Shown: piece after piece, positions 1 through 64,000 of the stretch
Position numbering within the stretch: the stretch's first letter is position 1
Layout: every line of letters begins with the position of its first letter
Assembly (NCBI GenBank): GCA_016185755.1
Contig: JACPMX010000016.1
Coordinates: 985 to 64,984 of the forward strand
DNA: 64,000 nucleotides
Reading direction: 5' to 3'
Origin: Candidatus Woesearchaeota archaeon
GTDB taxonomy: Archaea > Nanobdellota > Nanobdellia > Woesearchaeales > GW2011-AR4
Position numbers and translations under genes: made by a program
Notes under the pieces: model-generated
The model's database searches: none
What the model was told of the DNA's origin: nothing
Seen by the model: only the letters and a program-made list of their open reading frames with translations

Positions 1-1053
1 ACACATTCCACTTATTTCGGCTTGTTTTTTGCATTGTACATCATAACTAAAATTGTTCTGGAAAGAAAGCTGCCCGGATGGCACATCGCTGCAGGCATTC
101 TGGGACTGGCATTGTCTTTCGCTGTTTGGTGGCTCCCGATGATTTCCGCTTATGGGTTTGAAGGAACGCTTGAAGGGCTTGGGTTCAGCGTAGGCCGCCT
201 GGGCGAGCTTGGCATCAAAAAATCTTTGGGCGGAACTGGCGACAGGGCTTATACATTTTCTGACTTCTTTTTTGCACAAAAGCAGAACATGATAAACAAT
301 CCGATAGGAATAGGGGTCGTTCTCTCACTTTTAACGCTGGCAGGAATAATATTCCTGATTTTAAAATATAAAAGCCTATTGAAGCAGGAAAGCCACTGGC
401 TTGTGATTTCCCTTGTATGGCTGTTTTTTACGCTCTATGCCGTCAATGCTGACAGGTTTCCCATAAAGCTGTCGCCTTTCAGGGCATGGATGCTGCTGGC
501 AATACCGGTGTGCATATTTGCAGCTGAAGGTGCGCACGGCATCCTGGAGCTCTCAAAAAAATGCGCAGGCAGGATAGGGATGTATATTCTGCTGGCCTTA
601 CTATTGACAGGTATATATTTTACATCGGCACAGCAGAAGATAGCCGTAAACACGGCAACATGGCCGCCAGGGGCATTCTGGAGCTATGCGCAGGACAGCT
701 CAGGAAGGGTATATTCGCCTGAGCTGCAGAGCTATGTATGGATGAGGGAAAACCTTCCGAAAAACTCAAAAGTGTTCACATTTGCAAATAACGGCCCGGT
801 TATAGGAATGGATATGCACACATGCCACTGGTGCAAGGATGTCATAGACTACCAGGAACAGGGCTTTAAGAAAAATGCGCAGGAAAACTACAACTGGCTT
901 AAAAATAACGGCTATGGCTATATCATAATAGACGGCCAGACTGCCAAGAAGTTCGGAGCCAACGAGTCAAATGCAAAAATACAGGAACTGGGCCAGTCAG
1001 GCATGTTCAGGCCTGCGCTTCAAAATCAAGGAGCAATTATATTCAAGATTTGA
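1..1053 (+). CDS. 5'-partial polytopic membrane protein with a C-terminal soluble (extracytoplasmic) domain. It is GT-C-like and paralogous to 48883..50496 and 52501..54141
   Basis: The ORF runs open from the window edge (a TTG was used as start by the track). Several hydrophobic helices are followed by a C-terminal domain whose motif WMRENLPKNSKV...YIIIDG resembles WILQNVPSSANV...YIMIDY in 48883..50496. No WWDYG motif, so it is not a canonical AglB/STT3. Confidence 0.45.
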   Translation, partial: THSTYFGLFFALYIITKIVLERKLPGWHIAAGILGLALSFAVWWLPMISAYGFEGTLEGLGFSVGRLGELGIKKSLGGTGDRAYTFSDFFFAQKQNMINNPIGIGVVLSLLTLAGIIFLILKYKSLLKQESHWLVISLVWLFFTLYAVNADRFPIKLSPFRAWMLLAIPVCIFAAEGAHGILELSKKCAGRIGMYILLALLLTGIYFTSAQQKIAVNTATWPPGAFWSYAQDSSGRVYSPELQSYVWMRENLPKNSKVFTFANNGPVIGMDMHTCHWCKDVIDYQEQGFKKNAQENYNWLKNNGYGYIIIDGQTAKKFGANESNAKIQELGQSGMFRPALQNQGAIIFKI

Positions 1054-1055
1054 GA

Positions 1056-2546
1056 ATGACAAACTACACAAAAAAGGCACTGAAGAATTTTGGAATCATC
1101 TTTTTCATCTCCCTAGTTGCAGCTTTTTTCGGATATTTGGTGAGGGTATATTTTGCAAGAAGCCTTACAGTGGAGGAATTTGGGCTTTTCTATGCCGTGC
1201 TCGCTTTTTTGGGGATATTCGGAATTTTCAAAGGGCTCGGAATGGACGCGGCCTTGGCTTATTTTATCCCCAAGCTGAAGGCAGAATCAAAATTTAAAGA
1301 CGTCAAAAATTCAATAGCATACGCTGGCATTTTCTTGCTTGTGAACAACATTATTTTCATGCTGCTTGTCCTGGCTTTTGCGGACTTTTTGGGCATAAAC
1401 TATTTCAAGCACAAGCTTTCCGCAATGGTTTTGGTTTTCATGGCGATAGGCCTCTTCATAGACAGCTTTGTGCTCCTGATAAAATATGCTTTCCAGGGCT
1501 TTCAAAAAATGGAGATGTTCTCCAGCATAGACCTGGTAAGAATGATTTTAATACTGATTTTCTCGTTTATATTTTTCAAGCTGGGATTCGGAATTTTGAG
1601 CCCGGTTTTATCTTATATCCTATCCCCTTTAATGTTGGTATGCATATACCTTCCTTACCTATACAAGGAAAATGACAGACTATCATCAGGCAACAGATTC
1701 TTCTGGGACAAGAAGTTAGCCAAATCCCTGGCATCTTACGGCATGCACCTGACTTTTCTGTCGTCAGCAGGAATGATAATAGCATATTCTGACAGGATAA
1801 TGCTGACATTCTTCAGGTCGCTTGAAGAAGTTGGAATATACAGCGCAGTATTTCCGACTGCCATGCTGCTCTGGTACATACCGGATGCATTGTCAAAGGT
1901 GCTTTTGCCCCTGTCTTCTGAATTATGGAACAAAGGCCTGAAAAAAGAGATTGAAGAGGGATTAAGGCTGCTTTACAGGTATTCCATGATTATAATGCTT
2001 CCGGCATCTTTCCTGATACTTGCATTCTCCAAATTCATTTTAGAGCTGTTTTACGGGGCTGATTACTCTTCCGGAAGCGCGGCACTGCAGGTGCTGGCTG
2101 TAGGCATGATATTCTACAGCGTGCACAAGCTAAACAACAACGTGTTCCTTGGCATGGGAAAGCCGCAGATAAACACCAAAGTGACTATAATCGGGGCAAT
2201 AGCAAACATAATACTTAATTTTTTGCTGATCCCGCCTTTCGGCTTTCTCGGGGCATCCATAGCGACGATGTCGGCCTTTTTTTTGATGATGGGCGTGGGG
2301 TTTTATTTCCTTAAAAAAGCGGAAGTCACAGACATCCCTTACTTTCCATTGCTGAAGACCTTTTTTGCCTCCATGATTTTCCTGGCTGCAATTTACTATC
2401 TCAATCTCCGGCTTATTATGGGAATATTTATAAAAATCCCGCTTGTAGTATTCCTATCAGGGTCAATTTACATTGCGCTGCTGTTTGCGCTTAAGCTGCT
2501 GACTATTGTGGAGATAAAAGGGCTGATAAAAAGGCTCAAATCATGA
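1056..2546 (+). CDS. wzx: Wzx-like polysaccharide/oligosaccharide flippase (MOP superfamily, polysaccharide biosynthesis protein family)
   Basis: About 12 predicted TM helices. The N-terminal region (ARSLTVEEFGLFYAVLAFLGIF) is typical of PF01943/PF13440 O-unit flippases. ATG at 1056 is preferred over the TTG at 1050. Confidence 0.7.
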   Translation: MTNYTKKALKNFGIIFFISLVAAFFGYLVRVYFARSLTVEEFGLFYAVLAFLGIFGIFKGLGMDAALAYFIPKLKAESKFKDVKNSIAYAGIFLLVNNIIFMLLVLAFADFLGINYFKHKLSAMVLVFMAIGLFIDSFVLLIKYAFQGFQKMEMFSSIDLVRMILILIFSFIFFKLGFGILSPVLSYILSPLMLVCIYLPYLYKENDRLSSGNRFFWDKKLAKSLASYGMHLTFLSSAGMIIAYSDRIMLTFFRSLEEVGIYSAVFPTAMLLWYIPDALSKVLLPLSSELWNKGLKKEIEEGLRLLYRYSMIIMLPASFLILAFSKFILELFYGADYSSGSAALQVLAVGMIFYSVHKLNNNVFLGMGKPQINTKVTIIGAIANIILNFLLIPPFGFLGASIATMSAFFLMMGVGFYFLKKAEVTDIPYFPLLKTFFASMIFLAAIYYLNLRLIMGIFIKIPLVVFLSGSIYIALLFALKLLTIVEIKGLIKRLKS

Positions 2547-2582
2547 CAAGCCCATTTGGTCCGGGATTAAAAAACACTTTGA

Positions 2583-4301
2583 ATGACGGTAAAAATGAAA
2601 GACAAGCTGCAGAAAGTGATTCATCATCTGCCAAAAACTATGCAGAAAATAGCACTTTCCTATTATAATTCCATTGGATTCAGGAAAAGCCACGCATCAA
2701 GGACGCTGCAGCTGGAGTTCCCGATAAAAAGCAAAGACGGCTCGTTCCTATTCCACAAGCCGCTTTTCGGCAACGGGACAAGCCAGGGCTACTTTACCCA
2801 ATATTACAGGGAGCCGGAGATCCCGCAGGTATTCCTGACTGTAGAGGACAGGCTGTCATTAAAGACGGAAACCCTAAAAGGAAGACTATACCAAAAAAAT
2901 AAAAAAGCCAAAAAAAGCATAAAATCAGAATGTATATTGCCGGTTTCTTTGGTAAAAAAAGGATTTGAGGGAAGCTATATCGATAATGACGCCTTGATAC
3001 AGCTCAAAATCAACGGCAAAAAAACGGACCTGAAGGGGCTTGCAATAAACAGATTTCATTACCTGCCTGTACAAGGCAATTCAAAAATAGAATTGTCTTC
3101 CAGCCATGATTTCATTGCCGGTGACGAGCTGGGAAAAAGACAAGGCAAAAAGCACAAGAAGAAGCTTGTGCTGGTTTTATTTATAGACGGCTTTGCAGCG
3201 GAAATCCTTAAAAAATCCCATCTCAAGGACATGATGCCGCACACCTATAGGTTCTTCAGCAAAGGGATAATGTTCAACAACTGCTATTCATCCTCAAAAT
3301 GGACATTGCCAAATCTTGCTTCCATGTTTTCCGGAAAATATGCAAAAAAACACGGCATTTTCCACCCCAGCAAAGAGATAGAGCTGGGAAAGAATTACCC
3401 TGTCATCAGCAATTATTTCCAGGATGACGGCTACCTGACCCTTCATGTGGAGGGCGGATGGCGATTAACCCCCTCTTACGGCTACTGCAAGGGATTTGAC
3501 CGGACAATCTACAAGAAAAACATGCAGGAAAGCGAAATATTGGCAGCCCTTTTTGAGCATATAAGCGCATTTAAGGAAAGAGATAACTTTGCATGGCTCT
3601 CATTCATGGACCTGCACCATGACATGAACCTGCTTCCCGACATAGACATACAGGCGGAAACTCCGATAATGTACCATAGCTACGGCCCGTCAAAAATAAA
3701 ATCTGCGCTGATAAAAAGCTTTGACGAGAAAAAAACATACAAATACGCGAAAAAACTCACTAACATTGATTTTGACCTAAAAAGGATTTATGACTACCTA
3801 GAGGATAATTATAGCAATGACGAGATGCTGGTCGTGCTTGTTTCTGATCACGGCCAGGGATATATACAGGACTCAAAAACAACATTGTCCAAAACAAGGA
3901 CGCACGTCCCCCTAATGGTCAGGGGATGCAAAAATAAAAATACAGGCAGCGACGAGATAGTTTCCAACATGGACCTGCTTCCGATATTGCTGCACCTCTC
4001 GGGAATTCCCTATGACAATGGCAGTTTTGATGGAACTCTTCCAAAGATATTCGGCGGCGAGGGCAGGGAATACGCCATTACAGAGACTATCTACCCTGGA
4101 GAGCCCTACACAGCCGCGATTACCGATGCAGAAAATGAATTTTATTTTGAGACAGAAGCAAATGCCGATGACAGCGGCAATGTAAACGCAAATAAATTCA
4201 AAATTCAGATGATAAACTCTAAGGACGGAAATGATGCAACAGAAAAAAACCCGGAAAAAGCCATGGAGTACAAAAAAATAATTCTAAAGCACATAAGATA
4301 G
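2583..4301 (+). CDS. Type I phosphodiesterase / nucleotide pyrophosphatase family protein (alkaline phosphatase superfamily)
   Basis: LVLVLFIDGF...SSKWTLPNLASMFSGKYAKKHGIF matches the PF01663 core (DG..., PSVTFPNH..TG..P..HGI). A later VLVSDHGQGY matches the AP-superfamily DHG metal site. Confidence 0.6.
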   Translation: MTVKMKDKLQKVIHHLPKTMQKIALSYYNSIGFRKSHASRTLQLEFPIKSKDGSFLFHKPLFGNGTSQGYFTQYYREPEIPQVFLTVEDRLSLKTETLKGRLYQKNKKAKKSIKSECILPVSLVKKGFEGSYIDNDALIQLKINGKKTDLKGLAINRFHYLPVQGNSKIELSSSHDFIAGDELGKRQGKKHKKKLVLVLFIDGFAAEILKKSHLKDMMPHTYRFFSKGIMFNNCYSSSKWTLPNLASMFSGKYAKKHGIFHPSKEIELGKNYPVISNYFQDDGYLTLHVEGGWRLTPSYGYCKGFDRTIYKKNMQESEILAALFEHISAFKERDNFAWLSFMDLHHDMNLLPDIDIQAETPIMYHSYGPSKIKSALIKSFDEKKTYKYAKKLTNIDFDLKRIYDYLEDNYSNDEMLVVLVSDHGQGYIQDSKTTLSKTRTHVPLMVRGCKNKNTGSDEIVSNMDLLPILLHLSGIPYDNGSFDGTLPKIFGGEGREYAITETIYPGEPYTAAITDAENEFYFETEANADDSGNVNANKFKIQMINSKDGNDATEKNPEKAMEYKKIILKHIR

Positions 4302-4362
4302 ATCAGCAAACAGGATTCCGCACTGCTTACATCTTGAATAAAAATACATTAAAATAGAAACC

Positions 4363-4370
4363 TTTATATA
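4363..4370 (+). promoter_or_regulatory. TATA-like box (TTTATATA) upstream of the wHTH/PK-like gene
   Basis: AT-rich octamer about 45 nt upstream of the ATG at 4414. It resembles archaeal TATA boxes; the TSS is unknown. Confidence 0.3.
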
Positions 4371-4376
4371 CTAATA

Positions 4377-4409
4377 TTATTCACTTTTTTATTATAATTA
4401 TTCACTTTT
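4377..4409 (+). promoter_or_regulatory. Direct repeat TTATTCACTTTT x2 (4377-4388 and 4398-4409; 21-bp spacing) just upstream of the ATG at 4414. It is a candidate operator.
   Basis: Two exact 12-mers on the same face of the helix between the TATA-like box and the start codon of a gene encoding a DNA-binding (wHTH) protein. Confidence 0.35.
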
Positions 4410-4413
4410 AAGA

Positions 4414-5826
4414 ATGAGCAACAAATCCAGAGTCTTTGAGTTCCTGTACAGGAACAGCGGCAGCAGGTACAATATCAACCAGATCTCAAGGCTGACTGGC
4501 ATAAGCGTGGGAAGCGCCTTCAAGATCCTGAAAAATCTCGAAAAGGACAACTATGCAAACGCAGAGAAAAGAAACAATTCATTATTATACCAAATCAACC
4601 AAAACGGCCAAACAAAAGATGCTTTTGAGGATATTGAGGAGGAAAAAAGAAGCAAAAACCTGAAGAAAACAAAAATTATATGCACCCTGGGGAAATCTTC
4701 CGAAAGCGGGCCCCTGATTGGGAAATTAATTGAGAAGGGGATGGATGCTGCAAAGATAGACTCCTCCTTTTATGATGAAAAAGGCTCAGCAGGGATAATC
4801 AAAAAAATAAGGGAGATATCGGACCAGATACCAATAATTCTTGACATTTCAAAAAACAGCGAGATAAAGCCATGGGCAAGGGCTGCTATGGAGAACGACA
4901 TTGATTTTATCATAGTCTCAATAAAGAATGCAGATGATATAAGGAGAATAAACCGGCTCCTTGGCTACAGCGACATGAAGCAGGTCATCGGAGAAAAAAT
5001 CAAGGTGCTTGCGCGCCTGGTGGCAGAAAACCTGGGGAACCACAGGGAAATAATAGAAGAAGCTTATGGAGTTGTGGTGGACCGAGACTCGCTTGTAAAG
5101 GGCAAAAGATATGAGATGCTTCCTTTAATGCAGAAGATGATAATAGAAGAATGCAACAAGCAGGGCAAGCCCGCTATAATTTCCGGGCAGGTGCTAAAAT
5201 CAATGGCCGGCAAAAACTTCCCGGAGGCAACTGAAGTTTACAGCATAACCAACATGGTTCTTGACGGGGCTTCCTGCATAATGCTTTCCGGCGAAACCGG
5301 AGCGGGAAATTACCCGGAAGAATCCGTGGCTGCATTATCCAGGATTATCAAGGGGGTGGAGTCAGGCCTGTCAGAAAATTACATTGGGGCAATCCAGGAG
5401 GATTTTGTGCATTCCATAGGAAAAGCGGTATTAGAGGTTGAAAAAAACGCCAATATAGATGCCATACTAATCCTGACGTCTGGAGGCTATTCTGCAAGAA
5501 TGATATCCGGCAGAAGATTAAAATGCAAAGTCATAGCCGCGACATCCAGCAGGAAAATATCCAGGCAGCTCAATATATTGTGGGGAATAAGCCCGCTGCT
5601 TATCAAAGGCAACCTTGAGGACATATCCAGCCGGGAGAAAAAAGAGGCTGTAACCAATTCCCTGAAAAAAGGATTCATAAAAAAGAGCGACCGGATTGCC
5701 ATAGTAGCCTCAGTTTTTCACAGCAAGTCCAAGATAACAAATCTGCTGGAGATACACAAAGTTAACGAGTTTTTGGATTATCTAGATGGCAAGAGCAATG
5801 GCAGGCTAATCACAGAGGTGCGATAA
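4414..5826 (+). CDS. Winged-HTH domain fused to a pyruvate-kinase-like TIM barrel lacking the B (lid) domain; C-terminal PK-like domain present
   Basis: The N-terminal 60 aa resemble MarR/TrmB-like wHTH (ISRLTGISVGSAFKILKNLEKDNY). KIICTLG...ILDISKNSEIKP parallels PK KIVCTIGP...ILLDTKGPEIRT, and LDGASCIMLSGETGAGNYPEESV parallels PK DGTDAVMLSGETAKGKYP. RLNFSHG is replaced by KIDSSFY, and the sequence jumps from the TKGPEIR-equivalent straight to the IDFI block, so the lid is missing. Confidence 0.55.
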   Translation: MSNKSRVFEFLYRNSGSRYNINQISRLTGISVGSAFKILKNLEKDNYANAEKRNNSLLYQINQNGQTKDAFEDIEEEKRSKNLKKTKIICTLGKSSESGPLIGKLIEKGMDAAKIDSSFYDEKGSAGIIKKIREISDQIPIILDISKNSEIKPWARAAMENDIDFIIVSIKNADDIRRINRLLGYSDMKQVIGEKIKVLARLVAENLGNHREIIEEAYGVVVDRDSLVKGKRYEMLPLMQKMIIEECNKQGKPAIISGQVLKSMAGKNFPEATEVYSITNMVLDGASCIMLSGETGAGNYPEESVAALSRIIKGVESGLSENYIGAIQEDFVHSIGKAVLEVEKNANIDAILILTSGGYSARMISGRRLKCKVIAATSSRKISRQLNILWGISPLLIKGNLEDISSREKKEAVTNSLKKGFIKKSDRIAIVASVFHSKSKITNLLEIHKVNEFLDYLDGKSNGRLITEVR

Positions 5827-5827
5827 A

Positions 5828-6898
5828 ATGGCATATTTCCATGAAGCAGCGCTGATAGACAGCACAGATGACATGCAGTTCAAGATATACAGCAGCACGC
5901 ACCCGAAAGGATTTATCATAGCAAAGCCAAAATACATACCAAGCGAGCTGCTTAATCTGGCCGGACTGAAGAAAAGATTTCTTTTCAGCAGGTGCATGTA
6001 CCGCTTCAACCTTTTTAATGATAAGAAGATAGTGGGGAAAAACCTGGAAGAACTAAGGAAAAAATTCCCGGAATGCGTCTATGAATGCAGGAAGCACAAA
6101 AACTGGTTTCTTGGAGTCCCGGAAAAAAAAGTGAAAAAATTCTACGATACTAGAAAAGGACTGCAGGAACTGCTGAAAGTGCCTGTGGAGGACCTTGACA
6201 GCTACTTAAAGGCTGTGAGAAAAATGATAGACATCCTTGCCGAAGCCGGAATAAAATCAAAAGACCTCGGGATTAGCCATTCAACTTTGCTGGGGAACTA
6301 TACCCCGGGAAAATCCGACATAGACATATTGATTTTCGGCATGGGCAACGGCTGGAAAGCTGTTAAGCACCTGGAAAAATGCAAAGATCCTTCATTAAGC
6401 TGGAAATCCAAGGAAGGCTGGGCCAAATATTACAAAGACAGGGTTGTTTCCAAGGTTTACACTGAAAAGGAATATGTCGCGAACATGGTCAGGAAAAAAG
6501 ACGACGGATTTATTGACGGCAACGTATTCTCGCTCTTCTGCATTGAAAATGGGAATGAATCGTGGTATGACTGGGAAGAGGAGCACGAGCCTCTTGCAAC
6601 AGTGAAAATAAAAGCCAAAGTAAAGAATGCATATTATTCCATTGTAAGGCCCGGGTATTACGGGCTGGAAAACAGCAAAGTGCTCGAAGGCTATAAAGAT
6701 GTCCCTATAAAGCGCATTGTCACATGGGCAAGGCCCTTCAGCCTGCAGGCAAAAGAAAACGAGGAAATAGAAGCATGCGGCCTGCTTGAGAAAGTCAAGG
6801 CTGAAGACGGCGAGTTTTACCAGGTAGTGATAGGCTACTTTGATACATATACGACCGGCAGGGGTGAAAAAGAATACCTAAAAGCGTGTATAGACTAA
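5828..6898 (+). CDS. Pol-beta superfamily nucleotidyltransferase-fold protein (paralog A, intact hG[GS]...DhDh-like motif)
   Basis: LGISHSTLLGNYTPGKSDIDILIFG fits the minimal NTase / Cid1-like signature hG[GS]x9-13 DxD. The 356-aa protein has conserved N- and C-terminal extra domains (C-terminus YQVVIGYFDTY). Confidence 0.5.
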   Translation: MAYFHEAALIDSTDDMQFKIYSSTHPKGFIIAKPKYIPSELLNLAGLKKRFLFSRCMYRFNLFNDKKIVGKNLEELRKKFPECVYECRKHKNWFLGVPEKKVKKFYDTRKGLQELLKVPVEDLDSYLKAVRKMIDILAEAGIKSKDLGISHSTLLGNYTPGKSDIDILIFGMGNGWKAVKHLEKCKDPSLSWKSKEGWAKYYKDRVVSKVYTEKEYVANMVRKKDDGFIDGNVFSLFCIENGNESWYDWEEEHEPLATVKIKAKVKNAYYSIVRPGYYGLENSKVLEGYKDVPIKRIVTWARPFSLQAKENEEIEACGLLEKVKAEDGEFYQVVIGYFDTYTTGRGEKEYLKACID

Positions 6899-6899
6899 A

Positions 6900-7988
6900 A
6901 TGCACTTCTACGAATCATCAATAATAACAACAAAAGACGGGCTCCATTGCCAGGTTTACGGCAACGAGCATCCTGAAGGCAGGATACTAGTCAAGCCGAA
7001 GTACATACCGACTGACAGGATATCATGCGATTCCCTGCCTTACAGGTTCATCACCGGCCGGAAGATGAACAGGCTGAACCTCTGGATAGGCCAAAGCAAG
7101 CTTAAGAAATACTTTGATGATTTTGCCAAAGCATATCCCCGATATATATTCAAAAGCCCTGTCCATGAAAAAAGCCCCTTGTTTTTTGCCGTGCCCAAAG
7201 AATGCATTGAAAAAACTTATTCACCAAGGGAAGGGCTTGCAGAGCTCATGAGCATGCCTACAAGCCAGATGGACGACCATCTTAAGGCTGTCTTCGAGTT
7301 AATGTCCTTTCTGCTCACAAGCGGCCTTAAACTGGAGGATTTCGGCATTACCTACTCGACTTTGATGGGCCATTATTCCTCATACAAATCAGACATCAAC
7401 ATTGTTGTCTATGGAAAAAAGAAGTTCTGGCACCTGATGAAATTCCTGGAAAAAACCGGCAATAAGGAGCTGAGGTGGAAGACCTATGAGGAATGGGGGG
7501 AATTCTATAAGAAAAGGAACAGGCACATCATACACAAAAAGGAGAAATACATAGAAGACATGCACAGGAAGAGATCGGAAGGCTTCTTTAAAGGCATACT
7601 GTTTGTAATATTTGCAGTTGAAAACAAAGATGAAACATGGTTCAAATGGGGCGATGAAAAATATAAGAGAATAGGGGCAGCCAAATTTGAAGCTTTTGTA
7701 AAAGAAAATAAAGACTCAGTCGTAAGGCCCGGATGCTATATCATTTCCGATTCCAATTTCATAGGCGGGGATAGTTCATGCAGGGGAATACAAATAAGCA
7801 AAGCCGTCTTTTACTCAAGAGACTACTGCATGCTTGCATATCCGGGCGAGAAAATAGAGATAAGCGGGGTTGTCGAGGAAGTTGCCCGGAAATCGGGCGA
7901 AAAATATTACAGGGTAGTCGTTGGCTACTTTGACTCTTACCTAAGCGGAAGAAGAGATCAAGAATACATAAAAGTTACTGATGATTAA
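6900..7988 (+). CDS. Pol-beta nucleotidyltransferase-fold protein (paralog B; second carboxylate replaced, SDINIV)
   Basis: Colinear with 5828..6898 (KPKYIP, HLKAV, G-I-[ST]-x-STL-G-x-Y, C-terminal YRVVVGYFDSY), about 30-35% identity by eye. Motif is GITYSTLMGHYSSYKSDINIVVYG, with D to N at the second metal ligand. Separated from paralog A by 1 nt. Confidence 0.5.
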   Translation: MHFYESSIITTKDGLHCQVYGNEHPEGRILVKPKYIPTDRISCDSLPYRFITGRKMNRLNLWIGQSKLKKYFDDFAKAYPRYIFKSPVHEKSPLFFAVPKECIEKTYSPREGLAELMSMPTSQMDDHLKAVFELMSFLLTSGLKLEDFGITYSTLMGHYSSYKSDINIVVYGKKKFWHLMKFLEKTGNKELRWKTYEEWGEFYKKRNRHIIHKKEKYIEDMHRKRSEGFFKGILFVIFAVENKDETWFKWGDEKYKRIGAAKFEAFVKENKDSVVRPGCYIISDSNFIGGDSSCRGIQISKAVFYSRDYCMLAYPGEKIEISGVVEEVARKSGEKYYRVVVGYFDSYLSGRRDQEYIKVTDD

Positions 7989-8610
7989 GATGAGCAAAAG
8001 CGAGATTAAAAAACTGCTTGACGAAGATGCAAGCCTTAAGGATGGCTGCAATCTATGCAATGAATCTAAATTCACATCAGGATACGATACAGGATACGGA
8101 ATAATCGTCTACAAGAACGGAACTTTAAAGAACGGCTGGTTCGCAACCCTGTCACCAAAAACCGGCGGGGACCCGGAACACGATTTCACAGTCCAGCTGA
8201 TGCCATGCCTGCATTTGACACATTTCTCACAGATAGCCCCGCATAAGGGCATGATGGAGAATTATGGTGTTGCATTTTCAAGAATTTGCATGGCAATCTC
8301 AGCTGTTTTAATGCAGGAAGAAGGGCTGAAGGCCGGCACTGAAGAAAAAAAGCTGTCCATGCCTTTGGCGACATACGGAAAGAGCACAACATGGAAAAAA
8401 AAGAAGGAGCATCTTCACTTAAAGATTTTCCCGTTTCGCGGGAATATCGGGCAGCCGTATACTGTGGACAGCTCTTTCGGCAAAAAAGAGATTTTTATGG
8501 ACAGCAAGAAGACGGAATTCGTGAAAATGGCGCCTGTGAAGAAAAAGAAACTAAGCAGAGCCAGACTTGGCTACCTGGCAAAAAGGCTGATATCCCTGCT
8601 TGAAAGATAA
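7981..8610 (+). CDS. Atypical HIT-superfamily protein (histidine triad HLHLK variant with about 50-aa insertion)
   Basis: N-terminal CxxC (DGCNLCNE) and ...EHLHLKIFP in the position of the HIT motif H-phi-H-phi-H-phi-phi (third His replaced by Lys). Loosely like GalT/Ap4A-phosphorylase branch proteins. The start may be ATG 7981 (overlapping upstream stop) or ATG 7990. Confidence 0.4.
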   Translation: MIKMSKSEIKKLLDEDASLKDGCNLCNESKFTSGYDTGYGIIVYKNGTLKNGWFATLSPKTGGDPEHDFTVQLMPCLHLTHFSQIAPHKGMMENYGVAFSRICMAISAVLMQEEGLKAGTEEKKLSMPLATYGKSTTWKKKKEHLHLKIFPFRGNIGQPYTVDSSFGKKEIFMDSKKTEFVKMAPVKKKKLSRARLGYLAKRLISLLER

Positions 8611-8611
8611 T

Positions 8612-9490
8612 ATGGCAAAAAAAATAGACTTGCAGTCCCACACTACAGCTTCAGACGGCGAACTGGCTCCCGAAGAGCTGGTTGACCTGGCAATAGAAAA
8701 AGGGCTGAGCGCAATCGCAATAACAGACCACGATTCCGTGGCATCGCTGAAGGCTGCAATTGAGCATTCCAAAGGCAAAAATATTGAAATAGTTACAGGC
8801 GTAGAATTAAGCTGCGACGATCCCATACTAAATTACGACAAAATAGACGTGCTAGGCCTTTTTATAGACCCAAAAAACAAAAAGCTGATGGAATCAATTA
8901 AAAAAATAAACAGGAAAAGGGATGATAACAAAAAGAGGATAATAGGGAAATTAAAAAGCCTCGGCTACGAAATTGAGTATGAAGAAGTCAAAAAAACAGC
9001 CAAAGGGACTTTCGGCAGGCCCCATATTGCAAAATACCTGCTGAAAAAATACCCCTCGGAATTCAGCTCTGTTGCCGACGTTTTCGACAAGCTGATAGGC
9101 ACAGGCAAAAAAGCATTTGTGGGGACCCATGACAGGGTTTCCATCAAGGATGCCGTAAAGACAATAAAAGGCGCTGGCGGCATTTCCATACTGGCTCATC
9201 CGGGAATATACACCAAGGAAGATTCAATCAGGATTATTGATTATTTTATTGACAAAGGAGGCGAGGGAATTGAGACATATTATCCCTACCACATCATATG
9301 CCCGGAGCTTAATGTTGATAAAGAAGGCAATGAAAAAATAATAGGCTTCTACAAAAAAATCGCAAAATCAAAAAGAATACTTGAAAGCGGCGGCAACGAC
9401 CACCACGGCAATTACAGGTTTACTTTGGGAGCTGTTGAAATCCCATACGAAGTTTTGGAAAACCTTAGGAACAGGAAACCTGCCCTGTAG
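8612..9490 (+). CDS. PHP-domain metal-dependent phosphoesterase (TrpH/YciV-like)
   Basis: KIDLQSHTTASDGELAPEELV...AIAITDHDSV is the canonical PHP N-terminal His/Asp motif. Further His-rich motifs (ILAHPG, GGNDHHG) follow. Confidence 0.75.
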   Translation: MAKKIDLQSHTTASDGELAPEELVDLAIEKGLSAIAITDHDSVASLKAAIEHSKGKNIEIVTGVELSCDDPILNYDKIDVLGLFIDPKNKKLMESIKKINRKRDDNKKRIIGKLKSLGYEIEYEEVKKTAKGTFGRPHIAKYLLKKYPSEFSSVADVFDKLIGTGKKAFVGTHDRVSIKDAVKTIKGAGGISILAHPGIYTKEDSIRIIDYFIDKGGEGIETYYPYHIICPELNVDKEGNEKIIGFYKKIAKSKRILESGGNDHHGNYRFTLGAVEIPYEVLENLRNRKPAL

Positions 9491-9499
9491 GCAAACAAA

Positions 9500-10036
9500 A
9501 TGGCAAAATCAGCATGGACTATCTGGTTTGTAGGGCTGCACGGCTCTGGAAAATCAACCATATCAAAAAAAACAGCTGAGATTCTGAGGAAAAAAAACGT
9601 GCCTGTAGTAATTCTTGACGGCGATGAATTAAGGGAAGCAATATCATCCGACCTGGGCTACAGCATAGAAGACAGGGACGAGCACATGAAAAGGACAGCA
9701 GACTTGTGCCGCATAATTTCAGGAAACGGAATACTCTGCATAGCATGCGTTGCATCCCCAACTGAAAAATCCAGGGAATACGCCAAAAAAATGCTCGGAA
9801 AAATAATCATAGTCTATGCCAAATGCCCCCTTGAAGTATGCGAAAAAAGGGATGTCAAGGGGCATTACAGGAAGGCAAGGAACAAAGAAAAGGGATTTGA
9901 AGATTTTTTAGGAATATCCTTGCCTTTCGAAGAGCCAAAGAATGCAGATATAATCCTCAACACTGATAAGGAAAGCGCTGAAGATTCTGTGAGCAGGCTT
10001 CTTAAAAAATTGGCGGAAATGAAGGCAATTGAATGA
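9500..10036 (+). CDS. cysC: Adenylylsulfate (APS) kinase
   Basis: P-loop GLHGSGKST, LDGDELR (CysC LDGDNVR), and KCPLEVCEKRDVKGHYRKAR (CysC CPLEVCEARDPKGLYKKAR). 178 aa. Confidence 0.85.
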   Translation: MAKSAWTIWFVGLHGSGKSTISKKTAEILRKKNVPVVILDGDELREAISSDLGYSIEDRDEHMKRTADLCRIISGNGILCIACVASPTEKSREYAKKMLGKIIIVYAKCPLEVCEKRDVKGHYRKARNKEKGFEDFLGISLPFEEPKNADIILNTDKESAEDSVSRLLKKLAEMKAIE

Positions 10037-10075
10037 CAATTTCAAAGCAGCTTATAAGCAGCCCGCAATATTCAT

Positions 10076-11068
10076 TTAAACTATCCTTGCTTTCCTTAAA
10101 ATATCCTTGATCTGGCTGATGTTTAGGTAACTGGCGTTTTTTGAATTGCTGTCCATATCAGCTTTCCGTTTTTTTGCCATATCAGAAACAGAAGGATGCC
10201 TTATTACATACATATTTCCCATGTCCTCTGAATAAACTGATTCCTCCTGCGTCATTAAAGACTCGTGCATCTTTTCGCCGAATCTGGCCCCGATAAACCT
10301 GAGCTTTATATCTTTAGGCTCATGGCCGTGCTTAGGGGCAAGCTCTTCTATCATGGCATGTGCAAGATCAATGACTTTCAATGCACTCATCTTGAGCACG
10401 AATATCTCCCCGCTCCTGGTGACTTCGGCGGCCTTCAAGACCAAGCTTATCGCATCAGACTTTGTCATGAAGTAACGGCTCATCTCTTTGTCAGTTATGG
10501 TCAACGGGCCCCCATTTTCAATCTGCTTCCTGAATATCGGTATGACAGAACCAACCGAATCCAGCACATTTCCGAACCTTACGCAGCAGAATTTAGTATC
10601 TGCATTGCTTATTGCAGTGTCTATTATCACCTTTTCGCTAAGCAGCTTTGTGGCCCCCATTGTATTGATTGGGTTAACCGCCTTGTCTGTGGAGATTCCT
10701 ATAAACTTTTCAACATTGTTGTCTATGGAAGCTGAAATCAAATTTTCAGTTCCAACGATATTGGTGCTTACAGCTTCAAAAGGGTTGTACTCGCATAAAG
10801 AAACATGCTTCAGGGCTGCAGCGTGGAATATGATATGAGCCCCCTTTACTGCCCTTTGGACCCTGTTCCTGTCCCTGATGTCACCTATAAGCAGCCTTAT
10901 CCTGTCAGTTGCCAGCTCCTGCCCCAGATGGAACAGGTTTGACTCATTATTGTCAAAAACCCTGATTTTCTCCGGATTATACTTCAGCAACTGCTTTACT
11001 ATCTCGCTGCCGATTGAGCCGCACCCGCCTGTCACCAGTATATCTTTTCCTTCAAAGACGCCTTTCAT
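10076..11068 (-). CDS. UDP-GlcNAc 4,6-dehydratase (CapD/PseB/LegB family polysaccharide biosynthesis protein)
   Basis: ILVTGGCGSIGSEI Rossmann motif, extended SDR. Gene order with DegT, acetyltransferase, NeuC, NeuB, NeuA. Confidence 0.85.
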   Translation of the reverse strand: MKGVFEGKDILVTGGCGSIGSEIVKQLLKYNPEKIRVFDNNESNLFHLGQELATDRIRLLIGDIRDRNRVQRAVKGAHIIFHAAALKHVSLCEYNPFEAVSTNIVGTENLISASIDNNVEKFIGISTDKAVNPINTMGATKLLSEKVIIDTAISNADTKFCCVRFGNVLDSVGSVIPIFRKQIENGGPLTITDKEMSRYFMTKSDAISLVLKAAEVTRSGEIFVLKMSALKVIDLAHAMIEELAPKHGHEPKDIKLRFIGARFGEKMHESLMTQEESVYSEDMGNMYVIRHPSVSDMAKKRKADMDSNSKNASYLNISQIKDILRKARIV

Positions 11069-12174
11069 TTTAACCTCCTTAGGATTTTTTTGAGAGAATT
11101 TACAACTGTATGCATATCTTTTTCCTTAATCTGCTCGTAAAAAGGCAAGATCATTATCGTCCTGCTCAGCTTTTCAGCCACCGGAAAATCACCTTCTTTG
11201 CAGCCAAGACTTTCCCTGTAAAACGGCTGCAGGTGAATGCAGGGATGAAAATACGCCTTGCTCTGTATCCCCATGGCGTTCAATTCGCTTATGGCCCTGT
11301 CCCTTATCTTTTCGCTTACCATTACAGGAAAAACAAACCATGAATGCTCATTGCCTTTTCTGATTTTTGGCAGCGTTACGCCATCGATTCCCTTTAATTC
11401 ATCAAGATAGGCATTTGCAAGCTCCTTTCTTTTTTTAATAAAGCCCGGCAATTTTTCAAGCTGCTCTACCCCAATGGCGGCATTTATCTCGTCCATCCTG
11501 TAATTATAGCCAATCCGCTGGTGGGTAAGCCACTGCATGTTATCCGATCTTCCCTGATTCCTGTAGCTTTTGCACAGTGCGCTTGTTTTTTCATAGTTTG
11601 TAACAATCATGCCTCCTTCAGCTGTTGTCATCTGCTTGTTTGGGTAGAATGCAAAAACTCCCGCATCCCCCATTGTTCCGGTATTTTTTCCCTTATAGGT
11701 AGCCAGTATGCTTTCGCATGCATCCTCTACGACTTTCAGCTTGTTTTCCCTTGCTGCCTTTAGTATAGGATCCATATCGCAGCTTTGGCCGAAGACATGC
11801 ACCGGCAAAATGAACCTTGTCTTTGCATTTATTTTTTCCTTTATCAAATCAGGATTAATGTTAAAAGTGTCCTCTTCCACATCGACAAAAACAGGCTTTG
11901 CATTCTCAAACAAGGCGCAGTTTGCAGAGGCAACAAAAGAAAAAGGAGTTGTTATCACCTCATCTCCGGGATTTATGCCCAAAGACTTTAATGCCAGGTG
12001 CAGCCCTGAAGTGCCTGAGTTGACAGCAATGGCATATTTTGACCCCATAAGCCTGGAGAATTTTTCCTCAAATTCTTCCAATTTAGGGCCTAAGCTCAAT
12101 ATTCCTGATTTCAGCACTTTTACTACTGAATTGATCTCTTCTTTTCCTATTGTCGGCCTTGATAATGGTATCAT
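11065..12174 (-). CDS. DegT/DnrJ/EryC1-type PLP-dependent sugar aminotransferase (PseC/LegC-like)
   Basis: Full-length match to the family: VNSGTSGLHLAL, ...PVHVFGQ..D.D, and the FYPNKQMTTAEGGMIVT lysine region. Confidence 0.85.
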   Translation of the reverse strand: MIPLSRPTIGKEEINSVVKVLKSGILSLGPKLEEFEEKFSRLMGSKYAIAVNSGTSGLHLALKSLGINPGDEVITTPFSFVASANCALFENAKPVFVDVEEDTFNINPDLIKEKINAKTRFILPVHVFGQSCDMDPILKAARENKLKVVEDACESILATYKGKNTGTMGDAGVFAFYPNKQMTTAEGGMIVTNYEKTSALCKSYRNQGRSDNMQWLTHQRIGYNYRMDEINAAIGVEQLEKLPGFIKKRKELANAYLDELKGIDGVTLPKIRKGNEHSWFVFPVMVSEKIRDRAISELNAMGIQSKAYFHPCIHLQPFYRESLGCKEGDFPVAEKLSRTIMILPFYEQIKEKDMHTVVNSLKKILRRLK

Positions 12175-12184
12175 TTTAGTGTTT

Positions 12185-12589
12185 TCAATTTTTTATTTTC
12201 TTCACAACTTTAGCCGGGATGCCATAAGCAACAACATTATCCTGGATGTCCCTGTTGACAAACGAAAAAGCCCCTATAACTGAATTTTTCCCTATCGAAA
12301 CCCCGGGCATTATGACAGAATGGCTGCCTATTTTACAGTTTTCCTTTAATGTCACCATTCCTTTCTTGCCGTCTATTGTGCTTATGCTGTATATCGAGCA
12401 GTGGCTTCCTACCTGCACACCATCCTGTATTTCCACGCCGTGCTTCGCGTTTATGTATGTAAATGCGCCTATATCAGTTTTCCTGCCCAGTTTCAGGCCG
12501 CCTTTATTCCGGACCAGCCAGCTGTATTTTGTCATTTTTCCTTCCCTGATTTCCGGGAATTTCCAGCCCTTAAACCTTTCTTCTTCCAT
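12185..12589 (-). CDS. Hexapeptide-repeat (left-handed beta-helix) N-acetyltransferase (PseH/LegH-like)
   Basis: Repeating [LIV]G.... hexads (IGSHSVIMPGVSIGKNSVIGAFSFV). Start set at the internal Met to avoid overlap with the upstream gene, so the start is uncertain. Confidence 0.65.
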   Translation of the reverse strand: MEEERFKGWKFPEIREGKMTKYSWLVRNKGGLKLGRKTDIGAFTYINAKHGVEIQDGVQVGSHCSIYSISTIDGKKGMVTLKENCKIGSHSVIMPGVSIGKNSVIGAFSFVNRDIQDNVVAYGIPAKVVKKIKN

Positions 12590-12593
12590 TTTT

Positions 12594-13733
12594 CTAGTAT
12601 GATATCCTCTTCTGCAGGAGCTTCTCATCAATTTTTATGCTTTTTAGGCATTCAAGCACCTTCTGGAAAGTATCTCCGCTGCCGAAAGGATTCTTCAGGC
12701 TTTTTATTCTCTTCTGAAAACCTTTTGATAAAGCGAGCTTTATGGATTTTTTAATATCTTCCTTCTGATATCCGCAGTCAATGACATTTCCTGCCCTTTC
12801 CCTTCCTTTTTGCCTTGAGCCTATATTGACGGCAGGAAGCCTGAAATATGGGGCCTCTATTATTGCGCTGCTGGAGTTCCCAACAATTACATCAGCAAAG
12901 CCCATAATGCCTATGAATTCTACGTAATCCAGATTTTTCCTTATCCTGAAGCCCGGATTTGAGGCAAATTCGCCAATGGCCTTTATAATTCCACTGTTTC
13001 CGGGGTCTGCATTAGGATAAACAACAAGGCACTGGGCGTCAATTTCAGCTACCGCCTTTAGCGTGTTGAGTATTTGGCTGTATGAGCTGTTTTCCTCGAG
13101 CGTTACAGGATGCTGCAAAACCAGCACAAGAGGCTTTTCATTGCTTAATTCAAATTTTTTGTATAATTCTCTTTTTGAAATCTTTTTCATCTCCCTTATG
13201 TTGCTTACGGAAGGGGAACCGACAACACGTATCCTAAAAGAATCTTCCCCCATTTTTTTTATCCTTTCTGCAGATTTTTCCGTGGCGCAGAAATGCAGAT
13301 GGCTCAGCTTTGTTATTGCATGCCTTGCCGCCTCGTCAACGGTCGAGGTCACTTCGCCGCCATGGAAATGGGCAACAGGTATGGAAAGGTAAGAGCCTGC
13401 AATAGCCCCTCCTAAGGCCTCTATCCTGTCGCCTATGACAAAAATAAAGTCCGGCTTTATCTCGCTAAGTTTTTTTGTCAATTTTTCTATAAAATTACCC
13501 AAAAAAAACAGCATAGATGCCTTGTTGTCTTTCTCGAAAACAGAATTTATCTCTACTGTGCCCAATCCGCTTTTTTTGACCTCATCTATGCTATGGCCGA
13601 ATTTTTCCATCATATGCATGCCTGTTGCAATTACAGTTATCTTAAAGCCTTTAGCCTTATCCAATTTTTTCAGCAGTCCCGACATTATCCCGAAATCCGC
13701 CCTTGTTCCCGATATATAAACAATTTTTTTCAT
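12594..13733 (-). CDS. neuC: UDP-N-acetylglucosamine 2-epimerase, hydrolysing type (NeuC/LegG-like)
   Basis: MKKIVYISGTRADFGIM...HGGE..S..DE..RHAITKLSHLHF is characteristic of the NeuC/WecB epimerase fold. Sits immediately upstream of NeuB. Confidence 0.75.
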   Translation of the reverse strand: MKKIVYISGTRADFGIMSGLLKKLDKAKGFKITVIATGMHMMEKFGHSIDEVKKSGLGTVEINSVFEKDNKASMLFFLGNFIEKLTKKLSEIKPDFIFVIGDRIEALGGAIAGSYLSIPVAHFHGGEVTSTVDEAARHAITKLSHLHFCATEKSAERIKKMGEDSFRIRVVGSPSVSNIREMKKISKRELYKKFELSNEKPLVLVLQHPVTLEENSSYSQILNTLKAVAEIDAQCLVVYPNADPGNSGIIKAIGEFASNPGFRIRKNLDYVEFIGIMGFADVIVGNSSSAIIEAPYFRLPAVNIGSRQKGRERAGNVIDCGYQKEDIKKSIKLALSKGFQKRIKSLKNPFGSGDTFQKVLECLKSIKIDEKLLQKRISY

Positions 13734-14800
13734 TCTATCTTTTCCAAACTTAATAATTCATCTTTCATAATTTGGGCATTCGCTTTTTTCCCTATTATCG
13801 AGTAGATATCTTTAGGCTTCAATCCAATTCCAGGCCTTTTTATTGCAAGATTTCCAAAGCTTAGTTTCTCGCCTTTTGCTATGTTCCTTGCAGCTACTAT
13901 GCTTTTTCTTGCTACTTTGGCATTTTCTATTTCGCTTTTTGTTGGCTTTTTTTCAGCACTCCCCAAAACTCCCCCATCAAGCTTGATTTTCTCATAATCC
14001 TTGTTTTTTATTGCTGTTATCATTTCTTTTAATTCATCAGGCTCCAAAGAAGCTTTGTGGTCAGGCCCTTCCATGCCCCTGTCAAGGGTAAAATGCTTCT
14101 CTATCAGGACCGCGCCTAGCTTAACAGCCATCTGCGGAACATCAATCCCGAGCGTGTGGTCAGAATAGCCCACCAGGCTATCTAATTCCTTCTGCATGGT
14201 CTGCATGGCCCTTAAGTTCACTTCATTTTTTGGGCATGGGTAACTGGTTGTGCAATGCAGCATGATAACTTCCCTGTTGCCTGCTTCATATATTTCACTC
14301 AATGCCTCTTTTACCTCTTCCAAGGTAGACATCCCTGTCCCCAAAATCATGGGCTTGAGCTTTTTTGCAGCCTTTTTCAAAAAAGGGATATTGGTAAGGT
14401 CTCCGGAGCCTATTTTGAATGCAGGCATCATCTTGTCCAAAAAATCTATTGCATCATTTGTATGGGGGGTCGATAAAAAGATAATATCTTTCTCATCACA
14501 ATATTTTTTTAATGCTTTGAAATTGTTGTAATCCAATTCTAATCTCTTCAGCATCTGCAACTGAGTTTCACCTCCTCCAATATTCTCTTCCTGGTATTTC
14601 GCCATTGGAGTTTTTTCAGCAATCAAATCCTCTGATTTAAAAGTCTGGAACTTTACAGCATCAGCTCCCGCATCTTTTGCTGCATCCACAAGCTTTTTTG
14701 CCAATTCCAAAGAGCCGTTGTGGTTCACTCCCGCTTCCGCTATTATGAAGCAAGGCTCATTTTCCCCGATTCCTCTGCCCCCTATGTTTATCCGCATCAT
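13730..14800 (-). CDS. neuB: N-acylneuraminate (nonulosonic acid) synthase, NeuB/LegI/PseI family, with C-terminal SAF domain
   Basis: CFIIAEAGVNHNGSLELAKKLVDAAKDAGADAVKFQTF is the NeuB signature. The antifreeze-like C-terminus is present. Confidence 0.85.
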   Translation of the reverse strand: MMRINIGGRGIGENEPCFIIAEAGVNHNGSLELAKKLVDAAKDAGADAVKFQTFKSEDLIAEKTPMAKYQEENIGGGETQLQMLKRLELDYNNFKALKKYCDEKDIIFLSTPHTNDAIDFLDKMMPAFKIGSGDLTNIPFLKKAAKKLKPMILGTGMSTLEEVKEALSEIYEAGNREVIMLHCTTSYPCPKNEVNLRAMQTMQKELDSLVGYSDHTLGIDVPQMAVKLGAVLIEKHFTLDRGMEGPDHKASLEPDELKEMITAIKNKDYEKIKLDGGVLGSAEKKPTKSEIENAKVARKSIVAARNIAKGEKLSFGNLAIKRPGIGLKPKDIYSIIGKKANAQIMKDELLSLEKIE

Positions 14801-15510
14801 TTGTGCCGCTGAATTATATTCCTGTTTATTTCCATCAGCTTGGGATTCTCAAGAAGAAGTTTAATGATGCTTTTCAGCGGAAAGATATTTTTATCGCCTA
14901 AGCTGTCAAAAATCCTCCTTACAAGCTCCAAATCCTCGCTGAAATCCACGGTCAGCCTTATTTCCGGATGCCTTAACTCTTCTTCAACCTCCAGGTCTAT
15001 CTTTTTCAGGCTGGACTCCCTTTCAAATAGGTTCCCCCATATTTCCGTGTCTTTCTCTTTTTTGGTTTCTATAATTTTCTTAAGAGCATCAATCTTGATT
15101 CCATAGGAAAAAGCGCCCAGCGGAAGATTTTTGCAGGTTATAAAATCAGCATCGGATTCCCTGAAACTGGTGATTATCCTGTCAATATAAGCAGGATCAA
15201 CCAGGGGGTTGTCTGCAGTAACGCTGACTATATGGCTTGCCTTGTATTTTTTTGCTGCATTGAACAGCCTGTCGAGCACGTCATCCTCGCTGCCCCTGAA
15301 CCATTTTATGCCCTCTTTCTCGGCAACATCTATCAATACATCATCCTGGGGATTTGTTGATGTGCAGAGGATTATCCCATCGGCATTTTTTGACAGCTTC
15401 AGCCTGTCTATCTGGTGCTCTATCATAGGCCTTCCTTTTATGTACCTCAGCACTTTTAACGGGAGCCTTTCCGATTTCATCCTTACTGTTATGGTTATTG
15501 CCGCTTTCAT
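14797..15510 (-). CDS. neuA: CMP-nonulosonic acid synthetase (acylneuraminate cytidylyltransferase, NeuA/LegF/PseF)
   Basis: ITVRMKSERLPLKVL...PMIEHQIDRL matches the CMP-sugar cytidylyltransferase N-terminus (GT-A-like nucleotidyltransferase). Confidence 0.8.
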   Translation of the reverse strand: MKAAITITVRMKSERLPLKVLRYIKGRPMIEHQIDRLKLSKNADGIILCTSTNPQDDVLIDVAEKEGIKWFRGSEDDVLDRLFNAAKKYKASHIVSVTADNPLVDPAYIDRIITSFRESDADFITCKNLPLGAFSYGIKIDALKKIIETKKEKDTEIWGNLFERESSLKKIDLEVEEELRHPEIRLTVDFSEDLELVRRIFDSLGDKNIFPLKSIIKLLLENPKLMEINRNIIQRHK

Positions 15511-16547
15511 TTTTCCACATTCCTCCAGCTTATAAGCGAATATTTCTTAATAGGCTCTTTTGCCTTTTTGCCGATTAAGCTAAAGAATTCCCTCTGCTCT
15601 ATGGTATTTTCCTTTTTTGTTCTCCTGAAAGCCAGGTCTTTTTTTCCTATGGAGCTTCCTTTTTTTATGTCACCTGCAGCGACTATTGTAAACTTCATCG
15701 GACCTTTCCTCGCGTATATGTTCTCGTAATCGCTGATTTCAAATGAGCCGTCGCCTTTGGCCTTGTTTAGAATACCCATCTTGCCCCTTATTTCCCTCAG
15801 GCTTTCTGCAGACACCGCAGCGTCGTAATCAGTTCTTTTTTTCCCTGCTTCCAGGGCAACGTGCTTTTCAATTATATTCGGACCTGCCATGAATCCGGCC
15901 AGTGTCATCAGTTCATTGTTTTTGTCGTCCCAGGCAGTATGGTCTGCGTATCCCACAGGAAGACCGAATTTTTCCTTGATTTTTTGCATCCTTCTGAAAT
16001 TTATATATTCATATCTCGTGGGGTAGTTCTGGAAACCGTGCATGAGAAGAATGTCTTTCCTGTCCAGGAATTTAACAGCGAATTCTATGTCTTTGATACC
16101 TGAGCCGCCAATGCCAAGAATTATCGGAACCTTTATGCCTTTCACCCTTTCAAGCATTTCTATGTTGTTCAAGGCCACAGCATGAATTTCAACAGCATCG
16201 ACCAAATCAACATTCTCCTTTACAAAATCAATAGAGTACAGGTCATCAGCCAAGACTATATTGTCAAAACCGGAGCTTTTTGCCTTTTCCAATATCATGA
16301 TCCACTGGCTTTTTGAAAACATGGATTTTTTGATTATGCTGTAAGCGGGATGGTCTTTTGTGAAATAAGAGTCTATGTCGATCATTATGTGGAATTTTAC
16401 CCCATCGCAGCTTTTTTTTGATGCAAGACTGTGGATCAGCCTGTTCATGTAGGAAAAGTTCCCCTCGTGTATATATGCGGTTTCCCCAATTATGTAAGGA
16501 CAGTTCTCATCTTCCATTGCTTCCTTGAACCTGCTTTTTTTTGCCAT
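15507..16547 (-). CDS. Second, divergent NeuB-family (sialic-acid-synthase-like) paralog with SAF domain
   Basis: PYIIGETAYIHEG... parallels NeuB IIAEAGVNHNG. HGFQNYPT and a C-terminal SAF-like segment are present. It is more divergent than 13730..14800. Confidence 0.55.
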   Translation of the reverse strand: MAKKSRFKEAMEDENCPYIIGETAYIHEGNFSYMNRLIHSLASKKSCDGVKFHIMIDIDSYFTKDHPAYSIIKKSMFSKSQWIMILEKAKSSGFDNIVLADDLYSIDFVKENVDLVDAVEIHAVALNNIEMLERVKGIKVPIILGIGGSGIKDIEFAVKFLDRKDILLMHGFQNYPTRYEYINFRRMQKIKEKFGLPVGYADHTAWDDKNNELMTLAGFMAGPNIIEKHVALEAGKKRTDYDAAVSAESLREIRGKMGILNKAKGDGSFEISDYENIYARKGPMKFTIVAAGDIKKGSSIGKKDLAFRRTKKENTIEQREFFSLIGKKAKEPIKKYSLISWRNVEK

Positions 16548-17027
16548 TTATTTATGCCCCATGACCTTGAGCATGTCATAATCCTCAAACTTGTAAACGC
16601 ATGTTGTCAGCGACTCAGACCAGTCGTTTATTATTTTGCTGAATTTGTTCCGGATCGCCCGCGTTATATTCCCAAGGTCCATGCCGTCCCTGGCAATCAC
16701 TACAATGGAAAAGTCCCATTCACCGGAAACAGACATTACTTCAGCTACATTTGGGTGCCCCTTAAGATAGTCTATGAACTCCCTTATGTCGCTATCAGAG
16801 TAATTGTGCGCCTTAATCTTAATGTCAACTATGTTGTTAAACCCAAAATTCCTCGGCCTCAGCTGTATCTTCGGGAAAAAAATATTGTTTTCCTTCATCT
16901 TGATTATCCTCTTTTTAGTCGAATCCACGGACAACTTGACTTTTTTTGCAATGCCTGTCAGGGATTTCCTGCAGTCTGCCTGCAGCATGTTAAGAATAAT
17001 GCAGTCCTTTTCATCAAGCTTTATCAT
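16548..17027 (-). CDS. Lrp/AsnC-family transcriptional regulator
   Basis: LDEKDCIILNMLQADCRKSLTGIAKKVKLSVDSTKKRIIKMKENNI is HTH_AsnC, followed by a C-terminal RAM domain. 159 aa. Confidence 0.8.
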   Translation of the reverse strand: MIKLDEKDCIILNMLQADCRKSLTGIAKKVKLSVDSTKKRIIKMKENNIFFPKIQLRPRNFGFNNIVDIKIKAHNYSDSDIREFIDYLKGHPNVAEVMSVSGEWDFSIVVIARDGMDLGNITRAIRNKFSKIINDWSESLTTCVYKFEDYDMLKVMGHK

Positions 17028-17237
17028 TCTTCTTAAAAATACGATTTTATTTATAAATATTTCTATTTTTTAAGATATATATTTAAATATAGCTTAAAAT
17101 TTAAGCTAATACATGGCAATCTCCTGCGGAAATTAAGACATTATGTGAATTATGAATAACGCGCCCTTCGCAGCCCAGGAGCCATTTTAAAGCGCATAAG
17201 ATTTTTAAACTCACATCCAATTCTTGGCTTCATAAAA
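17028..17237. promoter_or_regulatory. Divergent AT-rich promoter region between the Lrp/AsnC gene and the wbuZ-like operon. It contains TTTATTTATAAATAT, TATA-like.
   Basis: 210-bp intergenic region with several TATA-like AT tracts, flanked by divergently oriented gene strings. Confidence 0.3.
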
Positions 17238-18008
17238 ATGGAGAAAATAAGGATAATAGCCAGGCTGGATGTCAAGGGCCCCAATGTCATCAAAGGGGTG
17301 AATCTCGAAGCCTTGAGGGTGGTTGGAAAGCCGGAAAAGATGGCTGAAGATTATTACAGGCAGGGGGCAGACGAGCTGATATACATAGACATTGTTGCAA
17401 GCCTTTATGGGAGGCAAAATCTCCTTAACATAGTGAACCTGACATCTGACAAGATATTCATACCATTCACTGTTGGCGGCGGGGTAAGGACTCTTGATGA
17501 CATAAGCCTGTTCTTAAAAGCAGGAGCAGACAAGGTGGCAATAAATACTGCAATAACCAAAAACCCGGATTTAATAACGAAAGCTTCAAGGATGTTCGGG
17601 TCGCAATGCATCGTTGCTTCTATAGAGGCAAAAAAGGCACCAGAAAATAAATGGGAGGCATACACTGAAAATGGAAGGGAAAAAACAGGCCTTGATGTGG
17701 TAAAATGGGCAAAGAAAGTGGAAAAACTCGGGGCAGGAGAGATACTCCTGACGTCCATAGACAAAGAAGGCACCAAAAAAGGATTTGATATCGAGCTCAT
17801 AAAGCAGGTTTCTGAAGCTGTTTCTGTCCCGTTGATCGTATGCGGCGGCGCAGGCAATGCCGGCCACATCGTTGAATGCATTGAAAGCGGAAACATCGAT
17901 GCAGTGGCAGTTTCCTCAATTCTTCATTACGGGACATCGACTATCGGCGAGATTAAGAATCACCTTGCCAAGAGTGGAATTAGCGTGAGAAAAAATGCAA
18001 AATTATGA
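17238..18008 (+). CDS. HisF-like cyclase subunit (imidazole glycerol phosphate synthase family) of the glycan-cluster WbuZ type
   Basis: RIIARLDVKG...VVGKPEKMAEDYYRQGADELIYIDI...GGGVRTLDD is the HisF (beta/alpha)8 signature. It is located in a sugar cluster next to the HisH-like gene and the PP-loop amidotransferase, not in a his operon. Confidence 0.8.
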   Translation: MEKIRIIARLDVKGPNVIKGVNLEALRVVGKPEKMAEDYYRQGADELIYIDIVASLYGRQNLLNIVNLTSDKIFIPFTVGGGVRTLDDISLFLKAGADKVAINTAITKNPDLITKASRMFGSQCIVASIEAKKAPENKWEAYTENGREKTGLDVVKWAKKVEKLGAGEILLTSIDKEGTKKGFDIELIKQVSEAVSVPLIVCGGAGNAGHIVECIESGNIDAVAVSSILHYGTSTIGEIKNHLAKSGISVRKNAKL

Positions 18009-18657
18009 AATTCCGGATGTAAGCATAATTGATTACGGAATAAACAATCTCAAGAGTGTAAACATTGCATTCCAAAGCATAGGAAGAACCGCGAAAATAA
18101 TTGACGCTCCCGAGGACGTACAATCGGCAAAATGCCTTGTATTGCCGGGGATAGGCGCATTTCACAGCGCCATGGAAAACCTCAGGAAAAAATCCCTGAC
18201 AGAGCCAATCAGGCAAAAAGTCAAAGACGGAACCCCAATTTTAGGGATATGCCTGGGGATGCAGCTGCTGTTCTCTGAAAGCGAGGAGTTCGGGCTGCAC
18301 AAGGGGCTCGGCCTGGTTCCGGGAAGAGTCATACCATTCAAATCGCCAAAGGAAATTAATATAAAGGGCTATAAAGTACCGCATATAGGCTGGAGCGAGC
18401 TGATATTCCAAAAAAACAGTGTCAAAAATACGCTGCTTGAGAACCTGCCGGAACAATGCGAGGTTTATTTTGTGCATTCATACTTCCCCAAGGCTGATGA
18501 TGCAGGCACTGTATTGGCGACTGCCAAATACGGCGGCCAGGAATTTTGCGCAATAGTCAAAAAAGGCAATATCACGGGAACCCAGTTTCACCCTGAGAAA
18601 AGCGGGGAAATAGGGCTGAGCATGCTAAGGACATTTTGCAATCAAAATTGCAGATGA
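17995..18657 (+). CDS. HisH-like class-I glutamine amidotransferase subunit (WbuY type)
   Basis: IIDYGINNLKSV...VLPGIGAF...GICLGMQLL (Cys nucleophile)...HSY...FHPEKS. Overlaps the upstream gene by 14 nt. Confidence 0.8.
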   Translation: MQNYEIPDVSIIDYGINNLKSVNIAFQSIGRTAKIIDAPEDVQSAKCLVLPGIGAFHSAMENLRKKSLTEPIRQKVKDGTPILGICLGMQLLFSESEEFGLHKGLGLVPGRVIPFKSPKEINIKGYKVPHIGWSELIFQKNSVKNTLLENLPEQCEVYFVHSYFPKADDAGTVLATAKYGGQEFCAIVKKGNITGTQFHPEKSGEIGLSMLRTFCNQNCR

Positions 18658-19892
18658 TTATAAAAGGCGCTGAAATGGTTTCTAAAAAAATACTGGACAG
18701 GCAACTGCCGGATCTGCCCCAAGAGATAAAATTCTGCAGAAAATGCGTGGTTTCCAACCAGCGCCCAAGGATAATTCTTGACGAGGAAGGCGTTTGCAGC
18801 GCGTGCAGGTTTGCATACGAGAAGGAGCATGCCATAGACTGGAAAGAAAGAGAAGACCTGCTTAGGAAACTATGCGACAAGTACAGGAGAAATGACGGAA
18901 GATTTGACATTGTCGTGCCCTCAAGCGGAGGCAAAGACTCGTCAGCAGTCGCGCACAAGCTAAAGCACAAGTATGGGATGCACCCTTTGACAATTACATG
19001 GGCTCCTTTGGACTACACCCCTATAGGCTGGCAGAATTTCAGGAACTTTACAAAGTCAGGATTTAACAATCTCTTATTCACGCAAAATGGCAAGCTGCTT
19101 GCAAAGCTGGCCAGGCTGGCTTTCGAGGCGGTAGGGGACGTTTTCCTTCCGTTCATATACGGCCAGACGTCTTTTGCCTTCCACGTGGCTTTGATGATGG
19201 ACATCAAGCTTGTATTTTTCGGCGAGAACCCGGAAGCGGAATACGGAGGCTCCTTGAAGTACAAGGACAAGCCGGGCATACCGATCAAAGACTGGGCAGA
19301 TACATATTATAAGGGAGTCACTGTGGACGACCTCGTAAAATACGGGCTTGAAGAAACGGATTATTTTACAAAAGACGATTATGACGAATGCGACCTTACA
19401 TTTTACAGGCCCCCTCCCTTGGAAGAATTGGAAAAAAAGGACATACAGTTCCACTGGTTTGGCTTTTATGAAAAATGGGTGCCGCAGGAAAATTATTATC
19501 ATGCCGCTGAAAATACCGGGTTCCAGCCCAATCCGGAAGGAAGGTCGGAAGGCACATATTCAAAGTATGCAAGCCTTGACGACAAATGGGATCCCTTCCA
19601 TTTTTACTTCTCATTCATAAAATTTGGAATCGGAAGGGCGACATCGGACGCATCCCACGAGATAAGGGACGGCCATATAACAAGGGAAGAAGGGACTGCA
19701 TTAGTAAAGAAATTTGACTCGGAGTTCCCTAAAAAGCATTTTAAGGAGTTCCTGGCTTTTATTGGCATGGATGAGGGGCAGTTTTGGAAAACAGTTGACA
19801 AGTTCAGGACAAGCCATATATGGAAAAAAGAAAACGGGGAATGGAAGCTAAGAAAAGCTGTTTATGACGAAGCAATCAGCATCTCCCGATGA
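18636..19892 (+). CDS. N-acetyl sugar amidotransferase (PP-loop ATP pyrophosphatase, WbuX/PseA-like; acetamidino-forming)
   Basis: N-terminal CxxC...CxxC zinc ribbon (CRKCVVSN...CSAC) then the PP-loop VVPSSGGKDSSAV. Characteristic partner of HisH/HisF-like pairs in LPS/glycan loci. The start may be Met 18675. Confidence 0.8.
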   Translation: MQSKLQMIIKGAEMVSKKILDRQLPDLPQEIKFCRKCVVSNQRPRIILDEEGVCSACRFAYEKEHAIDWKEREDLLRKLCDKYRRNDGRFDIVVPSSGGKDSSAVAHKLKHKYGMHPLTITWAPLDYTPIGWQNFRNFTKSGFNNLLFTQNGKLLAKLARLAFEAVGDVFLPFIYGQTSFAFHVALMMDIKLVFFGENPEAEYGGSLKYKDKPGIPIKDWADTYYKGVTVDDLVKYGLEETDYFTKDDYDECDLTFYRPPPLEELEKKDIQFHWFGFYEKWVPQENYYHAAENTGFQPNPEGRSEGTYSKYASLDDKWDPFHFYFSFIKFGIGRATSDASHEIRDGHITREEGTALVKKFDSEFPKKHFKEFLAFIGMDEGQFWKTVDKFRTSHIWKKENGEWKLRKAVYDEAISISR

Positions 19893-19934
19893 TCAGCCAC
19901 GGAGCTTGTTCTTTTAACAGGCATAAATCATAAT

Positions 19935-21911
19935 ATGAACCACTCAACCTATATCTTCATCAGGGATAGTTTTGAGGCATCTCTTTTCAAAAAAACAATA
20001 GCAAAAGGAATGCTGGAGAAGCACGATATAACTGCTGTTTTGTGGAGCGGAGTTGATGCTGATTTTTTTGAAAGCCGGGGCTATAATCATATAAAGCTGG
20101 ACAGCTCCGGAGAAAGGGGAAGCCTAATAAAAATCAGGAAAAATGCGGCAGAGCTTGTCAAGGCACTTCCCCACAAAAAAATTTTTGATGACAGGTCCCT
20201 TGTAGAGCTGCTTGACTACAGGGGATTCTCCCTATGGTGGTTTGTAAGGCAGGATTTCTATACAAATTGCGTGTCTGCCGTCAATGAGATATCAATGATA
20301 AGGAACACCATAAAAGAGAGAAAAGTCAAGAAAATACTGGTTTTGAGCAAAAGCGGCGGATTTCCAGAGGCAATAAAGGAAGCAGCAAAAAACCTCAATG
20401 TAAAGATTACAATACTTGTTCCGCCTGCCTTTGCGCTGCCTTTCAACCCTTCATTTCAAAATGCAGGAAACACTTTATCTGCCTTTTTCCCAAGGTCCAT
20501 AAGGGTGATCCAGGGATTTTTTAGGTCATGGCACGCCCGAAATAAAAAAGGAAAGCAAAATATCCTGCTCTATACGAGGTCAGACTACTGGTCTTATGTC
20601 AAAGAGAACGTAAGAAACGATGCCCATTCCTATACGCTATTAAGGGAGCTGTCAAATTCTCCAAAATATAACCCGGTGCTTTTGGACGTGGCGCTCACCA
20701 AATCAGCAGCGTGGAGCAGCATCAAAGAAAATAAAAAATCATACCTTCCCTTCGAATATTTCCTCTTTAAGAGCTTTTTTGACTTGAGCCTGAAGAAAAA
20801 TATCGACATCCAAAAGAAGCGCCTCGGAAGCCTGTGGGAAAAGCTTGACAAAAACGACAAATTTAATCAGATGCTTGTACTTGACGGAATCTCCCTATAC
20901 GGCGTGCTGAGGCAGCACATAAAATCATACTTCTTTGCCACTTTCGGCTCATTTACAAATGCTATAAGGAACATAGAAACAGCCAGAAAGCTGATGGACT
21001 GGTGCAATATAGATGAGGTGATCTGCCTGGACGAAAACGGCTCTTCGCGCTTCTTGGTTTTTGCTGCGAGAATGAGCGGCATACCTTCCGTAGGAATACA
21101 GCACGGAGCATTCTCGACAGAAGAGAGCATAGTCTATAACTACAGCAAGAGCGACTTATACGGATATGGAAGAAACCTCAACTGCCAGCTTCCAGACATG
21201 ACTGCGGTATTTGGAAACTATTTTAAGAATCTCCTAGTTAAAGAAGCAAGTTATCGGCCTGGCTTGATAGCTGTCACAGGCAGGCCCCAAACAGACATAA
21301 TATACGAGAACAAAGGAAAATACTCTAAGAAGGAATTATGCAGAAAACTTGGAATAAGCGCTGAAAAGAGATTGGTGCTATTCGCATCCCAGCCCCTCGG
21401 GGCGGAAGCCGAAGAAACTTTTATCTCATTAGCCAGCTCGCTGAAGCACTTTAAAAGCATACACCTTGTAGTAAAGCTGCATCCCGGAGACTCCCAAAGT
21501 TTCTTTCAGGACTCGCTGGAGAAAATGAAATACAAGGCAACAATAGTCAAAGATGAGGACATCTTCAGCCTGATAGCATGCTCAGATTTGGTGATATCCA
21601 TACAGTCAACCGTGATTCTTGAGGCGCTGCTGCTCGAAAAGCCGGTGATTCAGCTGAACACGATCGAAAAATATGAAAACCTTTTCGGCGAGCTTGCCGA
21701 AAAGCTCATCAAGCATGTAACGAAAGAGAGCGAGATTAGCAGAGTGATCAAAAGCATGCTGTCTTCCAGACAAGAAAGCAGGAATATGAAAATGAGGAAG
21801 AAATTCATATATGAGTACTACTACAAAATCGACGGGAACTCGTCCAAAAGGGCAATAAGCGAGGCTGAAAAACTTCTCAAAGTAAAAAGCAGCGCTATCC
21901 GGGCATTTTAA
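19935..21911 (+). CDS. TagF/TagB-like GT-B glycosyl/glycerophosphotransferase (PF04464-like C-terminal domain) with an extra N-terminal domain
   Basis: C-terminal HLVVKLHPGDS...IACSDLVISIQSTVILEALLLEKPVIQL matches the K.HP...D.LITDYSS...E....KPVI pattern of CDP-glycerol glycerophosphotransferases / KpsS-like enzymes. Confidence 0.5.
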   Translation: MNHSTYIFIRDSFEASLFKKTIAKGMLEKHDITAVLWSGVDADFFESRGYNHIKLDSSGERGSLIKIRKNAAELVKALPHKKIFDDRSLVELLDYRGFSLWWFVRQDFYTNCVSAVNEISMIRNTIKERKVKKILVLSKSGGFPEAIKEAAKNLNVKITILVPPAFALPFNPSFQNAGNTLSAFFPRSIRVIQGFFRSWHARNKKGKQNILLYTRSDYWSYVKENVRNDAHSYTLLRELSNSPKYNPVLLDVALTKSAAWSSIKENKKSYLPFEYFLFKSFFDLSLKKNIDIQKKRLGSLWEKLDKNDKFNQMLVLDGISLYGVLRQHIKSYFFATFGSFTNAIRNIETARKLMDWCNIDEVICLDENGSSRFLVFAARMSGIPSVGIQHGAFSTEESIVYNYSKSDLYGYGRNLNCQLPDMTAVFGNYFKNLLVKEASYRPGLIAVTGRPQTDIIYENKGKYSKKELCRKLGISAEKRLVLFASQPLGAEAEETFISLASSLKHFKSIHLVVKLHPGDSQSFFQDSLEKMKYKATIVKDEDIFSLIACSDLVISIQSTVILEALLLEKPVIQLNTIEKYENLFGELAEKLIKHVTKESEISRVIKSMLSSRQESRNMKMRKKFIYEYYYKIDGNSSKRAISEAEKLLKVKSSAIRAF

Positions 21912-22749
21912 AGTCATACTTCTCATAGTAAGCCATTCCCTTTTTATGCAGCACATACTGAAAGATTGACCTTAAAACATTGAATCCGTAGGTTATGCTC
22001 TTAACCCTTGAAATCTCATCGCCGTAGAATGTAGGTATGGGAACCTCCTTTATCCTTAATCCCCTGCTGTGGAACTGTATCAAAATTTCAGTGTCAAAAT
22101 GGAAATCATCGGAGCACTTGTTAAAAGGCACTTTCTTCAGCGCATGGCAGCTGTAAGCCCTGTAGCCTGAGTGAAACTCGCTCAGTTTGGATCCGAGAAG
22201 GGCATTCTGGATGAAGGTCAAAAATCGGTTGCCCAGAAATTTGTAGACAGGCATCCCCCCTTTAAGAGGATGACCCATCATTCTCGATCCATTTACCATA
22301 TCAGCTTCATCATCGATTAATGGCTGCAGCATCTTTCCAAGCGCTTCAGGCGCATACTGGGCATCTCCGTGAAGCATGACAACAATATCCTGCCCTTTTT
22401 TAATAGCGTAATTATACCCTTTTTTCTGGTTGCCCCCGTACCCAAGATTTTTGGGATTCCTGTAGACATTCAATTTTTTCAGCGCATTCCTGTATTTGTA
22501 GCCCAGGGCGGCATAGTATGTGTTGTCATCACTGGAGTCATCAATAAGGAATATTTCGTTTACCTTGCCGTAAACCTCTTTAGGTATCCTCCTTATAACC
22601 TCGTCAAAAGTCTTCACGGCCTGATACGCAATGATGAACACCGCTATCTTCTTTACGCTTGTTTTTTTCACCATTGGACATAAAATCCGCCAATTATTTA
22701 AATATCTTGCTTTTGAATATTTTAATTTAAAATCCTCCCATGACATCAA
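21895..22749 (-). CDS. GT2-family glycosyltransferase (polyprenyl-phosphate sugar synthase, ArnC/Dpm1-like)
   Basis: IAVFIIAYQ...IFLIDDSSDDNT...DIVVMLHGDAQYAPE is a GT-A DxD fold. Confidence 0.75.
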   Translation of the reverse strand: MMSWEDFKLKYSKARYLNNWRILCPMVKKTSVKKIAVFIIAYQAVKTFDEVIRRIPKEVYGKVNEIFLIDDSSDDNTYYAALGYKYRNALKKLNVYRNPKNLGYGGNQKKGYNYAIKKGQDIVVMLHGDAQYAPEALGKMLQPLIDDEADMVNGSRMMGHPLKGGMPVYKFLGNRFLTFIQNALLGSKLSEFHSGYRAYSCHALKKVPFNKCSDDFHFDTEILIQFHSRGLRIKEVPIPTFYGDEISRVKSITYGFNVLRSIFQYVLHKKGMAYYEKYDFKMPG

Positions 22750-22789
22750 GCCAAGCAGGAATCAATAAAAGTTGGGATAATTTGCAGAA

Positions 22790-24325
22790 TCATTGCACAT
22801 AATATATGTAGGCATTTCCTTTTGTATTTTTTATCTCTTTGAGAAGCTTCCAGCCTTTTTGCTGCTTAATTATCTCTTCAGGAAAAGACCATCCATAGTT
22901 TTTTGGTATTGAATTCAAAACCTGCCAATCAATTATGATATATGCATTTTTAACCTCTGAAAAATTGATTGAGCTGCTCCCTTTGTAAGGATAATTGCCA
23001 TCCAGGTATATTTTTATGTTTTCTGTGCTTTTATATCCGCTCAGGAAGGCGTATGAGGGGTAAGATGCACCGTCTACATATACGACTATGCCGCTTTTCC
23101 CCTGCTTTGACAGAAAATCAAGCGCTTCTTTTGCATTTGACCTGGAGCCCCTGTCAGGATTAAGGTAAATGAATCCCAAGGAAGTCAAAAGCAGGAATAT
23201 GACGGCAAAAGGCGCCAGATACTTTTTTATTATTTTGTCCTTCTCCGACAGGAAACTTGCAAGTATAAGGACTGCCGGGAAGCTCAGCACTGCAAGATAC
23301 CTTGGGCTCCCTGCCGCCAAAGGTATGTAATTGCCCAAATTGAATGTCGTCGGGCCAAAGTTTATGTACAGGAACATCCCATAAAGCCACAATAAAACCG
23401 TTGTCGTTCCCTCAGTCCTCTTAAAAAACACGTAATACCCGGATGCCATCAAAATAAATATAAAAAAGAAGCCGAACTGGAAATTTGTGAGAACCAGGTA
23501 AGGAAAATGGAAAAACAGCCTTTCAAAGAGCCTTGCCCCGCTATAATCATAGAGATTTTTCATTGCTGTTGAATATTCATGCTCAAACTGGCTCTCTGTT
23601 AGGAATGGATTTCCCGAAACTGAATAATTGTGGAGCATTGCGGCAAAAAACACCACCATGAATCCCGCTAAAATGAGCATGTAGCCCCATTCAATCCTCC
23701 TGATAAAAGGCATCTTTCTTTTTAAAAAGAAAAGCTCGTACAAGCCAAATGCAGCCATAAATATGAATACGAGCAATCCGCTGGTTTTCATGTAATAGGC
23801 TATTCCGGCGGATATCCCTGAGGAGACATATAAAGCCGACTTTCTCCAGCCTGCAGATGCCCTCCTGCCTACAAGGAATGCAAGGACAGCAATGCCCATA
23901 AAAAAGGAATGAGGTATGTCGGGCAGCATAGCCGTGGAGTTGATTACATCCAGCGGGTAAAATGACAGCAGAAAAGCAGCGATCAGCCCAACTTCCCTGC
24001 CAAGCAAAAATGACCCCAGCCAATATACAAGCAAAATTCCAAGCAAGGAAGTAATAAGAGAGAACAAATAAGACGAGAATTCACTCACGCCGAATATTCT
24101 GTAAAAAAACGCTACAGGATATATGTAAGTAATCCTTGTTGAATAATGCACATCTGCTTCTGTCGGACTATACGTGCCTGACACAATCTGATACGCGTAT
24201 TTGTCATGGCTGACATCAGCAGACCCCAGAAGCCCTGTGGGAAAAAAAAGCCTTAGGAATAGTGCAAATACAAGTATACCGGCCAAAAATTTCCAATAAT
24301 TTTTATCCTTAATTTCCAGCAACAC
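22790..24325 (-). CDS. GT-C fold membrane glycosyltransferase (GT39/GT83 ArnT/PMT-like)
   Basis: 511 aa, about 11-13 TM helices. The N-terminal first loop carries an acidic motif (SADVSHDKYAY). It is adjacent to and co-oriented with a polyprenyl-phosphate sugar synthase (the ArnC/ArnT arrangement). Confidence 0.5.
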   Translation of the reverse strand: MLLEIKDKNYWKFLAGILVFALFLRLFFPTGLLGSADVSHDKYAYQIVSGTYSPTEADVHYSTRITYIYPVAFFYRIFGVSEFSSYLFSLITSLLGILLVYWLGSFLLGREVGLIAAFLLSFYPLDVINSTAMLPDIPHSFFMGIAVLAFLVGRRASAGWRKSALYVSSGISAGIAYYMKTSGLLVFIFMAAFGLYELFFLKRKMPFIRRIEWGYMLILAGFMVVFFAAMLHNYSVSGNPFLTESQFEHEYSTAMKNLYDYSGARLFERLFFHFPYLVLTNFQFGFFFIFILMASGYYVFFKRTEGTTTVLLWLYGMFLYINFGPTTFNLGNYIPLAAGSPRYLAVLSFPAVLILASFLSEKDKIIKKYLAPFAVIFLLLTSLGFIYLNPDRGSRSNAKEALDFLSKQGKSGIVVYVDGASYPSYAFLSGYKSTENIKIYLDGNYPYKGSSSINFSEVKNAYIIIDWQVLNSIPKNYGWSFPEEIIKQQKGWKLLKEIKNTKGNAYIYYVQ

Positions 24326-24466
24326 TTAGCATCCAGCCCGGATTATTGCACGCTATTTAAATAAATTTCCCTGAGCAGATGGATCAACTGGCTGACGAAT
24401 GTCGTTTACTCTGTTGCGAAAGCTTTATAAATCGTATCCGAATATTATTTTTGGGCTGGTGGCAAT

Positions 24467-24925
24467 ATGATTGAAGGCGTCCAGATTAAAAAACTAAAAA
24501 AAATAACAGATGAGCGCGGATTCCTGATGGAAATGCTCAGGAATGACGACACTTTCTTCCAAAAATTTGGCCAGGTATACATGACCGTGTGCAATCCAGG
24601 ATACGTCAAGGCATGGCACTACCATAAAAAACAAAGCGATAATTTTGCTGTTGTAAAGGGGACGGGAAGGGTGGGCCTTTATGACAGAAGAAAAGACTCA
24701 ACGACAAAAGGAGATGTGATGGATATGACTATTGGGGAGGGCAACCCTGCGCTCGTATTCATCCCAAAAGGGGTTGTTCACGGATTTGAAGCCGTTGGAA
24801 ACGAGCCATGCTTCCTGATAAATACAGTGACAGAGCCTTACAATTACAATTCCCCCGACGAGGAAAGGATAGACCCGTTTGACAATGATATTCCATTTAA
24901 ATGGAAAAACAAAAAGGGTTGGTAG
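24467..24925 (+). CDS. RmlC-like cupin (dTDP-4-keto-6-deoxyhexose 3,5-epimerase or FdtA/QdtA-type 3,4-ketoisomerase)
   Basis: DERGFLMEM...AWHYHKKQSD...GVVHGFEAVGNEP...IDP.D matches RmlC-type cupins. At 152 aa it is short for RmlC, consistent with the ketoisomerase subgroup. Confidence 0.6.
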   Translation: MIEGVQIKKLKKITDERGFLMEMLRNDDTFFQKFGQVYMTVCNPGYVKAWHYHKKQSDNFAVVKGTGRVGLYDRRKDSTTKGDVMDMTIGEGNPALVFIPKGVVHGFEAVGNEPCFLINTVTEPYNYNSPDEERIDPFDNDIPFKWKNKKGW

Positions 24926-24927
24926 CT

Positions 24928-25926
24928 ATGCGTCTGTTAGTTACCGGGGGCTCGGGCTTTATAGGCTCTAATTTTATAAGGCTTATTCTTTCAAAATATC
25001 CGGGCTACAGTGTGATAAACCTTGACAAGCTTACTTATGCTGGCAACCCTGACAACCTTAAGGATGCTGAAAGCAACAGGAATTACAAATTTGTCAAAGG
25101 AGACATTTGCGATTCCAAGATTGTCAGAGATCTGATGAAAAAAACAGATGCAGTTGTCCATTTCGCAGCAGAAACACATGTCGACAGGAGCATAATGGAC
25201 GCCGGCACCTTTATACAAACGGATGTCTATGGGACATTTGTGCTGCTAAACGAGGCAAGAAAAAGCAACATAAGCAAGTTCATTCACATTTCCACTGATG
25301 AAGTGTATGGCAGCATAGAAAAAGGGTCATTTACCGAAGAAAGCTCGCTGAACCCAACAAACCCATATTCAGCTTCAAAAGCAGGGGCAGACAGGCTGGC
25401 ATATTCCTATTTCAAGACCTTTAATCTGCCGGTTTGCATATCAAGAAGCTCCAATAATTTCGGCCCGTACCAGCATCCGGAAAAATTCATTCCCCTGTTC
25501 ATAACCAACGCAATTGAAAACAAGCCACTGCCGCTTTATGGGGACGGGAAAAACAGGAGAGACTGGATATATTCACCGGATAATTGCCGAGCGATTGATC
25601 TGCTGCTGCACAAGGGAAAAATAGGAGAGGTTTACAATATCGGCGGCGGCAATGAAATGGAGAACATTGAAATCGCAAAAATGATAATTAAGGAGCTCGG
25701 GAAAAATGAAGACATGATAAATCTTGTCAGGGACCGGCCCGGGCACGATAAGAGATACTCGCTAAACAGCAGGAAAATCGGCCACCTTGGATTTAAGCCA
25801 GGCCGGGATTTCAAGAGCGCGCTAAAGGAAACTATAAGATGGTACACCAAAAACACCCAATGGTGGAAAAAAATAAAATCCGGGGAGTACAGACGCTATT
25901 ATGGCAGGCAATATAAAGCTGATTAG
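24928..25926 (+). CDS. rfbB: dTDP-glucose 4,6-dehydratase
   Basis: MRLLVTGGSGFIGSNF...YSASKAGAD... (YxxxK). Full-length RmlB match. Confidence 0.9.
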   Translation: MRLLVTGGSGFIGSNFIRLILSKYPGYSVINLDKLTYAGNPDNLKDAESNRNYKFVKGDICDSKIVRDLMKKTDAVVHFAAETHVDRSIMDAGTFIQTDVYGTFVLLNEARKSNISKFIHISTDEVYGSIEKGSFTEESSLNPTNPYSASKAGADRLAYSYFKTFNLPVCISRSSNNFGPYQHPEKFIPLFITNAIENKPLPLYGDGKNRRDWIYSPDNCRAIDLLLHKGKIGEVYNIGGGNEMENIEIAKMIIKELGKNEDMINLVRDRPGHDKRYSLNSRKIGHLGFKPGRDFKSALKETIRWYTKNTQWWKKIKSGEYRRYYGRQYKAD

Positions 25927-25985
25927 GCAATAACAGCAAAATTTATTATTACGGGCAAAAACCGGATGATTATTCAGATTGCAGG

Positions 25986-26732
25986 ATGCAGCAGGCAAAG
26001 AAAATGAACAAAATCAGGGGAGTGATACTTGCAGGAGGATTTGGCTCAAGGCTAGGCTTACTGACAAGAATAACAAACAAGCACCTGCTGCCGGTTTATG
26101 ACAAGCCAATGATATTCTATCCGCTGCAGAAGCTGCTTGACGCGGGAATCAAGGACATACTCATAGTTTCCGGTCCGGAATACTCCGGGCATTTTCTGAG
26201 GCTGCTGGGCTCCGGCAGGGAATTTGGCGTCAGGTTCACATATGAAATTCAGGACGAAGCCGGAGGCATTGCACAGGCCCTTGGGCTGGCTGAGGGCTTT
26301 GCAGACGGCAATAACGTAGCGGTAATTTTAGGAGATAACATATTTGAGGACAACCTTTCCAATGAAATAAACTCATTTACTGCCGGGGCTAAGCTGTTTT
26401 TGAAGGAAGTTGCCGATGCAAACAGGTTCGGAGTTGCGCAAATATCAGGAAACAAGATTATCGGCATTGAAGAGAAACCAAAAAAACCAAAATCCAGCTA
26501 TGCCGTTACAGGGCTATACCTTTATGACTTCAGGGTGTTTGACATAATAAAATCCCTTAAGCCATCTTCCCGCGGGGAGCTGGAAATCACAGACGTCAAC
26601 AACCATTATATAAAAGACGGAAAAATGTCATATTCAATAGTAAAGGGATTCTGGTCAGATGCAGGCACTTATGATTCCCTGTTAAGGGCATCAACACTCG
26701 TCAAGTCGTCCCGTGACAAGAAGAAAGAATAG
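25986..26732 (+). CDS. rfbA: Sugar-1-phosphate nucleotidyltransferase (glucose-1-phosphate thymidylyltransferase-like, short form)
   Basis: GVILAGGFGSRLGLLTRITNKHLLPVYDKPMIFYPL is the RmlA G-x-G-[TS]-R-L signature. Confidence 0.75.
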   Translation: MQQAKKMNKIRGVILAGGFGSRLGLLTRITNKHLLPVYDKPMIFYPLQKLLDAGIKDILIVSGPEYSGHFLRLLGSGREFGVRFTYEIQDEAGGIAQALGLAEGFADGNNVAVILGDNIFEDNLSNEINSFTAGAKLFLKEVADANRFGVAQISGNKIIGIEEKPKKPKSSYAVTGLYLYDFRVFDIIKSLKPSSRGELEITDVNNHYIKDGKMSYSIVKGFWSDAGTYDSLLRASTLVKSSRDKKKE

Positions 26733-26766
26733 AAATTGCCTAAATTTCAGCCCTAATAAAAATAAA

Positions 26767-27873
26767 ATGATACCCTTATTCAAGCCATGTTCCGATGAAG
26801 AGGAGATACGCGCGGTAGCCGAAGCTCTTAAGAGCGGATGGTGGGGCCTAGGTCCAAAGACAAAGGAATTCGAGGAAAAATTCGCAGAGTACATAGGCAC
26901 AAAGTATGCGGTATGCCTGAATTCAGCCACTGCAGCACTGCACCTTTCATTAAAAGCACTCGACCTTCCTGAAGGAAGCGAAGTAATAACAACTCCCATA
27001 AGCTTCATTTCCACGTCATTTGCTGCGCACTACAACAATCTAAAGCCCGTGTTTGCAGATGTTAGCAGAGATACACTTAACTTAGACCCGGAGGATGTGC
27101 GCAGGAAAATCACCCCTAAGACAAAAGCAATCATGCCAGTGCATTTTGGCGGCCATATATGCGATATTGAGGAGCTGACATCAATAGCTTCGGAGCACAG
27201 CCTTGCTATTGTTGAAGATGCTGCGCATGCTGCAGGAAGCGAGTTCAATGGCAAAAAGGCAGGAAGCTTTGGCAAATTCGGGTGTTTTTCGTTCCACGCT
27301 GTCAAGAACCTTGCAACAGGGGACGGTGGAATGGTAACTACTAATGACAAAAAGGCATATGAGAGGCTTGTGCGTTTGCGATGGCTTGGAATTGACAAAT
27401 CTACATTCTCAAGGACGCTGAACTCAAACTATACTTGGGATTATGATGTAAGGGAGCTTGGCTTCAAGTGCCACGGCAATGACATATTATCCAGCATAGG
27501 CATAGTGCAGCTTAAAAAACTGGAAAGCACAAATAAAAGGCGAAGAGAAATTTTTAAAGAATACAATGATGCCCTTAAGGATGTTGTGGAAACTCCATCA
27601 TGGAGAAAAGGCCATATCAGCGCATGCCATAATTACGTTGCGAAAGCCGATGACAGGGACAGCCTTATAGCCCACCTCAATGCCAATGGAATATCTGCAG
27701 GAGTGCATTACAAGCCCCTTTACCTTCATTCCTATTACAAAGGGCTGAAAGCTGACTGTCCAGTGTCAGATGAAGTATGGCAAAAAATGATATCCCTCCC
27801 CCTGTTTCCAGACTTAAAAGAAAAAGAAATAAGAAGGGTCATCAGCTGCATCAAGGAATTCTACGGGAAATAA
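26767..27873 (+). CDS. DegT/DnrJ-type PLP-dependent aminotransferase (dTDP-keto-6-deoxyhexose aminotransferase)
   Basis: MIPLFKP...GWWGLGPKTKEFEEKFAEYIGTKYAVCLNSATAALHL...FSFHAVKNLATGDGGMV. Start set at ATG 26767 (the track start 26713 is a GTG overlapping rfbA). Confidence 0.85.
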   Translation: MIPLFKPCSDEEEIRAVAEALKSGWWGLGPKTKEFEEKFAEYIGTKYAVCLNSATAALHLSLKALDLPEGSEVITTPISFISTSFAAHYNNLKPVFADVSRDTLNLDPEDVRRKITPKTKAIMPVHFGGHICDIEELTSIASEHSLAIVEDAAHAAGSEFNGKKAGSFGKFGCFSFHAVKNLATGDGGMVTTNDKKAYERLVRLRWLGIDKSTFSRTLNSNYTWDYDVRELGFKCHGNDILSSIGIVQLKKLESTNKRRREIFKEYNDALKDVVETPSWRKGHISACHNYVAKADDRDSLIAHLNANGISAGVHYKPLYLHSYYKGLKADCPVSDEVWQKMISLPLFPDLKEKEIRRVISCIKEFYGK

Positions 27874-27925
27874 CTCATTCCTCTTTTTCCATAATTTTTA
27901 TATACCTCCCAGCTTTTCTTTCCTG

Positions 27926-28609
27926 ATGGCACTTTACACGTTTAAGGAGGACAAGTACAGCAGCCATATGCAGATAGGAGACATAATAAAATCTCTCGGG
28001 CTTAAGCCAAATTCAAAAATACTTGATGTAGGCTGCTCAAAGGGATTTGCAGCAAAAAATCTCAGCAGCATGAATTTCGATTTTTACGGCATAGAAATGG
28101 ACAAAAAAGATGCCAAAATTGCCAAGCCTTACTACATAAATATAAATATCTGCGACCTGGATTTAAATCCTCCTGAATACAAAAACGAATTTTTTGACGC
28201 AATCATCATGGCAGACATACTGGAGCATCTGAGAGACCCATTAAATGCACTAAACCACTTCAGAAAATCTCTGAAAAATGGCGGCTGGGTCATCATGTCA
28301 ACAGGCAACGTTGCCAATCTTTGGGTAAGAATCAACCTTCTTTTTGGAAAATTTGAGTATACAGACAAAGGCATACTGGACAGGACGCATACCCGCCTTT
28401 ATACGCTAAAGACTTTCAAGAGGCTTGCGAAGGATGCAGGATTAGAAATCAAAAAAATAGCCGTTACGCCCATACCATTGCCATTAGTATCCTCGCTGTT
28501 TGCCAAGGATGGGATTCTCTATTTTCTGCATAAAATAAGCTATTTTTTGGCGATTTTGCATAAAAAGCTTTTTGGCTACCAGTTCATTCTGGTCTGCAGC
28601 AAGAAATGA
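27926..28609 (+). CDS. Class I SAM-dependent methyltransferase
   Basis: ILDVGCSKGF (motif I GxGxG-like), DAIIMADILEHLRDP, LKNGGWVIMS match Methyltransf_11/12. Confidence 0.75.
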   Translation: MALYTFKEDKYSSHMQIGDIIKSLGLKPNSKILDVGCSKGFAAKNLSSMNFDFYGIEMDKKDAKIAKPYYININICDLDLNPPEYKNEFFDAIIMADILEHLRDPLNALNHFRKSLKNGGWVIMSTGNVANLWVRINLLFGKFEYTDKGILDRTHTRLYTLKTFKRLAKDAGLEIKKIAVTPIPLPLVSSLFAKDGILYFLHKISYFLAILHKKLFGYQFILVCSKK

Positions 28610-28613
28610 ATTT

Positions 28614-29357
28614 TTACTCAAGCAAATAATACCTAAAAATTCCGTAGTTATGCAGCTTGTACCTTATAATTTTCCAAAACAGGTTCAGCCCGTATTTCAC
28701 GCATGTCGGAAATGAAGTGGATGAAGATTCTTCCTCGTATTTTGTCGGTATCGGGATTTCCGCAATCCTGAAATTTCTTGACACCACCTGGATCATTGCC
28801 TCCTCGTCAAATGTAAACCCGTCAGAATTCTTTACGAATGGTATGGACTTGAGCACTTTACTTGAATATGCTATATATCCTGTGGCAGCATCGGTTATTT
28901 TTATATTAAGGAATATCCGAAAATAGAATGTAAGGGCACGGTTCCCAAGCCTCTTCCACCAGGGCATGCCGCCTTTTTTCGCATCGCCTTTGACCAGCAT
29001 CCTGGAGCCGTAAACAACATCTGCCCTGTTTTCTTTTATCGGGCTTATGATTTCCGGAATTTTTTTTGGGCTGTACTGGTAGTCGGGGTGCAGCAGAACT
29101 ATGATATCGGCACCCTTCCTGAGAGCATTCCTGTAGCACGTTTTCTGGTTTGCGCCATACCCCTTATTCTTTTTATGTATGATAACATCCAGCCCAAGTT
29201 TTCTCGCTATTTCAGCCGTATTGTCCTTGCTGCAGTCATCAACCAGTAAAATCCCATCTACATGGCTCTTTGGAATCTCCTTATACGTTTTTTCAAGCGT
29301 CTTTGATGCGTTATAGGCAGGCATCACGACAATAACCTTTAATTTTTCTTCCGGCAT
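28614..29357 (-). CDS. GT2-family glycosyltransferase (Dpm1/polyprenyl-phosphate glycosyltransferase-like)
   Basis: VIVVMPAYNASKTLEKT...ILLVDDCSKDNT...IIVLLHPDYQYSP. Confidence 0.75.
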   Translation of the reverse strand: MPEEKLKVIVVMPAYNASKTLEKTYKEIPKSHVDGILLVDDCSKDNTAEIARKLGLDVIIHKKNKGYGANQKTCYRNALRKGADIIVLLHPDYQYSPKKIPEIISPIKENRADVVYGSRMLVKGDAKKGGMPWWKRLGNRALTFYFRIFLNIKITDAATGYIAYSSKVLKSIPFVKNSDGFTFDEEAMIQVVSRNFRIAEIPIPTKYEEESSSTSFPTCVKYGLNLFWKIIRYKLHNYGIFRYYLLE

Positions 29358-29393
29358 AGAATCACGCTAAATCCATGGCTATTTAAAATTTAT

Positions 29394-30527
29394 TTAATTT
29401 TTGACAAACGCACTGTAAATCCTTTCAGCAACTATGTCAACAGAAAAATTATCCAGAATCCTCTTCCCTCCTTTTTCTGCCATCCTTGCAGCCGCTTTTT
29501 TATTCTTTATTAAAAATTCTATTTTTTCAGCCATGTCACCGACATCGAGCTTTTTTGACACTAACCCGCAGCTCTCATCCGGAATGACAAAATCCCTTCC
29601 GCCGCATTCCATCACCACTACTGGAACCTGGCAGGCCATGGCCTCGTTTACGGCAGGGGTCATCTCCTGGAAATTTGCCAGTACAAATATATCGGAGAGG
29701 TTATAAATCTTCGCCAAGTCATCATGGCCCTTTTTTCCAAGGAATTTGACATTTTTGCTTACATCAAGAGCCTTTGACAGCCTTTCAAGGGAGCCTTTGT
29801 AATAACCGTCCCCGACAATCCATAATTCTGCATTCTTATGGCCTTTGTCTATTAATCTTTTCAAAGCTTTGATAATTATGTGATGGCCTTTTATCTTGTA
29901 TAACCCCCCGACAGACAAAAGAACAATTTTGCTTTTGTCTTTTTTTAAATTCAGCGGCCTGAATGTTCTTGTGTCTGTGGCATGGCCTATGATGATGGAC
30001 TTTTTTGAATGATTTATCAGCCCCAATCTTATGGCCCTTTCCTCTGCCTGGGGGTTTGTGAATAAAAGGGATGACGCGTAGCCATATGCCTTCCTTGCAA
30101 TTGGAGCAACAAGCAGCCTTGTCAATCTGAAAAGGAAAAACCCGTCAACTGTCTGGGATGTCCTGTAAATAAGCCTTGCATTGTATTTTCTTGCTGCCCT
30201 GTAGGACTGGTATGCGAAGCCATAAAATTCAGGATTGCTTGATTCTATGACATCATAGCCTTTCAGCTTCCCGACCAAATCAGCGTACCAGAACCTCGGG
30301 ATTCCAAGTACAAACAATATCTTTTCAAGGATTGTCCTGTAATCAATGCCGCTTATTTTTTCAATTTTGAAATCTCCGTATTTGACATTGTTTTTTTTAT
30401 CCGTGAATATTGTGACTTCCACATCCCTGTTTTTTATCAAAAACCCGTAGACTTTCAGCAGGTTCGCGAGGGAGGAATGCATGTCAAAGTGCGTGGGAAT
30501 GACCACGGCAACTTTCAGTTTTTTCAT
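29394..30527 (-). CDS. GT4-family (GT-B) glycosyltransferase
   Basis: C-terminal EX7E region FQEMTPAVNEAMACQVPVVV...GGRDFV is typical of Glycos_transf_1. Confidence 0.75.
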   Translation of the reverse strand: MKKLKVAVVIPTHFDMHSSLANLLKVYGFLIKNRDVEVTIFTDKKNNVKYGDFKIEKISGIDYRTILEKILFVLGIPRFWYADLVGKLKGYDVIESSNPEFYGFAYQSYRAARKYNARLIYRTSQTVDGFFLFRLTRLLVAPIARKAYGYASSLLFTNPQAEERAIRLGLINHSKKSIIIGHATDTRTFRPLNLKKDKSKIVLLSVGGLYKIKGHHIIIKALKRLIDKGHKNAELWIVGDGYYKGSLERLSKALDVSKNVKFLGKKGHDDLAKIYNLSDIFVLANFQEMTPAVNEAMACQVPVVVMECGGRDFVIPDESCGLVSKKLDVGDMAEKIEFLIKNKKAAARMAEKGGKRILDNFSVDIVAERIYSAFVKN

Positions 30528-30577
30528 AGGAAAAAGCTATGAGAAACTATTTAAATAGCTTTAGTTTCTTGGAGCGC

Positions 30578-31693
30578 ATGAAAATTGTAAGCATCGCAGG
30601 CACAAGGCCGAATTTCATGAAGATAGCCCCGCTGGCAAATGAATTCAAAAAGCATAAAATAGAGCATATTCTGGTGCACACGGGGCAGCACTATGACAGG
30701 GAAATGAGCAAACTCTTCTTTGACGACCTTAAAATACCAAAGCCGGATGCTGACCTTGGAGTGGGCTCTGAAACAAGAGAAAAGCAGATTGAAACCATAA
30801 AGCAAAAACTCGCAGCAATTCTTAAAAAAGAGAATCCGGACATTGTTATAGTTGTAGGAGACGTGAATTCAACCCTTGCAGGAGCTGAAGCAGCGCATGA
30901 ACTTGGCATAAAGGTTGCCCATGTCGAAGCAGGCCTGAGAAGCTTTGACAAGTCCATGCCGGAAGAAATCAACAGAATACGAACAGACGAGGTAAGCGAC
31001 TTTCTTTTTACAACAGAGAAAAGCGGCAATGAAAATTTGCTGAGAGAAGGCATAATCAGGGACAAAATATTTTTTGTAGGAAATGTCATGATAGACACAC
31101 TGTTAAAACACAGAGAAAAAGCAAAAGCAAAAAAATCAAAAATGCTGAAGGAACTGAAAATACATGAGAAAGATTATTGCGTTTTAACACTGCACAGGCC
31201 CAGCAATGTAGATAACAAAGAACCTTTTGAGAACATCCTATCCATCATCGAAAAAATAGGGGATAAAATAAAAATAGTCTTCCCGCTGCACCCAAGAACG
31301 CAAAAAAACCTGGAACTATTAGGATTGTCAAAAAGAATTGGAAAAATAAAAAACCTGATAATAACAAAACCTCTCGGCTATTTAGACTTCCTTTGCCTGA
31401 TGGACAACAGCAAGCTTGTCCTGACAGACTCTGGAGGAATACAGGAGGAAACAACTGTACTTGGGGTGCCGTGCATCACATTGAGAAACAGCACCGAGAG
31501 GCCGGTTACGGTTGAGGAAGGGACAAACATGATTGTAAGCACAGACCCAGTTAAGGTGGCAGAAAAGGCGTTGGAAATAATCAACAGCAATATAATGATA
31601 AATAAAAAAATCCCTGAAATGTGGGACGGGAAAGCCGCAGAAAGGATAGTCGAAATTATCCTGAAACAATTTAGCCAAAATGGGAAAAATTGA
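30578..31693 (+). CDS. wecB: UDP-N-acetylglucosamine 2-epimerase (non-hydrolysing)
   Basis: MKIVSIAGTRPNFMKIAPL...HTGQHYD...GDVNSTLAGA...HVEAGLRS matches the WecB/MnaA signature throughout. Confidence 0.85.
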   Translation: MKIVSIAGTRPNFMKIAPLANEFKKHKIEHILVHTGQHYDREMSKLFFDDLKIPKPDADLGVGSETREKQIETIKQKLAAILKKENPDIVIVVGDVNSTLAGAEAAHELGIKVAHVEAGLRSFDKSMPEEINRIRTDEVSDFLFTTEKSGNENLLREGIIRDKIFFVGNVMIDTLLKHREKAKAKKSKMLKELKIHEKDYCVLTLHRPSNVDNKEPFENILSIIEKIGDKIKIVFPLHPRTQKNLELLGLSKRIGKIKNLIITKPLGYLDFLCLMDNSKLVLTDSGGIQEETTVLGVPCITLRNSTERPVTVEEGTNMIVSTDPVKVAEKALEIINSNIMINKKIPEMWDGKAAERIVEIILKQFSQNGKN

Positions 31694-32579
31694 GAAAAGC
31701 AGGCAGGCAAGGTCTTTTAAGGAGCGGGCCAAAAAATACATCCCGCTGAGCATCCAGAAGCGGCTGTACAGCATAATAAAAAAAGCAAGGCACATAAAAA
31801 ACATAAAGTCAGGAAGGGTAATAACAAAAAAACACCTTCAGAACGCTTTTAGGCAGGCAGGCCTGAAGAGCGGAAATATTGTACTTGTACATTCTTCCCT
31901 TGGCAGGATAGGGCATGTGGAGAACGGGCCCGAAACTGTAATTGATGCATTGCTTGAGATAATCGGAAAAAGCGGGCTGCTTGTCATGCCGGGATTTTCA
32001 GCGCTGAATTACGACAAAAAGCGCAATATGTACGTATTTGATGTGCAAGACACCCCAACTTACACGGGAGCAATTCCGGAAGCTTTCAGAAAAAGAAACG
32101 GGGTGAAAAGAAGCATGTCCCCTACGCATTCATTGTGCGCTTTTGGAAAAAATGCCGGCAAGCTTATAGAAGGCCACGACAAGGTTGACAACCCATTCGC
32201 GATGAACGGCCCTTTTGGAAAGCTTTACAGGTGGAAGGCCAAGATAATGCTGCTTGGGGTTGACCACCTTGCAAACTCCTCCCTTCACATAGTGGAGGAC
32301 AAGCCTTATTTTCCTGTCAAAGTTTTCACCGAGAAATTCAGAGTCCTGATGAAGGACAATGGGAAAGAGAAAATAATAGAAGCCAGAAGGCATACTGACC
32401 ACTCAAGAAAAACAAGAGACCCGAACATAATGGAAAAATACTGCCTTAGGCACAAAGCAATGAAAATCCTTAAAATCGGCAACACAGAGCTAAGGGTGAT
32501 AGACATAAAGAAATTCGTCGATATGATGGACGGGCTTTGCAAAAGAGGCATAACAATCTATCCCGCAGGCATTAAATGA
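31680..32579 (+). CDS. AAC(3)-family (aminoglycoside 3-N-acetyltransferase fold, PF02522) acyltransferase in glycan context
   Basis: IVLVHSSLGRIGHVENGPETVIDALLEIIGKSGLLVMPGF...SMSPTHSLCAFGKNA parallels AAC(3) VHSSL..G.v.GG...vi.al...lG..GTLvmPt...S. Overlaps the wecB stop by 14 nt. Confidence 0.6.
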   Translation: MGKIEKSRQARSFKERAKKYIPLSIQKRLYSIIKKARHIKNIKSGRVITKKHLQNAFRQAGLKSGNIVLVHSSLGRIGHVENGPETVIDALLEIIGKSGLLVMPGFSALNYDKKRNMYVFDVQDTPTYTGAIPEAFRKRNGVKRSMSPTHSLCAFGKNAGKLIEGHDKVDNPFAMNGPFGKLYRWKAKIMLLGVDHLANSSLHIVEDKPYFPVKVFTEKFRVLMKDNGKEKIIEARRHTDHSRKTRDPNIMEKYCLRHKAMKILKIGNTELRVIDIKKFVDMMDGLCKRGITIYPAGIK

Positions 32580-33738
32580 TTTTTCTGTGCATTCCAGGCT
32601 TTGATTCCAGCATAAGTGAGTCCACAAAGAACTTGGCAGCCCAGTTTATGAAGCAGAAGGGGGCGTACCAGCCGTATATGGGGAACGCCCCTGGAATTCC
32701 CCCCCTAATCCCTTTATTGAGAGATTTCATATTCTGCACCCTTTTCATGTAATTGTTGCTTTTTTTTGCAGCAATCAAAAATTTTTCATCTTTTGTTTCT
32801 ATGAATAATTTTTGCCATATTATTGACATCTGGGCGTTCCCGGTCAAGCAGGACCATCTTACGCTGCTTTTCCAGCCTTTGCCAAAGCTCCCCGGAAGAG
32901 AGCCGTCTTTTCTTTGCGCATCAAGCAAGGCTGTTGCTGCCTTTTTTGCCGAGTCTATGTATCTTTTTTTCCCTAAGCAAATCCCTGACTCAAGAATGCC
33001 CCTTATTGAATATGCAATGGTGTGCACCAAAGGCTCCTGCCCGGGATAAAAGGCGTTGTTTTGCAGCCATCCGCTTTCCTGCTGCTGCGTTAAAGCCCAG
33101 TCTATATTTTTTTCAGCCGCTTTTTTGAATTCTGCATTTTTTGCCAGGCTATAAGCCATTAAAAGCCCCCACGCCGTCCTGGCATTGTATGTATGCACAT
33201 GATTAAGGTACTCGTGCTTTCTCCAGCACCCGTCTTTGTCCATGACTGACACAAGCCAGCAGGCCGCCTTTTCAGCGGCTTTTTTATATTCCTCCTTTTT
33301 TGATTCCTCATAGGCCCTGCAAAGCCCGAAAATCACCTGGCCTGTATTGAAGACAACGGGAACATTTTTTGTTCCTGCACCTGGGAAGGCCCCGGAAGGA
33401 AGCTGGCTCCTTAACTCAAAATCCGCCATCTCAAATGCCTTTTTTCTATAAACCGGATTTTTTGAAAAAACCGCATAATTAAAAAAAGTAGGTATGATGT
33501 AGCCGGTTGTCTCTATGTAGGAATGCGCCCACCCGTCAAACAAGGAGTAAAGGGCGCTTACACCCCCATCATTATTTTGCTCCTGAGCATAAGACAGCCA
33601 TTCCATTGCAGCCTTAATGTGGGAATTGTTTGAGAGCGTTTTATTATAGGCCCGAAAGCAATCCTTAACAGAAAGAGATGAAAGATAATAGAAATTCCTT
33701 GGGTTAATCCCCTTTATAAAATATTTTAAGTATCTCAT
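32572..33738 (-). CDS. (alpha/alpha)6-barrel protein (AGE / six-hairpin-like or terpenoid-cyclase-like repeats); function uncertain
   Basis: Repeated aromatic/Gly-rich hairpin motifs (NNDGGVSALY, DKDGCWRKHEY, QRKDGSLPGSFGKGW) typical of toroid folds. No catalytic assignment possible. Confidence 0.35.
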   Translation of the reverse strand: MRYLKYFIKGINPRNFYYLSSLSVKDCFRAYNKTLSNNSHIKAAMEWLSYAQEQNNDGGVSALYSLFDGWAHSYIETTGYIIPTFFNYAVFSKNPVYRKKAFEMADFELRSQLPSGAFPGAGTKNVPVVFNTGQVIFGLCRAYEESKKEEYKKAAEKAACWLVSVMDKDGCWRKHEYLNHVHTYNARTAWGLLMAYSLAKNAEFKKAAEKNIDWALTQQQESGWLQNNAFYPGQEPLVHTIAYSIRGILESGICLGKKRYIDSAKKAATALLDAQRKDGSLPGSFGKGWKSSVRWSCLTGNAQMSIIWQKLFIETKDEKFLIAAKKSNNYMKRVQNMKSLNKGIRGGIPGAFPIYGWYAPFCFINWAAKFFVDSLMLESKPGMHRKII

Positions 33739-34562
33739 TCTTGATAATCATAAAATCCTTTCTTTGTCTTCCTGCCAAGCCTTTTCTCCTTAAGCATACT
33801 AAGCAGGATCGGGGAAGGAGCGTATTTGCCGTCCTTAAGCTCTTCCTGCATGTTCTTAAGTATATCTACAGTCACATCAACACCGACAAGATCTATAATC
33901 TTCAGCGGCCCAATAGGGTGGTTTGCACCCAGCACCATGGCCTTGTCGATTTCCTCTTTAGTGGCCAGATTTTCATTTAGGATATTTGCAGCCTCGTTAA
34001 GCATGACAAACAGCATCCTGTTGAGGAGGAATCCCGGCGCATCCTTCACGATGACAGCATCCTTGCCCAATTTTTTCACTAATTCCAGTATTTTATCCAC
34101 TGTTTCCTTGGATGTGAATTCAGGAACAGCTATCTCTACAATCTTCATATGGACTGCAGGGTTTGAGAAATGAAGGCCGATTATATTATGCCTGTTTTTG
34201 CAGTTTTTAGCTATGAGCGCGATTGGTATGGATGAAGTGTTGGAAGCAATGATTGTGCCGCTGCCAGCTATATCGCCAAGCTTTTCGAATATCTCCTGCT
34301 TTGCCTTGAGGTCTTCCTTGATGCTCTCAATTACGAAATCCCTGCCTTTCAAGTCCTGTATTCTTGTTGCGACAGAAAGCTTGCCTGGCAATCCTTTTTG
34401 CCTTGATTTCTCGGAAAATCCCCTTAAGGCTTCGCCATTTCTTGAGCATATAGTAACATTAAATCCATACTTCAAAAACAGCTCTGCAATCTGCAGCCCC
34501 ATGGTGCCGGAACCCACTATGCCTATCTCCCTTATTTCCATGTTTTTTGCTAACTTCAGCAA
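33735..34562 (-). CDS. 3-hydroxyacyl-CoA dehydrogenase family protein (Hbd-like, NAD-binding)
   Basis: IGIVGSGTMGLQIA Rossmann motif, ...SNTSSIPI...GLHFSNPAVHMKIVEI...GFLLNRM, full-length 3HCDH_N/3HCDH architecture. Confidence 0.75.
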   Translation of the reverse strand: MLKLAKNMEIREIGIVGSGTMGLQIAELFLKYGFNVTICSRNGEALRGFSEKSRQKGLPGKLSVATRIQDLKGRDFVIESIKEDLKAKQEIFEKLGDIAGSGTIIASNTSSIPIALIAKNCKNRHNIIGLHFSNPAVHMKIVEIAVPEFTSKETVDKILELVKKLGKDAVIVKDAPGFLLNRMLFVMLNEAANILNENLATKEEIDKAMVLGANHPIGPLKIIDLVGVDVTVDILKNMQEELKDGKYAPSPILLSMLKEKRLGRKTKKGFYDYQE

Positions 34563-34659
34563 TTTTATAAATATATCGAAGCAAAATGCCTGCAGATCCC
34601 TTTATTTTTTGCGCCGGCAACCAGATAATTTTATAAACCACCCTTGGTTTTTCCAGCGC

Positions 34660-35592
34660 ATGAAAATACTGGTTACAGGCGGAAACGGCTTCATAGGGCA
34701 TACCTTGGTGAGGCATTTGCTTAATGAGGGAAACGAAGTAAAAGTCATAGACATCAAGCCAATCAAGTTCACGCATCCAAAGCTTGAGTTTGTTAAGAAA
34801 TCGGTTCTTGAAGACATAAGATGGGAAATGAGGGACTGCGATGCAGTCTATCACCTTGCAGCTGAGCTTGGAGTTATAAGCTCTGACAGGAGGCCCCTGA
34901 ATACCCTGGCAGTCAACATAGACGGAACTGTAAATGTCTTCAGGTGCGCCCTTGGCACAGGCGTGAAGAAGATAGTCTATACTTCCTCTTCTGAAGTTTA
35001 CGGGGAGGCAAGGGAAATTCCACTGAAGGAAGACAGCCCTAAAAGCCCTGTGAGCATTTACGGTGTTTCAAAACTGGCAGCTGAGATGTATTCGAAAGGA
35101 TATGTGCAGGAATACGGGATGGACATCAACCCGGTAAGGCTGTTCAATGTCTACGGGCCCGGACAGGGATCTGACTGGGTCATGCCCATATTTATCCAAA
35201 AAGTGCTGAATAATGAGGAGCCTGTTGTCTTTGGAGACGGAAGCCAGGTCAGATGCTTCACTTACATTGCAGACATTGTCAGCGGGATAGAGGCAGTCAT
35301 GAAGAAAGGGCTCAAGGGAGAGGCTTACAATATTGCCAATACCGACCAGATCACGATGAAGAAGCTTGCCGAGCTGATAATAAAAATATCAGGCAAGAAA
35401 CTAAATCCGAAAATTGCCGGCTTTGGGAAAGAGACAAGGGCAAGGGAAAGGGAGATAATGACAAGAGTGCCTTCAATTGAAAAACTGAAAAGCCTTGGGT
35501 GGAAGCCTGAGATCAATGCTGAGGAAGGAATCAAAAAGACGTATGAGTGGTACAAAAGCAATCTAGGCAAAGAGGAATTGTTTTATGAATAA
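34660..35592 (+). CDS. NAD-dependent sugar epimerase/dehydratase (UDP-hexose 4-epimerase-like extended SDR)
   Basis: MKILVTGGNGFIGH...YHLAA...YGVSKLAAE (YxxxK). The track ORF 34198.. extends upstream in-frame through the oppositely oriented Hbd-like gene, so the true start is taken as ATG 34660. Confidence 0.8.
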   Translation: MKILVTGGNGFIGHTLVRHLLNEGNEVKVIDIKPIKFTHPKLEFVKKSVLEDIRWEMRDCDAVYHLAAELGVISSDRRPLNTLAVNIDGTVNVFRCALGTGVKKIVYTSSSEVYGEAREIPLKEDSPKSPVSIYGVSKLAAEMYSKGYVQEYGMDINPVRLFNVYGPGQGSDWVMPIFIQKVLNNEEPVVFGDGSQVRCFTYIADIVSGIEAVMKKGLKGEAYNIANTDQITMKKLAELIIKISGKKLNPKIAGFGKETRAREREIMTRVPSIEKLKSLGWKPEINAEEGIKKTYEWYKSNLGKEELFYE

Positions 35593-36885
35593 TCAGCTTC
35601 TCCCAATTCCATGGTAAAGGATCCCCATTGACTTGATTCTCTCCTTGTCAAGGCAGTTCCTGCCGTCGATGACGACAAGGATTTTATGCTTCTTTAGCTT
35701 TTCCAGGCCCATTTCCTTGAATTCTCTGTGGTCTGTCACTAAAATTATATAGTCTGATTTATTCAGCAATTCATCCAAGTCCTTTACATTGCCTCCATTT
35801 TTGACATGAGGGTCAAAAACAAAGACTTCTGCGCCTTTCGTCTTAAGCACATTTATGACTTCAAATGCGGGGCTTTCTCTTGTGTCATCGACATTTGCCT
35901 TGTATGCAAGCCCGAGAACCCCCACTTTCGCGCCTTTTAGGGCTTTTTTTATTTTTTTCAGCTCATTCTCAAGAAGCTCGACGGTATAATGCGGCATGTA
36001 ATTATTTATTTTACGGGCCAGCTTTAGGAATTCATGATTGAAACCAAGCTGCTTTCCTCTTTCTATCATGTAATAAGGGTCCTGGGCGATGCAGTGCCCG
36101 CCCACCCCTGCACCAGGGTAATGCGGCATAAAAGCAAAAGGCTTTGTTGAAGCGACCTGAATCACTTCCATTATGTCAATCCCGGCTTTGTCGAAACTTT
36201 GCGCCATTTCATTCACAAATGCAATATTTACGTCTCTGAATGTGTTCTCTATTATCTTGGTCGCTTCTGCAGTCTTCAAATTGCTTACTTCAGTAACGCT
36301 TGCATCTATAATAGACCTATAGAATTCAGCAGCTTTTTCAGCAGCTTCTTTTGTTATGCCTCCAACCACTCTCGGCAGATTGTTGACTTTAAACTGCTTG
36401 TTGCCCGGGTCGATCCTTTCAGGGCAATGCGCGACCAGAACATCATTCCTGTAAGCGTCAAATTTCTGCTTTTTCAATATAGGCAAAACAATTTCCTCTA
36501 TTGTTCCTGGATAAATTGTTGACTCTATAATCAAAAGGGTTCCCGGCTTTATAAATTTTGAAATTGTCGATGCAGAATTCATGACTGCAGTCAAGTCTGG
36601 GGAATTGTTCCTGTCAACAGGCGTTGGAACGCAGACAATCACAACATCAGAGTTTGGGATGCACTCATTTGGATCAGCGGTTGCATGTATCCTGTTCCTG
36701 AGGCTTTTTAATTTGCCTACTATATATTCATCATCAATCGGGCTGGTTTGCCTGTTTACAGAATCGACTTTGTTTTTGTCAACGTCAAAGCCATAAACCT
36801 TAAGGCCCTTCTCGGCGCAAAGGCAGGCAAGAGGCAGCCCCACATAGCCCAGTCCCACTATTGTTACTGACACCATCAAAGCCAA
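35593..36885 (-). CDS. Nucleotide-sugar dehydrogenase (UDP-ManNAc/UDP-GlcNAc 6-dehydrogenase, WecC/WbpA-like)
   Basis: VTIVGLGYVGLPLA...GGHCI (catalytic Cys)... UDPG_MGDP_dh N, central and C-terminal domains. Confidence 0.85.
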   Translation of the reverse strand: MALMVSVTIVGLGYVGLPLACLCAEKGLKVYGFDVDKNKVDSVNRQTSPIDDEYIVGKLKSLRNRIHATADPNECIPNSDVVIVCVPTPVDRNNSPDLTAVMNSASTISKFIKPGTLLIIESTIYPGTIEEIVLPILKKQKFDAYRNDVLVAHCPERIDPGNKQFKVNNLPRVVGGITKEAAEKAAEFYRSIIDASVTEVSNLKTAEATKIIENTFRDVNIAFVNEMAQSFDKAGIDIMEVIQVASTKPFAFMPHYPGAGVGGHCIAQDPYYMIERGKQLGFNHEFLKLARKINNYMPHYTVELLENELKKIKKALKGAKVGVLGLAYKANVDDTRESPAFEVINVLKTKGAEVFVFDPHVKNGGNVKDLDELLNKSDYIILVTDHREFKEMGLEKLKKHKILVVIDGRNCLDKERIKSMGILYHGIGRS

Positions 36886-37017
36886 AAGACTCTTGGCTGG
36901 TTTATAAATTTTTGTGCCATAGATTCCAACTGCCGTTTAGAAAGATTTAAATATGATTATTCGTCCTTGTTTCAATTGGTATAACTCTATAAACTTAATT
37001 TGAATCCTGGCCCTAAA

Positions 37018-38529
37018 ATGAAAATACTATTAATAAATCCCCCTTTGGTCGGAAGCAAAAATGAGCTGCCAAGGATAGGCGTTCCTCTCGGTATCCTGCA
37101 GATTGCGGCTTTCCTGGAAAAAAAAGGGAAAAAAATCGAAGTATTTGACTCTTTAACATATTCTCCAAAATTGGAAACAGCAGAGCTGGACGAGAATACC
37201 ATACAAATAGGGGCATCCTGGGAATGCATAAAGGACAAGATAAGGGAATCAAGGCCAAACTATGTCGGAGTCGCCTGCCAGTTTTCCATTCTTGTGCCGA
37301 CCATCATCCAGCTTTCAAAGGCAATCAAGGAAGCAGACGGCAGCGTAAAAGTCATTGTAGGCGCCAACCCCGCCACCGCCAACCCGGATATTTTCCTGGG
37401 CGAGCCTTCTATAGACTTTATCATAATGTCAGAAGGGGAGCACACGATGAATGAGCTTATTGACTGCCTGGAGGAAAACAGGGACTTCAGTACAATTCCA
37501 AACCTTTCTTACAAGAAAGACGGAAAGATTGTGCAAAACCCAATCAAATTCATATACGAGCTGGACGAGCTGCCATTCCCGGCAATTCACCATTACAACC
37601 TGGAGAGATATTTTGAGCTTGTCGAGAAGGGAATGGGCGGAAGGGTACTGACTTCTTCCAACTCCAACAGGCAGTTTTCAGTTGTTACAAGCAGGGGGTG
37701 CCCGTTTTTCTGCAATTTCTGCTCAATTTTCATCCATATGGGAAGAGACTTAAGGAAACATTCGAGCAGCTACATCCTGGATTATCTGGAGATGCTGGTG
37801 GATAAGCATAAAATAGACCACATAAACTTCGAGGATGACAACCTTACTTTGGACCTCAAGAGGTTTGAAGAAATTCTTGACGGCATTATCGAAAGAAAGC
37901 TGAATATAACATGGGACACACCAAACGGCATAAGGGCAAACCTTCTTGATGAAAGAATAGTGGCAAAGGTGAAGGAGACTGGGTGCACTGGGCTAAAAAT
38001 CGGAGTCGAGTCAGGAAACCAGGATGTACTGGATAAAATCATTGTCAAGGGACTGAGGCTGGAAAGCGTAGAAAAAATGTCAAAACTATGCCACAAATAC
38101 AGGATTCCGCTGAGTGCTTTCTTTATCATAGGATTTCCCGGCGAAACCAAAAAAAACATCCAGGAGACGCTGGACTTTGCATACATGCTGAAGAAAAAAT
38201 ATGATGTAAACCCAATACTGCACAACGCAATTCCCCTGCCGGGAACGGCGCTTTACAACGAATGCAAGGAAAAAAACTATTTAGTCGAGCGAAAAGAGGA
38301 AAAGTCGTGGTTCAATTACGGAGAAATCGCGATAAAGACAGGGGAGTTTGACCCGCAGTTCCTGATGGAGAAAACAAAATCGTTTTATAGGAACATCCTG
38401 TTCCTGGAAAGCCTGAGCGTGCTAAAAAGCCCTGCAAAAATTATGGGCTATATGGGCATGCTGGCCAACCAGCCGAGAAAATTCTTCAGCCTGTCGAAGA
38501 GGCTTTTTGCAATAGTCTTTAATGCATGA
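37018..38529 (+). CDS. B12-binding-domain radical SAM enzyme (class B radical SAM)
   Basis: N-terminal MKILLINPP...GVPLGILQIAAFL (cobalamin-binding Rossmann) then the radical SAM core SRGCPFFCNFCS (CxxxCxxC). Confidence 0.75.
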   Translation: MKILLINPPLVGSKNELPRIGVPLGILQIAAFLEKKGKKIEVFDSLTYSPKLETAELDENTIQIGASWECIKDKIRESRPNYVGVACQFSILVPTIIQLSKAIKEADGSVKVIVGANPATANPDIFLGEPSIDFIIMSEGEHTMNELIDCLEENRDFSTIPNLSYKKDGKIVQNPIKFIYELDELPFPAIHHYNLERYFELVEKGMGGRVLTSSNSNRQFSVVTSRGCPFFCNFCSIFIHMGRDLRKHSSSYILDYLEMLVDKHKIDHINFEDDNLTLDLKRFEEILDGIIERKLNITWDTPNGIRANLLDERIVAKVKETGCTGLKIGVESGNQDVLDKIIVKGLRLESVEKMSKLCHKYRIPLSAFFIIGFPGETKKNIQETLDFAYMLKKKYDVNPILHNAIPLPGTALYNECKEKNYLVERKEEKSWFNYGEIAIKTGEFDPQFLMEKTKSFYRNILFLESLSVLKSPAKIMGYMGMLANQPRKFFSLSKRLFAIVFNA

Positions 38530-39211
38530 GCCTTATCTTGATTAAGTCAATAAACATCCTTATAGAGTCCTTTACAGGGCTGAGCTTGCTGTGAGCGGAA
38601 TTATTCCAGACCACAGGGACTTCCTTGATTTTGTATCCTGCGCTTTTAGCCAGATAGAGCGTCTCCACGTCAAAGCAAAATCCTTTAATCTTCTGCTTTC
38701 TGAAGATGTCCATGGCTGCCTTCCGCTTAAACAATTTAAAGCCGCATTGCGTGTCCCTTATTCCCCTTAAGGTTGTAAGATTGACCAATACAGGAAATAT
38801 CTTTCCCGGTATCCTCCTGTGAAGCGGCTGCCTTCCGGCTATTACGGAGCCTTTCATCCTTCTGGATCCGATTACAATGTCATAATCTCCGATATATTTC
38901 AGGAAACTGTCCAATGACTCAATCGGCGTGCTCAAGTCAGCGTCAGAGAAAAGTACAAGATTTTTTTTGGACATCAAAACTCCTCTTTTTACAGAATACC
39001 CTTTCCCCGAGTTTTTGCTGTTACTTACCAATCTTAGCCTTCCTGACTTAAATCCCTTTACAATGGCAGCAGTGCCGTCTTTTGAACAGTCATCCACCAC
39101 GATAATCTCATAGCCAAGCTTCTTGTTTTCAAGAAACTTCATTATTGCCGAGATGCTTTTTTTAATCCTGCCCTCTTCATTGTATGCCGGTATTACAACA
39201 GAAATCTCCAT
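38519..39211 (-). CDS. GT2-family glycosyltransferase (dolichyl/polyprenyl-phosphate sugar synthase-like)
   Basis: ISVVIPAYNEEGRI...IIVVDDCSKDGT...FSDADLSTP. Confidence 0.75.
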   Translation of the reverse strand: MEISVVIPAYNEEGRIKKSISAIMKFLENKKLGYEIIVVDDCSKDGTAAIVKGFKSGRLRLVSNSKNSGKGYSVKRGVLMSKKNLVLFSDADLSTPIESLDSFLKYIGDYDIVIGSRRMKGSVIAGRQPLHRRIPGKIFPVLVNLTTLRGIRDTQCGFKLFKRKAAMDIFRKQKIKGFCFDVETLYLAKSAGYKIKEVPVVWNNSAHSKLSPVKDSIRMFIDLIKIRLMH

Positions 39212-39257
39212 ATTTTAGCCAAATAACGGGCAAATTTTTAAATTTTTTTAAAAATGG

Positions 39258-40451
39258 TCAAATCTTCGAAGCTATGCTTATTATTTTCGGGTAAAACTTC
39301 GGGTTGAACAGTATGTTAACAGTATTAAAGCACTCATGCGTGCAAAAACAGTTTGTACCGCGGATAAACTTTACCTCATCCATTGATTTCTGCGACAACC
39401 ATAGCTTTCTGAAATCAAGGCCATAATCACGTATGTTCCCCATCTTGTGCGAAGAGCCCAAGATTTCGCACGGATAAACATCGCCTTCAGGGTACATGAC
39501 TCCGCTCAAGTTGCCGGAGTAGCACGGCATCTGGTACTGGTTGGTCTGGTAAATCCGCTGAATCTGTTCATTCAGAATTATCCTTGCTGCAGTTGCCAGC
39601 TTGTTTCCTTTGAACCTCCTTTGGCCAGTCATCTTCTTCGAATAAAACAAGTCGTCCCTGAATTTTACAGCCTCCCTGTAAAGATTCATGTCCAGATTCA
39701 GGTTCACTTTTTCCTTGGGATTTCCCCTTACAAGGTTGATGGCTATATTATCCGGCTTTGCTATTTCGTATATTCCTTTTATTACATCAATAAAATTATT
39801 CTGATTCTGGGAGGTGAAAGTGGTTATAGTCCCTATGTTTATCCTGTCGTATTTTTTCTGCAGCTCCTTGAGCGCCATTATTGTGCCAATGGCCCTGTCA
39901 AAGCATCCTTTTATCCCCCTTATCTTCTCGTGCTCCTCATGAAGCCCGTCTATCGAGATTTGCTGGTTCAGCACGAGCTCAGGGCACCACTCCATCATGT
40001 TCGTTATCTGATTTATCATTCTTTCCTTAAAAAACCCGTTTGAGGGTATAGAAACAATCGGGACCCTTGTGTTATCATAAAATATCTTCACTATCCTGTC
40101 GATATCCCCCCTGACATACGGCTCCCCGCCGGTTACCACCAGATGCAGCAGCGGGTCCATTGTCTTTGTCATCTTGTCAATCTCTTCCAAGGTCAGCTCG
40201 CTAAACTTCTTGTTAAGGCTGTCGTGGTAAAAGCAATGGGAGCAGGTCATATTGCACCTGCTTGTGGGATATAAAATAAAATAAGAAGGCAGCTGGTTTT
40301 TCTTGCTGAAAGCCTTTGACAAATGGCTGTAATAATTTTTAGGCCGATTGCCGTTGGTGCCCATTTCAGGGGCATGCTCCTGCGAGGTGGCATCTTCCTT
40401 TTTATCCAGGCTTTCACCGGAAGGAACCTTTATTTCAATTACCTGCTCCAT
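39258..40451 (-). CDS. Radical SAM domain protein (C-terminal Cys-rich, SPASM/twitch-like)
   Basis: YPTSRCNMTCSHCFY (CxxxCxxC) and GGEP glycine-rich SAM motif. C-terminal CFCTHEC cluster. Confidence 0.7.
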   Translation of the reverse strand: MEQVIEIKVPSGESLDKKEDATSQEHAPEMGTNGNRPKNYYSHLSKAFSKKNQLPSYFILYPTSRCNMTCSHCFYHDSLNKKFSELTLEEIDKMTKTMDPLLHLVVTGGEPYVRGDIDRIVKIFYDNTRVPIVSIPSNGFFKERMINQITNMMEWCPELVLNQQISIDGLHEEHEKIRGIKGCFDRAIGTIMALKELQKKYDRINIGTITTFTSQNQNNFIDVIKGIYEIAKPDNIAINLVRGNPKEKVNLNLDMNLYREAVKFRDDLFYSKKMTGQRRFKGNKLATAARIILNEQIQRIYQTNQYQMPCYSGNLSGVMYPEGDVYPCEILGSSHKMGNIRDYGLDFRKLWLSQKSMDEVKFIRGTNCFCTHECFNTVNILFNPKFYPKIISIASKI

Positions 40452-40595
40452 AGCGACCGCATTGATATGCCGTTAAACCATTAATTTTATTAATATATTA
40501 TGAAGAACGGACCATATATAAATCTATCGAGCAGGAACGGGCATATCCAAAAATTTATATGCCGAAAATATGCCATCCATCCAAACCAACAAAAA

Positions 40596-41597
40596 ATGAA
40601 ACTATTTTTTTCAATCATAATCCCATTCGGGAAAGCAGACAAATACCTGCTGGAATGCGTGAAGGCGTGCTCCAGCCAAAGCTATGGAAAATTCGAGATA
40701 ATTTTACTGCCTGACAGCAAAACCGGGCTCCCATTCGGCAGGCAGATGAAAAATATAAGAATTATAGAAACCGGAAAAGTGTACCCCTCAAAAAAGAGGA
40801 ACATCGGGATGAAGAATTCCAAGGGAAACATGTGCTCATTTATCGATTCCGATGCATTCCCAAAGAAAGACTGGCTGAAAAACTCCGCACGGTATTTTAA
40901 GGACCAGGGCATAGCTGCCGTAGGCGGCCCGAACCTCATCCCAAAAAATGAGCCTTTCCTGGTTCAGCTGTCAGGGATGGCAATAACCAATTTTTTTGCC
41001 ACAGGGCCTGTTGCAAAAAGATTCAAAGTTTTCAGGAGGAATTATTTTGCCCCTGAGCTGTCAGCATCAAATTTGATAGTGAGAAAATCCATAATGGAGA
41101 AGCTCAACGGGTTTGACGAGAGGTTTTTAACAGGCGAGGATTCCAAATTATGCCGCCAAATCAATGAATCGGGAAAGAAAATACTCTATGCCAGAGACGT
41201 GCAGGTTTACCACCATCAAAGAAAATGGCCGTTTTCCTACGGCAGGCAGATATTTACATGGGGGAGGAACAGGGGAACCTTAGTTTCAAAAAAAGAGGCG
41301 GATATGAGAGTGGAATACCTGGCGCTGCTTTCTTTTGCATTATTCATGCTTATCGGAGGCATACTTTCTTTTTTTATACACCAGCTCCTATTGGCATACC
41401 TGCTTGCGGCAGCCTCATACCTTTCAGCATGCCTGATTTTCTCGTTTAGCAACGGGATTAAATTCTCTCCCTTCCTTTTTATCAGCTTCCCCCTGACTCA
41501 TTTTACTTACTCCCTGGGATTTCTGCTGGGATTCATCGGCTTAGGCAAGGGATGCAAAAACACAAAAAATTTTTGCGCCGGCAACCTGCGGCAATAG
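40596..41597 (+). CDS. GT2-family glycosyltransferase with C-terminal transmembrane helices
   Basis: MKLFFSIIIPFGKADKYL...FIDSDAF (DxD)... then two to four hydrophobic helices. An alternative start at ATG 40500 is possible. Confidence 0.65.
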   Translation: MKLFFSIIIPFGKADKYLLECVKACSSQSYGKFEIILLPDSKTGLPFGRQMKNIRIIETGKVYPSKKRNIGMKNSKGNMCSFIDSDAFPKKDWLKNSARYFKDQGIAAVGGPNLIPKNEPFLVQLSGMAITNFFATGPVAKRFKVFRRNYFAPELSASNLIVRKSIMEKLNGFDERFLTGEDSKLCRQINESGKKILYARDVQVYHHQRKWPFSYGRQIFTWGRNRGTLVSKKEADMRVEYLALLSFALFMLIGGILSFFIHQLLLAYLLAAASYLSACLIFSFSNGIKFSPFLFISFPLTHFTYSLGFLLGFIGLGKGCKNTKNFCAGNLRQ

Positions 41598-41634
41598 AAT
41601 AAGCTTTAAATATGCCGCTTCTGTTCTTTGGGAT

Positions 41635-42357
41635 ATGAAAGTCATGATTACAGGCGGGAACGGCGCACTCGGGAAATCGCTGAAAAAGGCTTTTCCTGAT
41701 GCATACTTCCCAACACACCGGGAAATGGATGTTGCAGATGCTGATGGAGTAAATAAGGCTGTCCTAGGATACAAGCCTGACGCACTGATTCATGCAGCGG
41801 CATTTGTAGACATAAGGGGATGCGAGAATGACAAGAAAAAGGCATGGGATACAAATGTAGAGGGCACGCAAAATATTATGGATGCGCTCAGTAGGGCAAA
41901 CAAAAACTGCTATCTTATCTACATCTCAACTGCATGCGTCTTTGCAGGGGAGCATGAGAAATACTATACGGAAGACGACATCCCATCACCAAAGAATTAT
42001 TACTCCTTCACAAAATTATGCGGGGAACTTGTTGCAAGGCAGCATCCAAATACATGCATCATAAGGACGAATTTTGTCCCAAAAGAGCAGTGGAAATACC
42101 CGAAAGCATTTACAGACAGGTTCGGGACTTATCTTTTCACAGACAATGCTGCACAGGGAATCAAGGACGTTTTTGATAAAAAAGAAAAAGGGATAATCCA
42201 CATTGTTGGAGACAGGAGAATGAGCATGTACGAGCTGGCAAAGCTCGCAGGCTCAAAAGATGTTGGAAAGATCACATTAAAGGAATACGATGGCCCAATG
42301 GTGACTGTTGACATGAGCCTGTCCACCAATAGATGGAAAAAATACAAAATCCGCTGA
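41635..42357 (+). CDS. RmlD-like NAD(P)-dependent sugar nucleotide reductase (dTDP-4-dehydrorhamnose reductase family)
   Basis: MKVMITGGNGALG...DALIHAAAFVDIRGCE...YSFTKLCGE (YxxxK). About 240 aa, short SDR of the RmlD_sub_bind type. Confidence 0.65.
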   Translation: MKVMITGGNGALGKSLKKAFPDAYFPTHREMDVADADGVNKAVLGYKPDALIHAAAFVDIRGCENDKKKAWDTNVEGTQNIMDALSRANKNCYLIYISTACVFAGEHEKYYTEDDIPSPKNYYSFTKLCGELVARQHPNTCIIRTNFVPKEQWKYPKAFTDRFGTYLFTDNAAQGIKDVFDKKEKGIIHIVGDRRMSMYELAKLAGSKDVGKITLKEYDGPMVTVDMSLSTNRWKKYKIR

Positions 42358-42359
42358 CT

Positions 42360-43037
42360 ATGAAGCCTAAAATCCTGTTTTGCGGATACAGGGAATGGTC
42401 GCTTAAAATTTATGGCCATATCGAGGGCAAGTTCAGGGATAAGGCAGAGCTGAAGCTGGCAAGGGACGAGAAGGAATTTGAAGACACAATAAAATCATTC
42501 AATCCTGGCCTGGTATTGTTCATAGGCTGGAGCTGGATAATAGACAAGGGCACAGTAAGCAAATTTTTATGCATATGCCTGCATCCCTCGCCTCTGCCAA
42601 AATACAGGGGGGGCAGCCCGCTGCAGCACCAGATGATAAACGGCGAAAAGGAAAGCGCAGCCACGCTTTTCAGGATGAACGACAAGGTCGACAAGGGCCC
42701 GATATTATGGCAGGAGAAGTTTTCCCTGGATGGGAATTTAAGCGAAATTTTCGAAAGAATGTATGAGAAAGGAAAAAAAGGAACTGAAGAAATAATAAAA
42801 AAATTCCTCAATAATGAAAGCTTTGAGGGAACGGCACAGGATGAAAGCAAAGCCACATACTTCAAAAGGAGGACACCGGAAATGAGCGAAATAAAAGCAG
42901 AGGATTTTGAAAATAATACTGCCGAGGAGCTTTACAACAAGATAAGGGCGCTGCAGGACCCCTATCCAAATGCATTTATAAGGTGCAGGAACAACACAAA
43001 ACTTTATATTCAGAAAGCAAAAATTGATGAAAAATGA
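42360..43037 (+). CDS. Formyltransferase-fold protein (sugar N-formyltransferase / Fmt-PurN-like)
   Basis: CLHPSPLPKYRGGSPLQHQMING...D.G.I matches the formyl_trans_N HxSLLPxxRG and catalytic His/Asp arrangement. Confidence 0.7.
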   Translation: MKPKILFCGYREWSLKIYGHIEGKFRDKAELKLARDEKEFEDTIKSFNPGLVLFIGWSWIIDKGTVSKFLCICLHPSPLPKYRGGSPLQHQMINGEKESAATLFRMNDKVDKGPILWQEKFSLDGNLSEIFERMYEKGKKGTEEIIKKFLNNESFEGTAQDESKATYFKRRTPEMSEIKAEDFENNTAEELYNKIRALQDPYPNAFIRCRNNTKLYIQKAKIDEK

Positions 43038-43645
43038 AAATGAAAAAACTTGTGATATCCCCCCATATAGATGATGAAGTTCTTGGATGCGGGGGAATAC
43101 TTGACAAGGACACATTCGTGCTGCACTGCGGAGTTGAGGACAGGAGCTACGCGAGCGCGGAAGAAAGGCTAAAGGAGATAAAAGAAGCGCAGAAAATAGC
43201 GGGGTTCCAGATGAAGCTCCTTAAGAATGAAGTCAACCACTATGCGGAAGCAGACTTGATAGGGGATTTTGAAAGCACCATAAATGAAATCAAGCCTGAG
43301 ATGGCATTCATACCGCACCCATCCTACAACCAGGACCACAGGGCAGTGTACAATGCCGCGCTGATTGCATTAAGGCAGCATGACATAAACTTTTTCGTGA
43401 AGAAAGTGCTGGTATACGAGCAGCCTCAGGATGTTTTCTGGGACTTCAACAGTGAAAAAGGCTTCAAGCCGAATTATTTCGTGCCTATTGACATTGAAAG
43501 AAAACTGAAACTGTACTCGCTGCTTAAAACACAGGTAAGGCCGTTCAGGAGCCTTGAGCATGTAAGGGCGATTGCTGTCCTGAGGGGGGGCCAGAGCAAC
43601 TGCAGGCATGCAGAGGGCTTTGAAGCTTTGAGATGGATTGACTAG
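43034..43645 (+). CDS. PIG-L/LmbE-family N-acetylglucosaminyl deacetylase
   Basis: LVISPHIDDEVLGCGG is the zinc-binding H-x-D-D-E signature. ATGA overlap with the formyltransferase gene. Confidence 0.8.
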   Translation: MKMKKLVISPHIDDEVLGCGGILDKDTFVLHCGVEDRSYASAEERLKEIKEAQKIAGFQMKLLKNEVNHYAEADLIGDFESTINEIKPEMAFIPHPSYNQDHRAVYNAALIALRQHDINFFVKKVLVYEQPQDVFWDFNSEKGFKPNYFVPIDIERKLKLYSLLKTQVRPFRSLEHVRAIAVLRGGQSNCRHAEGFEALRWID

Positions 43646-43649
43646 CACT

Positions 43650-44618
43650 ATGAAATATCCTTTTATATCTCTTGTTGTAGTAAATTACAATGGCGAAGAG
43701 ATAATCGGGAAATGCCTTAGTTCTTTGGTTAAAGCTGATTACCCCAAAAACAAGTACGAGATTATTGCTGTTGACAATGCATCTACAGACAATAGCCTTT
43801 CAATCATCAAGGGATTTCCCAAAGCTAAAATAATACGAAACAAAACAAACCTTGGCTATGTGGGGGTAAATTCCTGCCTGGGCAGGGCAAGGGGAAAATA
43901 CATATTCGTGCTGAACAATGACCTTGAGATGGAAAAGAAATGCCTGAAAAAGGCAGTTGAAGCAATCGAGAAGGACAATTCAATTGGTGTCATTGCCCCT
44001 AAGTTCGTCAATTATTACAGCAGAAACGTCGAGTCAAACGGCACGTGGGTTTCAAGGTCATTCTACACAGGCCATTACATCGACAGGAATGAAGAGCAGA
44101 AAGCAAAGGAAATCCCATACCTTGGCATTGAGATGATAAGGGCAGATATAGCGAAAAAATTCGGATATATCTATGACAAGGATTATTTCATTTACGGGGA
44201 AGACTTGGACCTTTCCTTGCGCTTCAGGCTTTTGGGGTATAAGACAATGTACGTTCCTGATGCAGTGATATACCACATGCACGCTGCCACGACAAAAAAG
44301 AGCAGAAGCCATAAGATGACTTTTTTACTGGAGCGGAACTTGCTGATGACCTACTTCAAAATACTGTCTTTTAAGAATACTCTCCTTTTTTTCCCATATG
44401 TTTTTTCCATGAGGATGATTGGGATATTAAAGGATATCCTGACGCTTCAGCTTATGAATGCCTTTGCAAGGATAAAAGCAATTTTTTGGATAGCTGCACA
44501 TTTCCCGCTTGTAATGAAAAAACGGAAAAAAATTCAGGGAATGAGGAAAAAAACAGACAAATTCTTGCTTGAAGTATTCAGCGAAAAGCGCCTTTTTGGG
44601 AGAAAAACTAATCTCTAA
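43650..44618 (+). CDS. GT2-family glycosyltransferase
   Basis: ISLVVVNYNGEE...IIAVDNASTDNS...VLNNDLEME (DxD / GT-A). Confidence 0.75.
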   Translation: MKYPFISLVVVNYNGEEIIGKCLSSLVKADYPKNKYEIIAVDNASTDNSLSIIKGFPKAKIIRNKTNLGYVGVNSCLGRARGKYIFVLNNDLEMEKKCLKKAVEAIEKDNSIGVIAPKFVNYYSRNVESNGTWVSRSFYTGHYIDRNEEQKAKEIPYLGIEMIRADIAKKFGYIYDKDYFIYGEDLDLSLRFRLLGYKTMYVPDAVIYHMHAATTKKSRSHKMTFLLERNLLMTYFKILSFKNTLLFFPYVFSMRMIGILKDILTLQLMNAFARIKAIFWIAAHFPLVMKKRKKIQGMRKKTDKFLLEVFSEKRLFGRKTNL

Positions 44619-46071
44619 GCGAATAAATCTCGGTTTTTGAATCCTGGTTCCTGTAAACAAGGCTTTTTTTCCTTATAGAGCCGAGAACGCCTTCAGGAGT
44701 CTTCGCCCTCAGCCTGTCAACAGCGAAATCCTGGTTTACAAATGCATACCTGGCTTTTCCGATATTTTCCTGCTTTGGCCACACCTGAAGCCTGCCAAGA
44801 TAGAATGACATGCACTGGCCGCCTGCCATGATCAGGTCGCTTTCCTGCGTGTTTGCCTTTACCCATTCAAAATCTTGCTGGTAAAAATCCCAGCTCTGCC
44901 TTGCCAGCCTGAATTTAAATGCCTCTGTGCCGATGAAGCCTGCAGATATTATGATTAAGAGAATAAAAAATATTTTTCCTGCTGGCTTGCCTGCAATCCT
45001 GCCCATGCCGATGCCGTAAAAAAATGCAAGCGCAAGGAATGACGGCATGAGCATTCTTGATACAAATGCCCCTACATTTGAGACGTAAAGGAAGAAAAGC
45101 GGGACAAAAGAAGCCAGCAATACATACCATATCATGCGGCTTTTGCCTTTCCCGAGGCCGAAGAACAGCGGAATGAGGAAAATTATTGTCGCCATGATGT
45201 AAATGCCCAGCAATAATGCAAAGTTTGGCAAATTTGCAAAGAAAAGCGCATTGTAGTTCCCGTCAGGAACGCCAAAAAAGCCAAGGTAAAGCGCAAGGTA
45301 GGTTCCTTTCGAGATTATGTTTTCAGCTGCAAAGTCAAGGTAGGAATGCATTTCCATTCCATGGAAAATGTTGTTCATGAAAGGCCATATGGGGTTTCCC
45401 ATGCTGAGCCAGTTCCTTAAAAGCCATGGTGAAGCTATTATCCCCGGCATTATGGCAACAAAAAACAGATTTTTCAGCAGCCCATTTTTTCCGCTTTTTT
45501 TCCATGCAATGTAAGCCAATACGGGAATGAGGAAAATGCCGTTGTTCTTTGTCAGCATTGCAAGCCCAGTTGCCGCTCCTGCAAGAAAAAACCTTTTTTC
45601 CAGTGCAAGGTAAATGCCTGCTGCAAAGAGGAATGTAAGGACAGATTCAACGTAGCCAAGCACGTTGTAGTCTATGTACAGCGGAATGAACGAAAGAAAG
45701 AATATCGCATAAAATGACTGTTTCTCATCGAGCATCTTGCGGAAAAGGAAATATGCAACTATCAAAGTGAGGCTTCCGAACAATGGCGACACCAGCTTCA
45801 ATCCAGTCTCTCCAAATACAAGATAAAAAGCAGCTGCGATGAAATGGAACAACGGGGGAGGCCAGAACGGCTCGTCCCTCCCGACCCCGTCAAAAAGCGG
45901 GATTTCCAGATTTTCTGCCATGAACCTTGCCGCAGACAGGTGCCAGCACGCGTCTCCTGAAACAGCGTAAACAGAAGTTAATGCAAACCTCAGGATTATT
46001 GCTATAACTATTGTTATTAAAGCGTATTTTTCGTATTTACTGATAGTTTTTAATCTTGAAATTAGTTTCAT
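44608..46071 (-). CDS. GT-C fold polytopic membrane glycosyltransferase (PMT_2/ArnT-like)
   Basis: 487 aa with more than 10 TM helices. Last gene of a minus-strand string with GT9, Dpm1-like GT2 and GT4. Confidence 0.5.
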   Translation of the reverse strand: MKLISRLKTISKYEKYALITIVIAIILRFALTSVYAVSGDACWHLSAARFMAENLEIPLFDGVGRDEPFWPPPLFHFIAAAFYLVFGETGLKLVSPLFGSLTLIVAYFLFRKMLDEKQSFYAIFFLSFIPLYIDYNVLGYVESVLTFLFAAGIYLALEKRFFLAGAATGLAMLTKNNGIFLIPVLAYIAWKKSGKNGLLKNLFFVAIMPGIIASPWLLRNWLSMGNPIWPFMNNIFHGMEMHSYLDFAAENIISKGTYLALYLGFFGVPDGNYNALFFANLPNFALLLGIYIMATIIFLIPLFFGLGKGKSRMIWYVLLASFVPLFFLYVSNVGAFVSRMLMPSFLALAFFYGIGMGRIAGKPAGKIFFILLIIISAGFIGTEAFKFRLARQSWDFYQQDFEWVKANTQESDLIMAGGQCMSFYLGRLQVWPKQENIGKARYAFVNQDFAVDRLRAKTPEGVLGSIRKKSLVYRNQDSKTEIYSLRD

Positions 46072-47081
46072 TTTTTGAGCAGGCTTATTACCGCATTTGA
46101 GAATGCTTCAACATCATTCTTTTTCACCAAAATCCCGCTCTTCACGATTTCCGGGTGCGAGCCTATTGCAAAAGCAACAACTTTCCTGCCGCAGGCCTGG
46201 GCTTCTGCAGCCGGAAGGTTGAAGCCTTCCCACAGTGAAGCTGTAACGTACAGGTCGCATGCAGCATAGTAATAAGGCAGCTCCCTGTCTTCTATAAACT
46301 CCCTGAAAATGACATTCTTGTTTGCATGGCTTTTCAGCTCATTGTAATACCTTTTGAAAGTTGGCTTGCCTGCAACCAGCAGTTTAGCGTTTGGCAGCTT
46401 GCCATTTACAATATCAAAAATTTTCAGGAGAGTATGGACGTTTTTATGGGGAGAAATCCTTCCAATAAAGAACAATAATTTTTCATTGGCTTTTATTCCC
46501 AATTTTTTTCTTATTTTTGCCCCGTCAATGCCTTTTTTGTACCTGCTGTCAAGCTTATTGTATTTAACCTCGCTTTCAATCCCAGTTTCCCTTTTCAGCT
46601 CGTCCCTCAAAAATTTGCTTACGGAGAATGCAGAGTCTACATTGCTTATTGACATCTTATTGAAGCAGGCAAATAAGCTCATGTACAATCTTTCAAACAT
46701 ATTTGTGAACAATTCGCTGTAGCCTATGCCGTGGTTATGGTAAATGTACTTCACTCCAAACTTTTTTTTGGCACTTGAGGCAATTAGGTTCATTGGGTAA
46801 AAATGGGATATAATAATATCAAAATCTTTCAGCTTATTGACAGCTTTGCTGAATTTTATAAAATCCAAAAAGAAAAACAGCCTGTACAATCTCTGCAAAA
46901 ACAGGCTTTTTGGCATCCCTATGACTTCAAGCTTAAACCTCCTAGGCTTCAAGTCCGCTTCCAAGGCAAATACTGTAACTTTGTTTCCCTTCCTTGAATG
47001 ATCCATTGCCTGCTGCTCCACAACCCTGTCTATGCCGCTGTAATGCGAGAATGTAGGCGTAAGAATTGCTATTTTCATCAA
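46068..47081 (-). CDS. GT4-family (GT-B) glycosyltransferase
   Basis: C-terminal FIGRISPHKN...ASLWEGFNLPAAEAQACGRKVVAF (E-X7-E region). Confidence 0.75.
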   Translation of the reverse strand: MMKIAILTPTFSHYSGIDRVVEQQAMDHSRKGNKVTVFALEADLKPRRFKLEVIGMPKSLFLQRLYRLFFFLDFIKFSKAVNKLKDFDIIISHFYPMNLIASSAKKKFGVKYIYHNHGIGYSELFTNMFERLYMSLFACFNKMSISNVDSAFSVSKFLRDELKRETGIESEVKYNKLDSRYKKGIDGAKIRKKLGIKANEKLLFFIGRISPHKNVHTLLKIFDIVNGKLPNAKLLVAGKPTFKRYYNELKSHANKNVIFREFIEDRELPYYYAACDLYVTASLWEGFNLPAAEAQACGRKVVAFAIGSHPEIVKSGILVKKNDVEAFSNAVISLLKK

Positions 47082-47794
47082 ATCCCACCAACCACTTTCA
47101 AAATTTTCAGCTTCAAAACCATGAAATACCCTGACACAAGCTGGGGAATCCCGAGCTTTGAACGGCCTTTTGTCCTGTTTACGAAGGTTATGGGTATTTC
47201 CTTTATCCTGAATCCCTTCAAATGCGCCTTGAAAAGCACTTCCTGGACTATTGAGGGGCCTTTTGACTGGAGCTTTTCAGGCTTTATAGATTCCAGAACT
47301 TTCCTTTTGAAGCACCTGAAGCCGGAATTGCAGTCCATGACTTTCAGCCCAAGAACAGCCCTTATGTAAAGGTTTGCGCCAAATGTAACAAGCCTCCTGA
47401 ATGCGCTTCTTCCAATCTCATCGCCTCCCCGGACCCTTCTTGAGCCAAGGATTAAATCAGCGTTTTTCAATTCATTAAGCATGATGGGAATATATTTAGG
47501 GTCATGCGACATGTCGGCATCCATCTCGACAACAGCATCAGCCCCGTGCTTCAGGCAGTATATGAAGCCGTCTTTTCCTGCAGAGCCCCTTCCCTTGTCC
47601 TTTTTCCTGAGCAATAGATGGACATTTCTGTTTTTTTTTGAAATTGCCTCAACAATTTTTGAAGTGCCATCCGGGCTGCTGTCATCGGCAACAACAACAT
47701 GGAGATTTTTTATTTTCAGCTTCAGTATTTTATCTATCAAATTGCCTATGTTCTCGCTTTCATTGTAGGTTGGAATCATTACAAAGGTTTTCAT
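47078..47794 (-). CDS. Dolichyl/polyprenyl-phosphate mannose (hexose) synthase-like GT2
   Basis: FVMIPTYNESENI...VVVADDSSPDGT...VVEMDADMSHDP is a close match to Dpm1/GtrB-type enzymes. Confidence 0.8.
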   Translation of the reverse strand: MKTFVMIPTYNESENIGNLIDKILKLKIKNLHVVVADDSSPDGTSKIVEAISKKNRNVHLLLRKKDKGRGSAGKDGFIYCLKHGADAVVEMDADMSHDPKYIPIMLNELKNADLILGSRRVRGGDEIGRSAFRRLVTFGANLYIRAVLGLKVMDCNSGFRCFKRKVLESIKPEKLQSKGPSIVQEVLFKAHLKGFRIKEIPITFVNRTKGRSKLGIPQLVSGYFMVLKLKILKVVGGI

Positions 47795-48801
47795 TTTTTA
47801 ATCAGCTTCTTGACAGCCTTGACAAACTCATCAACATCCCATTCTGGAGGATAGTCGCATTTGGGCTTGTACGAGCAATAGTCTTTTCCTTTCCCCATGA
47901 TTTTTATTCCCCTGCCGTATAATTCAATTTCTGCACTGCTAGTTGGATAGAAAAAAGCCGCAACTTTCTTCTTCAATGCAACCCCGATGTGCAATGCAAG
48001 GCTGTCGCTTGTTACCAGAACATCGCACAAATTAACGAGAGAGACAAACTCCATCAGGGAATTGCTGCAGCCAGCGTCTATAACTCCTGTTCCGGCAAGC
48101 TTCTTTATTTTTTTATTTCTTTCCATCTCTTCAGGCCCGCCGAACAAAATTGGCCTTGCGTTTTTTATCTGCATGTTTAACTTATCAATCAGCTCCGCTG
48201 TTTTTTCAATGCTTAATTTCTTGTCTTCCCACCTGCCTCCAGCCCCTGTATTGATCCCTATGGCAAAATCTGATTTTCTAATGCCGTGCTTTTTGGCAAA
48301 CCTGCCTCCAAAATCCAGCTCTTTCCTGCCTAAAGCCAGCATCGGCTCCTGCTTCAGGTATTTTAGCCCGAGAATCCTGTACATTATTTCAGGATAGGTT
48401 TTTTTGTTTTTTGCCTTCAGCAAATCCGCTTTCCGCTTTCCAAGCCTTGAAATCAGGCCCATGTCAAACCAAGGCGAAGAATTGTCTGTATACATTCTTT
48501 TGCCGTTTTTCAGACATGAGCCTATAATCTTTTTGGATGGCATACTTGATGCCAGCTCGCAGGCCTCATAGTCATCGTCCAGGCTTATGAGAATGTCGTA
48601 TTTCTTATGCCTCAGCTTTTCAGCATCTTCAATCAAGTAGATTTTGCCTATCAAGCCATTGTTTTTCAGGAAGCCGGCAGAGCCCTTTTTCGTGGCCCAG
48701 TCTATCCTGCAGCCCCCGTATTTTTCCTTAAGGCCAGGAAGCACAGCGGTTGTCCTGATTACATCGCCCAATGCGCCGAGCTTGATTATGAGTATTTTCA
48801 T
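47791..48801 (-). CDS. GT9-family glycosyltransferase (ADP-heptose:LPS heptosyltransferase fold)
   Basis: MKILIIKLGALGDVIRTTAVLPGLK is the classic GT9 N-terminus, with C-terminal GGPEE...SDSLALHIG. ATG 48801 is preferred over the TTG at 48846. Confidence 0.7.
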   Translation of the reverse strand: MKILIIKLGALGDVIRTTAVLPGLKEKYGGCRIDWATKKGSAGFLKNNGLIGKIYLIEDAEKLRHKKYDILISLDDDYEACELASSMPSKKIIGSCLKNGKRMYTDNSSPWFDMGLISRLGKRKADLLKAKNKKTYPEIMYRILGLKYLKQEPMLALGRKELDFGGRFAKKHGIRKSDFAIGINTGAGGRWEDKKLSIEKTAELIDKLNMQIKNARPILFGGPEEMERNKKIKKLAGTGVIDAGCSNSLMEFVSLVNLCDVLVTSDSLALHIGVALKKKVAAFFYPTSSAEIELYGRGIKIMGKGKDYCSYKPKCDYPPEWDVDEFVKAVKKLIKK

Positions 48802-48882
48802 CAGCAGCAATAAACCTGAGCCTATTTTAAAGCTTTTCTTTACCAAAAATATTTATAAAGCCGGCTTCCTGACTATAGCCTG

Positions 48883-50496
48883 ATGAAATTAAACAAGAAC
48901 TACATCCAGACTTCCATATTCATAGCCCTATACCTTTTCGCCATTTATTTCTGGACGCAGCCGCTGCAGGAAAGAAAGCTGCCTTACGGGGAATATGACG
49001 CAATGTCCCATTTTGAAGTTGCCGATTACATGGCATACAATGACAGATCCTTCATGAAATTGCCTGACTACATCGACTTGAGGTACGGCCTCGACAACAA
49101 ATACAAGCCCCATACACTGTGGTATCCTCCCCCATTCCATGCATCGCTTGGGGTGGCTGAGACGATCGGTGGGGAAAGAATAGTGCCTGTATTTTTGCTC
49201 AACACTGTCATGTCAACATTCATCATGATAAGCGTTTATTTTGTAATAAATTCATTGTTCGGGTTTTTGCCGGCCATCCTGTCATCGCTGCTGCTGGTTT
49301 TTTCACCAAGGGACTTCATGCCATATTTATGGGGGCAGTGGCCGGAAAGGTTTGCTTATGCACTTGTCCCGATAATCCTGTACTGCTTTTACATGTATTT
49401 CACCAGCTTTTCAAAAGAAGACAAGAAGCCAATTTACCTTTACATGGCTGCACTGTTCCTGGGAATAAACATATTAATCCATCCTCTTGTGTTTTTCCAT
49501 TCAGCTGCAGGACTGGCTTTGCTTTACATTTTCCTGTCCATAAAGCAGAAAAAGCTTGTTTTTGAGTGGAAGCATATTGCTGTTTCTGCAATGATTTTTC
49601 TGGCATTGTTTTTGCTCTTTCCATACCAGACATTCAACATATTCCCGAAATTCACAGGAAGCGAAGAAACTGGGGAAGCAAACCCTTTTGACCTGTCAAG
49701 GCTGTTCCAGTGGTCATTAAACCCGGCAGATTATGCAGGAAGCGTGCCTCCAAGTTATTTTTCATTCAGGGATATGCACGGCCTCTGGACTTTGCCGCTT
49801 TTGCTGGCCGGCATACTGTTTTTGGCTTGGAGAAGAGAGGAAAGAGACCTGCTTTTGATGGCATGGCTTGCAAGCCTTTACATTGTGCTGCACAGGGATT
49901 TGATAGGGCAGGCATCATTTTTGCACAGGTCATTGTCAGCCTCTGCCCATATATTCGCCCCATTGGCTGCGATTGGCGCAGTTTACCTTGCTTCAATCAT
50001 AAAGCTGCCTTCAAATTTAAACAAGTACCTGAAATACGGCATCGCAGCTGCTTTTGTTTTTCTTGTTATTTCGGTAAACATGGCATACGCGTCAAAATTG
50101 CTGAACAAGGACACTTACAATGATTTTTTCGGCACTTTGAACAGGGAGGAGTTTGAAGCGGCAGAATGGATTTTGCAAAATGTGCCCAGCTCTGCAAATG
50201 TGACTGTACTTGGAATTCCTCATGAGCCTGACAAAGTATTGTCTGTAACTTCCAAAAAAATAAGATGGCTTGCAGCTGCATCGCAGCATGTTTCAAGGTT
50301 TTACTATCTAAGGGAAGACCAGGAGCAGATTTTGAAATCAAAAGACTGGTACATAATGATTGACTACACAATGCTCGGCCCCCTAAATGACAGGCAGACT
50401 TTTGAAAAAATGCAGAAGTTTGAAAAAGAGTCTTTAATTAAACATAAGTTAGTTTATGACAAAAACAGCATAAAGGTGTATAATCTTGAAGATTAG
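48883..50496 (+). CDS. GT-C-like polytopic membrane protein with C-terminal extracytoplasmic domain (paralog of 1..1053 and 52501..54141)
   Basis: 537 aa. The N-terminal loop PYGEYDAMSHFEVADY (compare PYGYFASDAFQHQTRVEW in 52501..54141), about 11 TM helices, and C-terminal WILQNVPSSANVTVLG...YIMIDY. Confidence 0.45.
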   Translation: MKLNKNYIQTSIFIALYLFAIYFWTQPLQERKLPYGEYDAMSHFEVADYMAYNDRSFMKLPDYIDLRYGLDNKYKPHTLWYPPPFHASLGVAETIGGERIVPVFLLNTVMSTFIMISVYFVINSLFGFLPAILSSLLLVFSPRDFMPYLWGQWPERFAYALVPIILYCFYMYFTSFSKEDKKPIYLYMAALFLGINILIHPLVFFHSAAGLALLYIFLSIKQKKLVFEWKHIAVSAMIFLALFLLFPYQTFNIFPKFTGSEETGEANPFDLSRLFQWSLNPADYAGSVPPSYFSFRDMHGLWTLPLLLAGILFLAWRREERDLLLMAWLASLYIVLHRDLIGQASFLHRSLSASAHIFAPLAAIGAVYLASIIKLPSNLNKYLKYGIAAAFVFLVISVNMAYASKLLNKDTYNDFFGTLNREEFEAAEWILQNVPSSANVTVLGIPHEPDKVLSVTSKKIRWLAAASQHVSRFYYLREDQEQILKSKDWYIMIDYTMLGPLNDRQTFEKMQKFEKESLIKHKLVYDKNSIKVYNLED

Positions 50497-50836
50497 CAAC
50501 GGGCAAAAGGAAATTGCAGCATTCTCTTCCATTATCCTATTGGCATGCCTTATTTTCTCATTTGTGCTTTTTGGCATTGCAGGCGTAAGGGTTGTTTTTG
50601 GGATAGTGCTTGTGTCATTGCCATTTTACCTTATTTTAAACAATTTCGAGTTTAACGAATCAGAAAAATTTGTATTTTCAATCCTGCTGGGGCTTACAGT
50701 ATTCCCCTTGCTTGCCTATCTGCTGGGATTCATCACAAGCTTCAAATGGGCAATAGCAATAACTTTTGTTCTGTTGATGGCTGCAGCATTCATGCCGAAG
50801 ATGAAGAAATTAATTATTTCTTATGGGAAAGTATAA
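50486..50836 (+). CDS. Small 3-4 TM membrane protein (paralog of 52164..52520), coupled to the upstream GT-C-like gene
   Basis: TTG start overlapping the stop of 48883..50496. Hydrophobic segments; the C-terminal half resembles that of 52164..52520 (GLTVFPLLAYLLGF / GIAVSLAVAGIASYYLGVFG). Confidence 0.4.
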   Translation: MKISNGQKEIAAFSSIILLACLIFSFVLFGIAGVRVVFGIVLVSLPFYLILNNFEFNESEKFVFSILLGLTVFPLLAYLLGFITSFKWAIAITFVLLMAAAFMPKMKKLIISYGKV

Positions 50837-50988
50837 ATACTAGCTTTAACAGGAAATTTTTGGGGGTGTAAAATTTGCTTTTAAGAATAGGTGTTAGCCT
50901 GTTTTATTGTACGTAAAGTTCTTTTTTCCAAATAGCATATTCTCCGTCAGAAAAACTTTTATAATTTCTGAAACTTTGAGGTGATTTT

Positions 50989-51228
50989 ATGTACTCTGTA
51001 AGGCAAATCATAAAGGAAAACTGGAAATCTTATCTTAAAACACATAGCCCTACAGCCCATCAAAAAGAAGAAATTCAGAAGATGATTGACTGCTCAAAGA
51101 ATAGCTGCAACAGCAGGATATGCAGCTCCTGCGGGAAAAGATATGCTGACGATTGGGCAAACAATCTTGTAAACGCCTATGCCCGCTTCCATGCAAGGCA
51201 TGTGGTTTTGACAACCCCTTCTTTCTAA
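50989..51228 (+). pseudogene. Truncated IS91-family transposase (N-terminal zinc-binding domain fragment only)
   Basis: SCNSRICSSCGKRYADDWANNL...HARHVVLTTPSF parallels IS91 TnpA SCRNRHCPRCQGLRRAQWL...YFHVVFTLP. The ORF stops after 79 aa where full-length TnpA is about 400 aa. Confidence 0.5.
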
Positions 51229-51388
51229 GGCCTGTTTTAAGGAATCTTGGCATCTTAATGAGTTCTTCAAAGGATTTGGCTCGGTAGGGTGTAGTGAAAT
51301 CTCGGCTTGGCAGGCTTTTTTTAATAGAAAAGTTTAAATACAAGATTAATCTTATTTGTCTTATTAACAAGATAAGTGGAGGTCAAAA

Positions 51389-51649
51389 ATGGGAACAATA
51401 ATTGAAATGGGAAAAATTAGTTCAAGGGGACAGATTGCAATCCCTGCGGATATAAGGGAACAATTAGGTTTAGATGAAGGGACAAAAGTCTTGTTCTTTA
51501 CCGAACAGGATACTTTGATGATGAAAAAGGTAACAGAACAAAGCTTTGCTCAGATAACAAAGCCTTTAAAATTAGCAGCAAAACAGGCTGGCTTAAAAGA
51601 AGAAGATGTTCCAAATATTGTCCAAAGGTTTAGGAAGAAGAAAAGATGA
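51389..51649 (+). CDS. AbrB/SpoVT/MazE-type antitoxin
   Basis: ISSRGQIAIPADIREQLGLDEGTKV is a swapped-hairpin AbrB-like domain. GGAGGT SD-like sequence upstream. Overlaps the PIN gene by 4 nt. Confidence 0.7.
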   Translation: MGTIIEMGKISSRGQIAIPADIREQLGLDEGTKVLFFTEQDTLMMKKVTEQSFAQITKPLKLAAKQAGLKEEDVPNIVQRFRKKKR

Positions 51650-52062
51650 AAATAACCGTAGATACAAATATTCTAGTCTCAGCTACATTTTGGAATGGAG
51701 CTTCTGATAAAATAATTTCCAAAGTCGAAGCAAAAGAAATAGAATTAGTGTTATCTGCAGAAATTCTAAATGAGTATGCTGGAGTTTTGGAATATGATGA
51801 AATCAAGAGCAAAATAAAAGACAAGAATTTGGAAACTAAAAGAACTATAAGCAAGATTATAGCCATATCATCCATTATCGAGCCAAAGATTAGACTAAGT
51901 GTAATAAAAGATGACCCAGATGATGATAGAATATTAGAATGCGCAATTGCGGGAAGAGTAGATTATATTGTAAGCAGTAATAATCACTTACTGAAGTTGA
52001 AAACTTATGAAGGTATACAAATAGTAACTCCGCAAGAATTCTTAGACAAATTATCTAAGTAG
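51646..52062 (+). CDS. PIN-domain toxin (VapC-like)
   Basis: MKITVDTNILVSA...DDPDDDRILECAIAGRVDYIVSSNNHLL contains the conserved acidic PIN residues (D6, E/D cluster). Confidence 0.75.
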   Translation: MKITVDTNILVSATFWNGASDKIISKVEAKEIELVLSAEILNEYAGVLEYDEIKSKIKDKNLETKRTISKIIAISSIIEPKIRLSVIKDDPDDDRILECAIAGRVDYIVSSNNHLLKLKTYEGIQIVTPQEFLDKLSK

Positions 52063-52163
52063 CCAAATCGAATATATGACGGCTTTGCAAATATTATACA
52101 AATAAAAACACCATCTAATAACTAACAGCGAATAATAAAAAAGGAATTTAACATTACTCAGGC

Positions 52164-52520
52164 CTATTTCCTCAAATTAATAATTGCCCCCATTAAAATC
52201 AAAATCAACGGCAGTATTACAATATGGTGCTTTATGTCCAGCCCAAAAACCCCAAGGTAATAGCTTGCTATGCCTGCAACAGCCAGCGAAACTGCGATGC
52301 CAATCACAAATCTCTCGGCAAAATCAAGCTTTTCATGCCAGTAAAGCGTCAGGAAATAGCCCGGCAATGCGAACAGCCAGAATAAGGCCAAAACAGCCCT
52401 TGCAGCGGAAATAAAACCCCCCCTGTAAAACATTATCCAGAAAATAACTATAAATAATACTAAAAGCGCCGCTATATTCAGCAGTTCCTTTTTCATCCTA
52501 TCAAAAATTTCTTTCTTCAA
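52164..52520 (-). CDS. Small 3-4 TM membrane protein (paralog of 50486..50836), downstream of a GT-C-like gene
   Basis: 118 aa, hydrophobic. Overlaps the end of 52501..54141 by 20 nt (translational coupling). Confidence 0.4.
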   Translation of the reverse strand: MKKEIFDRMKKELLNIAALLVLFIVIFWIMFYRGGFISAARAVLALFWLFALPGYFLTLYWHEKLDFAERFVIGIAVSLAVAGIASYYLGVFGLDIKHHIVILPLILILMGAIINLRK

Positions 52521-54141
52521 TGCAATCCTCCCCCGGATTTTTGTTTTTCAATATGACTACCAGCTGGTTTTCAAAAACAGGGCTTATAAAATTCTTCTTG
52601 AGCAGCTCGTTTGCCAATAATAAGTTGTACTGGGCAAAAGCCTGCTGCCCTGAAGTTTTGTCAAAAACAAGATAATCAAAACTGCAGATATCCTTTTTTC
52701 CTGACAAATCATTCCTGATGTCATCTGCTGCAAAATGGAATGAAAAGAACGATGGCCTCTGGACCGCACCCCCGCCACCATCCCCAGGCATCTCAGTCTC
52801 GTAAAACCTTCTTAACTCTCTTTTGCTTATGGCATCGGCATAATCTTCAGGCACAATAAGCCCATGCAGCCTTTTTGCATTTCTCAGCACGGCATCCTGG
52901 CCGTACATGTCGCCATAAAAAAAGTATACCCTGGCGCTGTTATCAGTGCTTTTGCCGAGCCATTGAAAAGCCTGCCAATGAAAATTGTCCATAATCCCCT
53001 GGGCTGTCATTTTTTTGTAGCCTGGGATGAATGCAAAAGAGGCTGTTGTTAAAACTATAATAAGCGCAACAGAGGCTATAACAGAGTGCAGGATTTTCCA
53101 GTTTCTATATAATGTATTGGCAATATAAAAAATCCCCAATCCTAAAAGAAACGAAAGGTAAACCGGCCAGAAAAATCTCAGCTGGAAAGCTCTTGTGTCA
53201 AAGCCGATATAGTTGGTGTAGCTGAACAGCAGCATTGACGCTGCAATCACAAACGGAAGCATGTCTTTTTTCCTAAGCCAGGTAAGGGACACTATAATCC
53301 CTGCTGCAAAAAATACCAGCAGCAACCCAAAATCGCCGAAAAACATCAATGGAGCATCCCATGCCCTTTTTATGGAAAGCTCGAAAGGCTGCCTGACTGC
53401 CCACACAAGCTTGAATATAACAAGGAAATTGAACGTCGCAACGACAGTTATTATCGAGCCGTACACTGCATTTTTTATAATTCCAAGGCTGAATTCTTTC
53501 CGCAGCAGCTTATAAGCGAGAAATATGGCAAAGAACATTGCCGCGAAAATGGCCTCGGCAGTATGCGTCAGGATTATTGCGCTCAGGAACACGGCAAAGA
53601 AGATGAATGAATGTTTAAGGTCAATGTTTGCCGCATACCAGAAAAATGCAACAAGGAAGAACTGGGACAATAAGGATGGCCAGTGTCCCCAAGTAAAGCC
53701 TGTATAAATGCCGTTGTAGAACAAGAGCACAGCCAAAGGCATGGATAAAATTGCGACATTTTTGCTGAAGTTCCTGATTATGAAGTACATCACAATGGCT
53801 GCAATAGCAGCTGCAAAGAAAACCATGAACTGCAGAGTGTCGTATGTTTCAAGCCCGCTTGCGTATGACAGCAGCACGCTTAAATGGTATATGACCGGCG
53901 GATAATAGCCTATGACATCCCTGATGCCAAATACTATGTAAGGAGCCTCGTTTCTATAGTTTCCTTCATCCTTTATCCACTCGACCCTTGTCTGGTGCTG
54001 GAAAGCGTCAGAGGCAAAATATCCATAAGGAAAGTCATGGCCCAGGCTGTGGTCCACAAGATTGGCATAGCCCAGAAATAGCAATAGGGAAAATACAGAG
54101 ATTAGGTAGATGTTTTCAAGGTCCAACTTTAAGTTTAGCAT
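52501..54141 (-). CDS. GT-C-like polytopic membrane protein with C-terminal extracytoplasmic domain (paralog of 48883..50496)
   Basis: 546 aa, more than 10 TM helices. C-terminal QAFQWLGKSTDNSARVYFFYGD...SFDYLVFD parallels the C-terminal domains of the two paralogs. Confidence 0.45.
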   Translation of the reverse strand: MLNLKLDLENIYLISVFSLLLFLGYANLVDHSLGHDFPYGYFASDAFQHQTRVEWIKDEGNYRNEAPYIVFGIRDVIGYYPPVIYHLSVLLSYASGLETYDTLQFMVFFAAAIAAIVMYFIIRNFSKNVAILSMPLAVLLFYNGIYTGFTWGHWPSLLSQFFLVAFFWYAANIDLKHSFIFFAVFLSAIILTHTAEAIFAAMFFAIFLAYKLLRKEFSLGIIKNAVYGSIITVVATFNFLVIFKLVWAVRQPFELSIKRAWDAPLMFFGDFGLLLVFFAAGIIVSLTWLRKKDMLPFVIAASMLLFSYTNYIGFDTRAFQLRFFWPVYLSFLLGLGIFYIANTLYRNWKILHSVIASVALIIVLTTASFAFIPGYKKMTAQGIMDNFHWQAFQWLGKSTDNSARVYFFYGDMYGQDAVLRNAKRLHGLIVPEDYADAISKRELRRFYETEMPGDGGGGAVQRPSFFSFHFAADDIRNDLSGKKDICSFDYLVFDKTSGQQAFAQYNLLLANELLKKNFISPVFENQLVVILKNKNPGEDCIEERNF

Positions 54142-54142
54142 T

Positions 54143-56455
54143 TTATATCGTTATCGTTAAATTTCTTGAGTCCGTCAAGCTGTTGTTTCTTGCGGTTGCA
54201 TTTACATTATACGTTCCACTTGCTGTGAAATTGTAATCTATATAAATAAACATCTGCTCGCTCGGCTGCAATATGCTTGATATTGTGCTGTTTATTATAT
54301 TGCTGTTATTGGTGTTCAAGGACCAGTTTACGCCAGTTAGATTTATATTCAGATTGTTTTTTATTACAAATTCAAATATTCTTTTATTTCCTGATTCATT
54401 TACTATGCTTAAATTAAACGCTTCCAGGTGCTTAATATCAAGATTTAATGTTTTTGAGTCTGAATATGTTTGGTTTGTAACAGTAGCCACAAGGCTGTAA
54501 GTGCCGCTAGCCCCATAGTCATATTTTACGAATATAAAGATTGTCTCGTTAGGCTGGATAGATGCAAACTGGCTTGTTGAGTTTATAATACCATTGTTTC
54601 CAGTTGTTAAAGACCAGTTGACATTGGTTATATTGCTTTCCAAATTGTTTTTAGCCTGTATTTCAAAAATTACTTTGGCAACATCCGTATTTACATCATC
54701 AAAGCTTGTTATTGCCAAATCCCCTACTCCAATGCTGGAGCTTAAAGAAGAGCTTATTATAGTTGATTGGCTCAATCCGGTCGCATTTGCTCTTATATTG
54801 TAAGAGCCTTCATCCGAGAAATTGTATTGTACATATACAAAAGCCCTTTCATTCACAGCCAAGGAGCTTATATTGGAAGTGCTGTTTATTATGTAGCTGT
54901 CATTCGTGTCAAACCACCATTGTACATCGGTTACTGCTGTGTCTCCGTCATTCAGAATAACAAATTCAAAGATTTTGAGTGTACCATTGGTGTACATTGC
55001 GGTTATAGATTCTATAGCTAAAGAAACAATTGTTGGAGGAGTATTCTGCACAATGTTGTTGCTTTCGTTGCTTTCATCAACCAGATTGTCGAAGTCTGCT
55101 ATGGCTGTGAACAGGGTTATATTGGATGTATTGCTTACTATAAAATTATAAATTTGTGATTCGTTAACATTTAGTATCACAGTACTATTTATAGCTGAAA
55201 AAGTTTCATTGTTAAAAACATCAAGGAATACATTAAAAGCTGTTGACTCTCCAGTATTATTGAGTTTTATTGTAACATTAGATTGATTTGTTGTCTGGTT
55301 GAAAATTACAGTCATATTCAGTTTCAAATCAGGCAAAGGCGGCCTTTCAAAATCTGTATAAGTTAAATTTGTTATTGTATGCGGCTCAAACTGCTTGTCT
55401 GTAATATTCCCATTTTCTATTAGCCTTGTGACACTTAATATATATGGACCGCTTATCTTTGCAGCATAGATGTCAGAGCCATTTATTCTTATGCTTACAG
55501 TCTGATTTCCAATAGACAAGCTTTGTGATGCAGACAGATTTTTGACAAAATTGTTGAATTGGTCATACATTTCAGCTTGTATTTCATAAGTATTTGTGCT
55601 TTTAACTGCTACAGTAAAGTTTACTTCCAGAAACTCCGACAAATTATTTGCATTAGTATCTATGCCAGTGCTGCTATAGTTTCTAAAGTAAGAAGTTTTT
55701 GCAAAGTCTTCATAATTATAAATTGATGTTGAATATGATGGCTTAATAAGTTTTCTGCCTATTAACACAGAGTCCAATGTAAAGTTTCCAGTGTAATGGG
55801 TGGATTTTATAGTCTCATTGTCAAAATCCAATGAAATTGTTTGCAATCCAGATGATAAGGTTACTTGTTTTGTTGCGCTAATTATAGTTTCATTAAATTT
55901 CAAATATGCAGTGATATTTGCATCTTGATTTTGGGAGACATTGAGTGTTAAGTTTATTCTAATATGATTGCTGTTTAAATTCTCATCTGTTATTCTGTTT
56001 ATATTTGTGCCATTACCAAAACCGCTGTAAGTGTTTGTCTCTATATTGTACTTGCTGAAAACCAGAATATTCGTTGTGTTATAAATTCTTACAGAATAAT
56101 TATACTTATTTTTGGTTAATAAGCGAGTGTCAAAGCTTATATTGACGTTGGATATACCTGAAGAAATGCTTTGATTAATCCTGTTGGACAATGTTCCGCT
56201 TTCTTCTGACAAATCAAAATAAACTTCGAAAAAAGCAGTGTAAGTTGAGTTTACGGTGATATTTATAATCAATGTATCGTTCTGTCCATTTGAGTTAGAA
56301 TCCAACATGTAATCAGAAAACTGATTAATATTAAGTGTACCATCATTATAGCCAAAATTGTAAGAGTCTATTAGTTCTTGAAGTGTTATCGAGTAGGCAG
56401 ATGGGACTAGTAAAAATAAATATAATAACCATATAATTAGATTTTTACACTTCAT
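54143..56455 (-). CDS. Secreted, sequon-dense surface protein (candidate S-layer / cell-surface glycoprotein)
   Basis: Signal peptide MKCKNLIIWLLYLFLLVPSAYS. Very high Asn/Thr/Ser content with dozens of N-x-S/T sequons (NQSI, NISF, NTTN, NGTN, NLTL...). AT-rich coding sequence. Confidence 0.55.
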   Translation of the reverse strand: MKCKNLIIWLLYLFLLVPSAYSITLQELIDSYNFGYNDGTLNINQFSDYMLDSNSNGQNDTLIINITVNSTYTAFFEVYFDLSEESGTLSNRINQSISSGISNVNISFDTRLLTKNKYNYSVRIYNTTNILVFSKYNIETNTYSGFGNGTNINRITDENLNSNHIRINLTLNVSQNQDANITAYLKFNETIISATKQVTLSSGLQTISLDFDNETIKSTHYTGNFTLDSVLIGRKLIKPSYSTSIYNYEDFAKTSYFRNYSSTGIDTNANNLSEFLEVNFTVAVKSTNTYEIQAEMYDQFNNFVKNLSASQSLSIGNQTVSIRINGSDIYAAKISGPYILSVTRLIENGNITDKQFEPHTITNLTYTDFERPPLPDLKLNMTVIFNQTTNQSNVTIKLNNTGESTAFNVFLDVFNNETFSAINSTVILNVNESQIYNFIVSNTSNITLFTAIADFDNLVDESNESNNIVQNTPPTIVSLAIESITAMYTNGTLKIFEFVILNDGDTAVTDVQWWFDTNDSYIINSTSNISSLAVNERAFVYVQYNFSDEGSYNIRANATGLSQSTIISSSLSSSIGVGDLAITSFDDVNTDVAKVIFEIQAKNNLESNITNVNWSLTTGNNGIINSTSQFASIQPNETIFIFVKYDYGASGTYSLVATVTNQTYSDSKTLNLDIKHLEAFNLSIVNESGNKRIFEFVIKNNLNINLTGVNWSLNTNNSNIINSTISSILQPSEQMFIYIDYNFTASGTYNVNATARNNSLTDSRNLTITI

Positions 56456-56780
56456 TTATAGTTACCTCTTGATTTTCATCAGTATGTAAGTAATCAAAGA
56501 CAAAAATTCCGTCTAAGTCTTCCTCTGAGACATAATCTATTTTTTCAGTAACAGATTTGCTAAAGTAGAATTCCCTATCATCAACCAATTTACGTAAAGC
56601 AGCAAGTTCGCCGTCAATATCATTGCCTAGAACGTAAATGTTATTGCCGCTTCTTATCACAATGCCATTATATGGCAGTCCCTCAATTATTGTTATATTA
56701 AAAACTAAAATAGCTAAAACTAATATGGGCGATATTTTAACTTTTAAATTTTGTTTGAAGGTCACTTTTTGATAGGTCAT
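56445..56780 (-). CDS. Small signal-anchored protein consisting of one copy of the EGLPYNG...FYFSKSV...DLDG.FVFDYLHTDENQ domain
   Basis: N-terminal hydrophobic segment then a domain about 60% identical to segments of 57117..58877 and 59148..63473. DNA-level similarity is also visible. Confidence 0.4.
   Translation of the reverse strand: MTYQKVTFKQNLKVKISPILVLAILVFNITIIEGLPYNGIVIRSGNNIYVLGNDIDGELAALRKLVDDREFYFSKSVTEKIDYVSEEDLDGIFVFDYLHTDENQEVTINEV
56470..56720. repeat. Shorter, more diverged third copy of the repeated segment (shared-domain portion)
   Basis: catcagtatgtaagtaatcaaagacaaaaattccgtctaagtcttcctc... is alignable with 58225.. and 60258.. Confidence 0.45.
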
Positions 56781-56786
56781 TTTTAG

Positions 56787-57113
56787 TTAAAGGCTTTTTG
56801 ATACAGACAATACTATTACAATAAATACCATATACAATGTAAAGACTAATATAATTACAAAAAATATTATCTGTAAGATTAACTTGATTGTCATATAGTT
56901 TTTCTTTATCAATAAATTAATAATAAAGTCAAAAATTAAACCGATAGTTAGATAGATAAAAATAATTAAGGAGTAAGTCAATAGAATTTTTCCTCCTACA
57001 ACTTCTTTTAATTCATTTCCTTTCGATAATGCAACAAAAATAAAGATGATAATAAATATCGAAATGCAAATTAAATTAAATATGGTATGTTTAAATTTTT
57101 TAAGTTGTATCAT
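56787..57113 (-). CDS. Small hydrophobic membrane protein
   Basis: 108 aa, three hydrophobic helices, extremely Ile/Leu/Phe-rich. Could also be a compositional artefact of the AT-rich region. Confidence 0.3.
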   Translation of the reverse strand: MIQLKKFKHTIFNLICISIFIIIFIFVALSKGNELKEVVGGKILLTYSLIIFIYLTIGLIFDFIINLLIKKNYMTIKLILQIIFFVIILVFTLYMVFIVIVLSVSKSL

Positions 57114-57116
57114 TTT

Positions 57117-58660
57117 TCAATCCTCCTCTATGCTCCATACAATTTTATCAAACCTAGAATAGGTAACGTCGTTTAAAAAAGCCGAGATCAAGTAATAGGT
57201 GCCTGGAAAGTCTGCCATAGAAGCATGAATATCAACTATAGCGGCTTTGTATTTTTTAGTAGAATTAGAATTTTGATAAATAGATTGAATATCAGTATCT
57301 GGAATAACACCATCATCACTGAAACCTCCCAATCTACTTCTTACAAGTAATAATTTATTTATTGATGTTAATGAAGGATTAGAATCAGATTTGTTTATTA
57401 CCCTATTCTGTATATCTATCCATAGATTATATGATACAACTCCATCACTCTGAGTTACTAAATGTAATAGTTTACAGTCAATTTCGTACCATTTACAAAC
57501 CTTGTTAATTGAATCACTAATATTTTTTTGAGATATATGGTTATATTGTGAAAGTGCAGATTTTGTTTGGTTGCCATGCCTATCGATTATTGCTGTAAAT
57601 CTGGTTGTTCCATTAAAAGTCCCCATAGGTGCAAGTAGTACCATATGGTCTACAAAATTTGCTGAAAGATTGAAGGTTGTCCAATTTCCAGAATCATTTA
57701 AATAGTAACCAATAGTATTTGATGTTCCTTGATAATATTGGGTGTAAGAATCTAATGCGAGACCACCACCTAAAGAATAGCCAACATAATCAACACTATT
57801 TTTATTTGAATATTTTAGAACTCCTCCTAGTAAGGCTGGCCAATAATAAGTTTTTAAAGTGTTATAATCGTAATTTGGACATGTGCTACATTCTGTATTA
57901 GGACCGCCAGTATATTCTATTAACCATACATCTCTTACATATTTGCCGTTAAAAGCGTTATCTTTAGCTATTTTATTAGCTAACTTCTCAAGTGAGAATA
58001 AATCTCCAAATACCCCATGCCCTAATACAACAGGTCTAGGATTAGAAAAATTTTTATATTTTACACTTAATTCTGCATTTATGTTTTTTAGTCTCAAACT
58101 TGTATTATCATTAGCGGTGAGGACCCTTTTAATCGAAAGTGATGTAACATCGCTATTCAAAACATTCTCCACAACTTTCCTAAAATTCTCATTATTCTTC
58201 CTGTACTTAGCTTGGTTTTCATCAGTATGCAGATAATCAAATACGAACAGCCCATCCAAATCTTCTTCACTTATGTAATCCGCCCTTGAAGAAACACTCT
58301 TACTAAAGTAAAATTCTTGATTATCTACTAGTTTTCTTAAAGCTGCTATGTCACCGTCTATCTCATTGCCAAATACATAAATATTTGTACCATCTTTTAC
58401 TACAAGGCCATTATAAGGCAAGCCTTCACTCTTTGATGTGTATGTTATGATATTATTTTCATATTTCCAGTTTTTATTGTCTGTTTTTTGTAAATCTTTT
58501 GGAAGATTAGAATTCTTCCTTCCAACATAAATATTTACATCCTGACCGCTGGAAACAATATCAATATAATCATCCAAATAATTATTAATTACAGAAGTTA
58601 AAACTGGATAATCAGTTACAATGTCTATATAAGCCTTTGTTGCTGGACGAGCAGCTTTTT
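57117..58660. repeat. Paralogous DNA segment (copy 1) encoding a lipase-like module, about 75-80% nt identity with 59148..60700
   Basis: Example: 58215-58450 against 60250-60485, with long runs of identical bases (ctcatcagtatgca.ataatcaaa.ac.aaca.cccatccaaatcttcttca). Confidence 0.55.
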
Positions 58661-58877
58661 TGATATAATTATTTTTCTCGTCAGTTTCTGCTATTATGAA
58701 AAATATATATGTGGTATTATATTCAAATATTGGTTTGGTGGTATATTCAAAAGAATAAATTAACAATATTATAATTGAATTATTTTCATTAGCGTATGAA
58801 GTGGAGGATAAGGTAATTAATGTTATACTAAATAATAAAATTAACTCCAGTACTTTTATAATTTTTTGTTTAGTCAT
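57117..58877 (-). CDS. Secreted alpha/beta-hydrolase (lipase/esterase-like) protein. It carries the shared N-terminal domain and is paralogous to the C-terminal 515 aa of 59148..63473
   Basis: Signal peptide. VVLGHGVFGD (oxyanion HG) and VGYSLGGGL (GxSxG nucleophile elbow). About 75% identity to the C-terminal region of the 1441-aa protein. Confidence 0.55.
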   Translation of the reverse strand: MTKQKIIKVLELILLFSITLITLSSTSYANENNSIIILLIYSFEYTTKPIFEYNTTYIFFIIAETDEKNNYIKKAARPATKAYIDIVTDYPVLTSVINNYLDDYIDIVSSGQDVNIYVGRKNSNLPKDLQKTDNKNWKYENNIITYTSKSEGLPYNGLVVKDGTNIYVFGNEIDGDIAALRKLVDNQEFYFSKSVSSRADYISEEDLDGLFVFDYLHTDENQAKYRKNNENFRKVVENVLNSDVTSLSIKRVLTANDNTSLRLKNINAELSVKYKNFSNPRPVVLGHGVFGDLFSLEKLANKIAKDNAFNGKYVRDVWLIEYTGGPNTECSTCPNYDYNTLKTYYWPALLGGVLKYSNKNSVDYVGYSLGGGLALDSYTQYYQGTSNTIGYYLNDSGNWTTFNLSANFVDHMVLLAPMGTFNGTTRFTAIIDRHGNQTKSALSQYNHISQKNISDSINKVCKWYEIDCKLLHLVTQSDGVVSYNLWIDIQNRVINKSDSNPSLTSINKLLLVRSRLGGFSDDGVIPDTDIQSIYQNSNSTKKYKAAIVDIHASMADFPGTYYLISAFLNDVTYSRFDKIVWSIEED

Positions 58878-59164
58878 TTTTTCTTTAATCTCCAGTACCT
58901 TCTATAAATAAAAAATGAAATTGTTATTAACCAGTAAAGAATTAAAAGACCCAATCCCAAAGTTAATAAATATCCTATTGCCAAAGCTAACCCGATTCCT
59001 CCTAAACCACCATCGTCTAATTTAGGAATTTTGATTGCCACCATAAGCAAAATCAAATTAAATAAATGAATTAAAGTGCCTGAAATAATCCAGATGATTT
59101 TGAACATACTCTTATTCTTTTTTTCCCTGATTTTTCTACTTGCCATTTTAGTCTTCCTCAACAA
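58874..59164 (-). CDS. Small membrane protein (2 TM)
   Basis: 96 aa, two hydrophobic helices with a Gly-rich loop (DDGGLGGIG). Overlaps neighbours on both sides. Confidence 0.3.
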   Translation of the reverse strand: MLRKTKMASRKIREKKNKSMFKIIWIISGTLIHLFNLILLMVAIKIPKLDDGGLGGIGLALAIGYLLTLGLGLLILYWLITISFFIYRRYWRLKKK

Positions 59165-60700
59165 TATATCTTAAATTGTCGAAAAATGAATATGTTATAT
59201 TATTCAAAAATTTACTAAGAAGGGGATCATAGGTTTCAGGTTCATCTGGTAAGTTTGAATGTCCAGTAATTTGGAAAGTCCTACCTTTATATTTCTTCGA
59301 AGCATTTGAGTTAGTATAAATATAGGAAATATCTGCATCAGGTATAACAAAGTCATCACTGAACCCCCCTATTGCATTATATATAACTAATAGTTTATTA
59401 ATTGAAGATAGCTTTGGATTTGTATTACTTTTATTTTGTACTTCTGTTACTATATCGACCCAGAAATTATAAGATATATTATTTGTACTCGGCAATTGAC
59501 GAAAGACAAACTCTTGTAATGTATTTAGATTACAAACTTTTAACGAAGCATCTATTATATCTTTTCTATTAATATGAGACTTGGTTGAAAGTTGGTTATT
59601 TATCTTTATTCCACAAGAATCAACTAAAGAAGTAAACCTAGTCGTCCCATCAAACGCCGCCATAGGAGCAATTAAAGCCATTTGCTCAACAAAATTGGCT
59701 GGCAGGCTAAAATTAACCCATTGACCTGAGTTATTTAAAAAATAACCCATTGGGTTAGTAGTACCTTGGTAATATTTTTCGTAAGACCTTAAACCAAGCC
59801 CGCCTCCTGCAGAATAGCCTACATAATCTACTTTATTTGTATTAGCATATTTTAATACACCTCCAATTAAGGCTGGCCAGTAGTAGTCAACTAAAGTGCC
59901 ATAAGTGTAGTTTGGACAATTAGCACATTCTGTGTTTGGTCCTCCTGAATATTCTATTAGCCAAGTATCTCTAACATATTTTCCTTGAAACTTTTGGTCT
60001 GTAGCTATTTTCAAACCAAGTTTCTCCATACCAAATAAGTCACCAAATAAACCATGTCCCAAGACTACAGGTCTAGGGTTAGAGAAGTTTTTAAATTTTG
60101 GGCTTAATTCTGCATTTATATTTTTTAGCCGTAAGCTAGTATTATCATTAGCAGTCAAAACTCTCTTTATTGCCAAACTATAAACATTAGCATTTAAAAC
60201 ATTCTCCACAACCTTAACAAAGTTTGCGTTATTCTTCCTATACTTAGCCTGATTCTCATCAGTATGCAAATAATCAAAAACAAACAACCCATCCAAATCT
60301 TCTTCAGAAATATAGTCGACTCTTGAAGCTACAGATTTGCTAAAGTAAAATTCTTGGTTATCTACTAGCTTTCTTAGAGTTGCAATATCGCCGTCTATCT
60401 CATTACCAAAAACGTAAATATTATTTCCGCTTCTTACAACTATTCCGTTGTAAGGCAGTCCTTCTTTTTTAGAATTATATTGAACTAAATTTCCAGTCAG
60501 CATCCAGTTTTGGCCTGAAGTTTTTGTCAATGTTTCTTTTGGTATATTGCTATTCTTTCTTCCAACATAGATATTTACATCTTGACCGCTAGAAACGACA
60601 TTAACATATTGTCCTAGAAAATTCTTGATAGTGTTTACTAATACTGGATAATCGGTAGTAACATCAATATATGCATTTATTGGTTTGCTAGTTGATTTCT
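59148..60700. repeat. Paralogous DNA segment (copy 2) inside the 3' third of the giant protease-lipase gene
   Basis: See copy 1. Direct (same-strand) orientation; the copies are about 2 kb apart. Confidence 0.55.
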
Positions 60701-63473
60701 TGATGTAATTATTCTTATCGTCTGTTTCGGCTACAACATTTGTAAAATCAACCGTTATTGATACAAAATCAGTTGAATTTGTATCCCAAAGAACAGAAAC
60801 GTTTTGATTTACATATTGAGAAACAGAAATTATCTTGCTCTCATTCTGTGTTGGCTTTCCGGTTTGGCTATTCAGTCCTCTGAAATCTATTACCACATTA
60901 TTTTGATTTACTTTCTCAACAGTTATCAAAGCAGTTATATTAGATTTTCCGCCTTGAGTTTTAATAGTTACATCTGATGTCTTAATTGACAAATCAGTCT
61001 TATTAATACAGATACTGCAATCAAACATTAAAGAATCATAATCGTTATTATTGTCAATAGTGCTTGATTTAGTGCCGCAAAAAGTGCTATTATCGCTGCA
61101 ATAAATATCAATTGATTGGCTATTGCCACAAACTGCATCTCTATAGTTTATTTCTTTGAAACCATCTGAATCAGTTGTGCCATTTAAAATTCCATTATTA
61201 TAAACTTTAGTTCCGTTTATTGGATTGCTTTTTGAATCAGTTACAATTACAGATATAGTGCCATTGCAAAGATTTGTTGTTGTCCCTGAAGTGCAAGGAG
61301 AAGCAGGTGTGGAATTTCCATTTGTCCCAAAGTCTGCATTTGCTTCATCGGCGTTGGAATCACAAGAAGTGTCTGCTGGGCATGTAATAGTACCTATGTC
61401 TATTGTGCCTCCTGTGTAAAAGCATCTATCCGCATATTGTGTTGTGCTTGTGCATACATATTGTCTGCTACTGCATATATAATAAAACCGTTGTGGCATT
61501 CCTCTTGTTTTGTAGCCTGCGCTGTTATAGCAGTACAAGCTGTCTATCTCTTTACTTTGTGAAGTTGATGTAGGAGCAGAATGCTCTCCCAATGAGCCAT
61601 CAGAAGTGCAGCTTGGGCTTGCTTCTTGGCATGCAGTATCAAATGTAGTATTTGTCCTGCAATTATCGATATCAGTTTGAGTTCCAAAGCATTTATCATA
61701 AACATTATCATTAGTCCAATCAAAGCATTCGGCAAGAATTGTTTCTGCAGGCTGAGGTATATTTTTTGCATTTAAAGCCCAGTTTTTAAAAACTACTGAA
61801 TCATGCTTGCAATCTATGCCTGTTGGGCATGCAAGAATATAATCGTCCGATAGATTTATGATATGGGACAAAAGTATTAAAGTACCAAATTCATCTACAT
61901 TATAAATGTTTGATTTTTTGCTTCCATCATCAAAAGTTAGATTAACCAAATAATACCCGGGCATAAAACTAACATCATCAATAGTTCCAGTTCCATTTAA
62001 CCAGAAATTATAAGTAATATTCGGCAGTCCGAAATTACTAATATTAAAAACCTCATAAAAGTAAGTTAAATTTGTTATTGTAAAATTGGTAGTTTGCAAG
62101 TTTACTTGTACTAATCCATACCCATACAAGTCATCCTTTTCAGCTTGCCCTAAATCCAAAGCATCGTTTCTAAGTTTTGCCCTTATTTGTTCATTAGTTA
62201 ATGAATTATTAAAAGCTTTAATCAAGGCAGCTACTCCTGCGACATGAGGAGCAGCCATAGAAGTTCCAGAAGAAACAGAATAACCATTGCCTAGATAAGT
62301 GGAATTAATATCAATTCCAGGCGCAACTAATTCCTGCTCAAAGCCGTAAGAGGAAAAAGAAGCCAAGTTATCGTTTTCTGCGGTAGCTCCTACTGCTATA
62401 ACAGTATCATATTTTGCAGGATAAAGAATGTTATCTTGTCCATTGTTGCCTGAAGCTGCGATTAGTAAAATATTATTGTTGTAAGCTTCCTGCAGAACTT
62501 CTTTAAATATTTGTGAATAAGAATCAAAACCGAAACTCATTGAAACTATGCTGATATTATTGTCAATGGCCCATTCAATCCCTGCAATAGCATTGCTCAA
62601 ATCACCGGTGGAGCCTTGCATTATCTTGACAGAATACAAAGAAACTTCAGGAGCAACCCCTGCCAATCCTTCATAATTCAATAGGGCAGCTATCACTCCA
62701 GCAATAGATGTTCCGTGCCCGTTGCTGTCAAAATAATTATTGTCAACAAAAGAAATACCCCCTGCAATGGCTAAATCATCATGCATGCCAATTCCTGTGT
62801 CTAATACAGCAACTTTAACACCAGAACCATTGCTCAAATTCCAAACAGAATCGGCTTTAATCTTTTTTATGTTGAATGGCGTAATTTCTCCTAAAACTTC
62901 TACATTCTGCTCTAACTCAAAGAATTCTACTTCGTTGTCCTCAATCAAATCTTCTATATCTTCTACTTCACCTTTAATTTTAGTTACTTTGAATCTTTCA
63001 ATCTTCTTATCTAAAGTAACATTAACAAGCTTACTTTCATCTATAGAATTCCTGAATTTAATTATATAATCTTTGACTTCTTTCTTATCTTTTATATTTT
63101 TTAAATATTTTTCAGTTTCATTGTTAAATTTATTTTTATGTTTTTCAATAATTTCCGATAAATTTTTTAGTTTTTTAGGTAATGATTGATTAATTATTGT
63201 TAAGTTCTCTATAGGAACAGATAAATTTATAATTATTGTTTGGTTTGTTAATGTTATATTTTCTAATGCTTGATTTTGAGTTGTTAGATTGCTTGTTTCG
63301 TTAGTGGGCAATGTTGTATTTGTTATGGGAGTTTCATTAACAATATTAACCAGTGTTATATTTAAAGACTCATTGGTAGAATTAGTCACAACAGCGCTTG
63401 CAACCAAAAGGGAGTTTAAAATAATGATAAAAGCAGGAACAATCCCCGCTTGCCCTCTTTTTTTGTTTTTCAT
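59148..63473 (-). CDS. Giant secreted multidomain protein: sequon-rich N-terminus, subtilisin-like S8 peptidase, Cys-rich region, shared domain and a C-terminal lipase-like alpha/beta hydrolase
   Basis: Signal peptide. S8 triad motifs VAVLDTGI (Asp), HGTSIAG (His), GTSMAAPHVAG (Ser). A region of about 350 aa has many Cys and NxT. The C-terminal VVLGHGLFGD...VGYSAGGGL module is duplicated in 57117..58877. Confidence 0.75.
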   Translation of the reverse strand: MKNKKRGQAGIVPAFIIILNSLLVASAVVTNSTNESLNITLVNIVNETPITNTTLPTNETSNLTTQNQALENITLTNQTIIINLSVPIENLTIINQSLPKKLKNLSEIIEKHKNKFNNETEKYLKNIKDKKEVKDYIIKFRNSIDESKLVNVTLDKKIERFKVTKIKGEVEDIEDLIEDNEVEFFELEQNVEVLGEITPFNIKKIKADSVWNLSNGSGVKVAVLDTGIGMHDDLAIAGGISFVDNNYFDSNGHGTSIAGVIAALLNYEGLAGVAPEVSLYSVKIMQGSTGDLSNAIAGIEWAIDNNISIVSMSFGFDSYSQIFKEVLQEAYNNNILLIAASGNNGQDNILYPAKYDTVIAVGATAENDNLASFSSYGFEQELVAPGIDINSTYLGNGYSVSSGTSMAAPHVAGVAALIKAFNNSLTNEQIRAKLRNDALDLGQAEKDDLYGYGLVQVNLQTTNFTITNLTYFYEVFNISNFGLPNITYNFWLNGTGTIDDVSFMPGYYLVNLTFDDGSKKSNIYNVDEFGTLILLSHIINLSDDYILACPTGIDCKHDSVVFKNWALNAKNIPQPAETILAECFDWTNDNVYDKCFGTQTDIDNCRTNTTFDTACQEASPSCTSDGSLGEHSAPTSTSQSKEIDSLYCYNSAGYKTRGMPQRFYYICSSRQYVCTSTTQYADRCFYTGGTIDIGTITCPADTSCDSNADEANADFGTNGNSTPASPCTSGTTTNLCNGTISVIVTDSKSNPINGTKVYNNGILNGTTDSDGFKEINYRDAVCGNSQSIDIYCSDNSTFCGTKSSTIDNNNDYDSLMFDCSICINKTDLSIKTSDVTIKTQGGKSNITALITVEKVNQNNVVIDFRGLNSQTGKPTQNESKIISVSQYVNQNVSVLWDTNSTDFVSITVDFTNVVAETDDKNNYIKKSTSKPINAYIDVTTDYPVLVNTIKNFLGQYVNVVSSGQDVNIYVGRKNSNIPKETLTKTSGQNWMLTGNLVQYNSKKEGLPYNGIVVRSGNNIYVFGNEIDGDIATLRKLVDNQEFYFSKSVASRVDYISEEDLDGLFVFDYLHTDENQAKYRKNNANFVKVVENVLNANVYSLAIKRVLTANDNTSLRLKNINAELSPKFKNFSNPRPVVLGHGLFGDLFGMEKLGLKIATDQKFQGKYVRDTWLIEYSGGPNTECANCPNYTYGTLVDYYWPALIGGVLKYANTNKVDYVGYSAGGGLGLRSYEKYYQGTTNPMGYFLNNSGQWVNFSLPANFVEQMALIAPMAAFDGTTRFTSLVDSCGIKINNQLSTKSHINRKDIIDASLKVCNLNTLQEFVFRQLPSTNNISYNFWVDIVTEVQNKSNTNPKLSSINKLLVIYNAIGGFSDDFVIPDADISYIYTNSNASKKYKGRTFQITGHSNLPDEPETYDPLLSKFLNNITYSFFDNLRYIVEED

Positions 63474-63499
63474 GAGCTTGGTACCTCTTTGTAATCACC

Positions 63500-64000
63500 T
63501 CACTTAGTTGCGTTAATCAGCTTTTCAACCTCCAAAGTGATGTTGCTGGAAGTCTTATTTGCCAACTCCAAAGTATACAGCACGGGAGTCAGGTTAAACA
63601 TATTCACATAGCTATCAGAAACTCCTATGCGATTGAAAGCCCACACCTTATTATTTTTCTTGACAGCCCTGTCAAAGGTGCCTCTTGCTTGACCATTGCT
63701 TAGGTTTCTGGCATAAATCTGCAGGTCTGTATAGTTAGTGTAGCCGCTCAGCAAAGCATTTTGAACTCCAATACCTATAGAACTCCTTCCGGCAGCCTCC
63801 AAGCCGGTTATTGAAAGCGATAAAGCTCCGCTTGTGCTGTTTTCCTGCGTGTTGTTGCTGGCGTCCTTGCAGCTAATGAAAAGATAAGACGTATCATAAA
63901 CCAGCTCGTCTTGCGAAGTTAGCGTGCATAGATGGCTGGTTGTTCCTTCTCCAGCCGAAGCTCCTGTGCAGTTTCTGGAACTTCCTATGGCTGTATAATT
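63500..64000 (-). CDS. 3'-portion of a minus-strand gene encoding a sequon-rich secreted protein (the gene probably continues beyond the window)
   Basis: The reading frame is open to the window edge. The translated C-terminus contains NxT/S sequons (NYTD, NLSN, NLTP, NKTS, NITL). Confidence 0.3.
   Translation of the reverse strand, partial: NYTAIGSSRNCTGASAGEGTTSHLCTLTSQDELVYDTSYLFISCKDASNNTQENSTSGALSLSITGLEAAGRSSIGIGVQNALLSGYTNYTDLQIYARNLSNGQARGTFDRAVKKNNKVWAFNRIGVSDSYVNMFNLTPVLYTLELANKTSSNITLEVEKLINATK

Follow-up and report, generated by a model that had tools for sequence, protein, structure and literature searches.

Sulfate activation is the entry point of all sulfation and of assimilatory sulfate reduction, and the conversion of ATP and sulfate to APS and PPi is ordinarily the ATP sulfurylase reaction. 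The window analyzed here, a 64-kb stretch of DNA, encodes an APS kinase (APSK, CysC), for which the initial annotation had noted the absence of both sat and cysDN. This raises the question of which proteins provide the kinase with APS. In a Pfam scan of all ORFs of at least 150 aa in the window, we found no ATP-sulfurylase, PAPS_reduct/CysD, or CysN domain, in agreement with the initial annotation, and likewise no sulfotransferase domain. The only PP-loop ORF of the window (18636-19892) has no Pfam assignment and adjoins HisF/HisH-like genes. The genes considered in the following are:

4414..5826, + strand: winged-helix and pyruvate-kinase-like (PK) protein, 470 aa (PF00224, E=3e-37; PF02887, E=1e-21)
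5828..6898, + strand: X1, 356 aa, of no assigned family; predicted beta domain at the N-terminus, Pol-beta-type nucleotidyltransferase core, and OB fold at the C-terminus
6900..7988, + strand: X2, 362 aa, a paralogue of X1
7981..8610 (probable start 7990), + strand: HIT-like protein, 209 aa, with CxxC, His78, and HLHLK
8600..9490 (probable ATG start 8612), + strand: PHP-domain phosphoesterase, 296 aa (PF02811, E=5e-14)
9500..10036, + strand: APS kinase (CysC), 178 aa (TIGR00455, PF01583)

The three ORFs on the kinase side, all on the + strand, are closely packed (7981-8610, 8600-9490, and 9500-10036). With the probable true starts of the HIT-like gene (7990) and the PHP gene (8612), the spacers shrink to 1-10 nt, and the stop of X2 overlaps the start of the HIT-like ORF. 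These three genes, to which the initial annotation had confined the module, are real, but it overlooked X1 and X2 (5828-7988), which adjoin them upstream and are inseparable from them. HIT-like orthologues (46-70% identity) are present in 42 species-level genome loci; the window genes are therefore not chance ORFs. The operon opens with the PK-like gene, an accessory member whose product shows a weak MarR/HTH_24 match at the N-terminus and scores below every pyruvate-kinase equivalog cut-off. Taken together, positions 4414-10036 of this Woesearchaeota (DPANN) archaeon probably form one operon for making and recycling PAPS for surface-glycan sulfation.

The identity of cysC stands: the protein scores 162.7 bits against TIGR00455, above the equivalog cut-off of 138.7, matches PF01583 with E=4e-42, and has genuine APS kinases as its best PDB matches (5cb6, E=9e-35). 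All motifs are in place, namely the P-loop GLHGSGKST (nt 9533-9559), LDGDELR, VASP, KGHYRKAR, and FLGISLPFEEP, and we presume the roles of their residues from APS kinase structures. The kinase is 63-65% identical to the APSKs located behind a canonical Sat in two further loci, L054 and L055. Its substrate is probably APS, judging from orthologues at 63-71% identity that directly follow a canonical ATP sulfurylase.

The two Sat-type loci, which we compared over 10 kb on each side, are informative with regard to the source of APS. Their gene order is NTP_transferase-epimerase-GT4-PK-[PUA_2+ATP-sulfurylase]-APSK-(PHP)-CDP-OH-like-flippase, while L056 and the window show the order GT4-PK-[X1-X2-HIT-(HAD-like)-PHP]-APSK. 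Between the Sat-type loci and those with X1, X2, and the HIT-like gene (the trio), the flanking genes are orthologous, with identities of 63-71% for APSK, 59-63% for GT4, 56-63% for the flippase, and 47-57% for the PK-like protein. The last is encoded directly upstream of the sulfurylase slot both in L054 and L055 and in the trio-type loci L056, L012, L014, and L018. HMM searches of L054 and L055 gave no X or HIT match, and the Sat motif GRDHAG, which finds both Sat genes as a positive control, is absent from all 42 trio loci, so that Sat and the trio never occur together in the stretches read. Since X1-X2-HIT(-PHP) occupies the exact slot of Sat in syntenic loci, it probably activates sulfate in a new way. 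The sat gene itself has been reported in some DPANN genomes (PMC7906910, PMC8091004).

Linkage was read from the 26 species-level DPANN loci with full flanks. X1, X2, and the HIT-like gene are contiguous in 26/26, with the X genes flanking the HIT-like gene, and a nucleotide phosphatase accompanies the trio in 25/26, either as a PHP protein, as a SpoT-like HD protein, or as an IMPase/CysQ-like domain fused to APSK; such a fusion stands in for PHP in L017. Natural X2-HIT fusions were found in P0243, L017, L023, and L049. Additional fusions join HD to X1, a PF01663 phosphodiesterase-like domain and HD to X1 (PDE-HD-X1), and PHP or the IMPase/CysQ-like domain to APSK, which ties the parts into one pathway. 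An APSK gene lies within 6 kb of the trio in 13/26 loci, and a PF01663 phosphodiesterase-like gene takes its place in ten trio loci, a pattern that a simple replacement of Sat does not explain. Conversely, of the 47 closest APSK clusters with contigs of at least 5 kb, 28 or more come from a contig equal in size to one bearing X1 or the HIT-like gene, and three more APSK contigs proved to be trio-type on direct inspection. Glycan loci surround the cassette in all cases. In 7/26 loci, sulfotransferases from three Pfam families are encoded no more than 10 kb away from the HIT-like gene, with scores above the Pfam cut-offs (PF03567, 37.5 bits; PF13469, 52.7 bits; PF00685, 28.6-32.1 bits). These sulfotransferases and the exchange of the Sat slot support the proposal of the initial annotation that a PAPS/sulfation module operates here without a canonical sulfurylase in cis, something non-canonical taking that role. 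Frequent neighbours of the cassette also include methyltransferases and a kinase-like gene, and in many loci the gene after the cassette encodes a CDP-alcohol-phosphotransferase-like protein.

None of the trio proteins matches Sat, CysD, or CysN in Pfam or NCBIfam. Closer inspection of X1 revealed an intact nucleotidyltransferase triad, G-S...D164-x-D166...E240 (nt 6269-6325 and 6545-6547). The motif GISHSTLLGNYTPGKSDID...FCIE is invariant in the X1 family and fits the Pol-beta pattern hG[GS] x9-13 Dh[DE]h with a downstream acidic residue. The only Pfam match, PF01909, is weak and falls on this motif (E=0.007; 17.2 bits, below the 21-bit cut-off). Although the AF2 model is confident (pLDDT 93.4, pTM 0.90), Foldseek returned no match with E <0.02; the core weakly resembles the A. 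fulgidus CCA-adding enzyme and ANT(2'')-Ia (E 0.14-0.35), and the OB fold weakly resembles SSB, the LysRS anticodon domain, and RPA (E>0.02). X1 orthologues share 50-84% identity and are thus more conserved than the HIT-like protein (up to 84% versus 70%). X2 is 35% identical to X1 (BLASTP, E=8e-86) and carries Asn in place of the second metal-binding Asp (SDIN, nt 7344-7400); across 28 X2 sequences, this N167, the counterpart of D166 in X1, shows a conservation of at least 95%. Lacking the second carboxylate, X2 probably serves as a partner subunit that is non-catalytic or altered, and X1 is the sole carrier of an intact canonical nucleotidyl-transfer triad within X1-X2-HIT.

The HIT-like family is small and isolated, with 46 clusters among 1.84 billion representatives. 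The window protein contains CNLC at aa 23-26 (CxxC, nt 8047-8058) and HLHLK at aa 144-148 (nt 8410-8424). Among members that are 22-68% identical, W53, P75, H78, G96, K134, H144, H146, D163, and P185 are invariant, and C23, C26, and K148 nearly so. Throughout the family, both leading His of the motif are invariant and its third position is Lys, or Arg in one member; the motif thereby departs from both H-phi-H-phi-H of the hydrolases and H-phi-H-phi-Q of the GalT branch. For none of 21 members did Pfam yield a match to HIT, DcpS_C, GalP_UDP, or ATP_transf, even at E<=10, the only match being a weak one to DUF2806. A PDB profile search found nothing, and hhalign of the family against three HIT sequences gave a probability of 1.3%. 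In the AF2 model (pLDDT 66), 15 of the 17 top Foldseek PDB matches belong to the HIT superfamily, DcpS being among the best, all with E>=0.046 and TM 0.23-0.45; strand order and the long helix presumably agree with Hint. The HLHLK motif described in the initial annotation is thus present, whereas the superfamily assignment draws on motifs and weak structural matches. The single 50-aa insertion described there was not recovered; the extra length is spread over ~20 aa at the N-terminus, a loop lengthened at aa 110-128, and ~55 aa added at the C-terminus.

The PHP domain is confirmed, and the suggested function as a pAp-type phosphatase is plausible from the retained pocket and the fusions. Among NCBIfam models, that of the 3',5'-bisphosphate phosphatase, NF041577, scores best (151.4 bits, far below the 400-bit cut-off), followed by the RNase RNM model (145 bits, below cut-off), and PDB matches include 9etk, 7ug9 (E. 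coli RNase AM), 2yb1 (Cv1693), and 3e0f. Among the compared residues of the trinuclear metal site and the nucleotide pocket, equivalents of H15, D20, H45, E72, H198, R107, R141, and F161 are kept, while H13 is changed to Q, H83 to D, R110 to N, and R201 to I. The protein retains the pocket for the 5'-phosphate (equivalents of R107 and R141) and the Phe that stacks on adenine in Cv1693/RNase AM. However, the PHP proteins fall into two clades, PHPa and PHPb, and the window protein belongs to PHPa, which always follows the HIT-like gene; L021 has a PHPa-APSK fusion. Because this paralogue travels with the trio and not with cysC, its role may differ from simple pAp recycling, and since the block exchanged with Sat includes PHPa, it may belong to the activation step.

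From the observed gene content, conservation, fusions, and positional swap with Sat, we infer a reaction, a complex, and an APS-forming active site. On balance, we favour the reading that, in a PAPS/sulfation module, X1-X2-HIT(-PHP) takes the place of ATP sulfurylase as a multi-subunit system not homologous to it. A DPANN-specific complex of X1, X2, and the HIT-like protein, unrelated to Sat or CysDN, would convert ATP and sulfate to APS and PPi. Such chemistry is feasible, with X1 retaining its nucleotidyltransferase triad and the HIT-like protein its His-x-His pair and candidate zinc ligands. X1 would act as a nucleotidyltransferase of the Pol-beta type, equipped with an OB fold and an intact triad, X2, as a degenerate paralogue, would probably be a scaffolding or regulatory partner, and the HIT-like protein would contribute its CxxC/His/His site and the putative nucleophile His146. 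Our preferred guess for APS formation is a two-site adenylyl relay that ends in His146-AMP, which would be attacked by sulfate. APS kinase would next produce PAPS, and PHP would strip the 3'-phosphate from the pAp remaining after sulfotransfer. More tentatively, we regard it as possible but doubtful that the system constitutes a third independent sulfate-activating class with a relay from the X1 site via His146-AMP to sulfate, a pull exerted by a dedicated PHP or HD phosphatase, and, in many loci, a novel sulfuryl transferase that would use PAPS (or APS) in place of a classical sulfotransferase, either the divergent CDP-alcohol-phosphotransferase-like membrane protein or the PF01663 phosphodiesterase-like protein. 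Several observations count against the replacement of Sat: the OB fold of X1 is most like nucleic-acid-binding OB folds, the HIT fold assignment is weak, the window has no recognisable sulfotransferase, half of the trio loci have no APSK within 6 kb, the exchanged block includes PHPa, and sat is present in some DPANN genomes.

A canonical sulfurylase might instead be encoded elsewhere in the genome, with X1-X2-HIT-PHP performing another nucleotide-dependent step of glycan or lipid modification and having no more than its locus in common with cysC. The close association with a phosphatase (25/26 loci) compared to APSK (13/26 within 6 kb), the fusion of PF01663 phosphodiesterase-like genes to X1, and the presence of sat in some DPANN genomes, including those of L054 and L055, fit such a role. 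We nevertheless consider it rather unlikely, as Sat is exchanged at the exact slot in otherwise orthologous operons, no stretch read contains both Sat and the trio, and the PHP-APSK and CysQ-like-APSK fusions bind the phosphatase slot of the trio to the PAPS cycle. The initial annotation had named the HIT-like protein as a candidate ADP/ATP-sulfurylase; in this reading, the protein could act alone via His-AMP, as in the GalT branch, with X1 and X2 in an unrelated role. Apa1/Apa2 and the Thiobacillus APS:phosphate adenylyltransferase are indeed HIT/GalT-branch enzymes acting on APS; H-x-H, the invariant Lys/Arg two residues on, and the candidate CxxC/His/His zinc site are kept across 22-68% identical members, and the gene is missing from Sat-type loci. 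This reading is unlikely: X1 and X2 accompany the HIT-like gene in 26/26 loci, vanish along with it in Sat-type loci, and include the better conserved protein (X1; 84% versus 70% maximum) with the only intact nucleotidyltransferase site, and X2 is fused to the HIT-like protein in several lineages. As the HIT-like gene is invariably accompanied by X1 and X2, and X1 has the sole intact triad, the unit that probably substitutes for Sat is X1-X2-HIT(-PHP), in which no feature marks out the HIT-like subunit as the catalyst.

Two further explanations start from the partner enzymes. Campylobacter Cj1415-Cj1418 make CDP-phosphoramidate 3'-phosphate, with a CysC homologue in a capsule locus without sat (PMC11800397), and Cj1415 phosphorylates such a compound in O-methyl-phosphoramidate synthesis. 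By this precedent, the APSK homologue would act on another nucleotide-diphospho compound, and the cassette, with X1/X2 as the nucleotidyltransferase, would yield a PAPS-like 3'-phosphonucleotide donor for a non-sulfate group; the methyltransferases, the kinase-like gene, and the CDP-alcohol-phosphotransferase-like protein near the cassette are in line with this. It appears quite improbable, given that in L054 and L055 APSKs of this very clade (63-71% identity) sit behind a genuine ATP sulfurylase, that the TIGR00455 equivalog cut-off is passed, and that above-cut-off sulfotransferases are found in the loci. A cassette for RNA-end processing or repair, combining a nucleotidyltransferase that bears an OB fold with a HIT protein of the aprataxin or DcpS kind, a PHP exonuclease resembling RNase AM, and a P-loop kinase, would accord with the similarity of the X1 OB fold to SSB, RPA, and the LysRS anticodon domain, of its core to the CCA-adding enzyme, of the HIT-like model to DcpS, and of PHP to RNase AM and Cv1693 alike. 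Against this, all structural matches are weak (E>0.02), and the constant glycan-locus setting with sulfotransferases, the genuine APS kinase, and the swap at the Sat slot render it highly improbable.

To our knowledge, only two enzyme solutions to sulfate activation exist, Sat and CysDN. If the replacement of Sat by X1-X2-HIT(-PHP) is correct, the textbooks would gain a third solution, homologous to neither, and three families now without a function would receive one. It would also account for the seemingly 'orphan' cysC of DPANN genomes, which metabolic surveys currently take as a partial sulfate-reduction pathway, and would point to sulfated surface glycans as a trait common among episymbiotic DPANN archaea.

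Compared to known systems, the window PHP is closest in sequence to Cv1693 and E. coli RNase AM (YciV), a 3',5'-bisphosphate nucleotidase and a 5'-3' exoribonuclease, but has two altered metal ligands (His->Gln, His->Asp), lacks the Arg201 equivalent, scores far under the equivalog cut-offs, and belongs to a trio-linked clade. With GalT, Apa1/Apa2 (Ap4A phosphorylase/ADP-sulfurylase), and APS:phosphate adenylyltransferase, the HIT-like protein has the H-x-H core in common, in which the second His is likely the nucleophile, and presumably the chemistry on adenylyl sulfate; its CxxC and two His we take to resemble the GalT zinc site. In contrast to that branch, its third motif position is Lys/Arg rather than Gln/His, it has no HIT-clan Pfam match, and it is obligatorily coupled to X1 and X2. 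Campylobacter jejuni Cj1415-Cj1418 likewise combine a CysC homologue, a surface-glycan locus without sat, and a PAPS-like donor (PMC11800397), whereas here the kinase clade also follows a genuine Sat, sulfotransferases are found in the loci, and the nucleotidyltransferase fold is different. CysDN is likewise a multi-subunit system for sulfate activation with a catalytic and an accessory subunit, yet its CysD belongs to the PP-loop ATP pyrophosphatases and its CysN to the GTPases, folds that the trio lacks. In syntenic DPANN loci, homo-oligomeric Sat (PUA_2 + PF01747) sits at the same operon position, preceded by the PK-like gene and followed by cysC. Its stand-in, without kinship in sequence or fold, consists of three polypeptides (Pol-beta nucleotidyltransferase plus OB fold twice, and the HIT-like protein) and travels with a PHP or HD phosphatase, while the net reaction, which feeds APS kinase, is presumably common to both.

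On this contig of a Candidatus Woesearchaeota (DPANN) archaeon, six plus-strand ORFs at window positions 4414-10036, which overlap or are separated by spacers of 1-10 nt, form one operon that converges with a nonulosonic-acid cluster:

4414-5826, + strand: winged-helix and pyruvate-kinase-like protein (PK)
5828-6898, + strand: X1, a putative Pol-beta-type nucleotidyltransferase with an OB fold
6900-7988, + strand: X2, its paralogue
7981-8610, + strand: HIT-like protein
8600-9490, + strand: PHP phosphoesterase
9500-10036, + strand: APS kinase (APSK, cysC product)
10076-16547, minus strand: nonulosonic-acid cluster (PseB/DegT/NeuC/NeuB-like)

The initial annotation was confined to HIT, PHP and cysC, and its coordinates coincide exactly with the final three genes of the operon; X1 and X2 upstream had been overlooked. 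The assignment of the cysC product as an APS kinase is solid at the sequence level: it scores 162.7 bits with TIGR00455 (cut-off 138.7), its top PDB matches are genuine APS kinases, and the full set of characteristic motifs was found. A Pfam scan of all window ORFs of at least 150 aa detected no ATP-sulfurylase, CysD, CysN or sulfotransferase domain, which bears out the earlier observation that the window has a cysC but no sulfurylase. A PP-loop ORF (18636-19892) was considered as CysD and rejected, since it has no Pfam family and no PAPS_reduct match and lies beside HisF/HisH-like genes. This 418-aa ORF with an SGGKDS motif follows the HisF-like and HisH-like genes in a set (17238-19892) that presumably resembles the WbuX/Y/Z-type amidotransferase set for acetamidino sugars; the set is adjacent to the nonulosonic-acid genes, two of which are NeuB paralogues.

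Using the window APS kinase as query, we inspected close relatives on contigs that were not known beforehand to carry the trio X1-X2-HIT. The loci L054 (Woesearchaeota, 234 kb contig) and L055 (marine) are Sat-type, with the order NTP_transferase-epimerase-GT4-PK-[PUA_2 + ATP-sulfurylase]-APSK-(PHP)-CDP-OH-like-flippase. L056, L057 and L058 are trio-type, and the order in L056 is NTP_transferase-epimerase-GT4-PK-[X1-X2-HIT-HAD-like-PHP]-APSK-PHP-CDP-OH-like-flippase. Sat-type and trio-type flanks are orthologous to each other, with identities of 63-71% for APSK, 59-63% for GT4, 56-63% for the flippase and 47-57% for PK. The X and HIT HMMs had no match in L054 and L055, and the Sat motif GRDHAG was absent from all trio loci (n = 42), with detection of both Sat genes as positive control. 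As judged from sequence, this swap of a single slot within orthologous flanks, together with the mutual absence of the two gene sets, is a classic signature of non-orthologous gene displacement. We infer that X1-X2-HIT, with its PHP, would replace ATP sulfurylase. At least 28 of the 47 closest APS kinase clusters (contigs of at least 5 kb) are on contigs equal in bp to contigs matched by X1 or HIT; fusions of APS kinase to Sat, X or HIT were absent among the best 120 APS kinase matches.

The pyruvate-kinase-like protein with its N-terminal winged helix lies directly 5' of the sulfurylase slot in Sat-type and trio-type loci alike (window 4414-5826; L054 7179-8858; L055 7145-8863; L056 4037-5464), with about 90 extra aa in the Sat-type copies. 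None of the pyruvate-kinase equivalog cut-offs is reached by the window copy; the protein might regenerate ATP for PAPS synthesis or have a regulatory role.

The HIT-like gene is present in 42 species-representative genomes. Informatively named carriers are Woesearchaeota, Nanoarchaeota/Nanoarchaeia and Iainarchaeum; several others are named just 'uncultured Methanosarcinales archaeon', 'uncultured archaeon' and 'archaeon'. We called ORFs in these loci, labelled them with purpose-built HMMs and counted features in the 26 loci where the sequence extends 5 kb or more to either side of the HIT-like gene. X genes flank it in all 26. A PHP gene follows it in 20/26 loci and is replaced by a SpoT-like HD domain protein in 4/26 and by an IMPase/CysQ-like domain fused to APS kinase in 1/26 (L017). 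APS kinase lies within 6 kb of the HIT-like gene in 13 of the 26 loci and a PF01663 phosphodiesterase-like (PDE) gene in 10, in most directly 5' of X1; no full-flank locus has both within 6 kb (0/26). A sulfotransferase above the Pfam cut-off (PF03567, PF13469 or PF00685) was found within 10 kb in 7/26 loci. Gene fusions link X2 to HIT (protein P0243 and loci L017, L023 and L049), HD to X1 (P0195, P0222), PDE to X1 (L043), PDE and HD to X1 (L040), and PHP to APSK (L021). The context of the trio loci is that of surface glycans every time.

Several further genes accompany the cassette. The PF01663 phosphodiesterase-like protein (L033 6468-7856; L040 5443-8760; L043 6449-8911; eight other loci) has Thr at the NPP nucleophile position, as aligned by eye. 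A HAD-like protein of about 272 aa lies between the HIT-like gene and PHP (L018 10635-11450; L043 10549-11370; L056 8268-9086; L051). Several loci of both the Sat type and the trio type in which no sulfotransferase is recognisable have, after APSK or PHP, a divergent membrane protein of about 280 aa that is CDP-alcohol-phosphotransferase-like, with the consensus D..NG..AR..G...E compared to the usual DxxDGxxAR..G...D...D (L014, L015, L018, L020, L022, L025, L029, L053, L054 11471-12289, L055 10658-11494, L056 11450-12286; none in the window); this protein may be a PAPS user. Directly 5' of the window operon lies a sulfatase-family (alkaline-phosphatase superfamily) protein of 572 aa (2583-4301; family domain at aa 195-475), and genes like it are found next to the cassette in many loci. 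We rejected these 'sulfatase' neighbours as evidence for sulfate: the one read by eye (L013 5522-6847) has S-x-P-x-V and not the C/S-x-P-x-R formylglycine motif, and the name is therefore a family label only.

Elsewhere in the window, a 388-aa protein (32572-33738) gives weak matches, pointing to an alpha/alpha barrel, with pectate lyase, squalene-hopene cyclase and the C-terminal domain of glucuronyl C5-epimerase. With a UDP-glucose dehydrogenase gene nearby (35593-36885), the glycan may contain an iduronate-type sugar. The region 50000-64000 has a G+C content of 29-36%, compared to about 43% elsewhere, and codes for large, Asn/Thr-rich, presumably secreted proteins, including a 1441-aa subtilase (59148-63473) whose C-terminal half is closely similar to a 586-aa protein at 57117-58877.

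X1 and X2 are 35% identical, and their family is without annotation. The AF2 model of X1 (pLDDT 93.4, pTM 0.90) had no PDB match better than E = 0.02. In Foldseek, the C-terminal domain of X1 matches SSB, RPA and the LysRS N-domain and is an OB fold; the central domain has weak matches to two Pol-beta-type nucleotidyltransferases, the Archaeoglobus CCA-adding enzyme and ANT(2'')-Ia. The superfamily signature G-S...D164-I-D166...E240 is invariant across the X1 family. In X2, Asn replaces the second Asp and is at least 95% conserved in 28 sequences, a pattern typical of a degenerate partner subunit.

The HIT-like family comprises just 46 clusters out of 1.84 billion representatives and stands isolated; we regard its HIT assignment as probable. 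It keeps CNLC (aa 23-26), MPxxH78L and H144-L-H146-L-K148, and relatives only 22-40% identical retain these motifs, with H-x-H-x-[K/R]. In the AF2 model (pLDDT 66), the strands and the long helix follow one another as in Hint proteins (strand/strand/strand/long helix/strand/strand), and 15 of the model's 17 best Foldseek matches in the PDB are DcpS, HinT or other HIT proteins, all with E >= 0.046 and TM <= 0.45. The superfamily assignment of the initial annotation is backed by motifs, strand order and weak structural matches but not by profiles: Pfam gave the window protein no family, a PDB profile search no match, and an hhalign comparison with three HIT sequences an insignificant probability of 1.3%; HIT-clan Pfam models matched none of 21 members, and only DUF2806 matched weakly. 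The single 50-aa insertion described earlier was not recovered, as the surplus residues are distributed between the two ends of the protein and one loop. Some loci carry two adjacent HIT-like paralogues, one sometimes on the opposite strand (L008 12147-12803 and 12898-13491; L044, L045, L046; L011), and the distant members may represent this second paralogue; one of them, P0253, is on a 1.4 kb contig with little context. Positions 28-71 of the HIT-like profile, its N-terminal CxxC region, are matched eight times, in separate stretches, by the 1816-aa protein P0271.

The PHP protein belongs to a COG0613-type group with the pAp phosphatase Cv1693 (2yb1) and E. coli RNase AM (7ug9) and scores far under the equivalog cut-offs. 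Residue roles in the latter two were taken from PMC9410882. Compared to them, the DPANN PHPs keep the majority of metal ligands, the 5'-phosphate pocket with Arg107 and Arg141, and the Phe161 that stacks on adenine; the window copy has His13 changed to Gln, His83 to Asp, Arg110 to Asn and Arg201 to Ile. This pattern fits a 5'-phosphoadenosine nucleotide with a scissile 3'-phosphate, i.e. pAp. CysQ is the canonical pAp phosphatase, and the replacement of PHP by a CysQ-like domain in L017 and the PHP-APSK fusion in L021 support the earlier proposal that PHP is a candidate pAp phosphatase. However, the window copy belongs to the trio-linked clade PHPa, whose genes come after the HIT-like gene and do not occur in Sat-type loci, whereas PHPb follows cysC and is also found in Sat-type L054. 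As PHP- or HD-type phosphatases accompany the trio even without nearby cysC, PHPa may serve the activation step itself.

Nucleotidyl transfer could take place at two sites in the trio, the triad of X1 and the His pair of the HIT-like protein, which are on proteins that always occur together and are sometimes fused. We infer that X1, X2 and the HIT-like protein would form a complex yielding APS. Speculatively, in an adenylyl relay, our preferred scheme, X1 would activate ATP, AMP would land on His146 of the HIT-like subunit, and sulfate would attack His146-AMP, with Lys148 placed for the anion; APS kinase and the phosphatase might pull the unfavourable equilibrium. X1 alone may also be the catalyst. 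The HIT-like protein as a stand-alone sulfurylase, as initially proposed, is disfavoured because its linkage to X1/X2 is obligate (26/26 loci).

Some DPANN genomes carry sat (PMC7906910, PMC8091004), and Sat could be encoded elsewhere while the trio has another job, but the slot exchange with Sat disfavours this reading. The APS kinase could also be of the Cj1415 type and build a non-sulfate PAPS-like donor (precedent in PMC11800397); this is disfavoured because the same kinase clade follows a true Sat and sulfotransferases are present in the loci. The genomic context likewise speaks against an RNA-end processing cassette.

A literature search found no description of the X1/X2/HIT-like families or of a third kind of sulfurylase. 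Sulfated N-glycans occur in other archaea, and the PF03567 sulfotransferases of Woesearchaeota and Pacearchaeota are uncharacterised (review, PMC11625862). Overall, the pathway is of a known kind, and the enzymes of its activation step appear to be new.

Follow-up and report, generated by a model that had tools for sequence, protein, structure and literature searches.

What sugar does a cluster of overlapping nonulosonate genes in Candidatus Woesearchaeota (DPANN) make, and what does the amidotransferase encoded beside it modify? The cluster is a complete gene set for a nine-carbon, sialic-acid-like sugar of bacterial style. Clusters of this kind are already well known; their sole unstudied piece is NeuB-like 2, a conserved, altered copy of the synthase. 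We consider it probable that the locus is a self-contained module for making and installing a legionaminic-type 5,7-diamino-3,5,7,9-tetradeoxy-nonulosonate that is acetamidino-modified.

Organization of the locus

A string of minus-strand genes runs from position 17027 down to 10076 and encodes, in this order, an Lrp/AsnC protein, NeuB-like 2, a CMP-transferase, the synthase NeuB1, a 2-epimerase, a hexapeptide acetyltransferase, a DegT aminotransferase, and a 4,6-dehydratase. The plus-strand genes diverging from there encode HisF-like, HisH-like, and WbuX proteins, followed by a 658-aa GT-B protein, GT658 (Table 1). All eleven genes named in the first-pass annotation are present at their coordinates with strong family matches; enzyme family memberships, gene order, and conserved gene neighbourhoods are direct observations. 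The ATGA overlaps that it described throughout the string occur at four junctions (dehydratase/aminotransferase, 2-epimerase/NeuB1, NeuB1/CMP-transferase, and CMP-transferase/NeuB-like 2) but not at the others: the acetyltransferase gene is separated by 10 nt from the aminotransferase gene and by 4 nt from the 2-epimerase gene, and the Lrp stop codon directly abuts the ATG of NeuB-like 2. Similarly, Lrp had been placed between two units; the triad does diverge there, but Lrp is gene 1 of the minus-strand string and not a separate unit. The functional unit probably extends as far as 21911, the end of the GT658 gene, which begins 43 nt past WbuX. Two starts differ from those of the open reading frames: the acetyltransferase (ORF 12185-12631, 148 aa) most likely begins at ATG 12589 and comprises approx. 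134 aa, and WbuX (ORF 18636-19892) most likely begins at ATG 18675 and comprises 405 aa.

Table 1. Features of the locus, with the family assignments on which they rest
Feature	Coordinates	Strand	Family match or remark
UDP-GlcNAc 4,6-dehydratase (step 1)	10076..11068	-	Polysacc_synt_2, PF02719, E 1e-106
DegT-family C4 aminotransferase (step 2)	11065..12174	-	PF01041, E 5e-123
Minimal left-handed beta-helix N-acetyltransferase (step 3)	12185..12589	-	Hexapep, E 7e-15
Hydrolysing NDP-sugar 2-epimerase, LegG/NeuC type (step 4)	12594..13733	-	NeuC_NnaA TIGR03568
Nonulosonate synthase NeuB1, NeuB/LegI type (step 5)	13730..14800	-	TIGR03569
CMP-nonulosonate synthetase (step 6)	14797..15510	-	PF02348 CTP_transf_3, E 1e-24
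NeuB-like 2, divergent NeuB-fold paralog	15507..16547	-	TIGR03569, 128 bits, below cut-off 400
Lrp/AsnC-family transcription regulator	16548..17027	-	PF13404 + PF01037
Divergent intergenic region, AT-rich, 210 bp	17028..17237		TTTATAAATA and TTTAAATATA boxes read
HisF-like subunit, WbuZ/AglZ type	17238..18008	+	TIGR00735, TIGR03572
HisH-like glutaminase subunit, WbuY/AglY type	17995..18657	+	TIGR01855, 212 bits
WbuX-type PP-loop N-acetyl sugar amidotransferase	18675..19892	+	TIGR03573, 331 bits, cut-off 203
GT658, 658-aa GT-B protein, candidate CMP-nonulosonate transferase	19935..21911	+	BFO_1060-family, TIGR04396, partial matches

A probable legionaminic-type pathway

In the proposed pathway, the dehydratase would convert UDP-GlcNAc into a 4-keto-6-deoxy sugar, and C4 amination by the DegT enzyme followed by N-acetylation by the small hexapeptide transferase would yield UDP-diNAc-bacillosamine. 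LegG-like hydrolysis and 2-epimerisation would then give 2,4-diacetamido-2,4,6-trideoxymannose, which NeuB1 would condense with PEP, and the cytidylyltransferase would turn the product into a CMP-sugar. The first-pass annotation had called this route legionaminic rather than pseudaminic, and the 2-epimerase, NeuB1, and the dehydratase fingerprint all argue for a legionaminic rather than a pseudaminic or Neu5Ac route.

The 2-epimerase, annotated as of the LegG/NeuC rather than the PseG type, indeed scores 411 bits on TIGR03568 (cut-off 236). Its best match of known structure is Acinetobacter baumannii LegG (5xvs/5zlr, titled GDP/UDP-N,N'-diacetylbacillosamine 2-epimerase (hydrolyzing); 206.7 bits), compared with 56.3 bits for the Neisseria meningitidis sialic-acid epimerase (6vlb). 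NeuB1 passes TIGR03569 (444 bits, cut-off 400) and fails the PseI model (290 bits, cut-off 340); its best solved relative is Bacillus subtilis SpsE (1vli, 208.7 bits), followed by NmNeuB (189) and CjPseI (174.7). SpsE is part of a UDP-linked Leg pathway that has been proven genetically (PMC7439481). The two enzymes could have grouped with NeuAc enzymes; instead, SpsE and LegG are their nearest solved relatives. It is very unlikely, then, that the 2-epimerase, NeuB1, and the CMP-transferase make Neu5Ac while the other three enzymes run a separate route to di-N-acetylbacillosamine, a glycan sugar in its own right. Such a division would agree with the NCBIfam labels NeuC_NnaA and NeuB_NnaB and with the name "N-acetylneuraminate synthase" that relatives bear in PGAP-style annotation, but the six genes form a single translationally coupled string, and the set is found together in dozens of loci, across phyla.

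In particular, the KIGSGD motif of NeuB1 carries Gly at a discriminating position, along with the change E134D. Gly marks Neu/Leg synthases, and Phe occupies the same position in Pse synthases (PMC7371886); E134D is typical of archaea (PMC7371886, PMC8208679). Moreover, neither PseG nor the GNAT-type PseH is present, and a hydrolysing 2-epimerase is foreign to Pse synthesis, a logic also applied to Tannerella forsythia (PMC5378307). A pseudaminic acid pathway is thus barely credible, even though PseB and PseC are the top NCBIfam models for the first two enzymes, since both matches, like that to PseI, fall below their cut-offs.

These first two enzymes speak less clearly for a legionaminic product. 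The dehydratase carries the fingerprint TDK...Mx3K (STDKAVNPINTMGATK), which defines the C5-retaining PglF/WbpM class, as opposed to Yx3K in PseB/FlaA1/Pen (PMC8987622, Table 1); as Mx3K also occurs in CapE/FnlA, C5 retention by this enzyme is not proven. It scores 306 bits on the PseB model (cut-off 408) and only 67 bits on LegB (GDP type), and its PDB relatives lie close together (Pen 259, FnlA-like 234, CapE 224, FlaA1 211, and PglF 201 bits). The top scorers (the PseB model, Pen, FnlA-like, and CapE) are C5-inverting or 5,6-ene relatives, which speaks against the legionaminic reading. The enzyme belongs to a short, soluble archaeal lineage, with 42-49% identity to archaeal and some Firmicute counterparts only. 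The aminotransferase, equidistant from PseC (321 bits) and the LegC family (294 bits) with both scores below cut-off, likewise speaks against that reading; it has no close relative among solved structures (PglE 159, PseC 145 bits). The acetyltransferase aligns just to the C-terminal part of the NeuD/PglD model TIGR03570, and its orthologs (55-72% identity) come straight after the 2-epimerase in archaeal loci.

The product might be another 5,7-diamino nonulosonate stereoisomer, e.g., a 4-epi- or 8-epi-legionaminic or acinetaminic-type sugar, arising by C5 inversion at the dehydratase, whose best scores are on PseB/FnlA models and Pen, FnlA-like, and CapE structures, or by sugar editing by NeuB-like 2, a conserved extra enzyme linked to the cytidylyltransferase, around CMP-activation. 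As a precedent, EpaA, a fusion of CTP_transf_3 and a reductase, acts with EpaB to turn Pse into 8ePse (PMC12053666). We regard another stereoisomer as unlikely, because the fingerprint fits the retaining class, the epimerase is nearest to LegG, whose substrate is a D-gluco sugar, and a tblastn search beside the operon found no oxidoreductase pair of the PtmF/PtmA, Ela, or Aci type. For the preferred legionaminic-type product, we infer D-glycero-D-galacto stereochemistry. The LegB score and the lack of a PtmE-like CBS-nucleotidyltransferase among the ORFs annotated in the 64-kb window (the whole stretch of DNA analysed) favour a UDP rather than a GDP carrier.

NeuB-like 2

The first-pass annotation listed a second NeuB, and a NeuB-family paralog does lie at that place; with its PEP pocket remodelled, however, it does not qualify as another ordinary synthase. 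NeuB-like 2 is only 25% identical to NeuB1. It shares with canonical NeuB/LegI/PseI the TIM-barrel plus SAF domain architecture, and in an alignment of its family against NmNeuB the metal ligands H215 and H236 are kept, as are E25, K53, Y186, D214, E234, D247, and the SAF-domain Arg314. In contrast to the canonical enzymes, it is altered around PEP (K129E, G131H, and S132A) and also at E134A, S154G, and S213A; at the PEP-surrounding positions, E120 and H122 are invariant and A123 is nearly so. By these comparisons, the predicted PEP-pocket residues are lost and those of the metal and sugar site are retained. NeuB-like 2 is genetically coupled to the CMP-transferase: of 81 loci spanning both domains, 66 have the two genes directly side by side. 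A canonical synthase is always present as well and is never replaced by NeuB-like 2.

The amidotransferase triad

The annotated triad of the WbuXYZ/AglXYZ type is fully recognizable: WbuX has the SGGKDS PP-loop and a Zn ribbon (CxxC...CxxC), and the HisH-like subunit has the glutaminase Cys (GICLGMQ) and His/Glu (FHPE). The HisF-like subunit marginally passes the genuine hisF model TIGR00735 (299 bits, cut-off 294.6) and narrowly misses the WbuZ model TIGR03572 (284 bits, cut-off 299.7), which speaks against an amidino function. The divergent operon would encode a glutamine-dependent amidotransferase in which NH3 released by HisH is channelled by the HisF-like subunit and WbuX, using ATP via its PP-loop, converts one acetamido into an acetamidino group on the nonulosonate or a precursor.

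WbuX has more than 7,800 homologs, of which the closest (63-69% identity) lie within NulO clusters, and orthologs of the HisF-like protein and the triad (59-70% identity) are found inside NulO clusters L084-L088. As the closest triad relatives belong to nonulosonate clusters in all five contexts examined, amidination of the nonulosonate is likely. N5 is the presumed site of the amidino group.

The 64-kb window also holds further acetamido-sugar routes (a dTDP-amino-sugar set, WecB, and a gene resembling UDP-ManNAc dehydrogenase), as well as a PIG-L deacetylase paired with a formyltransferase, so there are other possible targets for amidination and other possible N-acyl groups. The triad could be a mere neighbour of the operon and act on a different acetamido sugar in that glycan, on the model of L-FucNAm (E. 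coli O145) or ManNAc3NAmA (Methanococcus). WbuXYZ and AglXYZ were reportedly defined on non-nonulosonate sugars (by Feng in 2005 and Jones in 2012), their defining examples acting on FucNAc or ManNAc3NAcA, and none of the 81 NeuB-like 2 loci carries the triad, not even L005 and L006, which are the most closely related. Nevertheless, the closest triad relatives sit between CTP_transf_3, NeuB, and NeuC genes in each of the five contexts examined, WbuX-like genes occur within archaeal NulO operons (L014, L021, L025, L033, and L042), and the triad is co-operonic with a NulO-cluster-associated GT, so that a different target seems rather improbable.

Candidate transferase and regulator

GT658 would probably move the CMP-sugar onto the surface glycan. 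Over its last 150 aa it matches the BFO_1060-family model (78.8 bits, cut-off 200) and TIGR04396 (64 bits), both below cut-off. An "HP" motif, KLHPGD, lies in its C-terminal half, and its AlphaFold model has a GT-B fold (pLDDT 85.8). Homologs are found in NulO clusters, one of which keeps the HisFH-WbuX-GT order. BFO_1060/TFUB4_00887 have been shown genetically to be transferases of Leg/Pse derivatives (PMC5420450). However, by fold GT658 resembles a generic GT-B protein or 2-epimerase, which speaks against a transferase, and a TagB/HP-motif protein of B. subtilis proved to be something other than the Leg transferase (PMC7439481).

The intergenic region is presumed to comprise the promoters and an Lrp binding region. 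The Lrp/AsnC protein, heading the biosynthetic operon, presumably controls both divergent promoters; its orthologs (61-71% identity) occupy the equivalent position in L005, L006, and L088.

Comparison with known systems

The locus has six chemical steps in common with the UDP-linked CMP-Leg pathway (B. subtilis SpsM/C/D/G/E/F; Legionella/Acinetobacter Lga type), and the same families: Polysacc_synt_2, DegT, LbH acetyltransferase, hydrolysing 2-epimerase, NeuB-family synthase, and CTP_transf_3. It differs in its dehydratase lineage, in the minimal beta-helix acetyltransferase, which lacks the PglD N-domain, and in the extra NeuB paralog and the Lrp/AsnC regulator heading the operon. The Leg pathway of Halorubrum sp. 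PV6, the only biochemically supported archaeal case, likewise has archaeal LegB/C/G/I/F homologs within a larger glycosylation island (PMC6137143). In that member of the Halobacteria the genes are scattered and there is a formyltransferase instead of a triad, whereas here, in a DPANN archaeon, they overlap tightly and the triad adjoins the operon; the N5 substituent is modified in both, as formyl there and, as predicted, amidino here.

Like WbuXYZ of E. coli O145 and AglXYZ of Methanococcus maripaludis, the locus encodes a WbuX-type PP-loop amidotransferase together with a HisH-like glutaminase and a HisF-like protein. Campylobacter PseA/PtmG have nonulosonate substrates and are not known to work with HisH/HisF partners. 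Unlike all of these, the clade described here joins the full triad with nonulosonate clusters. GT658 resembles T. forsythia BFO_1060/TFUB4_00887 in its C-terminal GT-B half with the HP motif and in its position beside NulO genes, but its N-terminal half is unrelated.

Organization of the nonulosonate locus

All of the genes named in the first-pass annotation were recovered by ORF listing and by scans against Pfam and NCBIfam models. The biosynthetic genes form a minus-strand string headed by an Lrp/AsnC regulator, and a second group of genes, encoding HisF-like, HisH-like and WbuX proteins (the triad), diverges from it across an AT-rich spacer of 210 bp. The string had been described as carrying ATGA-type overlaps throughout; inspection of the seven junctions on the minus strand confirmed this for four of them and not for the others. 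The stop codon of the Lrp gene abuts the ATG of the divergent NeuB paralog (NeuB-like 2, or NeuB2) with no ATGA overlap, and the acetyltransferase gene, which most likely starts at ATG 12589 and encodes 134 amino acids, has small gaps on both sides. The CTP_transf_3 gene is translationally coupled to that of the canonical synthase (NeuB1), and the three genes of the triad overlap or abut. Scanning the window for Rfam families and tRNA genes gave no matches.

Genes of the nonulosonate string and of the divergent triad, with coordinates in the window
Feature	Position	Strand	Remarks
Lrp/AsnC regulator	16548-17027	-	first of the string in transcription order
Divergent NeuB-family protein (NeuB-like 2)	15507-16547	-	second in transcription order
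CTP_transf_3 cytidylyltransferase	14797-15510	-	E 1e-24
Canonical NeuB (NeuB1)	13730-14800	-	TIGR03569, 444 bits (cut-off 400)
NeuC-type hydrolysing 2-epimerase	12594-13733	-	TIGR03568, 411 bits (cut-off 236)
Hexapeptide acetyltransferase	12185-12589	-	between 2-epimerase and DegT in transcription order
DegT aminotransferase	11065-12174	-	E 5e-123
Polysacc_synt_2 dehydratase	10076-11068	-	last of the string
HisF-like protein	17238-18008	+	first of the divergent plus-strand genes
HisH-like protein	17995-18657	+	HisH model, 212 bits
WbuX	start most likely ATG 18675	+	405 aa; TIGR03573, 331 bits (cut-off 203)

Evidence for a probable UDP-linked legionaminic route

Five independent lines favour a pathway of the legionaminic (Leg) type, and the earlier choice of this route over the pseudaminic (Pse) one is borne out by the 2-epimerase, NeuB1, the acetyltransferase and the absence of PseG. 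A Leg pathway requires a hydrolysing NDP-sugar 2-epimerase of the LegG/NeuC type and not a PseG hydrolase, and the operon encodes such an enzyme. Its best relative in the PDB is A. baumannii LegG, described as 'GDP/UDP-N,N'-diacetylbacillosamine 2-epimerase (hydrolyzing)' (5xvs/5zlr, 206.7 bits), compared with 183.8 bits for the epimerase domain of human GNE and 56.3 bits for the sialic-acid epimerase of N. meningitidis (6vlb). NeuB1 passes the TIGR03569 model and fails that for PseI (290 bits, cut-off 340), which marks it as a synthase of the Neu/Leg type. In particular, its KIGSGD motif has Gly at the position occupied by Phe in Pse synthases, a difference that discriminates the two groups (PMC7371886), and it also carries the E134D change that is common among archaeal synthases (PMC8208679). 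Among PDB entries, NeuB1 ranks closest to B. subtilis SpsE (1vli, 208.7 bits), followed by N. meningitidis NeuB (NmNeuB, 189 bits) and CjPseI (174.7 bits); SpsE is part of a UDP-linked Leg pathway that has been demonstrated genetically (PMC7439481). A tblastn search of plasmids with NeuB1 returned only the generic labels 'neuB' (40-48% identity) and 'pseI' (36%). As the comparison included no named or solved Campylobacter LegI, the assignment of NeuB1 to Leg rather than Neu is based on its context, SpsE and LegG.

The acetyltransferase is a beta-helix (PglD/LegH-like) enzyme and not a GNAT, and neither PseG nor a GNAT-type PseH is encoded in or adjoining the operon. It is unusually small and lacks the N-terminal domain of the PglD type. 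Its orthologs (55-72% identity) lie directly after the 2-epimerase in archaeal-type clusters (L010, L015, L019-L021, L025, L037, L048, L057 and L085), and in locus L087 one is fused to DegT. The operon thus contains both the C4 aminotransferase and the N-acetyltransferase needed for a 2,4-diacetamido sugar, each matched at the family level only. A pseudaminic acid pathway was rejected, given that the PseB, PseC and PseI models all score below their cut-offs, that the dehydratase has the Mx3K signature and that PseG and a GNAT are absent.

With its motif STDKAVNPINTMGATK, the dehydratase matches TDKxnMx3K, the fingerprint of the PglF/WbpM class that retains C5, and not Yx3K, which is typical of PseB/FlaA1 or Pen (PMC8987622, Table 1); Mx3K is also found in CapE and FnlA-type inverting enzymes. 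By overall similarity, the dehydratase is nearly equidistant from all solved classes (Pen, FnlA-like, CapE, FlaA1 and PglF; PDB scores of 259 to 201 bits), scores too close to indicate its stereochemistry, so that the Mx3K fingerprint alone is informative. The aminotransferase is equidistant from PseC and LegC. Since Mx3K is shared with inverting enzymes and neither similarity comparison discriminates, the D-glycero-D-galacto configuration of the product is a prediction.

The first-pass annotation had also proposed a check of whether a GDP- or a UDP-sugar nucleotidyltransferase acts upstream of the pathway. The dehydratase scores only 67 bits on the model for LegB, the GDP-type dehydratase (TIGR04180, cut-off 475), and a PtmE-like guanylyltransferase (NTP_transferase plus CBS) is absent among the annotated ORFs of the 64-kb window, in which the sole NTP_transferase is RmlA-like and lies within a dTDP-sugar set. 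A UDP route is therefore likelier, and the GDP-linked pathway of the Campylobacter type was rejected on the same two grounds.

The predicted acetamidino module

WbuX has the features of a WbuXYZ/AglXYZ PP-loop amidotransferase: it exceeds the TIGR03573 cut-off and contains the PP-loop motif SGGKDS and an N-terminal CxxC...CxxC Zn ribbon. Its partners are encoded beside it; the HisH-like protein has the glutaminase Cys and His/Glu, and the HisF-like protein scores 299 bits on the hisF model and 284 bits on that for WbuZ (cut-off 299.7). The WbuX family is highly conserved and comprises more than 7,800 homologs, the best of which (63-69% identity) come from bacteria and archaea alike. Five contexts of the triad were examined (L084-L088), four of them around close WbuX relatives on long contigs and one from the search with the putative glycosyltransferase GT658. 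In all five, the triad sits among CTP_transf_3, NeuB and NeuC-type genes, with identities to the window proteins of 59-70% (HisF), 44-62% (HisH) and 50-68% (WbuX), and some contain domain fusions (HisF-HisH, NeuB-formyltransferase, NeuC-PIG-L and DegT-PglD-NeuB). Moreover, distant WbuX-like genes (approx. 30% identity) occur inside archaeal nonulosonate operons (L014, L021, L025, L033 and L042). Both observations support the link between triad and nonulosonate that had been drawn from the sequence, and the window triad appears to belong to a HisF/HisH/WbuX clade dedicated to nonulosonate clusters.

From this context, the module is predicted to convert an N-acetyl to an N-acetimidoyl group on the nonulosonate, at N5. 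None of the 81 NeuB2 loci described below contains the triad, not even L005 and L006, which are most closely related to the operon, and the window encodes other acetamido-sugar routes together with a PIG-L/formyltransferase pair, so that both the target sugar and the N5 position are deduced rather than observed. The pair, in which the formyltransferase gene (42333-43037) overlaps that of the PIG-L deacetylase (43034-43645), lies 23 kb from the operon and could swap N-acetyl for N-formyl on the nonulosonate, in competition with the acetamidino prediction. The same formyltransferase and PIG-L domains are fused to NeuB and NeuC, respectively, in L087, and the 5-N-formyl-Leg of Halorubrum provides a parallel.

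A candidate transferase and the Lrp regulator

GT658, a GT-B protein of 658 amino acids (19935-21911, plus strand), is encoded by a gene that begins 43 nt after WbuX and is likely the transferase of the CMP-nonulosonate. Its C-terminal part alone matches the BFO_1060-family model (78.8 bits, cut-off 200) and also, below cut-off, TIGR04396; BFO_1060 and TFUB4_00887 are genetically supported transferases of Leg/Pse derivatives in T. forsythia (PMC5420450). GT658 has an 'HP' motif (KLHPGD) and no clean D/E-D/E-G motif; studies of B. subtilis SpsB indicate that TagB/HP motifs alone are no proof of Leg transfer (PMC7439481). The family is small (21 matches), and the three homolog contexts examined are all nonulosonate clusters. 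The order HisFH-WbuX-GT recurs in one of the three; in L088, the divergent arrangement recurs and the biosynthetic string again begins with an Lrp/AsnC gene, and in L089, the third context, NeuB and CTP_transf_3 genes are close by. An AlphaFold model of GT658 (pLDDT 85.8) has the GT-B fold. Its Foldseek matches were UDP-GlcNAc 2-epimerases and the generic GT-B fold only, with no sialyltransferases among them; a sequence search of the PDB returned nothing useful. Because of these 2-epimerase neighbours and the SpsB caveat, the transferase role is graded as likely and not as proven. The Lrp regulator has orthologs (61-71% identity) at the equivalent position in L005, L006 and L088.

A divergent NeuB paralog encoded beside the CMP-transferase

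NeuB-like 2 is the one non-textbook component of the locus. It shares 25% identity with NeuB1, scores 128 bits on the NeuB model and matches no specific NCBIfam model, and our targeted literature searches, on second NeuB proteins and on NeuB-like proteins associated with legionaminic acid, found no description of it. A search of 1.8 billion cluster representatives yielded 961 relatives at E<1e-30. Among them are natural proteins in which NeuB and CTP_transf_3 are fused, in either order, and one triple fusion (NeuB-NeuB-CMP). Most of the fusions to the CMP-transferase are not of the NeuB2 type; they form a sister subgroup retaining K129, S132 and D134.

In an alignment of 50 family members with NmNeuB (whose numbering is used here unless stated), residues E25, K53, Y186, D214, H215, E234, H236, D247 and R314 of the SAF domain are kept, and K129E, G131H, S132A, S154G and S213A are replaced, as is E134 by Ala or another residue. 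The substituted residues are themselves conserved: E120 and H122 of NeuB-like 2 (positions 129 and 131) are invariant and A123 is at least 90% conserved across the 50 members. In NmNeuB, the residues at positions 129, 131 and 132 lie around PEP, and all three isozyme types (Neu, Leg and Pse) conserve them (PMC7371886). NeuB-like 2 thus departs from the canonical PEP-dependent synthases at these positions, and its use of PEP is unlikely; the pattern of conservation suggests that the protein retains a conserved active site of another kind.

Scanning one genome per species gave 80 NeuB2 loci from Bacteroidota, Planctomycetota, Omnitrophota, Bacillota, Chloroflexota, Thermoplasmatota, Methanomicrobia, Asgard, Bathyarchaeia and DPANN. 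With the H. orenii locus (L001) added, the synteny of 81 loci was determined by tblastn. The CMP-transferase directly adjoins NeuB2 in 66 of the 81 loci, across more than 10 phyla: immediately downstream on the same strand in 64 (median gap 60 nt) and immediately upstream in two. It lies within 2 kb in a further five, and five loci end too soon to judge. When only the 37 fully flanked loci are considered, the CMP-transferase is present in all, the 2-epimerase in 33 and a canonical NeuB in 32.

The metal/sugar site that is kept while the PEP pocket is replaced, the adjacency to the CMP-transferase, the canonical synthase alongside and the fusions in the sister subgroup lead us to propose, tentatively and as something short of probable, that NeuB-like 2 represents an uncharacterised, widespread, synthase-derived family that does not use PEP and performs an undescribed step coupled to CMP activation in Leg-type pathways of Bacteria and Archaea. 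Candidate roles are a metal-dependent change to the nonulosonate, by retro-aldol/aldol (pyruvate-type) chemistry or by epimerisation, that would determine the isomer to be cytidylylated, editing of the N-acyl groups, or that of an obligatory partner subunit of the cytidylyltransferase. A precedent for sugar editing coupled to CMP activation is the production of 8-epi-Pse by EpaA, a cytidylyltransferase-reductase fusion, and the SDR EpaB (PMC12053666). Identity with PtmF (Cj1330) of Campylobacter was rejected, since PtmF is an oxidoreductase (PMC4481668, Table 5), as was replacement of PtmF/PtmA, since approx. 12 loci carry NeuB2, CMP-transferase, PtmF-like and SDR genes in a row.

In one relative (P0298), a NeuB2-type domain is fused to DUF386 (YhcH/YjgK/YiaL family), and in Kriegella a DUF386 gene (L003, 11949-12404) directly follows the NeuB2-CMP-transferase pair. 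DUF386 proteins are linked to sialic-acid metabolism in E. coli, and their association hints that the pair handles free nonulosonate.

Other glycan-related genes in the window

Genes for a PHP-domain protein (8600-9490), which resembles 3',5'-bisphosphate nucleotidase, and an APS (adenylyl-sulfate) kinase (9500-10036) abut the operon, convergent with the dehydratase gene. Sulfotransferase genes occur in eight related nonulosonate loci, including L001, L084 and L088, and in some, for example L018, L047 and L077, they come directly after the CMP-transferase; L088 encodes a fusion of a PHP domain with the 2-epimerase. These associations suggest sulfation of the glycan or nonulosonate, or a role of the PHP protein in the pathway. 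A tblastn search of the window with two sulfotransferases of related clusters found no homolog. Beyond the pair lie three consecutive ORFs (5828-6898, 6900-7988 and 7981-8610) that have no significant Pfam or NCBIfam match and are candidates for unrecognised glycan-modifying enzymes, and then a gene (4414-5826) for a 470-aa protein whose matches are confined to the PK_C domain and the C-terminal portion of the pyruvate kinase barrel. This pyruvate-kinase-like gene lies in a glycan island beside a PEP-consuming pathway.

On the other side of the operon, genes for a cupin-type dTDP-sugar isomerase/epimerase, a dTDP-glucose 4,6-dehydratase-like protein, the RmlA-like nucleotidyltransferase, a second DegT and a methyltransferase (24467-28609) predict that the same glycan contains an amino-deoxyhexose made by a dTDP-linked route. 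Those at 30539-36885, encoding a non-hydrolysing UDP-GlcNAc 2-epimerase (WecB type), an Antibiotic_NAT-family acetyltransferase and a UDP-sugar dehydrogenase, are consistent with synthesis of ManNAc(A); in T. forsythia, ManNAcA serves as the nonulosonate acceptor. Two radical-SAM proteins, of which one contains a B12-binding domain, are encoded among glycosyltransferases (37000-40451) and may catalyse C-methylation or some other unusual tailoring of sugars; the nonulosonate cluster carrying the protein P0402 likewise has a B12-radical-SAM gene. From 50000 to 64000, G+C drops from approx. 43% to 29-36% and very large proteins are encoded, among them a subtilase-family protein of 1441 aa and another of 770 aa that has weak PKD-like matches; they are likely secreted or surface proteins, or the segment is compositionally foreign.

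Relation to known nonulosonate pathways

Nonulosonic acids are known chiefly from bacteria, as sugars of virulence and of flagellins, and to our knowledge the Halorubrum pathway alone has biochemical support in Archaea. Our literature searches found no paper pairing DPANN with nonulosonic acids, and among the results listed none linked Woesearchaeota with sialic-acid terms. DPANN are small-celled, often host-dependent organisms, and a compact, complete Leg-type cluster with an amidino module suggests that they too bear a sialic-acid-like surface coat, which would be relevant to cell-cell attachment and virus recognition. Two comparative leads emerge: the clade of amidotransferases apparently dedicated to nonulosonates, and the conserved NeuB-derived protein found with the CMP-activating enzyme in numerous Leg-type clusters of bacteria and archaea. 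The latter is the feature that deserves experimental follow-up; the cluster is otherwise ordinary for its kind. By the features examined, the locus belongs to the UDP-linked legionaminic-type pathways and works like those of B. subtilis (Sps), Legionella/Acinetobacter and Halorubrum PV6, to which it adds an amidotransferase of the WbuXYZ/AglXYZ type beside the Leg-type operon.

Follow-up and report, generated by a model that had tools for sequence, protein, structure and literature searches.

This region is best explained as a glycan-tailoring cassette in a Woesearchaeota-type (DPANN) archaeon. Its core appears to be an (α/α)6 toroid protein paired with an AAC(3)-fold acyltransferase (AAC3-like), to which a 3-hydroxyacyl-CoA-dehydrogenase-family enzyme (Hbd-like) is added, and the module may decorate a lipid-linked glycan with 3-hydroxybutanoyl groups, a reading to which we assign a probability of roughly 0.45. 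All three genes are genuine sugar-tailoring genes within a surface-glycan island. The features discussed lie in the window, the whole 64-kb stretch of DNA that was analyzed:

26713–27873, + strand: DegT-family sugar 4-aminotransferase (PF01041, 3.1e-116)
30539–31693, + strand: wecB, non-hydrolyzing UDP-GlcNAc 2-epimerase (Pfam Epimerase_2, E 2.8e-110)
31680–32579, + strand: Antibiotic_NAT (AAC(3)-fold) acyl-CoA-dependent acyltransferase (PF02522, E 1.2e-52, residues 69–283)
32572–33738, − strand: cytoplasmic single-domain (α/α)6 toroid, candidate VpsJ-like uronate C5-epimerase (AlphaFold2, Foldseek)
33735–34541, − strand: short-clade 3-hydroxyacyl-CoA-dehydrogenase-family enzyme, Hbd-like (3HCDH_N 1.9e-43, 3HCDH 4.1e-31)
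34542–34659, no strand: AT-rich divergent intergenic region of 118 bp (read from the sequence)
34660–35592, + strand: NAD-dependent sugar epimerase/4,6-dehydratase-type SDR (Pfam Epimerase, 3.7e-49)
35593–36885, − strand: UDP-N-acetyl-D-mannosamine (ManNAc) dehydrogenase-type nucleotide-sugar dehydrogenase (TIGR03026, 437 bits, cutoff 190)
42333–43645, + strand: formyltransferase-like gene (42333–43037) overlapping a PIG-L de-N-acetylase gene (43034–43645) (Pfam Formyl_trans_N, PIG-L)

A sequence-only reading of this DNA had recognized the three families among sugar genes, and the Pfam matches, the AlphaFold2/Foldseek results, and the neighboring genes agree with it. Nearly all genes across the 24–50 kb neighborhood are sugar-pathway genes or glycosyltransferases, and the reading of all three as island genes, not stray housekeeping or resistance genes, is supported. 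The ORFs occupy 31680–32579 (+), 32572–33738 (−), and 33735–34562 (−); in the last, ATG 34541 is likely the start rather than TTG 34562, in agreement with the 268-aa public annotation P0121. The AAC3-like gene does overlap wecB, with 14 nt shared at the wecB stop. The gene geometry had been overlooked: this wecB-coupled gene converges on an Hbd→toroid operon, with the 3′ ends of the AAC3-like (+) and toroid (−) genes overlapping tail-to-tail by 8 nt and the Hbd-like and toroid genes overlapping by 4 nt on the − strand. A single operon for all three genes is ruled out by the position of the AAC3-like gene on the + strand and of the other two on the − strand.

The wecB gene passes the NCBIfam model TIGR00236 (354.7 bits, cutoff 210), and its pairing with a downstream AAC3-like gene recurs in L001 and L088. 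The intergenic region carries TTTATAAATA / TTTTATAAA boxes 20–30 nt upstream of the Hbd-like and SDR starts, which are probably archaeal promoters for the Hbd→toroid operon and the SDR gene, judging from their sequence. The SDR gene is a syntenic partner of the cassette, diverging from Hbd and holding the same position in L001, L003–L006, L008, L010, L088, and L171; it matches the NCBIfam LegB-like and dTDP-glucose 4,6-dehydratase-like models at about 152 bits, under their cutoffs. The best specific model for the adjacent dehydrogenase is the archaeal UDP-ManNAc dehydrogenase (321 bits, under its cutoff of 750), and homologs flank the toroid gene in L003, L008, L010, L012–L014, L017, L020, L068, and haloarchaeal plasmids. 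Together, wecB and this dehydrogenase are best explained as producing UDP-ManNAcA. The DegT-family aminotransferase, adjoined by RmlA/RmlB and a cupin (24467–26732), may supply a sugar amine; its best NCBIfam matches (PseC, ArnB, and dTDP-4-amino-4,6-dideoxygalactose transaminase) are all under cutoff, and no acyl-CoA N-acyltransferase gene adjoins it.

The strongest link within the cassette is between the acyltransferase and the toroid, not between the acyltransferase and Hbd. Among 82 non-redundant toroid loci (86 fetched; L002 is a near-duplicate of L001) from Archaea and Bacteria, 20 contain an AAC3-like gene, and in 17 it directly adjoins the toroid gene. Such loci occur in Woesearchaeota, Bacteroidota, Gemmatimonadota, and Proteobacteria (Dechloromonas, Zoogloea, Neptunomonas, and Contendobacter), among others. 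The two proteins are also fused: the 733-aa P0307, found on three contigs, contains Antibiotic_NAT at residues 60–281 and the toroid at 347–720 with both motif sets intact, and P0353 has the same architecture. Since adjacency extends over many phyla and fusion proteins exist, the AAC3-like enzyme and the toroid constitute the conserved pair. Hbd occurs in 3 of the 82 loci (4 of the 86 fetched, including L002), coupled to the toroid gene each time. The sequence-only reading had paired the acyltransferase with the dehydrogenase and treated the toroid as a gene lying between them; its glycan role for all three genes stands, whereas the proposed pair gives way to one built around the toroid as the module's constant core.

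The toroid protein is, as had been suspected, an (α/α)6 barrel. Its AlphaFold2 model is a single helical toroid (pLDDT 87.7, pTM 0.90), and the best Foldseek matches are all (α/α)6 enzymes (GH88, cellobiose 2-epimerase, and GH76; TM ~0.7, 11–16% identity), while the Pfam matches are weak and at the repeat level only. An alignment of 14 homologs (51–76% identity) contains 96 invariant columns. The family comprises 1006 clusters at 50% identity (E ≤ 1e-30), and its members lie in glycan loci in every case, fused in some instances to GT4, GT2, GT26 (WecG/TagA), methyltransferase, formyltransferase, LicD, or Antibiotic_NAT domains. The adjoining partners are mutually exclusive, being an AAC3-like enzyme, a formyltransferase with a PaaK-like ligase, or an ATP-grasp protein, and the branching of the toroid tree follows the partner type. 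The toroid thus appears to function at glycan assembly.

The AAC3-like protein has an N-terminal extension of about 45 residues rich in Lys/Arg and retains the catalytic His/Glu motif defined for the Antibiotic_NAT family (PMC8956665). Within S-x-L-H-I-V-E these residues are H203 and E206, and 90% or more of 21 toroid-linked members share them. Aminoglycoside resistance is effectively excluded: the protein falls far short of all AAC(3) resistance models (104 bits, cutoff 270), and its best PDB sequence matches, YokD (2nyg) and FrbF (3sma), lack aminoglycoside activity (PMC8956665).

The Hbd-like protein is most similar among solved structures to the 3-hydroxybutyryl-CoA dehydrogenase 9fbd (E 1.7e-58) and scores 245.9 bits with the NCBIfam Hbd model, under the cutoff of 408. 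It belongs to a small clade whose members measure 257–271 aa, lack 16 residues of the N-terminal domain, and have intact catalytic residues (Ser/His/Asn/Glu invariant). The end of β2 carries Ser-Arg in place of Asp, and NADPH is probably the cofactor. Hbd is a lineage-specific accessory: it lies immediately upstream of the toroid gene, translationally coupled, in eight loci, never adjoins the AAC3-like gene, and forms the triad Hbd→toroid→←AAC3 in six independent loci. The clade was found in glycan loci only, where the nearby sugar N-acyltransferases are AAC3-fold, LpxD-type, or PglD-type, three different folds; toroid-free members overlap an LpxD-type (L087, with ACPS and PIG-L) or PglD-type (L090) N-acyltransferase gene. 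The sequence-only reading had named a thiolase or crotonase partner as the sign of an unrelated pathway, and no thiolase, crotonase, acyl-CoA dehydrogenase (ACAD), or ETF gene is found in the window or eight related loci. By comparison, 80 canonical Hbd loci contain thiolase in 18, ECH in 15, ACAD in 11, and ETF in 9. With the clade confined to glycan loci and never accompanied by thiolase or crotonase, a role in butyrate metabolism is effectively excluded. Given this setting beside N-acyltransferases, it is therefore plausible that the enzyme supplies a 3-hydroxybutyryl donor.

The formyltransferase-like/PIG-L pair at 42333–43645 is a second deacetylate-and-re-acylate module of the island. 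In the orthologous module of relatives, an LpxD-type acyltransferase replaces the formyltransferase (in L001 it scores 248 bits, exceeding the LpxD cutoff of 207), once together with an Hbd-like gene. L087 has a PIG-L protein with 50% identity to this one, encoded in an operon of PIG-L, LpxD-like, Hbd-like, ACPS, and GT2 genes.

In the proposed pathway, the gene identities, folds, catalytic motifs, synteny, fusions, and absence of fatty-acid/butyrate partners are direct observations, from which we infer the step order, epimerase chemistry, acyl donor, and acceptor atom. WecB and the UDP-ManNAc dehydrogenase would make UDP-ManNAcA, and a glycosyltransferase would then place a ManNAcA residue on a lipid-linked glycan intermediate. 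The toroid would next remodel this residue, at best guess by VpsJ-like C5-epimerization to L-GulNAcA, and the AAC3-like enzyme would acylate the remodeled unit, so that the two act in succession on one sugar. Hbd, the lineage-specific addition directly upstream of the toroid gene, would most likely convert acetoacetyl-CoA (or an ACP thioester) to a 3-hydroxybutyryl thioester, making the decoration 3-hydroxybutanoyl rather than acetyl. Hbd is absent from most AAC3+toroid loci, and therefore the acyltransferase clearly works without it. Several points count against the donor role: the 64-kb window shows no thiolase as a source of acetoacetyl-CoA, canonical Hbd yields the (S)-isomer whereas many glycans bear (R)-3-hydroxybutanoyl, and the 3-hydroxybutanoyl transferases FdhC, QdhC, QhbC, PsaG/H, and LgaH/I function without a dedicated dehydrogenase gene. 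To our knowledge, every characterized Antibiotic_NAT enzyme N-acylates amines; neither ManNAcA nor GulNAcA offers a free amine, which counts against the proposed acceptor.

The coupling of Hbd to the toroid gene, rather than to the acyltransferase gene, would also suit a redox-assisted epimerase pair. Here the Hbd-like enzyme would oxidize the C4-OH of the uronic acid, acidifying C5-H for the toroid or yielding a 4-keto or 4-epi product, and the AAC3-like enzyme would simply acetylate from acetyl-CoA. Non-CoA dehydrogenases of sugar acids and of carnitine belong to the 3HCDH family; L-gulonate 3-dehydrogenase, another member, takes a β-hydroxy acid as its substrate, and a uronic acid is likewise a β-hydroxy acid. 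λ-Crystallin is among the matches, and the N-terminal deletion and sub-cutoff Hbd scores set the clade apart. That C4 oxidation might permit C5 epimerization has also been speculated (PMC13463779). We nevertheless regard this as unlikely, given that the protein is much nearer true Hbd (E 1e-58, 40–46% identity) than L-gulonate dehydrogenase/λ-crystallin (E 1e-17), that most toroid loci lack Hbd, and that the toroid-free genes overlapping N-acyltransferase genes and adjoining a phosphopantetheinyl transferase gene fit acyl-thioester chemistry. The accidental setting, with an aminoglycoside-resistance enzyme beside a butyrate, PHB, or β-oxidation dehydrogenase, is very improbable: only family names (the Pfam label "Aminoglycoside 3-N-acetyltransferase" and best matches called 3-hydroxybutyryl-CoA dehydrogenase) speak for it, against the AAC(3) scores, the closest solved relatives lacking aminoglycoside activity, the cross-domain toroid synteny and fusions, and an Hbd clade that, unlike the control loci, never adjoins thiolase, ECH, ACAD, or ETF genes.

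Other explanations assign the toroid a different role. As a novel de-N-acetylase or other amine generator, it would leave an amine for the AAC3-like or formyltransferase partner to re-acylate, by the logic of LpxC/LpxD or PIG-L with an LpxD-like enzyme. The strict amine modifiers among its exclusive and fused partners (Antibiotic_NAT and Formyl_trans_N), the many bacterial AAC3+toroid loci that show, within 10 kb, neither an aminotransferase nor a known deacetylase, the parallel PIG-L module with an LpxD-like enzyme or formyltransferase in the same archaea, and the invariant His, Cys, Asp, and Glu as potential metal ligands are consistent with this role. However, all of the weak family matches point to toroids that act on uronates or are of epimerase type, fusions to glycosyltransferases and methyltransferases require no amine, and we know of no precedent for an (α/α)6 amidase, leaving this explanation slightly less probable than the redox pair. 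On a par with that pair is an adaptor role without catalysis, in which the toroid would bind the polyprenyl-linked glycan and offer it to the paired or fused tailoring enzyme or glycosyltransferase. The chemical diversity of the partners, about 23 invariant aromatic residues, and the repeat matches of prenyltransferase/squalene-cyclase type, with source names to match, point in this direction, but polar residues (His, Glu, Arg, Asp, Lys, and Tyr) are very highly conserved, as is typical of enzymes, and deletion of vpsJ in V. cholerae blocks a chemical step preceding tailoring (PMC13463779).

The preferred reading of the toroid as a VpsJ-like uronate C5-epimerase remains our best guess, by analogy with V. 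cholerae VpsJ, proposed in 2026 as the C5-epimerase of lipid-linked ManNAcA (PMC13463779). Of 10 archaeal loci, 8 have WecB and/or the UDP-ManNAc dehydrogenase within 10 kb of the toroid gene, as do haloarchaeal plasmids; the corresponding figure of only 8 of 72 bacterial loci counts against the parallel. The likeness is drawn from gene context and fold: the toroid's partners match those of the VPS pathway in the PaaK/CapK-like ligase and GT26, and structural similarity to the cellobiose 2-epimerase 3WKF is common to the toroid (Foldseek) and VpsJ (PMC13463779).

The three open reading frames proposed in the sequence-only reading are real, and the observation as a whole is confirmed. The window has a GC content of about 43% and the gene content of a DPANN archaeon. 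The best matches of the central proteins are labelled Candidatus Woesearchaeota or Nanoarchaeota, and Rfam and tRNA scans returned no match of any kind in the window, rRNA and tRNA included. The central genes are arranged as follows.

Genes at and around the acyltransferase–toroid–dehydrogenase cassette
30539–31693: wecB, overlapping the start of the AAC3-like gene by 14 nt
31680–32579, plus strand: AAC3-like gene, full-length Antibiotic_NAT (AAC(3)-fold) acyltransferase (PF02522, E = 1.2e-52)
32572–33738, minus strand: toroid gene, (α/α)6 protein with weak partial family matches and a confident AlphaFold2 toroid model
33735–34562 as called, minus strand: Hbd-like gene, with both 3-hydroxyacyl-CoA-dehydrogenase domains
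34660–35592: divergent SDR gene, beyond a spacer from the Hbd-like gene
35593–36885: UDP-ManNAc-dehydrogenase-type gene, after the SDR gene

The start of the Hbd-like gene is better placed at the ATG at 34541, which is favored by both the sequence and the public annotation (P0121, 268 aa). On the minus strand, the Hbd-like gene shares 4 nt with the toroid gene, and the AT-rich spacer of 118 bp between the Hbd-like and SDR genes contains two TATA-like boxes. The gene geometry implicit in the earlier reading requires correction, as the AAC3-like and toroid genes are convergent, with an 8-nt overlap at their stop codons. Across archaeal loci, this convergent overlap measures 4–8 nt (32572–32579 in the window; 9164–9167 and 11959–11966 in the homologous loci L003 and L171), so that the transcripts must overlap in antisense orientation. 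The two genes are co-directional in bacterial loci. In the locus L089, the toroid gene is divided into two ORFs of 199 and 197 aa (3565–4736), while it is unsplit in the near-identical L088 (3577–4743); a frameshift, decay to a pseudogene, or faulty assembly could account for the split.

Judging from its sequence, the AAC3-like protein appears to be an active acyltransferase and not a resistance enzyme. It scores 179 bits against PF02522 (cutoff 25), covering profile positions 1–227 of 232, and it matches the sequences of 21 Antibiotic_NAT-family structures in the PDB, with YokD (2nyg, 3e-20) and FrbF (3sma, 1e-19) as the best solved matches. The catalytic motif of the family is T-x-Φ-H-Φ-A-E, containing a His/Glu dyad (PMC8956665). 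The window protein carries S-S-L-H203-I-V-E206, in which the Thr-to-Ser and Ala-to-Val changes are conservative variants, and at least 90% of the 21 toroid-linked homologues keep the motif His and Glu. None of the curated NCBIfam cutoffs for AAC(3) enzymes is reached: the protein scores 103.9 bits against AAC_3 (cutoff 270), 90 bits against AAC(3)-IV (cutoff 420), and 65 bits against AAC(3)-II (cutoff 480), all subfamily models falling below the generic score. A family-wide study reported that YokD, FrbF, and BA2930 are devoid of aminoglycoside activity, and that the GNAT and Antibiotic_NAT folds are distinct (PMC8956665). PF02522 is the sole Pfam match of the AAC3-like protein, and a GNAT (Acetyltransf_1) match is absent. 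The N-terminus is strongly basic, with 16 Lys/Arg among the first ~47 residues, and this extension would be compatible with association with the membrane surface.

The toroid belongs to a large family: of the candidates scored, 6870 proteins reach E ≤ 1e-3. When 50%-identity representatives were searched exhaustively, 3369 clusters matched at E ≤ 1e-3, 2097 at E ≤ 1e-10, and 1006 at E ≤ 1e-30, and members are encoded in the genomes of at least 582 GTDB species. To survey the neighborhoods, all six-frame ORFs from 82 non-redundant toroid loci were clustered. The toroid always lies amid glycan genes, with GT1 glycosyltransferases in 63 loci, AsnB-like amidotransferases in 40, and Wzy/O-antigen-ligase-like proteins in 33; a further family (family 11; 21 of the 82 loci) is presumably an exosortase, an assignment made by eye from a representative sequence rather than by a profile scan. 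The gene beside the toroid is one of three mutually exclusive types. Antibiotic_NAT genes occur in 20 loci and are adjacent to the toroid in 17. Formyltransferase-like genes occur in 34, usually together with a PaaK/F390-synthetase-like adenylating ligase (32 loci, adjoining the toroid in 28), and ATP-grasp-like genes occur in 8. In a rough neighbor-joining tree, partner type tracks toroid phylogeny, the AAC3-linked toroids falling into one archaeal clade, one proteobacterial clade, and three isolated branches. Among the 150 best toroid representatives, 24 are 549–1035 aa long; scanning 20 of these revealed fusions to GT4, GT2, GT26 (WecG/TagA), methyltransferase, Formyl_trans_N, and LicD domains. 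Two homologues, P0307 (733 aa) and P0353, are Antibiotic_NAT–toroid fusions, and P0307, in which both motif sets are intact, was independently assembled on three contigs.

The adjacency of the two genes in distant phyla, combined with these Rosetta-stone fusions, provides strong evidence for a shared substrate, and the AAC3-like protein and the toroid very probably act as a functional pair. The pairing of an AAC(3)-fold enzyme with the toroid is unprecedented and conserved across both prokaryotic domains. The sequence-only reading had envisaged acyl tailoring of a glycan, with the toroid as an extra gene interposed between acyltransferase and dehydrogenase. The former part is supported, while the adjacency and fusions identify the toroid as the constant core. 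Beside one natural Antibiotic_NAT–toroid fusion, an acyl carrier protein, an ACPS, a DUF1839 protein, and an acyl-CoA-dehydrogenase-like protein are encoded (L173, 7273–11082); unusual acyl-chain tailoring genes accompany the module in bacteria as well.

The AlphaFold2 model of the toroid (pLDDT 87.7, pTM 0.90) comprises 14 helices forming a single (α/α)6 toroid. A Foldseek search of the PDB gave 263 matches at E ≤ 1e-3, the top ones all being (α/α)6 enzymes; the best neighbors are GH88 hydrolases, cellobiose 2-epimerases, and GH76 mannanases, with TM scores of about 0.7 and 11–16% identity. No curated family claims the protein in Pfam, NCBIfam, or the PDB profile search. Invariant toroid residues include H40, E76, H182, R187, E235, H239, C297, and D373, and its motifs include SYxETTGYI, FNTGQ, and NWAAKF; for comparison, the catalytic residues are His/His/Glu in cellobiose 2-epimerase and Tyr/Glu in Glce. 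The match to the D-glucuronyl C5-epimerase profile C5-epim_C (PF06662, 37.2 bits; cutoff 23.3) is confined to residues 132–186 and profile positions 31–86 of 188, partial matches to SQHop_cyclase_C and Pec_lyase are equally strong, the GH88 score of 25.4 bits lies under its cutoff of 26.6, and the PDB entry 4pw2 is matched at E = 0.75. Single-sequence and profile searches against PDB sequences returned weak, repeat-level matches to GH76, LanCL, and drimenyl-PP synthase, from which no family is assignable. Public annotations conflict, ranging over hypothetical protein, GH88, GH127, terpene cyclase/mutase, and prenyltransferase repeat. The earlier reading suggested an AGE-like or C5-epimerase-like enzyme; the fold is similar to that of the AGE/cellobiose 2-epimerase family (14–16% identity), but membership in this sequence family is not found in Pfam, NCBIfam, or the PDB-sequence profile search. 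Cellobiose 2-epimerase/AGE and GH88 proteins share the single-domain (α/α)6 fold with the toroid (TM 0.70–0.73), but their substrates are free sugars or products of degradation, whereas the toroid resides in biosynthetic loci. A GH88- or pectate-lyase-type degradative role was rejected, because inspection reveals no signal peptide or transmembrane segment, the loci are always biosynthetic, and the toroid is fused to glycosyltransferases.

The genomic context and recent work on Vibrio cholerae VpsJ converge on a more specific reading. WecB and/or a UDP-ManNAc-type dehydrogenase is encoded within 10 kb of the toroid in 8 of 10 archaeal loci, and both flank it in the window. Such genes also accompany the toroid on two haloarchaeal megaplasmids and in several bacterial loci (L015, L017, L020, L022, L068, and L077), although just 8 of 72 bacterial loci have them within 10 kb. 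GT26 enzymes transfer ManNAc(A), and the homologues P0279 and P0313 are GT26–toroid fusions. Deletion of vpsJ leads to accumulation of the unmodified bactoprenyl-PP-Glc-ManNAcA disaccharide, and VpsJ was proposed, on the basis of this deletion phenotype, to represent a new class of C5-epimerase that converts bactoprenyl-PP-linked D-ManNAcA to L-GulNAcA before tailoring (PMC13463779, mBio, July 2026). Its AlphaFold model resembles GlcNAc 2-epimerase and the cellobiose 2-epimerase 3WKF, and VpsH, which resembles CapK/phenylacetate-CoA ligase, acts downstream as a glycine ligase (PMC13463779). Like the toroid, VpsJ is cytoplasmic and devoid of informative sequence matches, and 3wkf also appears in the Foldseek list of the window toroid. 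The partners of VpsJ, namely WecB/UDP-ManNAc dehydrogenase (VpsA/B), GT26 (VpsK), and a CapK/PaaK-like ligase (VpsH), constitute the same set as found in the toroid family. The two systems differ in that VPS tailoring employs an LbH O-acetyltransferase (VpsG) while the toroid module employs an Antibiotic_NAT enzyme, and the vps cluster has no Hbd gene while the window has an Hbd-like one. No Vibrio protein was found among the best 120 matches in a homologue search using the toroid half of a GT26 fusion. By this likeness of fold and context, the toroid may be a VpsJ-like C5-epimerase, an assignment that we advance tentatively, with the odds somewhat against it.

The Hbd-like protein contains both domains of the family (PF02737, 1.9e-43; PF00725, 4.1e-31) and matches solved Hbd structures at E = 1e-58, and its catalytic residues S103, H124, N174, and E136 are invariant in the alignment (A2). 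It remains below the NCBIfam Hbd cutoffs (245.9 versus 408 for PRK05808, 218 versus 319 for PRK07819, and 212 versus 420 for PRK07530) and belongs to a short clade of about 19 clusters (257–271 aa, at least 49% identical), separated by a clear gap from the canonical Hbds of 280–288 aa (40–46% identity). The short clade is characterized by a 16-residue deletion after β2 within the N-terminal domain and by a β2 strand that ends in Ser-Arg where NAD-type enzymes have Asp. By the rules established for Rossmann folds, the latter feature suggests the use of NADP(H), and hence the enzyme would operate in the biosynthetic, reductive direction.

Every context recovered for the short clade is a glycan locus. 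The triad in which Hbd-like and toroid genes run together and converge with the AAC3-like gene recurs between flanks that vary: it is present in the window, L001/L002, L008, L088/L089, L171, and the contig encoding P0132. Hbd-like–toroid pairs lie at the contig ends of L007 and L172. In L087, the Hbd-like gene stands within a run of PIG-L, LpxD-family acyltransferase, Hbd-like, phosphopantetheinyl transferase, and GT2 genes, and the gene for the next-closest protein (L090, 46%) overlaps a PglD-type N-acetyltransferase gene. Together with the control loci described below, these contexts support a role in the supply of a 3-hydroxyacyl donor to sugar N-acyltransferases. As a caveat, the Hbd-like gene is present in just 3 of the 82 surveyed toroid loci and is coupled to the toroid, not to the acyltransferase.

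Metagenome contigs were searched with the short-clade profile for further members; among the matches listed, only canonical Hbds (37–44% identity) were recovered. The 80 canonical loci thus obtained served as a control. They contain thiolase (18), crotonase (15), acyl-CoA dehydrogenase (11), and ETF (9 and 7) genes, and none contains a toroid or AAC3-like gene. Conversely, thiolase, crotonase, acyl-CoA dehydrogenase, and ETF genes are absent from the window and from eight short-clade loci. The sequence-only reading had named a competing scenario, in which the dehydrogenase serves an unrelated butyrate or PHB pathway and the acyltransferase acetylates aminoglycosides. This scenario is effectively excluded, since the window and short-clade loci are devoid of the fatty-acid partners common in the controls; the AAC(3) cutoffs are also missed, and the conserved adjacency and fusion with the toroid speak against acetylation of aminoglycosides. 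The cassette is very probably a glycan acyl-tailoring module (probability roughly 0.9) that serves neither resistance nor butyrate metabolism, and it has a lineage-specific dedicated dehydrogenase. Full-text literature searches turned up no precedent for AAC(3)-fold enzymes in polysaccharide synthesis, nor for O-antigen or capsule loci that include Hbd genes.

The individual roles within the module admit several readings. That the Hbd-like protein supplies a 3-hydroxybutyryl donor to the AAC3-like enzyme is close to an even bet, falling just short of it; no source of acetoacetyl-CoA is visible in the window, and the 64 kb also contain no ACP or phosphopantetheinyl transferase gene. A rival reading, given the coupling of the dehydrogenase to the toroid, is that it oxidizes the uronate C4-OH on the toroid's behalf. 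A joint version of this rival, which we consider improbable, regards the toroid and the short Hbd-like protein as a two-component, redox-assisted epimerase of lipid-linked ManNAcA: the dehydrogenase would transiently oxidize C4 (the uronate β-hydroxyl), the toroid would invert C5, and the Antibiotic_NAT enzyme would cap the product. In the same improbable version, the AAC(3) fold would ancestrally have tailored glycans with the toroid, and aminoglycoside resistance would be a later offshoot.

The AAC3-like enzyme may acylate its acceptor on either N or O. All characterized Antibiotic_NAT enzymes N-acylate amines (PMC8956665). Two amines encoded within the window are candidates: the dTDP-4-amino sugar produced by the 24467–27873 genes and the product of the PIG-L deacetylase. 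Neither source adjoins the AAC3-like gene, and many bacterial AAC3-plus-toroid loci have no obvious amine-forming gene. An alternative in which the toroid is a new kind of de-N-acetylase would explain its amine-specific partners, and another would make it a non-catalytic adaptor for the lipid-linked glycan; the VpsJ-like epimerase is the reading on which genomic context and literature converge.

The window as a whole forms a single large glycan island. At 10076–16547 lies a complete legionaminic/pseudaminic-type nonulosonate set, within a block (10076–18657) comprising a PseB/LegB-like dehydratase, a DegT protein, a NeuC-like gene, two NeuB paralogues, a CMP-transferase, and an AsnC-type regulator. 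Its own LbH acetyltransferase (12185–12631) is 148 aa long and falls under the 150-aa ORF filter. Since that cluster owns this enzyme, service of the AAC3-like protein in the nonulosonic-acid pathway is unlikely. The set is followed by a HisF/HisH-like pair, which may make an acetamidino group. The dTDP-4-amino-6-deoxyhexose set (24467–27873) consists of cupin, RmlB, RmlA, and DegT genes, an RmlD-like/formyltransferase/PIG-L/GT2 block lies at 41635–44618, and many GT1, GT2, GT9, and PMT-like transferases are distributed over the window. A sulfation-related region (2583–10036) encodes a sulfatase-family protein, an APS kinase, a PHP phosphoesterase, and three ORFs of no assigned function. Sulfatase-family genes also lie directly beside toroid homologues on the megaplasmids of Halobellus limi (L175, 7482–8894) and Haladaptatus (L176, 5853–7223), which hints at sulfated, uronic-acid-containing archaeal glycans. 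Two radical-SAM proteins are encoded at 37000–38529 and 39258–40451. One of them is a B12-binding radical-SAM enzyme, whose best models (P-methyltransferase and HpnJ-like) all score below cutoff; in the contig encoding P0132, a B12-binding radical-SAM gene also adjoins the AAC3-like gene, and in L014 one lies near the toroid. The GC content falls to 0.29–0.36 at 54000–64000, compared with 0.41–0.45 elsewhere, and this stretch, which contains large ORFs with no family matches and a 1441-aa subtilase-domain protein (59148–63473), may be a separate region, either for surface proteins or acquired. In the related Woesearchaeota locus L171, a 900-aa UDP-sugar dehydrogenase (4996–7698) bears an intein (PF14890).

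To our knowledge, nearly all that is known of the Antibiotic_NAT (AAC(3)) fold comes from antibiotic resistance. If the present reading is correct, the fold gains a widespread physiological role in surface glycans and a defined protein partner, and an inconsistently annotated toroid family of more than 1000 clusters at 50% identity gains a testable function. The family would also be tied to the recently proposed C5-epimerase VpsJ, and hence to a long-missing route to L-GulNAcA-type sugars. Genome-reduced DPANN archaea would own a dedicated enzyme for an unusual glycan acyl donor, which bears on how these episymbionts build their host-contact surfaces. Cultured carriers, including Dechloromonas denitrificans (ATCC BAA-841, L040), Neptunomonas antarctica (S3-22, L074), Rhodanobacter spp., Halobellus limi (L175, which has the toroid only), and Haladaptatus sp., make these hypotheses testable.

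Among known systems, the AAC3-like protein resembles FrbF, YokD, and BA2930 in possessing the catalytic His/Glu motif, and these three have no aminoglycoside activity; FrbF N-acetylates CMP-5'-3-aminopropylphosphonate, a nucleotide-linked biosynthetic intermediate. Identity across the core is just ~25–35%, and the AAC3-like protein differs from this group in its basic N-terminal extension of ~45 residues, its obligate toroid partner or fusion, and its genomic setting, a glycan locus where those of the others are a phosphonate cluster or a prophage. The Hbd-like protein shares both Pfam domains and the catalytic Ser/His/Asn/Glu with canonical Hbd/PaaH1 (40–46% identity), but it is 16 residues shorter, carries Ser-Arg instead of Asp, falls below the NCBIfam cutoffs, and has glycan genes as genomic partners where canonical Hbd has thiolase, crotonase, ACAD, and ETF genes. 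FdhC/QdhC, QhbC, PsaG/H, and LgaH/I transfer N-(3-hydroxybutanoyl) groups to nucleotide-linked amino sugars or nonulosonate precursors and are likewise encoded in glycan loci. These systems are bacterial, their folds differ from PF02522 (FdhC is a GNAT), and their loci neither contain nor need a dedicated 3-hydroxyacyl dehydrogenase. In L171, an AlgX/SGNH protein, an MBOAT protein, a 78-aa protein, an AMP-binding enzyme, and an ACPS are encoded beside the AAC3-like gene (12821–18739); this set, likened to Dlt or AlgI/J/X, suggests that the island houses another acylation system. The LpxC/LpxD logic of de-N-acetylation followed by N-acylation with a 3-hydroxyacyl group is echoed in L087 (2608–6605) and L001 (1751–4754), whose operon encodes a PIG-L deacetylase, an LpxD-family N-acyltransferase (NF002060, 248 bits; cutoff 207), and a phosphopantetheinyl transferase, joined in L087 by the Hbd-like gene; this gene set follows a lipid-A-like logic of deacetylation and re-acylation, in DPANN archaea that have no lipid A. 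ACPS and LpxD-like genes, searched for across the window, are absent: a formyltransferase takes the place of the LpxD-like gene, and the Hbd-like gene is found with the toroid/AAC3-like module instead.
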